Origin: Octopus vulgaris
Taxonomy: Eukaryota
Length of the DNA stretch: 64,000 nt
Assembly (NCBI GenBank): GCA_951406725.2
Contig: CATOCA020000001.1
Coordinates: 5,642,001 to 5,706,000 of the forward strand
Direction of reading: 5' to 3'
This document shows, one piece after another, positions 1-64,000 of this stretch. The translations under genes were made by a program, and so were the position numbers. Numbering within the stretch: position 1 is the first letter of the stretch; each line of letters begins with the position of its first letter. The notes beneath the pieces were generated by a model. It made no database searches and was not told where the DNA came from. It saw only the letters and a list, made by a program, of their open reading frames with translations.

Positions 1-591
1 ACTATATTCTGCATTGTTTTTCATGAAAGATTGAAGGAGACGTTAAGAAGCATCCGGAGGAATAATATACAATTGGTGAACCTAGGTGATGCTAGAAATA
101 ACAGCCAAGTATATCAAAGTTTTGTGTTGTCACTCATATAAAAATTAAGGGTACTTAGAAAATCCTCGCTCTCCCACCTCAGCATATATTAATATATCAC
201 CCCAAATCTAAGCCGAATACCCCTAACCTCTAAGCCACTTCACTCCAGCGACCATGCAAACTGTGTGACGATTGCAGGCAGAGTGAAAGGAAAAGTAAAG
301 AATTGGAAATGTGAAAAAGCGAAATAAAAAACGAATCAGTGACGTGGAGTCGCAATCTGTACTAATTCCATTGATCAATGTTCGATCTTTATCGATAATG
401 TGTTATAAACACTATTTTATATTATTCTCACTCTTTTTAATAATAGGCATCACTCGCCGTCGCTCCGCCCCTTTCTCTCCCTCCACACCCCGCACGATGC
501 TCTTTGAAGCGGTGTTCCATCCAGATGTCCTCACATCCGTTTCTCTCATCAATAGGCAAACCGTTGTTCCATCCGTCGTCCGACTTGTGCG

Positions 592-642
<51 letters not shown>

Positions 643-645
643 ATA

Positions 646-888
646 TATTGGGTTGGTGCATAATCATTGCGGCTTTTTTCAACAAATTTTATTCAACAAA
701 AACAATAACATGTAACAAAAACATCGTTAAATGATTATTCCGGAGCATATTCACCATCTACTTCAATAACTGCTTCCCATTCGCTTGATAGACGATCATG
801 TAAAGATGTTTTTGATAAATATTTTTATTGTTTTTGTTGAATAGTATTTGTTGAAAAGAAGCCGCAATAATTATGCACCAGCCCAATA
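646..888. mobile_element. Mariner-type MITE
   Basis: TA-flanked TIRs TTGGGTTGGTGCATAATCATTGCGGC / GCCGCAATAATTATGCACCAGCCCAA; internal remnant of the transposase C-terminus (EWEAVIEVDGEY, minus strand). Confidence 0.85.
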
Positions 889-2067
889 TTTTACCTGACC
901 CTGGGATGGTGTGATATCTTGAATTGAGCGTTACATGGATTAAACTGAGGGAAGGTTGCACAATAGCATCTGGCTCACTCTCTCGTCCCTTCCTCTGTGA
1001 TTCCAGTGGAAGGATGAAGTCAAGAAAACTACAGACAGGTTGCAGTTCACCCTCCACAATGCTTGCTGGTCCGTTGAGCCTGTCTAGTGGTTTCCTCAGC
1101 ACACTCAACAGGTTCACATCCTTTGATAGACAAACCTAGCCCACCAATGGTTAAAGGCCGTGTGCTACCCTTACCAATGTTTAGCCAGCCTGTGGAAGCC
1201 GTGAGCCTGGGTGTGGATACTGTTGCATGCAGACAGCATTGATGACTCACAGGTGACAGGTGGGTGTCACAGGAGGAACAAAGCGGACGGACTACTCCAA
1301 AGGTCACTGCATATGCCTTTGACAGAGGTACTAATTGACCCCGTACACCTTGCACCCTAGAAAAAAGTATTACAAGAGCAAAGAAAGCTTCAATTATGCG
1401 GGTCCAGAGTCGGCTTCTTGCCTTCAGACCCAGCAGACAACCTTCTCTCTTTCTCCCACTCTCTCTCTTACTCAATCTCCCACTCTGTCTCTTTCTTTCT
1501 CCTCTTTCTCTCTCTCCCCTTCTCTCTTTCTCCCCTTCTCTCTTTCTCCCACTCCCTCTCTTACTCATTCTCCCTCTCTCTCTTTGTCTCTCACTCCCAC
1601 TCTCTCTGTCTCTAATGCCTGCCTGATGGCCACCTGACTGATTGATTTTCTTTTCACATGATCGGACGGCGACGGTAAGCGGATCGATTTCGAATCACCG
1701 TTTGAGCAATTCCACTGAAACACGGACACACTCGCCAAATTGTCGGGATGTTTATATTGTGGCCCACGAAAGAGACGGTTATCTGCGTCAGAGAAGCGGA
1801 AGCGAATCAACGGTTTGAGTTACACTCGAACATACACACGCAAGAAGCGACCTTTGCCACTTCGTTTTATTGTCAATGAAGGACGGAAAGAAAAATTTGA
1901 CCCAAACGAGAGACTTTAATTTACAACATTAAGGGAAGTAATACTTCTTATTCTACAAGAGTTATTGCCCTTGAACTGTTAAATTAAAGTTTCATCTTAA
2001 GGGTGATGACAACCAGTAGAGCAGCTGTGAAGGTTCCGTATGTATGTGTGTGCATATATATATACAT

Positions 2068-2230
2068 AGACGCAGAAGTGGCAGTGTGGTAGGTAGCTTG
2101 CTAACCAACCACATGGTTCTGAGTTCAGTCCTACTGCGTGGCATCTTGGGCAAGTGTCTTCTGCTATAGCCTCAGGCCAACCAATGCCTTGTGAGTGGAT
2201 TTGGTAGACGGAAACTGAAAGAAGCCTGTC

Positions 2231-2281
<51 letters not shown>

Positions 2282-2670
2282 CGCAGGAGTGGCTGTGTGG
2301 TAAGTAGTTTGTTTAACAACCACATGGTTCTGGGTTCAGTCCCACTGCGTGGTATCTTGGGCAAGTGTCTTCTGCTATAGCCTCAGGCCAACCAATGCCT
2401 TGTGAGTGGATTTGGTAGACGGAAACTGAAAGAAGCCTGTCGTATATATATATATATATGTGCATATGTTTGTGTGCCTGTGTTTATCCCTCTAGCATTG
2501 CTTGACAACCTATGCTGGTGTGTTTACGTCCCCGTCACTTAGCGGTTCGGCAAAAGAGACTGATAGAATAAGTACTAGGCTTACAAAGAATAAGCCCCGG
2601 GGTCGATTTGCTCGACTAAAGGCGGTGCTCCAGCATGGTCGCAGTCAAACGACTGAAACAAGTAAGAGAA
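2068..2670 (+). mobile_element. tRNA-derived CORE-type SINE (family A) with a tandemly duplicated head
   Basis: TGGCTGTGTGGTAAG A-box, GGTTCAGTCCC B-box, CORE-like GTGGCATCTTGGGCAAGTG, internal TA tract, tail GGCGGTGCTCCAGCATGG..GACTGAAAC. Confidence 0.85.
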
Positions 2671-2723
2671 TAAGAAGAGAAAGAAAGAAATGCACACACA
2701 TATATATATATATATAGATACAC

Positions 2724-2761
<38 letters not shown>

Positions 2762-2864
2762 TATAAGCATATGCATACATCTATACATACATATATAAAC
2801 ACACACACACACACACACACAAATATATTCATATATATATACAGACGTCAGAGAGAGAGAAAGA

Positions 2865-2923
<59 letters not shown>

Positions 2924-3441
2924 CGAGAAAGAGAGATTGAACAGATCTCAAGAGATTCTCAATGTAGAAAACACTTAGAGCTACCAAACAGATTCAACTT
3001 CGACTCGGAAAGCTTTACCGACGACCAAGTCCCCGACATAAAGAGTGGCTGCAACAGAAATCCATGGATACACGGAGATAAAGACAAAGCAGAGAGTGGA
3101 ACATCCTCAATCTTTGCTTCCTCTCTGCTAACATCTATCCATTGATATTTATTTTATATATCAATCCCAACAAGTTTCACATGTTTATTTGCATCATTCT
3201 CTCACTCTTTGTCTCTCTTTCTCTCTTTGTATCTGTGTTTGTCTCCATTATGTAGCGGTTCGGCAAAAGACATCCGATAGAATAAGACGTAGGCTAAAGA
3301 AAAATTGCCGGAGTAATTTATTTTGGGTTAAATCTTTACAAATTGTTGCTCCAGCATGATTGCAGTTTAATAACTGACTCAGGAAAAACAAAAGATATGC
3401 ACACATACATACATACATACATACATACATACATACATACA

Positions 3442-3472
<31 letters not shown>

Positions 3473-3900
3473 GTGTGTGTGTGTATGTATATGTGTGTGT
3501 GTGTGTGTGTGCCTCTATGTGTATATATATGTATGTATGTATGTGTGTGTATATATATATATAACAACGTCACCGTGACTAATCAGACCGTCAGATGTTG
3601 CTACACCTCGCTGGTCACAATGCGATTCATATTGGTTTAGCCTTCAAATGACGCCACACCGCCGCTAACAGAAGAAAGACTGAGATGAAGTTGTGACGAA
3701 AGATTACAGCGGGGATCGCCACCCCGACCCCTGCCGGACCCTTGTGGAACTTTTAGGTGTTTTCGCTCGAGAAACACTCACACAGCCTGGCCTGGGAATC
3801 GAAACGGCGATTCTACAACTACGAGTCCGTTGCCCTAACCACTGGGCCATTGCCCAGTATATATATATATATATACTGAAAGACGCCTGTCGTATATATG

Positions 3901-3954
<54 letters not shown>

Positions 3955-4216
3955 TGTGTGTGTGTGTATATGTTTGTGTGTCTGTGTTTGTCCTCCTAGA
4001 ATTGCTTGACAACCGATTCTGGTGTGTTTACGTCACCGTCACATAGCGGTTCGGCAAAGGAGACCGATAGAATAAGTACTGGGCTTACAAAAGAATAAGT
4101 CCCGGGGTCGAGTTGCTCGATTAAAGGCGGTGCTCCAGCATGGCCGCAGTCAAATGACTGAAACAAGTAAAAGAGTATATATATTTATATATATATATAT
4201 AAACATATATATATGT

Positions 4217-4255
<39 letters not shown>

Positions 4256-4550
4256 TATATATGAATGTATATATATATACATATATATATATGAATGTAT
4301 ATATATATACATATATATATGTATGAATGTATATATATATATACCGGAGTAAACACATAAATGTGAAACAAGGTGGAAAAAAGAGTACTCAAATACCAGT
4401 GGTAGAGTATTATGCTTTATTTAAAGCAGCAGAAAATAGGCTGGATAGAATTGACATATCGGTTCCATTCTAGCAAAACTGGCCGATGAACGGCAACGGG
4501 AAACTCAGAGTAACAGGTTTTGTTGAATTCTCTGCTGCTTTAAATAGAGT

Positions 4551-4653
<103 letters not shown>

Positions 4654-4727
4654 CACACATACATACACACACAGACATATACACACATACATACATACAT
4701 ACATATATGTATATATATATATGTATG

Positions 4728-4813
<86 letters not shown>

Positions 4814-5607
4814 CCTTTGAAGTTGTTATCGAACAGAATATCCTTGGTTATGGCCGGTCAACATTTCCTTTAGATACACGTCAAGTATTTCACTCGACTA
4901 TATTGACAGTATAAGCAACGAACAGTCCGAAGTCACATAATGCCTTTAGTAATGCAGCTAAAAATACAATCTTGGTCATTTTGGTGGTCAAAAATACGCT
5001 GAAACAAGCAAAGAATTAAAAAATTTGAAACGATAAAACTTCTTATTTACATTATTTACATTTGACGGATATTCCGTCGTCAGTGACCACGTGTATGCAG
5101 GAAGTTCCAGACAGAGTATTCACAGAACATAAAAGAATAAATCAGATGACAGAAGATTAAAGACAAAAGAATAAAAATTTTAAATCTATAGAGAGATATA
5201 GATATTAAATATATATCTTTCGGTTTCCGTCTAACAAATCCACTCACAAGGCTTTGGTCGGAAACGATGCTATAGCAAAAGACACTTGTCGAAATTGTCA
5301 TGTTGTGGGACTGAACCTAGAACCATATGGTTGGTTTGCAAGCTAATTATACATACACATATATATACATACATTACATATACACACATATATATATATA
5401 TATATACAAACATACACATAAATTACATACATACGCACACACGTATATAAATATATATATATATATATGTATACATACATACATATATATATATATGCAT
5501 ACATACACATATATATGCATGCATACATACACAAATATATTTCATATATATATTAATGTATGTATATATACATACTTATTTTACACACATATACACACAC
5601 ACACATA

Positions 5608-5654
<47 letters not shown>

Positions 5655-6026
5655 CTTTTATTCGTTTCAGTCATATAACTGCGACCATACTGGAGTCCGC
5701 CTACAGTCGAACAAATCGACCCCAGGACTAATTTTTGTAAGCCTATTACTTATTCTATCTTCTATCTTTTGCCGGACCGCTATATTTTGGAGACGGAAAC
5801 ACACCAACATCGGTTGTCAAGCGATAGTTGGGGCACAAGCACAGACACACAATCATATGCATACATAAATATACGAAGGCTTCTTTCAGTTTCCATCTAC
5901 CAAATCCGCTCAAAAAGCTTTATTCGGGCCGAGGATATAGTAGAAGACACTTCCCTGCTCTGCCATGCTGATCCCAAAAGCATGTGATTGGTTAGATAGC
6001 TACTTACCACACATCCAATATGTGCG

Positions 6027-6064
<38 letters not shown>

Positions 6065-6215
6065 TATGTATATATATATATATGTATATACATATATATA
6101 TATATGATTGATTGATTGATTCCAGTTCCAGCCTATGAGCTGTGGCCATGCTGGGGCACCGCTATATATATGTATGTATATATATATTTATATATATATA
6201 TATATATGTATATAA

Positions 6216-6346
<131 letters not shown>

Positions 6347-6407
6347 CATACATATATATATATATATATATTTATACATGCATACATGCATACATACATA
6401 CATAAAT

Positions 6408-6442
<35 letters not shown>

Positions 6443-6644
6443 TATATATATGTAAAGAGTGAGTGAGGAATAGAGAAAGTGAAAAAAGCCATATATACAA
6501 GTCCCGAACTGTTGTTGGAGTTTGCTAGTTTATTACTTCAACCCAGATATGAACCTGCTTCTTATTTCATCGACACTAAAACGTTAAAAGTGAATGTTAG
6601 CATTGGCACAATTCGAACAGGCTGAACAAGATATATAGTTCTAC

Positions 6645-7210
6645 AATAGGCACAAGGCGTGAAATTTGGGAGGGGAACAAGTCGAATACATCGACCTTCA
6701 GTCTTTGACTGGTACTTAATTTATCGTCCCCGAAAGAATGAAAGGCAAAGTCGACCTCGGCTGAATTTGAACTCATTACGTATCGACGGGCGAAATATCT
6801 GTTTCTTTATTAGCCACAGGGGAATAAACATAGAGGACAAACAAGGACAGACAAACGGATTAAGTCGATTACATGGACCACAGTGCGTCACTGGTACTTA
6901 ATTTATCGACCCCGAAATGATGAAAGGCAAAGTCGACTTCGGCTGAATTTGAACTCATAACGTATCGACGGGCGAAATATCTGTTTCTTTATTAGCCACA
7001 AGGTGATAAACATAGAGGGGAAAAACAAGGACAGACAAACGGATTACGTCGATTAATCGACCCCAGTGCGTCACTGGTACTTAATTTATCGACCCCGAAA
7101 TGATGAAAGGCAAAGTTGACCTTGGTGGAATTTGAACTCAGTTCTTAGCGACGAACGAAATACGGCTAAGCATTTCGCGCGGGGCACTAACGTTTCTACT
7201 AGCTGCCACC
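6645..7210 (-). mobile_element. Nin-domain-like SINE (family C) with ~180-bp internal tandem triplication
   Basis: A GCCTTTCATC.TTTCGGGG.CGATAAATTAAGTACC-like block occurs three times; single copies at ~13725-13905(+) and ~63130-63260(-). Confidence 0.75.
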
Positions 7211-7661
7211 TTTGCGTGGGCACGATATAGCAGTAATTGATCTGTGTTAGTTTTGTGTGTGTGTGTGTGTTAAGAATGTTGAAACTGAGTCACACTTGAC
7301 TTAACATTAACGACTGCAGGCCTCTTAGTCAAAAATCAGGTCAGACAGTTTTATATACCTGTAAGCAGCTTTCGTCACCATCATCATCATAATCGTCATC
7401 ATCATTATTATTGTCAAGGCTTTACATTCACAGACACAATTACATGTCTGCATTTGTATATATAGATGTATAGGTAGGTATATATATGGACAAATATGGA
7501 CAAATATGGATCACCACCCCCTGCCGAGCCTCATGGAGCTTTCTATAGGTGTTTTCGCTCAATAAACACACACAACGCCCGGTCTGGGAATCGAAACCGC
7601 GATTCTGCGACCGCGAGTCCGCTGCCTTAACCACTAGGCTATTGCTCCTCCACACACACAC

Positions 7662-7707
<46 letters not shown>

Positions 7708-7709
<2 letters not shown>

Positions 7710-7953
7710 CTTCAATTTAAGTGGTATTTTTTTCATTTATTACGGCAGCAGGGACTTAAAGTTTGTCTTGTACCCCATACAACAAATGTTTATAATCCTG
7801 GTTGTTTAGTGATTTAGAATTATTATCCGTGGGAATAATAATTCTAAATCACTAAACAACCAGGATTATAAACATTTATTGTATGGGGTACAAGACAAAC
7901 TTTAAGCCCCTGCTGCCGTAATAAATGAAAAAAATACCACTTAAATTGAAGTA
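7708..7953. mobile_element. Fold-back MITE (near-perfect ~245-bp hairpin)
   Basis: TACTTCAATTTAAGTGG ... CCACTTAAATTGAAGTA; arms of ~118 bp with about 2 mismatches and a small loop near 7826-7833. Confidence 0.85.
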
Positions 7954-7984
7954 TTGAACACTTTCAGCAATGTATGCCTGTTAT

Positions 7985-8067
<83 letters not shown>

Positions 8068-8071
8068 ATAG

Positions 8072-8189
8072 AAGCCATCTTAACATGGCTAACCAGATAG
8101 GGGAGGGGTGTTACTGTAGCTTTATAGCCCCAGGAGAACGTCGTCTCCAGCTGGCTTTAGACATGTGGTTAGCCATGTTATGATGGCTT
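8072..8189. mobile_element. Small MITE-like element with 24-bp terminal inverted repeats
   Basis: AAGCCATCTTAACATGGCTAACCA ... TGGTTAGCCATGTTATGATGGCTT (1 mismatch). Confidence 0.6.
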
Positions 8190-8238
8190 ACATTGTCGAG
8201 CGATTACTGTTTCAATCTCATTCTGAGATTTAATAATG

Positions 8239-8279
<41 letters not shown>

Positions 8280-8368
8280 AGAGTTCTATATTTAAGAAAT
8301 GCGGAAATATGTACATTATTTATATTATTTATATTTGAAGGATATGTGTCCTCATCTTTTTGGTTGTT

Positions 8369-8414
8369 AACACAACGTTTCGGCTGATATGCCCTCCAGC
8401 ATTCATCAGGTGTC
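8369..8414 (-). ncRNA. Second-family minimal hammerhead motif in a dispersed repeat
   Basis: GACAC-CTGATGA-at GCTGG agggcata TCAGC c-GAAA-CG-TT-GTGTT, with palindromic ACGT stem III. Degenerate or truncated copies at ~8713-8755, ~11748-11790, 12741-12770 and ~17478-17523. Confidence 0.6.
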
Positions 8415-8444
8415 TTAATCACTATGCCAAATGCCCACGGGAAT

Positions 8445-8658
<214 letters not shown>

Positions 8659-9069
8659 GCAACATCGTAAGATACCTGAGGAATGAGAGCCCAGGTTTGA
8701 AATTTCCCCAAAACACCTGATTAAGGGTGGAGGGTATATCAGCCGCAACGATGTAAATAAAATGTATATATATATATATATATAATTTCAACAATTGAGG
8801 GTAAAATTAATTAATTAATCAATTTCACCAAGTGTTCAGTATGCAAAGGGACCATTTAAGGCGAATTCAAATTATTACATTATATAAAAGGGCTTAGTAA
8901 AATAAATTACTTTGCCGCATACTGAACTCATTAGAAATAGCAGCTAAAAAAAACATTTATAAAACTATTTCTAATACTTAAAGAAAACCTCTCTCATATA
9001 GTGTTTGCTCAATTCAACTCACGGAAGTATGGGGGTAGAGACATTAAAAAATCAGATGCAAAGGTTATT

Positions 9070-9123
9070 TGAGAACGTACGTTTCAAGATTAGTCAAAAC
9101 TCGACATTTCTATCATCAGCTCA
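9070..9123 (-). ncRNA. Minimal type I hammerhead ribozyme motif
   Basis: TGAG-CTGATGA-(stem II AGA..GTCGA gtt TTGAC..TCT)-GAAA-C GTAC G-T-T-CTCA. Stem I is TGAG/CTCA and stem III is the palindrome ACGTACGT. Confidence 0.75.
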
Positions 9124-9631
9124 GAACTCCCTGGTTTGGATTTGAAAACACTGAAAGTGGGAGCATACTCCTTCGGCCTCCTATCGCTTTTGAAGATCCG
9201 CTCGTAACTAACAGTGCCAACAAACCCAAATATGCAAGCGAAGAATTTCTGCTCTCCCCTTTCCACCAGCGTGGGTTAAAATCAGCAAACACTATGCTTT
9301 TTTCGGTAAAATCCGAGGCATTTAAATAGAGAGAGATGAATTATAATTTCAACAATTGAGGGTAAAATTAATTAATTAATCAATTTCACCAAGTGTTCAG
9401 TATGCAAAGGGACCATTTAAGGCGAATTCAAATTATTACATTATATAAAAGGGCTTAGTAAAATAAATTACTTTGCCGCATACTGAACTCATTAGAAATA
9501 GCAGCTAAAAAAAACATTTATAAAACTATTTCTAATACTTAAAGAAAACCTCTCTCATATAGTGTTTGCTCAATTCAACTCACGGAAATATGGGGGGTAG
9601 AGACATTAAAAAATCAGATGCAAAGGTTATT

Positions 9632-9685
9632 TGAGAACGTACGTTTCAAGATTAGTCAAAACTCGACATTTCTATCATCAGCTCA
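9632..9685 (-). ncRNA. Minimal type I hammerhead ribozyme motif (tandem copy, in the hairpin spacer)
   Basis: Same sequence as 9070-9123, 562 nt away in the same orientation. Confidence 0.75.
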
Positions 9686-10151
9686 GAACTCCCTGGTTTG
9701 GATTTGAAAACACTATATGAGAGAGGTTTTCTTTAAGTATTAGAAATAGTTTTATAAATGTTTTTTTTAGCTGCTATTTCTAATGAGTTCAGTATGCGGC
9801 AAAGTAATTTATTTTACTAAGCCCTTTTATATAATGTAATAATTTGAATTCGCCTTAAATGGTCCCTTTGCATACTGAACACTTGGTGAAATTGATTAAT
9901 TAATTAATTTTACCCTCAATTGTTGAAATTATAATTCATCTCTCTCTATTTAAATGCCTCGGATTTTACCGAAAAAAGCATAGTGTTTGCTGATTTTAAC
10001 CCACGCTGGTGGAAAGGGGAGAGCAGAAATTCTTCGCTTGCATATTTGGGTTTGTTGGCACTGTTAGTTACGAGCGGATCTTCAAAAGCGATAGGAGGCC
10101 GAAGGAGTATGCTCCCACTTTCAGTGTTTTCAAATCCAAACCAGGGAGTTC

Positions 10152-10205
10152 TGAGCTGATGATAGAAATGTCGAGTTTTGACTAATCTTGAAACGTACGT
10201 TCTCA
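10152..10205 (+). ncRNA. Minimal type I hammerhead ribozyme motif (inverted copy)
   Basis: CTGATGA at 10156-10162, GAAA at 10190-10193, GUU triplet ending 10201, CTCA at 10202-10205. Confidence 0.75.
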
Positions 10206-10402
10206 AATAACCTTTGCATCTGATTTTTTAATGTCTCTACCCCCCATACTTCCGTGAGTTGAATTGAGCAAACACTATATGAGAGAGGTTTTCTTTAAGT
10301 ATTAGAAATAGTTTTATAAATGTTTTTTTTAGCTGCTATTTCTAATGAGTTCAGTATGCGGCAAAGTAATTTATTTTACTATAGCCCTTTTATATAATGT
10401 AA

Positions 10403-10469
<67 letters not shown>

Positions 10470-11289
10470 CCTAAATAATGGAGCTACAGATACAATATCC
10501 CTGCATATCTCACATCTATTTTCATTCCTCCACTCCACTTTCTATTTCATATTTTATCTAGAATAATTATTGCTTAACAATCTTCTCACACCGTCTACGC
10601 TGAAGGGATATATAAATTATCCCGGAAACAGCTCTAAGACCTTCTCTTCATAAATGTTCTGAGATCTTTCACAGCCTGAGATTTTTATCTCATTTTGTTA
10701 ATTTTTTTCATATCTACGCATGCTGATATATGAGATACGTTGGACTCCTCATTTCCTTAATCACCGAACATGGAGCTTAACTACAGTCTGTCCATAACAC
10801 TTACTCAGCATTACCTGACACCTTTGGGATTTATTGACTCCATTACATCTCATAACCTTTATATATAGAGAGAGAGAGAAAGGAGGGAGACGGGAGAGAG
10901 AGGGAGTCAGTATGAGACAATATATTAGACAAAGTTTAATAATTTTCATCAAATAAATCAAATGATGCAGATTGGACGTTAAAATGGATTATCCTTTTAT
11001 TTCATAATCCCATCCCAGATTATTGTTTCTGAGAAAAAAAGAACCAAGAAATCCATAAAGAGATTTAATGAAAAAGATTACAGAGATGTACTTGTATTGC
11101 AAGTGATTTGATCTGAGATCGTGTGCTGAAACGAAAACAATTGCAGCGTGGAAGGTGTTTGTAAGCCATTTAAGATACACACAAAAGCCGTTCGATTTAC
11201 TTCAACATTTATGTTCAATTTGTCAAAGTATTTTCGTCGCTATAAGACCGCGACATGCGGTCTTATAGAAAACATTTTTTTAAATATAT

Positions 11290-11675
11290 GAGTGGCTATG
11301 TGGTAAGTAGCTTGCTAACCAACCACATGGTTCCGGGTTCAGTCCCACTGCGTGGCATCTTGGGCAAGTGTCTTCTGCTAGAGCCCCGGGTCGACCAATG
11401 CCTTGTGAGTGGATTTGGTAGACGGAAACTGAAAGAAGCCTGTCGTATATATGTATATATATATATGTGTGTGTTTGTGTGTCTGTGTTTGTCCCCCTAG
11501 CATTGCTTGACAACCGATGCTGGTGTGTTTACGTCCCCGTTACTTAGAGGTCCGGCAAAAAAGAGACCGATAGAATAAGTACTGGGCTTACAAAGAATAA
11601 GTCCCGGGGTCGATTTGCTCGACTAAAGGCGGTGCTCCAGCATGGCCGCAGTCAAATGACTAAAACAAGTAAAAG
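11290..11675 (+). mobile_element. SINE family A, near full length
   Basis: Same family as 2280-2670. Other copies at ~3875-4175(+), 5655-6015(-), 14365-14520(-), 15275-15638(+), 18855-19175(+), 20050-20435(-) and 20843-21030(-). Confidence 0.85.
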
Positions 11676-11692
11676 AGTGAAAAGAGTAAAGA

Positions 11693-11730
<38 letters not shown>

Positions 11731-11881
11731 TATTTACATTTTACTTACATCGTTGCGGCTGATATACCTGCCACCCTTACTCAGGTGTTTTGGTGGAAAT
11801 TTCAAACGTGGGCTCTCATTCCTCAGGTACTTTTCGATGTTGCCATTATGAACATTATTATTTTTATTATTATTATTATTA

Positions 11882-11997
<116 letters not shown>

Positions 11998-12002
11998 GTT
12001 GT

Positions 12003-12449
12003 TGTTGAGTAAGAGAGCAGTGCATGCCATCAAAGTGACACTGGGGTAAAATATACGAAGCCCAGTATACCCATCATGACTACCCGTCTGATAAGGGTAC
12101 ACCAGGCAAATGCATCACAACCATATGTGCGCGACATGGTGATCTCATATCAAGATAAACAGCATATGACCTTGCAGGTGGGGCCCAGTTAGAATTTTCT
12201 TCAGATCGAGTAACCCATCCCGCTCAAAAGGTCCCTGAATAAGGGTTGTTTAAGGATGTTGAACGAAACACTCATGTTTCCAGAGGTGAATTATTCAAAC
12301 CCCAAAGGATCCTTCTCGACACATGGCTATGATGCTCCCCCACTACTTCTGCTCGTGATCAGAGATGCACATATCGTCAGCCACTAAGGGACATGCTCAA
12401 CTGGTTAAGGTCAATCAACTGACAAGCAAATCTGTGGTATTGAGCAGAA

Positions 12450-12450
<1 letters not shown>
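12003..12450 (-). mobile_element. ~450-bp non-coding retro-repeat inserted in a (TAA)n tract
   Basis: GC-richer block bounded by (TTA/TTG)n on both sides; absent from the homologous (AAT)n tract at 8512-8657. Confidence 0.65.
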
Positions 12451-12506
<56 letters not shown>

Positions 12507-12558
12507 GATCATTATTATTATTATTATTTTAGAAAGGATCGAGGTAACTGCTCCATTA

Positions 12559-12643
<85 letters not shown>

Positions 12644-12864
12644 TGTCACTGCCTGGAATCGAAGTCTGAATGTTGGGGTTAGTAGCCCGCGCCATTAGCC
12701 ACTATGCCATATTCCCGTGGGCATATGGCATAGTGATTAAGACACCTGATGAACGCTGGAGGGTATATCACGCGTAGAGTTCATGAAAATATCACTTCTA
12801 TAATTCATGTATATATATATATGTATTCATCCATATGTATATATATCTTTATATATTTTTATAT

Positions 12865-12929
<65 letters not shown>

Positions 12930-13286
12930 TTAATAAGGGTGAGAGAATTAGATACTAATTTAATAGTATATTTATTCCACACCAAGTGGCCTAGTGCTAC
13001 GAGAAACCTGGATTATTATAATATTTTATAACATATTATAATATTTTTCTAAATTTTGTGAAAATTTTATTTTATTTATTCTCTTATCTCTCTTATATTT
13101 ATTTTATATTATATATATATATATATATATACATACATGCACACAGATACATGAATAGATATTTGTAAATATATCTCTACATATATGCAAACAGACATGC
13201 ATAAATGGATACACACGCACACACACGCAAACACACACACACATACACACACACACACACATATATATATATGTGTGTATATATAT

Positions 13287-13338
<52 letters not shown>

Positions 13339-13373
13339 ACATTTACGTACGTGTGGTTATACGGATAGATAGA

Positions 13374-13430
<57 letters not shown>

Positions 13431-28265: not shown

Positions 28266-29039
28266 ATATATTATCAATAAATATCGAACACTTCTCCTCA
28301 TCACTAATTCGTTTTTCGTTTGACATCTAAAAATTTCGCTTTTTTAATATTACGATTCTTACCCCTTAGCTTCACACCTCCCTGCAATCGTCACACAGCC
28401 TCGATGGTGGTTGCACATGCTAGAAGCAACAGCCAAACCTCACATGATAAAATATGAAACGTTTTTATCATTTGTTTTCTTAATTTCTTGAAAATAAATT
28501 TATTTTCTATTTTCTGATTGGCATTTGGTCAGAAAACTCCGAAGATAAGCCAGTGCCTGAGCAATACAAAGAGGGGAGAGCAAGAATATGCAAGGCTAGT
28601 ACGGTTTAGTGCAGCCGTGCACCGGTTGTCGTCCTATTTTAAGCTGCAAAAATGTGAGAGTCAAATACGAGAGGAAAGGGATCAGACCGGAAGGGATGTG
28701 AATGGAACAGGAAAGAAGTGAATGCCATGGAATAGAAAAAAAGTGAACTAAATCCTAAAATTTGCGAATATATTTAGGTAATAGGGAAAAAAAGTATGTT
28801 TAATTTAAAATGTAATTTCCATTTTTAAAAGAAAGAACATTCTCGAATACATGTTTCTTATAGTTGAACGTCCGCGTGTATTTATGGAGAGAAGAGGTCG
28901 GTTTGTTCCTGCTGTGGGCGAGAGTTTGTTTATTTTAATTTGGCTGACATCCATCTCGATAATGTGTTGCTTTAAGTAGCCTAGGGTCGAAAGCACGAAT
29001 CCCGATAAAACCGCTGACAAAATAAAATAAAATCGATTT

Positions 29040-30645
29040 TCTGTCCCAACTGGAATATGCATGTCAGGTGATCGTCCTGTTTTCTGGAAGAATTATGTTG
29101 CTGAAGAAAATATGCACCAGAACAATGAAGAAATCGTCTCTAAACGGAAAGTGAAGATTTTTCTTATAAATATCCAAAGGAAGCTTGAAGTTGACAGCTT
29201 CGATATCTACAGCCACAATGGTCTTCCTTGACCAGATACAAGAATTGTTGAAGTAGCTAATATTCCAATTGGGCTTAGAGAAGAAACCATTTTTAAGGCA
29301 AAAAAATGTATTAATAAACTTCTGCCAACTTTAGACATTGAACAACGACTAGATTTTGATAAAGCTATCAGGTCCTTAAATAGTAAAAGAAGGAAGAATT
29401 CTGTTCTTAAATGCAAATGGTGGCACAGGGAAAACCTATGTGATCAACATCATACTTGATAGTTGCTACTGCCACGTCTGCTATTGCAACCACTTTGCTT
29501 CTGAAAGGGAGAGTTCTTCATTCTATGTCCAGGATTTCTCTCAGTGAGACTACAAAATCAACATTAAGACTCACAAAGAGAGACGCCACAAGAGAATTTG
29601 TGCCTCAATCTGGTCTCTTAGTTATCGATGGGACCAGGATGGGGCCTAAGCATCTCTGTGAGTGCCTTGAAAGGGGATTGCATGATGTGTGAGACTGTAA
29701 CAAACCTGTTTGTGAATTTACTATATTACTGTCTGGTGATAGAAAACAAATTCTTGCAGTTATGTCATCTTGGAAGATTATAATTTGTTGATGCAGGTCC
29801 TTTCTTGAGGATTGAGTAGAAATAGTGAAGATAGGAACCAATCTAAGACTTCTTACAAAAGGTCATTCTGATGAAAAAGAGTCTGTTAATCACCATTTTG
29901 ATGCTGGAAATGGTGATATTTCTGTCGAACAAAGTCTAGGTGCATCCAAAATCAACCTGCTTTACAACTTTGGCCTGTCAAGTTTATGTGATGTTGTCTT
30001 GCAAATAATTTCAGAGACCCCATGTGGCTTGCAAACAGACCCATTATTACTCCAACAAATGAAATATCACAATTTGTAAATGAATTCATGTTGACCAGGA
30101 TCCCTGGTGAGGTAAAGATATGCAGAAGCTCAGATACAGTTGATAATGAAGCTCTGTACCTAATCAAATTCATCAACAAACTCCTACCATCAGCGTTTCC
30201 ATGGACATATCCTCACACGAAAGACAAGAGGCTGCATTAGGTTTTTGAAGAATTTAGATGCTAAACAAGACCATTGCAATGACACAGGCTACGTTATTAT
30301 CTGCTTCCAAGATCTTATTATTGCTGCTGGGGTTGCTTGTGGTTATTTTGCAGGATCAATCTCAGGGATTCCAAATGGGTCTCAAGGAATTGAGTTCCCA
30401 TTCATAGTTACCATACAAACAATTTCCTGTGGAACCACTCTTTGCCTTGACATGCAACAAAGTACAGGAACAGACATTTAAACAAACTGGAATATATCTT
30501 CCAACACAATTCTTCTCCCGTGGTCAGCTGTAAGTTTCACTTTCTAGAGTTTGGATGAAGCCTGATGTAAAACTATTGGCTGAGAGAAATAGAAACTGTA
30601 TATTTACTAACAATCGTGTCTATAAGGAGGTTCTATTTGACAGCA
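29040..30645 (+). pseudogene. Helitron RepHel Pif1 helicase relic (frameshifted, with stops)
   Basis: GGTGKTYVIN, ATATSAIATTLL..GR.LHS, LLVID, LLSGD..QIL.V, IITPTN, KNLD..Q.HCN.T, QFPV...FALT.NK.Q.QT, FS.GQL.VSLSRV, N.VYKEVL. Confidence 0.88.
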
Positions 30646-30802
30646 AAATATACATTTTAAGTAAGTTTCACAAAATGGAATTACACTTTCCTTTTTTGGG
30701 AAAATTTCACAGGATATTTAAACTCTTTATATAACAATGGAAGTATTTAGGGAGATGCCGGGGCTTACAACAACAACACCAATAACAAATGAAATTTCAA
30801 TC

Positions 30803-30808
30803 TTTATT
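30803..30808 (-). promoter_or_regulatory. Candidate polyadenylation signal AATAAA
   Basis: About 235 nt after the stop codon, followed about 20 nt later by a GT-rich tract (ttgttattggtgttgttgttgt). Confidence 0.55.
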
Positions 30809-31041
30809 TCCAAAGTTAATCTCCAACAAAAGGGAGCTAAACAAATAAAGAGATCTCCATGTGGTAAATAGATCTGCTAGAATTAGTAGCTGAATCCTAC
30901 TCCATTCATCACTTATCATCTTAAAGAATGACACATTAGACAAGGAAAACATGATGGTCCTGGATGGAAGGCATTTAATCATATGCCTGTGTGTGGTGAA
31001 GGTAAACTTGGGGTTAAACAACAGCAATATTTACAAGAAAT

Positions 31042-31247
31042 TCAACTGAAGTCTGATAATAAACATTCAAGCGCCGAGAAACATTCGGTTTCTAAAAGTG
31101 CTTCTTTTAATGTTTGAGGTGTACGTTTCGCTGGATCGCAACCTCGAAACCATTTGAGAAGCATCTGAAAGCCTTGTTCCATAACGCTGTACGAATGGTC
31201 AATCTTGATGATTTCCAGGTCATCTTGTGTAATTTCTAATTCCCTTC
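31042..31247 (-). CDS. Terminal coding exon, death domain GRELEITQDDLEIIKIDHSYSVMEQGFQMLLKWFRGCDPAKRTPQTLKEALLETECFSALECLLSDFS*
   Basis: Death-domain pattern GR.L....I...I......EQ...ML..W........T...L..AL; cttttgcag acceptor; part of ORF 31042..31284. Confidence 0.9.
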
Positions 31248-34200
31248 CTGCAAAAGATACAATAAGAAATAATTGCAAAAGCATTAACGATAATATAAAA
31301 CCTGTGAACTGTAAATTATAGATCTGACAAAGAAATTATGTGAATAGACGAATGAGAAATACTGAAGAAACACGGAAAATAGAAGACATTGTTATCTGTT
31401 TCTAAAGAGTTTGAGAAAAATAAGAAACAAGTTGAAATAAAAGCTGGAATTGGAGAAAACATTTAAGGATCGAATAAAATTGAAAGTTACACATGAGAAA
31501 TCTTCTGGTAAACAACTGGCAGGAGAAGTGTTTGTGTGGGCAGCAGTATACGAAAAGCTCAAGAATCAACAAAGACTACCAATAGTTACACCATTTCATC
31601 TATCCATTCAAATGCTTTGCCCTCTCTTCATAGGAGGGTTATAAGGGTAGAGTCCTCAGGCACCTCCTTCATACGATTCTATCTAAAGTAACCTTGATTA
31701 GAAATTCTGAGAGAATTTCCAAGCGCAACCAATTGAAACTATGGTTTTTATGCAAAAATTTATTCTTGGTTTAGCCCCAGGTCTTCTGTCAGTTGGCTCA
31801 GCTCGATGAATCCCTCTTATGATTCTTTCCTGAGACATTTTAATCACATGCCGGTAGTATTGGAGCAGCTGTGACCTCTCAATGCAGAGAAGCAGTCGTT
31901 TGGCCTGGAGAGACACCCAAATTTCGAAGCTGCACGCGTTACTCCAGGCACTCTTCAGAGGAACTCAATTTCAGTCGTTTTGATAACATCCCATATTCAA
32001 AGAGTGAAATAGTCATCTGTGATGTGGTCCCTCCTATGATTAGTAAATAATTAAAGATTATCAAAATTCAGAAATATCTCGAAAGTGGGATATGACTTCA
32101 ACGGCACAAAGTAAAAATATAACACTGTTAGGTACATATCACATATTATAGAAGATACCAGCTGAAAAGGTAGTTTTGGAATACTGACTCCTAAAAAGGA
32201 ATTCCTTCACTGGCTGAAGGCCACAATTTCAAAAGAATCTCCTACAGGAGAGGCCCAAGAGTAAACAAAGCATTGGGAAGAGTTTTAGTTTGTAGGCAAT
32301 AACAGAACATCTACACCATACACCTACAACACTTGGGTCCTGAAAGAATCCCTGCATCCTCAAACATCTACATCATCTGGAAAGTTATCACAATTTATAT
32401 GCAGGGGAGAGAAAAGGGGTTAATAGGAATTCTATATGGTTTATCTAATGTACGCAATAGGTGCAGCGGTATCACAGGCAAGTTTACAGGGAGGACGGGT
32501 TAGGGTTGGGGAAGGAGTTTTTAAGTAGCAGATACACGGGATTAGTTTGTAGTAAGAACAAGTATGAAAGACATATAGTTTCTCTAACCTAAGAGACATA
32601 ATTAGAAGTGGGTGGGTGGGGGTCTATTCTCAAAGTGCAGTACTTTGAGGAAAAATGGGGTGGAAAATGTACAGGGAACTGTTACGTCTACTGGCAACTA
32701 AGGGATTCTGTCTCCAAATGAAGGAGAGATTGCATGAGGTGTATTTGTAAAGTGCAATGTTGCATTTAATGTAGAAGATGCAGGAAAACTGGCAAGAAAT
32801 GAGGTGAGCATACATCACTAGAAGTGTAATGTTAATGTGTTGAAAACCTGGGGTTAGGGAAAACTGGGTCTCAGAAGAATCTGTGATAGTGCCCAATATA
32901 GTATAGATTTAGAAGGGATATGGTAAATGAAATTTGGATAAAGAAGTGCCTGGAATTCAAGTGGAAGAAAACAAGCGATTAAACCTGACAAACAACCACA
33001 ACGACTGTGGGAGAAGTCGTCTGACACATACAAACTTGAAGAAATGAACGTAAGATGTTGATTATATTGGACTGGTGTTAATGGATTGATTTTTACCCCA
33101 GTATATGACTGGTACATTTTGTATGACTGCCAGAGAAACAACAAATTAGCAATGTCACAGATGATGTCCTCTCTTAATTTAGATAAATCATTTCTATCAG
33201 CTGACTGAGGGGATAATGTTACGATCTCTTGAGTCAGGGGTGAAAGGTTCAAATCTAGTCCCCCAACACAGCTCAATGTCCTGGTAAAGGCATCTCTCTT
33301 CTGGTTCAGTCTACGAACCACGATAGGGAGGTAAAGATATTGATGTAAAAAATAGGAATATTGTATAAATGATATTTTATGTTGTTAAACTTTCAGACAA
33401 GAGGAAATGGGATACTGTGATGTTCATGCCTTTCCAGTAAAGGAGAGTGAAATGATTTCAATTGATAAACAAAATCAAGTTGAGTTTGAATTTTCGGATG
33501 AGATTCTTTTTTTTTTAACGTGAGTTTCATTAATTTACAATACTGAGTTCAATCCAGCCATGGACACAGTCAACAATGGGGGACTGTTTTCTATAGAGAC
33601 TGGCACTATATATTAACCAGGGACTAAAGAACTACAATCAAAGAGAACACAGCATGTCACACATAATGCAAACTCTCGTGTTTAAAAAGGTTGCATTCGA
33701 TAATGTGGTCCTCTTCATCCAAGAGAAAGAATGATGTCACATCTGGAAACCTTCCCTCTTAACTCTGCCAGATTAAAACAGATATCTGCCTCAGCAACAA
33801 CAACAATAACAACCAATCTGTGAACTTTCCAAAAACGTAAACAAACTAAAACATTGTCATTAACTCACCTGTTTAGTCTTTAACACCATTATTCTTGAGT
33901 CCCCTTTTACAAACGACAATATTAACTCGACTGTATCTTCTAATTCAAATATTTTACACCTGTGCTGACCTCGGTGGATATTTTATGAAATTTCAGTGAT
34001 ATCTTTACTTTATAGCTAAACTTTCAATTGGAAACTAGGAATGGAATCTGTTCTCAGTCAAAAGTTTAACTGAAAGCAAAATTTATAGAAATCAATTAGG
34101 TATTTTATACTCACCAAGTTGCTGCCATTTACCGGCCAACTTTTTGGACACCCGATGTAGATGCTTCACCTCTAGCGTTAGTATATCTGAAATAAATGTT

Positions 34201-37200
34201 TCCACATTTTACACTTCATAGTATAATTTCCCTATCTCTGTTAATGGTTTATATCTTATTATTGTAAGACATTCCTATCATCAATGGCCAACTGCTGACC
34301 ACTATAGGTTTCGTCGACAGTTTTATACTTTCTACAGTGGTCTTATAAAATGGCTCAATATTTAGGTCCATAACAAAATAGACTGATCTTCCTAAACCTC
34401 CTTTTTCTATTAAGACAACCTTCTTGATCTATCAATGTTGCATTCATCTCATTTAATTATCACATGTTAACACCTTTTATTTCTTTTCTTTTTTATAGCT
34501 GGGCTAAACCTATGAGATAGCATTGTTCCCTCATCAGTAGACTTCACTAATCCAGTGTTAACCATGTTGGTCATAAATGCTCTTGACACAAACTCATGTC
34601 ATACCACTTGAACTAGGATCAACACACTTTTTAATTTTAACTATGCAACTCACAGTTCACCAGAATTTCATCTGATTCATAAAATATTTTAAGACTCCTT
34701 AATGAAACCGCTTTCATTCCAGGTGAGCAATGATTAGTTTTACAGAGGTGAAACAGAAAGTGATAACAAGTGTCCTAAAACACTGTATACTTGCACAAAA
34801 CATCTTTAACAACATGCAAATGTTTATACACAGATTATTGCAAAAGAAAAATATTTGAAAAGGTACAAAAGAAGTGATATTCAAGAATATATAAACAAGA
34901 TGGTGATATAGATCAAACTTCAAGCACCAAATCTTGTTTTTGCCCAGAAGTTTTGACTTGGCAAATGCTTATTGCCCATCCTCGGTTTCTGCAATGACAT
35001 CAATGCCTCTACTCTTATTAGACAATGTGGGATTGTAGCATCGTCCTCAAGTTAATGTTTTAACTTTTGGCATAGTTTCTCCTACTATTTTGAACCTTAC
35101 CTGTTTCTGTTGACCTTTGACATATGTCAGACCGCATCAAGTAGTTGCTTTAGACAGCATTCTTGACCAAGTAATTAGTCCATCCAGTCTATCCAGAACT
35201 AATTGTATAAACATTTGATCTCTTCTTCTTATTTTTATGTCATCCATAAATGCCTTCTTAAGTGATTTCCCTTGAGTAATTTCTTCTGATAAATCTGCCG
35301 ATCCCCATAAAAGCATCCCCATAACAAGCACAAACCAAGTAACGGATATTGTGCAATCTACAGCTATTCTAGTTTCAATGTTGGGCACACGAAAATCTTT
35401 TTCTAGTGCTTTTGCCACATTAAAATGTACTCAGGACCCTTTATAAAGTGGTTGGTGTTAAGAAAGGCATACTACCATAGGAAAGGTGGAATGTTTAAAG
35501 GAGATGTGTTTCTCAAGCAATCGAGGTGGACAGTAATTCTGAATAAGGACATGGATAGTGACCACCCAGCCAATTCGATGATGAAGACACTATAATCGAT
35601 TGCATTGTATCTTGCACCCAATCTTGAGGAGAGAGAAAGAGAGCAATTGTCTCAGCAGCAGACCAAAGTCTCCTACTGGGATAAACACAACGTTTAGGGG
35701 ATGTAATGATAGATTTACTATCAGTGAAAAAAAGAGAGTGTGTTCACACTTGTAACAATTTTCAACTTAGTCATCTCGTTAAAAATGACCGACAACAACA
35801 ACAACAATTAGGAAACTTATTAAAATGTACAACAAACAAGCTCTCTCATTATCTCATCTGTTTTTACCTTTAAACGACAAATTGCTTTCCTTTATTCCAA
35901 AGACAATATGAAGTCTGTTGTGTTTTCTAATTTAGCCATTTTACCAACAGCGCCAACACTGCTGGACATTTTATTAAATTTCAAATCAGTAATATCAATG
36001 GGCTTGTAGATGCATCCATAGTAAGAGAGAGAGAGAGAGAGAGAAATGACAATATGGCAACGAGATGATAGAAAGAGAGAATATTCCCCTTAAGGGGAGC
36101 GAACCGCTTCAGGTTTTATATTTTATCTCTTGTATTTTTCCTTATCGTATGAGATCTTTTTCCTGTGTCTCATGTTTCCCTATTTCTGTAAAATCCCTTT
36201 ATAGGATATTCCTGCATTTGTAGTAGAACAGAATTACTTTGTAGCTAACCATTCGAATGAAATATAGCAATAGAACCGCTTCTCAGTGATTCACACAAAT
36301 TATGTAGTTCAGGTGGAGGTAAAATTTGTAGAAGTCAATTAGATACAGTTATTTTATACTCACCAAGTGGCTGAGCCTCTGTCTGGGATGCCTTGTCTTC
36401 AACCTTTGGACGCACTGAAATAAACATTTCCAAGTTTTATACTTCATAGTAAAACTTCTTTATCTTTATGAATAATTCTGTATTTTATTATTGTGAGACA
36501 TTCATGTAATCAATGGTCAACTGGTGAGTAATATGGCTTTGGTCAGCATTTTTACACTCTCTACCATGGGACCGTGTAATATACCCAATATATAGGTCTA
36601 CTACTAAATAGACTGACCTTCCTCAATCTCCTCTCACTATTAAGACATCCTACATAATCTAACAACATTGCACTTATCTCATTTAATAATCCCTTGTTAA
36701 CACTGCTAATCTCTTTCTTATATTTAATCTAATCTATGACATGATTGTCCTCTCATCTCTAGACTTCACTAATCAACATTCTTCTCGTTTTCTACTTAAT
36801 TCCATGACAACCAAATTGGTCCTCAAAAATCGGACCACAAAACCATGACACATCGTTTCAGGTAGGATAAACATAACCACGCTCTCTTTTTTAAAGGTCA
36901 CTGTTGGCAATCTTTAATTTTAACTGACCACATCACACTTCATCAGAATATAATCTGATTAAGGAAATGTCAATCATCCTCCTTAATAAGCGACTTTTTT
37001 CAGGTGAACAATGATTAGTTCTACAACGGTGGAGAGGTAAGCGATAACAGGTATCCTGAAACACTGTACTTTTGTACAAAACATCCTTAACAACAAAATC
37101 ACTGTTCATGTACAACACATTATTACAAAGGGGTTATATCCAAATTGAGAACTAACAATTTATTCTGAAGAATATATAAATCGAACTGGAAACATGAAAT

Positions 37201-40200
37201 TGTGCATTTTCTTTAGTAGATTTGAATTATCAGTTGTTTTCTGTCCATCTTCAGCTTTGCCATGGTCTCACTACCCCAGTATGTATCAGTCAACAAGATA
37301 GCGTACCACCATCTTTAACTTTTGGTTTGTCTTTAACTTTTGGCATGAGTTCTCCTGCCGTTCGTAACTTCCTTTGCTCCAGCTGACCTCTCACAAATTA
37401 TAGACTGCATTACTTATTTGCTTGAAACCACATTCTTGACTAAGTACTAACTCTATGGAGTCTACTAACCAGAACTATTTGCATATCCTTTTAGTCTCTT
37501 GTTAGTATTGTTATGTCAGCCATGAATATCTTTCCGTTGAGCAATTTCTTCTGGACATTCTGTTAATCTAATTAGCATAACTATAAAGATCACCAACCAA
37601 CTGATATTGTGCAACCTACAGCTATTCCAGAACCCGAACCTGGCAGTCTTTTGTGAAATTCTATCCTATGAAACACATTTTGAAACTGTTATAGCATCTC
37701 ATCATCAGATCCTCAATCTCCTCCCATTTATGAAAGAAATTCCTTGTTTCCATCAACAATGTGTGTGGTACAGAACAATAAGCATTAGCCAGATCAAGCC
37801 ATACTACATCCGAATCCCTTTTATTCTTCTTTGCTTTTTATATGGTATCCCAGATTTAAAATACATGTTCTACACACACAGACATTCTCCGAATTCTAGT
37901 CTTCTGGACATTTTCAGTCGTATAACCATTATTTTGCTGACATGTAGCTGATTTCATGGCAAGTACACCCATGTAAATCTTGCCATTCAAGATTGAAATT
38001 GGCTTCAATTGGTCACTTAGTTCTGCATTAACTTACTTTGATGAATAAAATCCTTTTGTCTTGCACCATTCATCAATCAGTCCACCTTTATCCCACAACT
38101 CTCTAAATAGTAATTAATGCTTATAACACCTGGGCACAACATCTGTACACGTTCTATGGTACACAATCACCTCCCGTTGCAATCTCCGTTCTTGCCTTCT
38201 TCACTAAGCTTTATCGCAAAGCTGAAATATTTGATTACTGGTTTCATTGGACATTTCAATCCAAACATGAGCAGGTAAAGTTGACTTCGCTTGGGATCAT
38301 TGTATATCTGCCGTATATTCTTGTTCACTTCATCTTTAGTGCATTATAATCTCCCCCACTTAACATCGGCAAAAATATCCTAGTACCATCAGAAGGGTTC
38401 TTAAGGAGCTTTTATCTAAGGTGTTCACTATCCGTTCTCCTTTCAACCCGTCCGATGTCTCTTTGAATGTATTTGATTGTATTGTATCATACAGCCTCTA
38501 TGAAGTTTGAAGAAAGGGAAAGAGACAACGGTTTTCTGAGCAGCAAACCAACGTCTTCCACTGGAATAAAGACAATGTTTACTGGATGCAATGATAGATT
38601 TATTATCAGTGAAAAATATGAGGGTGGTCATATTTGGAACGCATTTCATTGTAAGTCTGCCAGATTATGAGCGACATCAGCTAAAATAACAACAATAACT
38701 TGTCAGTAAACATTTAAAAAATATAAAACAAACAAAACCTTTGTCATTACCTCACCTGTTAAACCACAACATATATTATTTGGCTGCTCCAAAAGAGAAC
38801 CTGAAATCTATTTCGCTTCTCATTTATCCATTTCACCAACCGTGCTAACCTGATTGGATACTTTATGAAATGTCAATAGTATCGATATGTTAAATAGTTT
38901 ACTGCTAAAACTTCCCATTGAAAGGTAAGAATGGAAGCTGATCTTTATCATTCTGATATCAAAATAAGCAGAGGATATACTTTACAGAAATCAATCTAGT
39001 GCTGTTATTTTATACTCAACAACAGGTTCTGCCAGTGTCTGTGTTTCTTTGTCTTCAAATGTTCGATTCTCTGAAATAAATATTTCCAAGTTTCAAACGT
39101 TATAGTAAAATTTCCTCACATGTACTTTTTCCCCAGGACATGGAGAAATATGCCACTCTGCTGCAAGTCCATGATCATTCTGATGATTAAAGAGATTTGT
39201 TTGATGTCCCTAGTTCTTGTATTGGTCGGCTGCTCCGTCACTGAAGTACAGGAGATGGTTTATGAATGGAAGTTCTGTCTTTATATGCGATATCACCCTC
39301 GTAATAAAAGCATGCACTGTGCTGTAGTCATGTTTCAAACAATCAGATATGACACAGATTGAAGTGCATTGTGGGTTTGAACCAGTCTTATAACAAATCG
39401 CGAATGGTGAATATTTGCCTGGGATTTGTTTCGATGAAACCCTTGCAGGGCGTCCTGTACTACAAAGCTATAATTTTTTTCTGTAAAGTCCAACAATACT
39501 ATTGCTTCACTTGATGTCAGGTCATCTTTTTGATGATTAAGGAAACAAGATTGGGCCTCTGCTATGAAATGATGTTGTTGTAGAGATTCAAACACACTTT
39601 CAGCGGTTTGAATGAAGGCATTCACTGGGGAAGTGAGTCATAAAGGAGCTGACCAGTCCACATGTGCCAACTGTTTGTGCGTTACTAAACCTCCAAGTGA
39701 TTAAAATACGTCTAATAAACGTTGTTCAAAAGGACAGGACTCACATAGGAGCAACATACAATCTCGATTGCTCACGGAAGAGACCATTTTGCCAAGCAAG
39801 TCTCTGTAGTCGTGACTACCAGGAATGGCAGCGGCGATACGTTTTGCATGTTGGTGATTCTCACAGACACATACTGAATGCATGCCTGAGGTGTACTGCG
39901 CATACACACCAAAAGTGTGCGGGTGAATTCACTAGGGGGTTTTCTCAATCTAAGCGTATCTCCCAAGATCCCGGTGTCCTGTTATTGCCATTGTGAGGCC
40001 AATGTTTGAAGGTCATACTTCATCACCTCATCCCATGTCTTCCTGGGTCTACCTCTTCTACAGGTTCCTTCTACAGTGAGGGAGTGGCACTTCATCACAC
40101 AGCTGTTTTCATTCATACGTAACACATGACCATACCAGCACAGTAGCCTCACTTGCACACCACATTTGATGCTTCTTATGCCCAACTTTGTCGTGATTGC

Positions 40201-43038
40201 ATACTGACGTTACACATCCAGCGAATCATACTAACTTCATCTCTTTCAAGCCTACGCATGTCCTGAGCATCCATGGCCCATGTTTCCCTGCCCTGTAACA
40301 TGGCTGTTCGCACACATGCATCATGCAGTCTACCTTTCACCCTGAGTGATAGACCTTTAGTTGCCAGCAGAGGTAGGAGCTCCCTGAACTTTGCCCAGGC
40401 TATTCTTACTCTAGTCTCTACACACGCAGAGCAATCACACTCACTACAGACTTGATCCCCTAGGTAACAGAAGCTATTAACTACTTCTAGTTTCTTCCCC
40501 TGGCATGTGATGGAATCTGTTTTCTGTACACCTTCAGTGTTTATTGCCCCAGAGCATTTGCCACACACAAAAACTATTTTCCCGGTTAACTTTCTTTGAT
40601 ATTGCGGCATCTTTTATGTGTCCATAGCTTCCCCGGTTACATCGTGTGGAGTTTCTACCCTCTCCATTTCTACAGATAGAGCAGGGCCATCTACCTGAAA
40701 TGGGTTGTGATTTGACAGCCTTCCTACTAACAAGGACTTTGGTTTTGACTAGGGTTTTGACTAAGGCCCTTCAATTCTAGACTTTGCTCCCACACCCTTA
40801 ACTTTGTCTCTAGTTCTGGCAGTGACTTGTCTGTAAGAGCAAGGTCATCAGCATAAAGAGGCTCCCAGGGGCAGAGTGCCTTGAATTCCTCTTTTATTGT
40901 CTGGAGGACTATAATGAATAGGAAAGGGCTGAGGACGGATCCTGGGTGAACCCTGATGTGTATTTGTAATATGGAATGTTTCACAGAGTATAGAGGATGT
41001 ATGAAAACTGTTAAGAAATGAAGTGAGCATACTTCAGAAGAAGTGTAATATTAATGTGCTGAAGTCCCGGAGCAGAGATGAGCTGGAAGCAAAACTGGGG
41101 TTTAGAAGATTCAGAGATAGCACACAAGAGACGAGATGGTACAGATATGGGAGGAGTATGGAAGATAAAAGTTAGATAAAGAAGTGTCAGGAGATCCAAG
41201 TAGAAGGGAACAAGACGTTAAACCTGTGGGAGTAGTCAAATTTGAATGCAACAATCAAGTCAGAACTAAAACCAGAGGTGAAACACTCAGAAAACTGTGC
41301 CTCTTTTAGCATTAATATCATCTAAAATGTAACAAGAGTGAGAAAAAGAATGACTATATGGATGGTAAATGTTGTTCAAACAATGTAATAAGTGTATATT
41401 ATATATAGTTACAAACAAGGATTTGTGAGATCAAGTCACACAGGGAACTCATATTTAATTGCTATCTTTATAATTTATGTCAACACCAATGTTTTGTTTA
41501 AATGCAAACAGATGTTCACCGTTCAATACTAAATTTAATATTTAATCAACGTTAATGATCATTATACTTACAATCTTAGAGATTTGATTTTTAATTTCTT
41601 TAATTTATAACAAAGTTATTCTGACCTGAGACATTCAGGGTACGTACCTAAACAACATATCCTGACAGACATCTGGCTACATAACAATAACAACAACAAT
41701 AACCTATGAGAAAACTTTGGAAAGACCTTAGTAGCAAAAGAAACAAAAACTTTCTCGTTACCTCACCTGTTTACAAATAAACAACAAAATGTTTTAGTTC
41801 TCTGTCCTAAAAGACATCATTAACTCTATAATGTCTTCTTATTTAACCATTTTACCAACCACGTTAACCTTGATTTTATGAAATTTCAGTGGAATATTTA
41901 ATAGAATCCTTTTTACAGCTAATGCGGAAACTAGGGATTGACGAGCGATTATAAGAGTTGAAGAGGCCCTGTAGTAAGGTGAGGATTGGCAATGAGTATA
42001 GTGAAGAATTCCGGATAGAAGTAGGAGTTCACTAGGGATCATTCCTAAACCCCTCGTTTTCATCATAGTCCACCATGCAATAACAGAAATGACAAATCAA
42101 AAGCAATTCAAGATCGAAATCAAAATGGAAATTGTAGTTGTGACCGATGCCAGTGCCGCCTGACTGGCACCTGTTCCTGTGGCACGTTATAAGTACCATA
42201 GAAGCATAGGTCCTTGTCACTGCCGCCTGACTAGTTCCCTGTGCCGGTGGCACGTAAAAAGCACCATCCGAACGTGGTCGATGCCAGCCCCCACACCGGC
42301 TGGCTCCTGTGTCGGTGGCACGTAAAAGGCACCCACCACACTCTCGAAGTGGTTGGCATTAGGAATGGCATACATATGTGGAAACCTTGCCAGATCACAT
42401 TGGAGCCTGGCGCAGCCTACTGCCTTGCCAGTGAAATCGTCCGACCCATGCCACGATAAGAAACGGATGTTAAATGATGATGATGATGAGTTCTGTGACC
42501 AAATGACAAAATTAACTCTATTGTGTCTTCTAATTTGAACATTATTACCAACAGCATTAACCTCAATGGGTGTTTCATAAACTCTCAGTAAATCGATATC
42601 TTTAATTCAATTATTATACAGATAATCGTTCAATTGGAAAATAGGAATGGAAGCTGTTTTCAGTTATTCTTTCGAGCACAATATACTCGGGGGAAGAAAA
42701 CCTTACAGAAATCAATTGGGAACTATTATTTTATACTCACCAATTGCCTGAGATGCAGCCCCTAATTCCTGACATATAGCCTCTGTTTGTACACACCTGT
42801 CTTCAAACTTTGGAGCCTCTGGAATAAATATTTCCAAGTTTTACATTTAATAATAAAATTTCTTTATCTTTATTTTTATTAAACTCTATCTTTTTATTGT
42901 GAGACATTCAATTCCTGTCGTTAATGGTCAAATGTTGACCACTATGGTTTTGGTCAATATTTCTGTACTTTCTACAGTGGTCCCATGTAGTAGCTCAATA
43001 TGTCCACAATAAAACAGACTAACATTTCTAAATCCACC

Positions 43039-43075
<37 letters not shown>

Positions 43076-44229
43076 AAAACACATTAAATATTCTAACAAT
43101 GTTGCAATTATCTCATTTAATTAACACTTGATGACAGTTTTCTCTTAGCATTGTCTTTCTTTTCTTATAACTGCCAAATCTATGGCATGGCACTGTCCTC
43201 TCATATCTAGAATTCACTAATCAACATTCCTCTCTAATTAAGTAAAACTGCACCCATAAAGATGTCCTTTATATGCATACCCTCCAACCCGCACACAATC
43301 TGTCCCCTAAAAAACATCTCCACAAGCCAAATTCCATACACCCTTCCCCAACATGATCCCTAACAAGATATAAAATGTAATGTGAGGGTACACGATGTTC
43401 CTATGACAAAATATGTTAACATTTAAGATTCAGAGATAGCACACAAGAGACGAGATGGTACAGATATGGGAGGAGTATGGAAGATAAAAGTTAGATAAAA
43501 ATAAAGAAGTGTCAGGAGATCCAAGTAGAAGGGAACAAGACGTTAAACCTGTGGGAGTAGTCAAATTTGAATGCAACAATCAAGTCAGAACTAAAACCAG
43601 AGGTGAAACACTCAGAAAACTGTGCCTCTTTTAGCATTAATATCATCTAAAATGTAACAAGAGTGAGAAAAAGAATGACTATATGGATGGTAAATGTTGT
43701 TCAAACAATGTAATAAGTGTATATTATATATAGTTACAAACAAGGATTTGTGAGATCAAGTCACACAGGGAACTCATATTTTATTCCTATCTTTATATTT
43801 TATGTCAACACCAATGTTTTGTTTAAATTCAAACAGATGTTCACCGTTCAATACCAAATTTAATATTTAATCAACATTAATGATCATTATACTTATACTC
43901 TTAGAGATTTGATTTTTAATCCTTTTAATTTATAACAATGTTATCCTGTGGTTTGTTGCAAGTTCTACCTGGCTGGTTCCCTGTGCCGGGGGAAAGTAAA
44001 AAGCACCATCCGAACGGTGTCAATGCCAGCCCCAACCTCAACTGGCTCCTGTGTCGGTGGCACGTAAAGAGCACCCACCACACTCTCGGAGTGGTTGGCA
44101 TTAGGAATGGCATACATATGTGGAAACCTTGCCAGATCACTTTGGATCCTGGCGCAGCCTACTGCCTCTCCAGTGAAATCGTCCGACCCATGCTACTATA
44201 AAAACGGACGTTAAACGATGATGATGATG

Positions 44230-44278
<49 letters not shown>

Positions 44279-47200
44279 GTTCCATGACCAAATGACAATA
44301 TTAACTCTATTGTGTCTTCTAATTTGAACATTATTACCAACAGCATTAACCTCAATGGGTATTTCATAAATTCTCAGTAAATCGATATCTTTAATTCAAT
44401 TATTATACAGATAATCGTTCAATTGGAAAATAGGAATGGAAGCTGTTTTCAGTTATTCTTTCGAGCACAATATACTCGGGGAAAGAAAACCTTACAGAAA
44501 TCAATTGGGAACTATTATTTTATACTCACCAATTGCCTGAGATGCAGCCCCTAATTCCTGACATATAGCCTCTGTTTGTACACACCTGTCCTCAAACTTT
44601 GGAGCCTCTGAAATAAATATTTCCAAGTTTTACATTTAATAATAAACTTTCTTTATCTTTATTTTTATTAAACTCTATCTTGTTATTGTGAGACATTCAA
44701 TTCCTGTCGTTACTGGTCAACTGTTGACCATTATGGTTTTGGTCAATATTTCTGTACTTTCTACAGTGGTCCCATGTTATAGCCCAATATGAAACAATAA
44801 AACAGACTAACATTTCTATATCCACCCTCACTTCTCACTCCCTCTCTCTCTCTCTCTCTAAAAACACATTAAATATTCTAACAATGTTGCAATTATCTCA
44901 TTTAATTAACACTTGATAAGAGTTTTCTCTTAGCTTTGTCTTTCTTTTCTTATAACTGTGCCAAATCTATGGCATGGCACAGTCCTCTCATCTCTAGAAT
45001 TCACTAATCAACATTCCTCTCTAATTAAGTAAAACTGAGCCCATAAAGACATGTCCTTTATATGCATACCCTCCAACCCGCACACAATCTGTCCCCTAAT
45101 AAACATCTGCACAAGTCAAATTCCATACACCCTTCCCCACCATGATCCCTAACAAGATATAAAATGTAAGGTGAGGGTACACGATGTTCCTATGACAAAA
45201 TAAGTTTACATTTCAGACATACAAATGTAAGAGAGTTAATGAATTATAGCTTATTAATTATCATGATAATTGGGTATATATGTGATACAATGGCACTGTG
45301 CTTGACGGTGCAATACTAGATATCAATATAGATTGTATATAATCTGAGTAAAGAACATATAACCGTCATTACTATGAATATGATTGTGTCTCAGCACAGC
45401 TAATATTATGGTAGTTCCATGAGCAAACGAAGAAAGATATAACCAAGTCCACTGCCAAATACTAATGATTAATTCATTTCCTGGTCAAATAACAATGACT
45501 ATCTTTCATTAAATAATTTGAACGCAACGATGTCAGTGTGCACACAAGGCAGAGTGAAGAGGCCTGAGAGAAGTGTTAGACATAAGAAGCATCAGATGTG
45601 GTGTACAGGAGAGACAACTGCACTGGTATGGTCATGTGTATGGATGAGGAGAGCTGTGGGAAGAAGTGTTACACCCTAACAGTGGAAGGAACCCGTGGAA
45701 AGGAGTGGCCCAGGAAGACAGGGGATGACGTAGTGAAACGACCTTCGAACGTTGGGCCTCACAGAGGTAATGGCAAGAGACAGAGACCTGTAGAAATATG
45801 ATGTAATTAAGAGGACTCGGCAAGTGAAGTGAGATCAGAGCTGTAGCATATACCAGTGGCGCATAACCAGCCCTTTTTAAAAGTACCCTTGAATCACAGA
45901 GTGATAAGTTGCGCTTGAGAAGAATTTCCGAGTCAAGTAAAACCAAAAACCAGAAATCACAAATCAAAATCAAATCAAGATCGAAATCAAAATGCAAATT
46001 GTAATCATGGCTGATGCCAGAGCCGCCTGGCTTCCACCCGTGCCGGTGGCACGTAATAAGTACCATTCAAACATTGTTTGTTGCCAGTGCCGCCTGACTG
46101 GTTCCCTGTGTCGGTGGCACGTAAAAAGCACCCACCATACTCTCGGAGTGGTTGGCGTTAGGAATGGCAAACATATGTGGAAACCTTGCCAGATCACTTT
46201 CGAGACTGGCGCAGCCTACTGCCTTGCCAGTGAAATCATCCAATCCATGCCACCATAAAAAAACGGACGTTAAACGATTGTGATGTTGATGATGATGATT
46301 AGTTCCATGACCAAATGACAAAATTTACTCTATTGTGTCTTCTAATTTGAACATTATTACCAACAGCATTAACCTCAATGGGTATTTCATAAACTCACAG
46401 TAAATCGATATCTTTAATTCAATTATTATACAGATAATTGTTCAATTGGAAAATAGGAATGGAAGCTGTTTTCAGTTATTCTTTCAAGCACAATATACTC
46501 GGGGGAAGAAAACCTTACAGAAATCAATTGGGAACTATTATTTTATACTCACCAATTGCCTGAGATGTAGCCCCTAATTCCTGACATGTAGCCTCTGTTT
46601 GTACACACCTGTCCTCACACTTTGGAGCACCTGAAATAAATATTTCCAAGTTTTACATTTAAAAATAAAATGTCTGTATCTTTATTTTTTTAAACTCTAT
46701 TTTGTTATTGTGAGACATTCAATTCCTGTTGTTACTGGTCAACTGTTGACCATTATGGTTTTGGTCAATATTTCTGTACTTTCTACAGTGGTCCCATGTA
46801 ATAGCCCAATATGTCCACAATAAAACAGGCTAACATTCCTAAATCCACCTCTCTCTCTCTCTCTCTCTCTAAAAACACATTAAATATTCTAACAATGTTG
46901 CAATTATCTCATTTAATTAACACTTGATGACAGTTTTCTCTTAGCATTGTCTTTCTTTTCTTATAACTGTGCCAAATTTATGGCATGGCACAGTCCTCTC
47001 ATATCTAGAATTCACTAATCAACATTCCTCTCTAATTAAGTAAAACTGCACCCATAAAGACATGTCCTTTATATGCATACCCTCCAACCCGCACACAATC
47101 TGTCCCCTAAAAAACATCTCCACAAGCCAAATTCCATACACCCTTTCCCAACATGATCCCTAACAAGATATAAAATGTAAGGTGAGGGTACACGATGTTC

Positions 47201-50200
47201 CTATGACAAAATAAGTTTACATTTCAGACATACAAATGTAAGAGAGTTAATGAATTATAGCTAAATATTTATCTTGATAATTGGGTATATACACTACCGT
47301 CAGAAATTAATTAGCACCCTTGATTTGCTCACCATGAAGCATGGTGGGGGTGGTCTGATGGTGTGAGGAGCGTTCAGCTACAGTTGTGTTGGGTGGCTCT
47401 ATGCCGTCGAAGGCAACATCAACGCAGCAAAGTACGTTGAGATAGTACGGGATACCTCTTTGGTGGCGAGGAGTACGTGCTGGCCAGTCACCTGACCTGA
47501 ACCCTATTGAGAACCTCTGGAGTCGATTGGGTAGGGATTTGAATGTGCAGCAATACAGGAACCGACACGAGCTGTTTGGGGCACTTCTTGCTGCATGAGG
47601 GGCCATCCCTGCACAGTACCTGCAGGCACTCATAGAGAGCATGCCGACCCGCGTAGCAGCTGTCATTGCTGCCAAAGGAGGAGCAACAAGATATTGACTA
47701 AACTTCACGATTAATATCAATTATGTGGTGTGCTGGGATATGTTTTAATAAATTTTTGATTAAAAACGAGTTCGTTTCTGATAATAAGTTAATTAAATTA
47801 AGAAAATGTAAGAAAATGTAGAAATTTGAGAAGTGCTAATTAATTTCCGACGCAAGTGTATGTGATAGAATGGCACTGTGCTTGACGGTGCAATACTAGA
47901 TATCAATATAGATTGTATATAATCTGAGTAAAGAACATATAGCCTTCATTACTATGAATATGATTGTGTCTCAGCACAGCTAATATTATGGTAGTTCCAT
48001 GAGCAAACGAAGAAAGATATAACCAAGTCCACTGCCAAATACTAATGATTAATTCATTTCCTGGTCAAATAACAATGACTATCATTCATTAAATAATTTG
48101 AACGCAACGATGTCAGTGTGCACACAATGCAGAGTGAAGAGGCCTGAGAGAAGTGTTAGACATAAGAAGCATCAGATGTGGTGTACAAGAGAGACAACTG
48201 CACTGGTATGGTCATGTGTATGGATGAGGAGAGCTGTGGGAAGAAGTGTTACACCCTAACAGTGGAAAGAACCCGTGCAAAGGGGTGACCCAGGAAGACA
48301 GGGGATGATGTGGTGAAACGACCTTCGAACGTTGGGCCTCACAGAGGTAATGGCAAGAGACAGAGACCTCTGGAAATATGATGTGATTAAGAGGACTCGG
48401 CAAGTGAAGTCAGATCACAGCTATAGCCTATACCAGTGGTGCATAACCAGCCCTTTTTAAAAGTACCCTTGAATCACAGAGTGATAAGTTGCGCTTGAGA
48501 AGAATTTCCGAGTCAAGTAAAACCAAAAACCAGAAATCACAAATCAAAATCAAATTAAGATCGAAATCAAAATGGAAATTGTAGTTGTGACCGATGCCAG
48601 TGCCGCCTGGCTGGCACCCGTGCCGGTGGCACGTAATAAGTACCATTCAAACATTGTTTGTTGCCAGTGCCGCCTGACTAGTTCCCTGTGCCGTTGGCAC
48701 ATAAAAAGTGCCTTCCGAACGTGGACAATGCCAGCCCCAACTTCAACTGGCTCCTGTGTCGGTGGCACGTAAAAGGCACCCACCACACTCTCGAAGTGGT
48801 TGTCGTTAGGAATGGCATACATATGTGGAAACTTTGCCAGATCACATTGGAGCCTGACGCAGCCAACTGCCTTGCCAGTGAAATCGTCCGACCCATGCCA
48901 CTATAAGAAACGGACGTTAAATGATGATGATGATGATGATGATTATGATGATGATGATTATGATGATGATGATGATGATGATGAGTTCTGTGACCAAATG
49001 ACAAAATTAACTCTATTGTGTCTTCTAATTTGAACATTATTACCAACAGCATTAACCTCAATGGGTATTTCATAAACTCACAGTAAATCGATATCTTTAA
49101 TACAATTATTATACAGATAATCGTTCAATTGGAAAATAGGAATGGAAGCTGTTTTCAGTTATTCTTTCGAGCACAATATACTCGGGGGAAGAAAACCTTA
49201 CAGAAATCAATTGGGAACTATTATTTTATACTCACCAATTGCCTGAGATGCAGCCCCTAATTCCTGACATATAGCCTCTGTTTGTACACACCTGTCTTCA
49301 AACTTTGGAGCCTCTGAAATAAATATTTCCAAGTTTTACATTTAATAATAAAATTTCTTTATCTTTGTTTTTATTAAACTCTATCTTTTTATTGTGAGAC
49401 ATTCAATTCCTGTCGTTACTGGCCAAATGTTGACCATTATGGTTTTGGTCAATATTTCTGTACTTTCTACAGTGGTCCCATGTAATAGCCCAATATGTCC
49501 ACAATAAAACAGACTAACATTCCTAAATCCACCCTATCCCTCTCTCTATCTCTCTCTCTCTAAAAACACATTAAATATTCTAACAATGTTGCAATTATCT
49601 CATTTAATTAACACTTGATGACAGTTTTCTCTTAGCTTTGTCTTTCTTTTCTTATAACTGTGCCAAACCTATGGCATGGCACAGTCCTCTCATCTCTAGA
49701 ATTCACTAATCAACATTCCTCTCTAATTAAGTAAAACTGAGCCCATAAAGACATGTCCTTTATGTGCATACCCTCCACCCCGCACACAATCTGTCCCCAA
49801 ATTCCATACACCCTTCCCCACCATGATCCCTAACAAGATATAAAATGTAAGGTGAGGGTACACGATGTCCCTATGTCTAAATAAGTTTACATTTCATACA
49901 TACAAATGTAAGAGAGTTAATGAATTATAGCTTATTAATTATCATGATAATTGGGTATATATGTGATACAATGGCACTGTGCTTGACGGTGCAATACTAG
50001 ATCTCAATATAGATTGTATATAATCTGAGTAAAGAACATATAGCCTTCATTACAATGAATATGATTGTGTCTCAGCACAGCTAATATTATGGTAGTTCCA
50101 CGAGCAAACGAAGGAAGATATAACCAAGTCCACTGCCAAATACTAATGATTAATTCATTTCCTGGTCAAATAACAATGACTATCTTTCATTAAATAATTT

Positions 50201-51984
50201 GAACGCAACAATCAAGACCAAAGGGTGAAACACTCAGAAAACTGTGCCTCTTTTAGCATTAATATCATCTAAAATCTAACATTTGTGAGAAAAAGAATGA
50301 CTATATGGATGGTAAATGTTGTTCAAACAATGTAATAAGTGTATATTATATATAGTTACAAACAAGGATTTGTGAGATCAAGTCACACAGGGAACTCATA
50401 TTTAATTGCTATCTTTATAATTTATGTCAACACCAATGTTTTGTTTAAATGCAAACAGATGTTCACCGTTCAATACTAAATTTAATATTTAATCAACGTT
50501 AATGATCATTATACTTACAATCTTAGAGATTTGATTTTTAATTTCTTTAATTTATAACAAAGTTATTCTGACCTGAGACATTCAGGGTACGTACCTAAAC
50601 AACATATCCTGACAGACATCTGGCTACATAACAATAACAACAACAATAACCTATGAGAAAACTTTGGAAAGACCTTAGTAGCAAAAGAAACAAAAACTTT
50701 CTCGTTACCTCACCTGTTTACAAATAAACAACAAAATGTTTTAGTTCTCTGTCCTAAAAGACATCATTAACTCTATAATGTCTTCTTATTTAACCATTTT
50801 ACCAACCACGTTAACCTTGATTTTATGAAATTTCAGTGGAATATTTAATAGAATCCTTTTTACAGCTAATGCGGAAACTAGGGATTGACGAGCGATTATA
50901 AGAGTTGAAGAGGCCCTGTAGTAAGGTGAGGATTGGCAATGAGTATAGTGAAGAATTCCGGATAGAAGTAGGAGTTCACTAGGGATCATTCCTAAACCCC
51001 TCGTTTTCATCATAGTCCACCATGCAATAACAGAAATGACAAATCAAAAGCAATTCAAGATCGAAATCAAAATGGAAATTGTAGTTGTGACCGATGCCAG
51101 TGCCGCCTGACTGGCACCTGTTCCTGTGGCACGTTATAAGTACCATAGAAGCATAGGTCCTTGTCACTGCCGCCTGACTAGTTCCCTGTGCCGGTGGCAC
51201 GTAAAAAGCACCATCCGAACGTGGTCGATGCCAGCCCCCACACCGGCTGGCTCCTGTGTCGGTGGCACGTAAAAGGCACCCACCACACTCTCGAAGTGGT
51301 TGGCATTAGGAATGGCATACATATGTGGAAACCTTGCCAGATCACATTGGAGCCTGGCGCAGCCTACTGCCTTGCCAGTGAAATCGTCCGACCCATGCCA
51401 CGATAAGAAACGGATGTTAAAGATGATGATGATGAGTTCTGTGACCAAATGACAAAATTAACTCTATTGTGTCTTCTAATTTGAACATTATTACCAACAG
51501 CATTAACCTCAATGGGTGTTTCATAAACTCTCAGTAAATCGATATCTTTAATTCAATTATTATACAGATAATCGTTCAATTGGAAAATAGGAATGGAAGC
51601 TGTTTTCAGTTATTCTTTCGAGCACAATATACTCGGGGGAAGAAAACCTTACAGAAATCAATTGGGAACTATTATTTTATACTCACCAATTGCCTGAGAT
51701 GCAGCCCCTAATTCCTGACATATAGCCTCTGTTTGTACACACCTGTCTTCAAACTTTGGAGCCTCTGGAATAAATATTTCCAAGTTTTACATTTAATAAT
51801 AAAATTTCTTTATCTTTATTTTTATTAAACTCTATCTTTTTATTGTGAGACATTCAATTCCTGTCGTTAATGGTCAAATGTTGACCACTATGGTTTTGGT
51901 CAATATTTCTGTACTTTCTACAGTGGTCCCATGTAGTAGCTCAATATGTCCACAATAAAACAGACTAACATTTCTAAATCCACC

Positions 51985-52021
<37 letters not shown>

Positions 52022-55000
52022 AAAACACATTAAATATTCTAACAATGTTGCAATTATCTCATTTAATTAACACTTGATGACAGTTTTCTCTTAGCATTGT
52101 CTTTCTTTTCTTATAACTGCCAAATCTATGGCATGGCACTGTCCTCTCATATCTAGAATTCACTAATCAACATTCCTCTCTAATTAAGTAAAACTGCACC
52201 CATAAAGATGTCCTTTATATGCATACCCTCCAACCCGCACACAATCTGTCCCCTAAAAACATCTCCACAAGCCAAATTCCATACACCCTTCCCCAACATG
52301 ATCCCTAACAAGATATAAAATGTAATGTGAGGGTACACGATGTTCCTATGACAAAATAATGTTAACATTTCAGACATACAAATGTAAGAGAGTTAATGAA
52401 TTATAGCTTATTAATTATCATGATAATTGGGTACATATGTGATACAATGGCACTGTGCTTGACGGTGCAATACTAGATATCAATATAGATTGTATATAAT
52501 CTGAGTAAAGAACATATAACCTTCATTACTATGAATATGATTGTGTCTCAGCACAGCTAATATTATGGTAGTTCCATGAGCAAACGAAGAAAGATATAAC
52601 CAATCCACTGCCAAATACTAATGATTAATTCATTTCCTGGTCAAATAACAATGACTATCTTTCATTAAATAATTTGAACGCAACAATCAAGACCAAAGGG
52701 TGAAACACTCAGAAAACTGTGCCTCTTTTAGCATCAATATCATCTAAAATCTAACAAGAGTGAGAAAAAGAATGACTATATGGATGGTAAATGTTGTTCA
52801 AACAATGTAATAAGTGTATATTATATATAGTTACAAAGAAGGATTTGTGTATTCAAGTCAAATTCAATTTCTGATTGTATATTTTGTATAAACACCAATA
52901 ATTTGTTTAAATATAAACAGATGTTCACGGTTCAATATTTAATTTTACATTTAATAAAATTAAGTTCATGATGAATATTCTTATACAGAGTTAACATTTA
53001 ATTATAATTTTCTAATTTGCAACTACAAAATGTATTCTAACCAGAGACATTGAGGGTACACAACCCCAGAAAATACAAAATATTACGACAGACATCTGGC
53101 TACATAACAACATCAAGAATAACCTATCAGAAAACTTACGAAAAATCTTAGTAGAAAAACAAACAACTATTTTATTAACTCACGAGTTTACACCTAAAAA
53201 ACATAAATTATAGTTCCATAGAAGACAATATTAACTCTATTGTGGCTTTTAATTTATCCATTTGACCAAACATGTTAAACATGACTTTATGAAATTTCAG
53301 TAATATTTTTAATACAATTACTTTAGAGCTAAACTTTCAAATGGAAATTAGAAATGGGATCTGTTCTCCACCATTCTAATAAGCAAAATAGCTGAGGTGA
53401 ATGTAAAATCTATAGAAATTCATTAAGATCTCTAATTTTAAACTCATCAACTGTCTCTGCCACAGTCTGCACTCCCTTCTCTTCAAACTTTGGACTCTCT
53501 GAAATATGTGTTTCCAAGTTTTATAGTTATTTATAGCACAATTTCTTCATATTTATTAATAATCTATATTTTATTATTGAGAGACATTCATATCATCAAT
53601 GGCCAACCAGCGATCATAATGCTTTTGGTCAATATTTTTATACTTTCAACCGCGGACCCATGTAATAGCCAATATTTAGCTCCAAAACGAACTCTAGTTG
53701 ATCTTTGTAAATTTCCTCTTTCTGTTAAGATATCCTACATAATCTAACAATGCTGTAATTATATCACTTAATTATCACCTAATAACAGTTAATCTGTAGG
53801 TTTTGGTTTCCTTGCTTATATCTATGCCAAATCTATTGCATTTTCAAAACCCTGATCTTCACTAACAACCTGTTTGATTCCAGTGTCAACAAATTTATTC
53901 ATCAAAGATATAACAACAAACACATGTCACAACCACTTCAAGAAGGAGAAACATACACCTAATCTCTTTGTTAAACATTGTTGCTGATAATCCCTAATTT
54001 TAACTTCACAGTTCACCAGAATGTCATCTCATTCAGGATATATTTGAAGGTTTCATGATCTGGTTGCTTGACAAACAAAACTGTCTCTATTAGCCTTAAT
54101 ACCCACCAATTACAAACATAACAACATGGAATTGTGTGTTAAAGTCTCTCAAACTAGTGACAATAATTTTACTCCTTTAAAATATTCTACTAAATCTAAT
54201 ACTTTACCAAAGATGACACTGATGTCCTTGTAAGTACTGTTGTATTTAATTATCTTCTAATAACTCATAATTATCTTCTAATAACTCATAATTATTTATA
54301 GTGTTGATGGAGATTTATTGATACTTCAGTTACTCACTAATTATCTTGCAGAATCCTCCATTATCTTTATGTTGCAGACTACAACCCTCTTGAAGTGTGA
54401 CATGTTTCCTACTTGGATAAAATCAATGTTTAGTGGATGTAGTGTGAGAGATATACTATTACAGAGAACAGACACTAGGAACACCTTTTATCATAAATCT
54501 GCCAGATTATGGCAGACCTCTGTCTACATAACAACATGAATCATATTATTCTACACAATAAGGGCAATGGGACAAGCAGGACAAACAGACAGATCAGCAA
54601 AGAATATTCTTACCAACTCGACCTCTGCTTGTTACAGGTTTCAAACACCTCAGGCATCGTTTAAGTGCAACGTTTGAACATTCTTCACATGTCAGAAGGT
54701 GTTCACAGGGATGAACTTTTGTTGTGGCCTCTTTATTTCTGCACAACAAACATCTGTGGACAAAACAGAAACATCCAATCAATAACATTCATTTATAATA
54801 AGTATTATATTATTTACATGTTCGGAATAGAGAATATTATAAGATACATCAGTAACTACCAAGAGTAGAGCAGAAACTCTTCTTTAAATATTTACATACA
54901 TACTGCATTTTGTGTAGTTAAATGACGCAGAAACACACACACACACATACAAGTATACACACTCATGCATACATACATTGATGAATGTTTGTCTTGATCC

Positions 55001-55461
55001 TGATACATCATAGAAATTGGTTGACACACAGTGAACTGCATATATTCCAGAAATATATTTCACTTCTAACATCGAACTCAATTCTTCTGAACAAATATAT
55101 CTACACAGGTTTCTTTATAGACACATACTTTATTATATACACCCTGTCTCCACAGATTAGCAGATGAGGTGTCCAGTACTGAGAGTGGCAGGAATAGCCC
55201 GAAACCAGACCTGGTCTGCTGGTTCTGTTGCTATAAGATGGTAGGGTTCGATCCCCTGCTCGCAATTAATCGGATGCACCTTTGCATCGTTAATTAGCTA
55301 GAGGAGGTGTTCTCTTGGGGTTAAACATTCGCACTAGAGTCCATCCGAACAGATACTCATGTTGGCGTGCCTACGAATATTACTTATATATATTTTCGTC
55401 CAGCCCGTGCCATCACGGAAAACGGATGTTAAACGATGATGATGATGATGATGATATATCT

Positions 55462-55495
<34 letters not shown>

Positions 55496-55785
55496 GAGGC
55501 ACAATGGCCCAGTGGTTAGGGCAACGGACTCGCGGTTGTAGGATCACGGTTTCGATTCCCAGACTGGGCGTTGTGAGTGTTTATTGAGCGAAAACACCTA
55601 AAAGCTCCACGAGGCTCCAGCAGGGGGTGGTGATCCCTGCTGTACTCTTTCACCACTCTTTCTTCTGTTGGCCTGCTCGCTTAGCCAGTGGGGTGGCGTC
55701 ATTCGAAGGCTAAAACAATGCGAACGCATTGTGACCGGCGATGTGTAACTACATCTGATGGACTGGTCGGTCACGTGATCACGTG

Positions 55786-55866
<81 letters not shown>

Positions 55867-64000: not shown

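Follow-up and report, generated by a model that had tools for sequence, protein, structure and literature searches.

Several clients of LC8/DYNLL1, such as ASCIZ/ATMIN, KANK1 (L2), and Nup159, are described in the available text as carrying a number of xQT-type motifs within a disordered linker, and the LC8 consensus is given in the consulted part of one source as [DS]-K-x-[TVI]-Q-[TV]-[DE] (PMC3078936). According to two reports, the activity of ASCIZ changes with how many motifs are present, and heterogeneity is governed by the length of the linker (PMC5963919; PMC10046861); KANK1 L2 is presented as a multivalent LC8 client (bioRxiv 10.1101/2025.07.16.665182). In the Mind bomb protein MIB1, the coiled-coil-RING3 is the only active and dimerising unit, as stated in the available portion of the study (bioRxiv 10.1101/2024.03.01.582834; PDB 8V0E).

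The locus analyzed here lies in a 64-kb window of Octopus vulgaris, that is, the whole stretch of DNA under study, within which all coordinates are given. It belongs to a large octopus gene family and probably encodes a linker of in-frame micro-exons, derived by duplication from death-domain exon 1, each of which likely supplies one LC8 site.

Gene Structure and Micro-exon Array

The gene, located on the minus strand, reads as intact and would encode an ankyrin-RING-linker-death-domain protein of 588 aa, with an open frame across 15 exons, AG/GT at every intron, and six sites with a Q-to-Q spacing of 26 aa (Table 1). On either side of the micro-exons, Pfam matches were obtained for the ankyrin, the RING, and, weakly, the Death domain, and the fold search returned ankyrin folds only. 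The family includes at least 40 scored RING copies among 81 candidates, and its public gene models are split or truncated.

Table 1. Features of the octopus gene, listed in the direction of transcription.
Feature	Position	Strand	Remarks
Three further ankyrin exons, including start codon	3.3-9.2 kb past window end	(-)	
Ankyrin-region exon, 37 nt	62816..62852	(-)	
Ankyrin exon, 210 nt	59517..59726	(-)	Pfam Ank matches
Last ankyrin-region exon, 176 nt	57735..57910	(-)	
C3HC4 RING exon, 140 nt	54614..54753	(-)	Pfam; ends CLRCL where cIAP1 has CPICR
Pseudo-exon, 51 nt, EKGVQTV	53448..53498	(-)	Donor ATGAGT; likely unspliced; RING joins 78-nt exons directly
78-nt micro-exon 1, DRCVQTE	51687..51764	(-)	
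78-nt micro-exon 2, DRCVQTE	49236..49313	(-)	
78-nt micro-exon 3, DRCVQTE	46553..46630	(-)	Diverged variant
78-nt micro-exon 4, DRCVQTE	44530..44607	(-)	
78-nt micro-exon 5, DRCVQTE	42741..42818	(-)	
51-nt exon, DKETQTL	39020..39070	(-)	Donor TTGAGT; likely dead here, live in paralogues with GT
51-nt micro-exon, DKASQTE	36364..36414	(-)	Live; joins 34186 in three runs
Death-domain exon 1, 72 nt	34115..34186	(-)	In the micro-exons' duplicated unit family; likely their source
Death-domain exon 2, with stop codon	31042..31247	(-)	

The eight paralogous exon-like copies of 51 or 78 nt that were originally predicted, with their phase 1-1 and their peptides, are all present, and they have a common acceptor context. 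The expected array of eight usable micro-exons is nevertheless reduced to six that can be spliced in frame, because the copies at 53498 and 39070 have no GT donor at the 51-nt position (two of the eight copies). The GTs near these two defective donors would give 35, 47, or 50 nt, all out of frame, so that both copies are probably dead. The alternative in which all eight exons are live was rejected on account of these donors, and the joints into 39070-type exons found in two RNA-like runs show the letters of a subfamily with a GT donor. A third run (X7) also has such a joint, without assignment to a subfamily.

Origin of the Micro-exons

The original prediction treated the exon at 34186 as a mere boundary of the array, and missed the derivation of the micro-exons from it. 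This exon, which codes for the beginning of the death domain, is itself a member of the duplicated unit family: its unit is 65-67% identical to each 78-nt unit over ~720 nt, and all six of the 72-nt QT exon types share 45-51% identity with it, versus 27-28% for codon shuffles. Judged by these alignments, the micro-exons arose from death-domain exon 1 by duplication. The exon duplication and frame symmetry that had been proposed are supported.

Death-domain exons match zero to two of the six LC8 consensus positions, versus five or six in 12 of the 28 live micro-exon types. A few changes in helix 1 may have given the first duplicate its motif, turning an EEKCLQDV-like sequence into EDKxVQTD/E, after which the motif-bearing duplicate would have been amplified by unequal recombination, with sites gained and lost quickly through Q-to-K changes, donor loss, and skipping. 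Both Q and T are often lost across the paralogues (VKT, VKK, VQM, VQS), several subfamilies show a recurrent change of Q to K, and 13 of the 28 traced paralogue genes are without a live intact anchor.

LC8 Motifs and Selective Constraint

The suggested fit to the LC8 consensus holds as a sequence match, given that each of the six live sites agrees at five of the six positions. DRCVQTE and DKASQTE closely resemble validated LC8 binders such as SDKGVQTP, EDKGVQCE, EDKATQTL, and RHQSVQTE (PMC6607443 Table S4), and the anchor [TVIS]-Q-[TV] is present in the live exons as VQT (five) or SQT (one), both of which occur among validated binders. Following the flank rules in section 9 of the same source, the flanks of these two peptides are favourable (polar -4, K/R -3, D/E/P +2, and no internal proline), and the two dead exons have a hydrophobic residue at +2. 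In that study, only seven of 19 PSSM-predicted LC8 peptides bound, and VDRSIQTV is listed as a non-binder (PMC6607443).

The motif occurs 46 times in 2,546 linker residues, not once in 14,661 other residues of the family, and twice in 346,175 background residues, an enrichment owed for the most part to one or two origins with later duplication, rather than to many independent gains. The linker is disordered in prediction (pLDDT < 50 and no secondary structure at residues 265-321 of paralogue P0013), as had been expected, and the genome encodes an LC8 that shares 83 of 89 residues with DYNLL2. We consider the protein a likely multivalent LC8 client, one whose one-exon-one-site origin is unusual.

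QT is kept in all eight copies of the array, as first noticed, although this conservation rests on four independent types, because five of the copies are near-identical, and it often breaks down across the paralogues. The omega values, taken from a grid profile, are ~0.4 (0.25-0.75) for the motif codons, which is below 1 at p 0.007 (28 representatives), and ~0.9 for the neighbouring codons, which is about the intron rate. The difference in constraint between the two is non-significant (p 0.074 for the 28 representatives and 0.36 for 78 unique copies), and the three anchor codons have an omega of 0.8 in the 78-copy set, equal to that of their neighbours. The claim that QT is better conserved than its neighbouring codons, set beforehand as a refutation test, found no significant backing in the substitution counts either, which agree with omega (p 0.07-1.0 over the tests).

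These values bear on a second reading, in which an unstable duplicated unit gave rise to the micro-exons as near-neutral by-products, acting as a spacer, and their LC8-like motif, inherited from one ancestral copy of a death-domain exon with E-E-K-x-L-Q-D-V already in place, is functionless now. Such an origin would account for neighbouring codons near the intron rate, for anchor codons unconstrained among recent copies, for the frequency of Q to K, the dead donors, and the frameshifted copies, as well as for the many genes without an intact site and for the K and Q already in register in some death-domain exons. We nonetheless find it unlikely, given the gap in consensus matches between the death-domain exons and the live types, the motif omega below 1 at depth, the different permitted residues used by divergent subfamilies at -1 (V, T, S) and +2 (D, E), and the VQT kept by O. 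bimaculoides, with which VQT exons are shared.

It is considerably less probable that the repeats are functional for some other partner, through S/T-Q kinase sites, a TRAF-type motif, or ubiquitin-acceptor lysines where Q became K. The 78-nt exons do contain SQ and T-x-Q-E (TCQE), which we take to be a kinase site and a TRAF-type motif, an adaptor with a death domain could plausibly encounter TRAFs, and the change of Q to K is recurrent. However, only some exon classes contain these motifs, and the xQT core lies in a fixed register across the 51-, 72-, and 78-nt classes.

Splicing and Copy Number

The inclusion of the micro-exons in transcripts is supported by joints in RNA-like contigs, from runs that are only guessed to be RNA and whose reads may derive from paralogues or other individuals. 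The joint from the RING to a 78-nt exon is found in four of four runs and the 78-to-78 joint in one of four, and the joints from 36414 to 34186 to 31247 are found in three of four runs, being missing from the fourth, a DNA-like run; contigs cannot reveal how many 78-nt exons sit in one transcript. The predicted isoform and copy-number variation in whole-exon steps is likewise seen in public isoforms of Octopus sinensis and O. bimaculoides, which vary in length by entire micro-exons (481/464/447/430 aa; 563/545/528 aa), and in the paralogues, which hold one to six copies in a common order. Public O. sinensis proteins have three or four tandem copies, and the number of sites across paralogues and isoforms ranges from 0 to 7.

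The idea that each exon sits in its own duplicated unit of ~2 kb stands for the five 78-nt copies, which are spaced 1.8-2.7 kb apart in units that are 87-99% identical, the closest pair (41239-43428 vs 50196-52374) reaching 99.0% over 2,191 nt and the remainder 87-94%. That closest pair and the many near-identical paralogues on the same 12-Mb contig might suggest that the array results mostly from misassembly, with haplotypes or collapsed repeats placed in tandem and a true gene of one or two such exons. This is very improbable, considering the lower identity of the other units, the 78-to-78 joints, the tandem copies of O. sinensis, and the shared order of copies in the paralogues.

Proposed Function

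The Arg of the C-P-x-C-R ending has a role in active RING E3 ligases. In the present gene, the RING zinc ligands are present, although its ending is without the Pro and the Arg that active RINGs of the IAP type have, and ligase activity in this copy is doubtful on these residues; the CP-x-C-R ending is found in 7 of 42 family proteins. The RING Pro contacts the E2, according to the available text of the MIB1 study (bioRxiv 10.1101/2024.03.01.582834).

Returning to the favoured reading, of a linker of LC8 sites, LC8 dimers would zip two chains between the RING and the death domain, and since there is one site per exon, we propose that the strength of the zipping would be set by the number of exons. 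The likely output would be paired death domains, in a pre-dimerised adaptor, with ubiquitin transfer disfavoured because of the RING residues lacking in this copy. In a bolder and distinctly tentative extension, the converted death-domain exon would be a dimerisation dial of 0-7 sites, tunable both by splicing and genetically, that replaces the Mind bomb coiled coil and sets the threshold of death-domain signalling in a family of variable ankyrin sensors.

If this is true, the family would offer a natural LC8 valency series of 0-7 equally spaced sites within one protein family, in which the effect of site number on LC8 complexes could be tested without design, together with an instance in which the birth of a short linear motif out of a piece of a folded domain can be traced, its source exon still lying alongside.

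Comparison with Known Systems

The family seems undescribed in the literature searched, where no account of an ankyrin-RING-death-domain family or of a micro-exon LC8 architecture was found. A protein search with full-length P0013 recovered few family members, all from Octopus where named, in a listing dominated by ankyrin proteins, and word-index searches returned Octopus proteins only, which is weak evidence of absence outside Octopus.

Public records name the family proteins MIB1- or MIB2-like, and the ankyrin region, which precedes a C3HC4 RING, does resemble the MIB1 ANK (E 1e-31 over query 14-209). The MIB2-like ligase of the original prediction is nevertheless not a member of the MIB1/2 family: it is without the MZM/REP N-terminus, its frame starting at an ankyrin exon like that of RefSeq protein P0005, and none of the ten genome matches to PF06701 (MIB_HERC2) lies on the contig of the gene. 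Moreover, it has a single RING and no coiled-coil-RING3, followed by the linker and a C-terminal death domain. An LC8 ladder would occupy the place of the dimerising coiled coil of MIB1.

Disordered proteins with tandem symmetric exons provide another parallel, given that their exons are alternatively spliced, tandemly duplicated, and carry short motifs in disordered regions, although the available part of that survey (PMC3632108) includes neither LC8 nor dynein, nor motif exons whose source is an exon for a domain within the same gene. Finally, LC8 binding is proven for ASCIZ, KANK1, and Nup159, whereas the octopus sites are predicted. The words exon and splice are absent from the available KANK1 text (bioRxiv 10.1101/2025.07.16.665182), as are exon and isoform from that of ASCIZ. 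Unlike the sites of these three clients, each of those in the octopus is its own symmetric exon, in numbers from 0 to 7 and at a regular spacing of 26 aa, and all stem from the exon of a folded domain.

Exon structure and open reading frame

The micro-exon array is a real feature of the gene, with six live sites, i.e., sites with an in-frame GT donor, rather than eight. One acceptor context is common to nine sites on the minus strand, from 53498 to 34186, and eight of these copies encode the peptides listed in the original prediction, in which all eight exons formed a ladder of one candidate LC8 site per exon. All eight copies and peptides are present, and the live sites are reduced to six given that the 53498 and 39070 exons have no GT at 51 nt, the other GTs nearby yielding 35, 47 or 50 nt. 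A GTGAGT donor is found in the five 78-nt exons and in the 36414 exon.

Three further ankyrin exons were located in the next 10 kb beyond the window (L094), and with these included, 15 exons were assembled into a single frame of 588 aa; each of the introns has AG/GT, and the frame includes DRCVQTE five times at 26-residue steps, followed by DKASQTE. Pfam recovered Ank in the gene, zf-C3HC4_3 above the cut-off, and Death below it with exon 2 alone, while PF00531 is present in full-length relatives. Parts of the gene are covered, at 100% or close to it, by the public Octopus vulgaris models P0008, P0031 and P0117, in which it is broken up and only two of the 78-nt exons are retained.

Features of the window and of its paralogues
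Feature	Position	Strand	Remarks
Death-domain exon 1	34186-34115	minus	72 nt; ninth copy of the acceptor context
36414 micro-exon	36414-36364	minus	GTGAGT donor
39070 micro-exon	39070 (start)	minus	TTGAGT after 51 nt
53498 micro-exon	53498 (start)	minus	ATGAGT after 51 nt
Span matched by public models	31042-59726		P0008, P0031, P0117
Presumed retrotransposon fragment	27776-28243	plus	reverse-transcriptase-like
Presumed retrotransposon fragment	39985-41050	minus	reverse-transcriptase-like
Presumed retrotransposon fragment	56562-57062	minus	reverse-transcriptase-like
(TCA)n array	63309-63999		long; in ankyrin-region intron
Repeated segment	299-1135 vs 21869-22782
Repeated segment	9048-9340 vs 9935-10227		repeated translations
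L070 micro-exon array	C27:23661225-23662221
L076 micro-exon array	C29:24097161-24098275
L073-L075 paralogue	C31:7289058-7309086

Three reverse-transcriptase-like segments, two of them within introns of the gene, are presumably retrotransposon fragments, judging from their translations. Several segments in direct or inverted copy also occur between 300 and 22800.

Splicing and isoforms

The sequencing runs X7, X8, X9 and X15 consist of contigs whose RNA nature was guessed, which cannot phase isoforms, and whose reads may derive from paralogues. The RING to 78-nt exon joint was found in four of four runs. Among the joints listed, 78-nt exons are joined to each other in X9 and to a 39070-type exon in X8, and the joints from 36414 to 34186 and from 34186 to exon 2 occur in X8, X9 and X7 and are absent from X15, a large, DNA-like run. 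The 53498 exon has no splice joint among those listed, and the contigs over it retained both flanking introns. In X8 and X9, the spliced exons of 39070 type bear the letters of the GT-donor subfamily, so that their joints do not show use of the copy in the window. A loose end in X8, at 39020, joins a 39070-type exon to a different downstream exon, resembling the paralogues' 66-nt APTRGK exon, an additional type of linker exon, devoid of QT. Public isoforms vary by whole exons, with 481, 464, 447 or 430 aa in one O. sinensis gene, and 563, 545 or 528 aa in O. bimaculoides.

The gene family

The genome holds 81 RING exon, 107 78-nt exon and 51 death-domain exon 2 candidates, of which 40 per class were scored. 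Eighty 10-kb stretches were surveyed for paralogues, located downstream of 39 other scored RING matches and around four further micro-exon clusters; together with the window they yielded 162 exon-like matches, four of them junk. From RING to death-domain exon 1, 28 of 45 gene rows were traced, the other 17, partial or with exon 1 missed by the donor pattern, being left out. Live intact TQT-like anchors number zero in 13 of the traced genes, one in six, two in three, three in one, five in two, six in two and seven in one. Named relatives come only from O. vulgaris, O. sinensis and O. bimaculoides, in searches that are weak for distant relatives.

In the L011-L090 paralogues, the donor +1 G of micro-exons is replaced by A (ATGAGT, 14 copies), T (TTGAGT, four) or C (CTGAGT, four) with the peptide still open, and no loss at +2 was found among their micro-exon matches. 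L070 and L076 carry seven to eight micro-exons with a period of 145-190 bp, so that here the same exon multiplied through a second and far shorter repeat unit; in L076 the QT anchor is gone (VQS, VKV, VKA). In L035, L039, L041, L043 and L033, death-domain exon 2 lies about 1.7 kb after the RING exon, with no death-domain exon 1 or micro-exon detected in between. In L073-L075, a paralogue is followed by a second module of micro-exon, death-domain exon 1 and exon 2, possibly an alternative 3' end.

Origin of the motif exons

The micro-exons share acceptor, donor and register with death-domain exon 1. Aligned to each 78-nt unit, the exon 1 unit (33910-34552) shows 65-67% identity over about 720 nt; the same comparison of 34005-35372 with 36234-37630 gives 65% over 1,471 columns. 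Within the exon itself, identity to exon 1 is 45-51% for all six QT exon types of 72 nt (27-28% for codon shuffles), and when the comparison is limited to the first 12 codons, every one of 33 types matches it better than its own shuffles; for example, the death domain TLKLEEKCLQDVAKLLGVGWQQV pairs in register with the QT exon SAMCEDKHVQTDSQLLETASQQL. The tree, which is unrooted, requires two label changes between the two groups. As such a tree gives no direction, we infer that the domain exon came first and the motif exon second, given how old the death domain is, and that of the family also matches the ankyrin-1 death domain. Such an origin of motif exons is unusual.

Fit to the LC8 motif and selection

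The six live sites match five of the six scored positions of the LC8 consensus (taken from the accessible part of PMC3078936), and relatives such as DKGVQTD, near the validated SDKGVQTP and EDKGVQCE, match all six, while death-domain exon 1 types match 0-2. Five or six positions are matched by 12 of the 28 live micro-exon types, four by three types and one to three by 13. A relaxed motif, designed with knowledge of the octopus peptides and counted over non-independent copies, has 46 matches in the linkers of 42 family proteins (2,546 residues), against none in the remaining 14,661 residues of these proteins and two in a background of 138 long proteins (346,175 residues). The linker is predicted to be disordered, and the genome holds an intronless LC8 gene whose product shares 83 of 89 residues with DYNLL2. 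In the available portion of PMC6607443, the motif favours polar -4, K/R -3 and D/E/P +2, and a caution comes from its predicted peptides, of which 7 of 19 bound. The live sites of the gene are rather likely to bind LC8.

Exons with a dead donor, types of 48, 57 or 66 nt and frameshifted copies were excluded when selection was assessed. Changes were counted on a tree that omits the motif columns, and gene conversion among copies may distort the counts. Anchor codons changed as often as their neighbours in 78 unique live copies (p 0.57); for 28 representatives, p was 0.15 for the anchor and 0.065 for five motif codons. In codon models of these representatives, motif omega was 0.4 (0.25-0.75), below 1 at p 0.007, and that of the other seven codons 0.9 (0.55-1.4), a difference with p 0.074; with all 78 copies the values were 0.6 and 0.8 (p 0.36). 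The better conservation of QT than of neighbouring codons, which the original prediction set as a test, thus falls short of significance, and both approaches together indicate modest constraint at depth and none visible in recent copies. For the first 12 codons of death-domain exon 1 (16 representatives), omega cannot be distinguished from 1 (p 0.62); rapid evolution of the family therefore extends to the folded domain.

Proposed mechanism and comparison with known systems

By analogy with the available accounts of ASCIZ and KANK1, LC8 dimers would most likely bridge two parallel chains along the linker, which would bring together two death domains and two RINGs, with an avidity set by the number of exons per gene, allele or isoform. 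Both multivalent clients of LC8 and symmetric exons that carry motifs (PMC3632108) are known kinds (see also PMC12057147, PMC10046861 and 10.1101/2023.09.15.557927). The literature searched, with most subscription papers outside its coverage, yielded no description of the octopus family, no exon-per-site LC8 array and no LC8 ladder in a RING-death-domain protein.

In MIB1, according to the accessible text of bioRxiv 10.1101/2024.03.01.582834, dimerisation and ubiquitin transfer are confined to the coiled coil-RING3, and ANK-RING1-2 is inactive and for the most part a monomer. The octopus gene retains a MIB-like ankyrin region, but it has no MZM/REP and one RING, which ends in CLRCL rather than in the CPICR of cIAP1. 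Given this inactivity of ANK-RING1-2, the single RING with its CLRCL end and the absence of MZM/REP, the copy in the window is likely to be an adaptor rather than a ligase. The CP-x-C-R end is found in 7 of 42 family proteins, and the paralogues with such a RING may be active.

What the first reader, a model, noticed from the sequence alone, without database searches (positions are those of the whole stretch)
34115..51764. The linker micro-exons appear to be duplicated copies of the first death-domain exon
Seen: the death-domain exon 34115-34186 has the same flanks as the micro-exons (on +: gaaatcaatt...ttttatactcac and ctgaaataaat.tttcca...ttt). The peptides align: LEVKHLHR--VSKKLAGKWQQLG vs FEDRCVQTEAICQELGAASQAI. 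Inference: either a structured-domain exon was recycled into a linear-motif exon (the conserved death-domain Trp became Ser), or the 78-nt copies are alternative first helices that vary the death-domain surface, as in a mutually exclusive cassette.
Basis: partly seen in the sequence, partly recalled or inferred. Interest (0 to 1): 0.7.

Follow-up and report, generated by a model that had tools for sequence, protein, structure and literature searches.

The report
Death-domain exon recycled into linker cassettes
In an octopus gene family, the small exon that encodes the start of a folded death domain was copied repeatedly, and the copies became floppy linker pieces that look like docking sites for the hub protein LC8, showing how a folded-domain exon can be turned into a repeated binding motif.

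Summary
The duplication is real. The window holds an Octopus ankyrin-RING-death-domain gene (minus strand). The first death-domain exon (DD1, 34115-34186) and eight 51/78-nt exons share intron flanks: z 7-25 in 15 of 16 flank tests, against z at most 0.9 for four control exons. The array runs to 53498, past the finding's end, and two copies have non-GT donors. Paralogs fix the direction: linker exons align from their first codon with DD1, full-length decayed DD1 copies exist, and RIPK1 shows the DD1 state is ancient. The copies lost the invariant Leu10 and Trp21; most carry a VQT-type triad where DD1 has helix 1, fitting published LC8 motif rules. The alternative-helix reading is poorly supported: 0 of 16 protein models join a 78-nt exon straight to the second death-domain exon, 15 keep DD1, isoforms stack 1-4 copies, and the linker is predicted disordered. 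LC8 binding is untested; many family copies have broken anchors, and recent copies show no purifying selection. Best reading: a splice- and copy-tuned multivalent LC8 linker between RING and death domain.

The parts
31042..31247 (-). DD2: last coding exon, rest of the death domain (helix 2 end to helix 6), phase-1 start, with stop
   Evidence: Pfam Death on the close paralog P0007, E 2.9e-6
34115..34186 (-). DD1: 72-nt phase 1-1 exon, death-domain helix 1 and first turn of helix 2 (Leu10, Trp21); parent of the linker units
   Evidence: helices 269-277 and 283-289 in P0007
36364..36414 (-). 51-nt linker exon, GT donor, motif DKASQTE
   Evidence: same unit in P0006, P0009
39020..39070 (-). 51-nt linker exon with canonical KETQT but TT donor; probably skipped in this allele; upstream flank cut to about 45 nt
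42741..42818 (-). 78-nt linker exon, GT donor, motif DRCVQTE
44530..44607 (-). 78-nt linker exon, GT donor, one silent change
46553..46630 (-). 78-nt linker exon, GT donor, six changes, motif intact; clearest internal 21-nt repeat (17 of 21)
49236..49313 (-). 78-nt linker exon, GT donor
   Evidence: P0022 reads on into the intron after its second 78-nt exon
51687..51764 (-). 78-nt linker exon, GT donor; its unit is near-identical to the 42741 unit
   Evidence: 4 mismatches in 2121 nt
53448..53498 (-). 51-nt linker exon, motif EKGVQTV, AT donor; skipped in P0022; most DD1-like unit of the window
54614..54753 (-). RING exon (C3HC4-type), ends in phase 1
   Evidence: zf-C3HC4_3, E 7.8e-8
57735..57910 (-). 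exon between ankyrin repeats and RING
59517..59726 (-). ankyrin-repeat exon
62816..62852 (-). short upstream exon of the ankyrin region (37 nt), weak tblastn match to paralogs
   Evidence: (E 0.14 and 1.4)
33772..35372 (-). homologous intron flanks of the DD1 unit, 65-67% identical to the flanks of the other units over 700-1470 nt

Best explanation
Shown: DD1 with its intron flanks was tandemly duplicated, and the copies now form phase 1-1 cassettes between RING and death domain. Strongly inferred: DD1 is the parent; the copies lost the core Leu10 and Trp21, stopped folding, and were shortened (51 nt) or re-extended by an internal 21-nt duplication (78 nt). They are added in variable number in front of an intact DD1, by copy-number change between genes and by exon skipping within a gene. 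Inferred, untested: the helix-1 segment (D/E)-K-x-L-(Q/H)-(D/R) became (D/E)-(K/R)-x-V-Q-T, an LC8 (dynein light chain) site. LC8 dimers would bind the same motif on two chains and zip them into a parallel ladder, holding two RINGs and two death domains in register, so the number of cassettes sets avidity and spacing. That RING dimerisation and death-domain clustering switch on such proteins is recalled general knowledge, not tested here.
For: Flank homology. All 9 units are phase 1-1 and a multiple of 3; the model with the 7 GT-donor units is one open frame of 1245 nt. Polarity: the family death-domain profile matches RIPK1 (E 4.6e-8), ankyrin, Fas and PIDD over the DD1 part. Intermediates: a 24-aa decayed DD1 copy directly before a true DD1 in P0046 and P0071, and 24-aa KGVQT exons with Ser at the Trp position in P0040 and P0057. 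DD1 has Leu10 and Trp21 in 28 of 28 unique peptides; linker clusters have Val10 0.59, Gln11 0.58, Thr12 0.59. A [TVI]Q[TV] anchor occurs in 23 of 59 unique units (2.8 expected on shuffling) and 0 of 25 DD1 peptides; the published consensus with K or R at -3 in 11 of 59 (0.01 expected). The five 78-nt exons meet every positional rule in PMC6607443 section 9. Additive use. Linker pLDDT under 50 over residues 202-260, death domain above 85 from residue 271 to 350.
Against: No binding test. TQT-type anchors often fail to bind: 31 of 53 peptides showed no binding in PMC6607443 section 7. 15 of 42 family proteins have no core-rule motif in the linker, and VQA, VKT and VKK variants make up 16 of the 57 unique units of 16 aa or more. 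Asp/Glu-4 and Lys-3 are inherited from helix 1, so they are no evidence of selection, and Pro3 is as conserved (0.69) as the triad. Among four distinct 78-nt copies the exons diverge as fast as the flanks (4.1% vs 3.4%). Units are kin, so counts overstate independent cases. Unit boundaries in paralogs were set by hand from protein sequence. The flank tree is a star and cannot order events. The two units with dead donors include the only canonical KETQT of the window.
Confidence: 0.52

Rival explanations
1. Same origin from DD1, but the copies are near-neutral spacers: symmetric exons are tolerated, the VQT triad is a by-product of one ancestral copy, and only linker length (or nothing) matters.
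For: Frequent anchor loss, two dead donors of eight, exon divergence equal to flank divergence. P0032, P0037 and P0053 have no linker unit.
Against: The triad is kept across units otherwise too different to cluster (12 of 28 clusters hold a core-rule motif) and in O. bimaculoides proteins P0059 and P0063; position -2 varies freely and -1 moves among V, T and S, as LC8 motifs allow.
Confidence: 0.3
2. The 78-nt exons are alternative first helices: spliced straight to 31247 instead of DD1, they give death domains with a changed surface.
For: 78-nt exon plus DD2 scores 108-109 bits on a family profile, above 500 of 500 shuffles; Val13, Leu17, Gly18 and Leu24 equivalents are kept. 17 of 62 models with DD2 lack DD1 (an 18th, P0041, was missed by the pattern), and P0084 joins a 16-aa unit to DD2.
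Against: 0 of 16 models join a 26-aa unit directly to DD2; 15 of 16 keep DD1. DD1 scores 134.6. Leu10 and Trp21 are lost. The DD1-less models are 8 with O. vulgaris names or contigs and 9 unnamed, none a named O. sinensis or O. bimaculoides model, which fits missed short exons. All units are multiples of 3, so frame cannot enforce exclusion.
Confidence: 0.08
3. The cassettes are functional motifs of another kind, for example SQ/TQ kinase sites made when Trp became Ser before Gln (ATM/ATR-type preference, recalled).
For: Ser followed by Gln near the exon end in the 26-aa units and in several 16-24-aa units.
Against: The 17-aa units mostly have Ala or Val there (27 of 33) yet often keep VQT; SQ is a low-information motif.
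Confidence: 0.07
4. The shared flanks are a dispersed repeat, or the array is largely an assembly artefact.
For: One 2.1-kb block is 99.8% identical between two units; the window has other near-perfect duplications.
Against: Flank hits occur only inside the array and always in register with an exon; older units are 51-76% identical; O. sinensis models also carry up to four 26-aa units. At most one or two copies could be spurious.
Confidence: 0.03

Closest known systems
Tandem exon duplication with mutually exclusive splicing (Dscam1, myosin heavy chain, tropomyosin)
   Same: Exon plus flanking intron duplicated in tandem inside one gene, giving an array of homologous exons (PMC9013439, first of four parts read).
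   Different: Here the copies are stacked, not swapped; they lost the parent's fold, while the parent exon stays in place.
Multivalent LC8 clients (ASCIZ, Nup159, Chica, bassoon)
   Same: Several (K/R)-x-(T/V/S)-Q-T motifs in a disordered stretch; SQT and VQT motifs add to binding in ASCIZ (PMC5963919 passages).
   Different: One motif per exon, variable by splicing and copy number, set between a RING and a death domain, and traceable to a death-domain helix. Binding is untested.
Mind bomb MIB1/MIB2 ligases (the database name of these proteins)
   Same: Ankyrin repeats followed by a C3HC4 RING; the MIB1 ankyrin region is among the top fold matches.
   Different: No Mib/Herc2, ZZ or mib-repeat family matched in 6 of 6 proteins scanned; a single RING and a C-terminal death domain instead.
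NCoR co-repressors
   Same: Short linear motifs spread over exons and varied by alternative splicing (PMC4554918, abstract).
   Different: There one large exon was split by introns; here motif exons come from duplication of a structured-domain exon.

Membership tests
Tandem exon duplication | Homologous exons in tandem with homologous flanks and the same phase | tested here: met
Mutually exclusive exon cassette | One and only one member per transcript | tested here: not met
   Protein models stack up to six units before DD1; 15 of 16 with a 26-aa unit and DD2 keep DD1. These are gene models, not reads.
Mutually exclusive exon cassette | Members keep the structural role of the parent | tested here: not met
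   Leu10 and Trp21 lost; about 10 vs 33 bits over shuffles; linker disordered in the model
Mutually exclusive exon cassette | Enforcing mechanism (docking/selector pairing, frame, short intron) | tested here: inconclusive
   All units are multiples of 3 and 1.6 kb or more apart; only the 25 longest of 344 inverted repeats were seen, mostly transposon and AG/CT pairs
LC8 (DYNLL) binding motif | Gln at 0 with T/V/I at -1 and T/V at +1 | tested here: met
   7 of 8 window units; 36364 has Ser at -1; 23 of 59 unique family units
LC8 (DYNLL) binding motif | Flank rules: polar -4, large or basic -3, no Pro, non-hydrophobic +2 | tested here: met
   The 6 GT-donor linker units comply; the 2 dead-donor units have Val or Leu at +2. 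LC8Pred itself was not run.
LC8 (DYNLL) binding motif | Lies in a disordered region | tested here: met
   pLDDT 27-36 and no helix over the linker of paralog P0007; a gappy alignment can also lower pLDDT
LC8 (DYNLL) binding motif | Measured binding to LC8 | not testable with these tools
   No LC8 sequence was available from any call, so no complex was modelled
Death domain (Pfam PF00531) | Six-helix domain matching the family profile | tested here: met
   Pfam Death above cut-off in 4 of 6 proteins scanned; PDB death-domain hits; six helices at residues 269-353
Mind bomb (MIB1/MIB2) | N-terminal Mib/Herc2-ZZ and mib-repeat substrate modules (architecture recalled) | tested here: not met
   0 of 6 proteins at E 0.01; the window gene's own 5' end was not traced

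The most novel reading that the evidence does not exclude
A death-domain helix-1 exon was exapted into an LC8-binding exon by a few substitutions on a pre-adapted (D/E)-K-x-L-Q segment and then amplified, giving octopus an expanded ankyrin-RING-death-domain family whose LC8 valency, and so its dimerisation threshold, is dialled by exon copy number and splicing, with the whole fold-to-motif series still visible among paralogs.
Probability: 0.45. Interest if true: 0.76.

Novelty: new variant of a known kind. Interest (0 to 1): 0.58.

Why it matters
How short linear motifs arise is usually untraceable. Here the parent exon, decayed full-length copies, shortened copies and their intron flanks coexist, so the path from a folded helix to a candidate binding motif can be laid out and each step tested with peptides. 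It would also add a ubiquitin-ligase-like, death-domain protein family to the multivalent LC8 clients, with valency set one exon at a time. All named relatives found were Octopus, so this may be a lineage-specific, fast-changing signalling family that databases mislabel as Mind bomb.

Tried and rejected
Exon-only DNA alignment in the window: weak (z 1.1-2.5). Flank tree: star-like, only the 78-nt clade (100/100) and the 42741/51687 pair supported; it cannot root or order the events. Single-sequence structure of P0007: mean pLDDT 46, discarded. Fold search of the better model returned only ankyrin matches among the rows shown, so it says nothing on the death domain. ESM Atlas on the linker: no usable hit. 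The 78-nt peptide against PDB sequences: 0 hits. Pfam on DD2 alone, DD1 alone and the 78-nt peptide: no death-domain match. Cluster members and accession details of the hits could not be looked up, so RNA support for the isoform models is unchecked. Outgroups: three homolog searches returned only Octopus names; squid and cuttlefish relatives are not excluded (the last search scored only 8000 candidates). Eleven of the weakest unnamed hits were left out of all counts. No genomic loci of paralogs and no reads were available; viral and metagenome collections stayed unchecked. Literature: five searches listed no paper on this family or on a death-domain exon turned into an LC8 motif; I saw listings only, plus passages of PMC11463336 and 10.1101/2024.05.23.594666, which did not mention the family. 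Passages of 10.1101/2023.09.15.557927 had no occurrence of 'exon'. Subscription journals and supplements were not searched.
Full report
Setting. The region is a minus-strand gene: ankyrin exon 59517-59726, exon 57735-57910, RING exon 54614-54753, nine short phase 1-1 exons, and a last exon 31042-31247. A protein named as Octopus vulgaris (P0022) is identical to the spliced window gene over its first 218 of 226 residues, through two 78-nt exons, and skips the 53448 exon. With the seven GT-donor units the model is one open frame of 1245 nt. Relatives are ankyrin-RING-death-domain proteins labelled MIB1/MIB2-like; every named hit in three searches was O. sinensis, O. vulgaris or O. bimaculoides, a few names being cut off after 'Oct'. 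Six scanned proteins lack the N-terminal Mind bomb modules and four of them pass the Pfam Death cut-off.

Observation. The flanks of 34115-34186 (DD1) match all eight other units by BLASTN. With splice signals removed, 15 of 16 flank comparisons beat shuffles at z 7-25; the miss is the truncated upstream flank of 39020; eight control comparisons with four other exons reach z 0.9 at most. A profile search finds nine complete units and three flank fragments, all within 33931-53748, so the flank is not a dispersed repeat within this window. The array extends to 53498. Donors are AT at 53448 and TT at 39020. Exon interiors alone are weakly similar (z 1.1-2.5): colinear exon identity to DD1 is 0.48-0.54 while flank identity is 0.68-0.76 (gaps excluded, which inflates the flank figure).

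Direction. The flank tree is a star apart from the 78-nt clade, so it does not root the family. Polarity comes from proteins. A profile of the family death domain matches RIPK1, ankyrins, Fas, PIDD and CRADD, and the printed RIPK1 alignment covers the DD1 part, so the DD1 state is ancient. In 70 family proteins (70 of 81 hit ids; 11 weak unnamed hits left out) the layout is RING, n short units, a 24-aa DD1, DD2. I cut the linkers of 42 proteins by hand into 97 units (59 unique, 28 clusters). Aligned without gaps from the exon start, 17 of 27 cluster representatives of 12 aa or more beat 2000 shuffles at the 1% level on a DD1 matrix. Paralog DD1 exons are closer to the linkers than this window's DD1 is: ETPKLEERCLQDVA against EAPKFEDRCVQTEA. 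P0046 and P0071 carry a decayed 24-aa DD1 copy directly before a true DD1; P0040 and P0057 carry 24-aa KGVQT exons with Ser at the Trp position.

Trp to Ser. DD1 has Trp at -4 from the exon end in 28 of 28 unique peptides, by construction of the search pattern; Leu10, not part of the pattern, is also invariant. No linker unit has Trp there; Ser stands there in 11 of 11 unique 26-aa units, 2 of 2 16-aa, 1 of 1 19-aa and 2 of 5 24-aa units, while 17-aa units have Ala or Val in 27 of 33. But the 78-nt exon contains an internal 21-nt tandem repeat, and a 19-aa unit of the single-copy length exists (P0027, P0075). The 78-nt exon is therefore most simply a 57-nt exon plus a duplication, and its 'LG' may be a junction product (inference).

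Additive, not exclusive. Of 20 proteins with a 26-aa unit, 16 reach DD2; 15 keep DD1, one has a 16-aa unit in between, none joins directly. O. sinensis isoform models sharing the same ankyrin, RING and death-domain sequence carry 4, 3 and 1 copies (P0012, P0013, P0017) or 3, 1 and 1 (P0019, P0021, P0024). Against this, 17 of 62 models with DD2 lack DD1, plus P0041 which the pattern missed; they are O. vulgaris or unnamed models and I read them as missed short exons, which I could not verify. On a profile of 36 natural family domains DD1+DD2 scores 134.6, 78-nt+DD2 108-109, 51-nt+DD2 102-103, DD2 alone 97.1; the 78-nt gain exceeds 500 of 500 shuffles, the 51-nt gain does not (51 and 21 of 500). 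An AlphaFold2 model of P0007 on a 48-row alignment gives a confident six-helix domain starting in DD1 and a low-confidence, non-helical linker.

What the copies became. Positions 7-13 read DRCVQTE in the five 78-nt exons, DKASQTE at 36364, DKETQTL at 39020 and EKGVQTV at 53448. The LC8 consensus is [D/S]-K-X-[T/V/I]-Q-[T/V]-[D/E] (PMC3078936, abstract start in the listing; passages give Arg or Lys at -3). PMC6607443 (sections 4, 7 and 9 read) adds a polar -4, a large -3, no internal Pro and a non-hydrophobic +2. The six GT-donor linker exons comply, with Ser at -1 in one. In the family, 3 of 59 unique units match the consensus exactly, 11 with K or R, 23 have the anchor, against 0.01, 0.01 and 2.8 on shuffling and 0 of 25 DD1; 27 of 42 proteins hold at least one core-rule motif, and 1 of 7739 background 7-mers does. 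SQT and VQT motifs contribute to LC8 binding in ASCIZ (PMC5963919 passages), while non-TQT motifs tend to be weaker (PMC12057147 passages).

Limits. The -4 and -3 residues come from helix 1, so only Val, Gln and Thr are derived, and Gln is already present in some DD1 exons (0.25). Units are related, so counts are not independent. Anchors are broken in many copies, and four distinct 78-nt copies show no excess exon conservation (19 of 468 against 81 of 2395), although none of their changes alters a motif residue. Many anchor-bearing peptides do not bind LC8. No LC8 sequence was available, so no complex was modelled.

Mechanism and verdict. I put descent from DD1 at about 0.92, additive use at about 0.8 and functional LC8 binding at about 0.55-0.6 (judgement). 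The most likely picture is a disordered, variable-valency LC8 linker that pairs two chains between RING and death domain; a near-neutral spacer is the main rival; the alternative-helix reading is unlikely. Tandem exon duplication (PMC9013439, part 1 of 4), motif variation by splicing (PMC4554918, abstract) and multivalent LC8 clients are each known. Five searches listed no description of this family or of this fold-to-motif route. I rate it a new variant of a known kind, interest 0.58.

Noticed in passing
window 41239-43428 and 50196-52374: Two blocks with 4 mismatches in 2121 aligned bases: a very recent duplication or an assembly/haplotype artefact, so the 78-nt copy number may be four.
   Followed up: partly
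window 43045-43074, 44842-44859, 46849-46870, 51991-52020 and 36024-36043: CT tracts about 220-235 nt upstream (transcript sense) of four 78-nt acceptors, with a degenerate one near 49537, and a single AG tract between the 36364 exon and DD1. They could pair in pre-mRNA and loop out a variable number of cassettes while keeping DD1; microsatellites are common here, so this may be chance.
   Followed up: partly
window 53446-53447: The dead donor reads AT instead of GT. A-to-I editing, abundant in octopus (recalled), could in principle restore it; speculation.
   Followed up: no
window 33317-33343: A short stretch matching a small exon used in O. vulgaris models P0008 and P0010 in place of DD1; in the window its acceptor reads AT, not AG.
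   Followed up: partly
proteins P0006, P0007, P0009; P0027, P0075; P0052, P0076, P0079: The same DD1 occurs with different DD2, the same linker unit with different DD1, and the same 26-aa unit behind different RING types: modules appear to be exchanged among paralogs, or models chain neighbouring genes.
   Followed up: no
window 47289-47861: An element with 29-nt terminal inverted repeats inserted in one unit; by look a Tc1/mariner-type remnant (recalled).
   Followed up: no
window 1-23078: A large nested inverted duplication, e.g. 3-640 with 22441-23078 at 96% and 9031-9567 with 9708-10244 at 100%.
   Followed up: no
window 29000-30500: A broken reading frame with a P-loop-like word near 29420, by look a Helitron/Pif1-type helicase remnant (recalled), downstream of the gene.
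   Followed up: no
window 27776-28246 and 56559-57062: Two inverted copies (95%) of a fragment that reads like the end of a LINE reverse transcriptase (label recalled).
   Followed up: no
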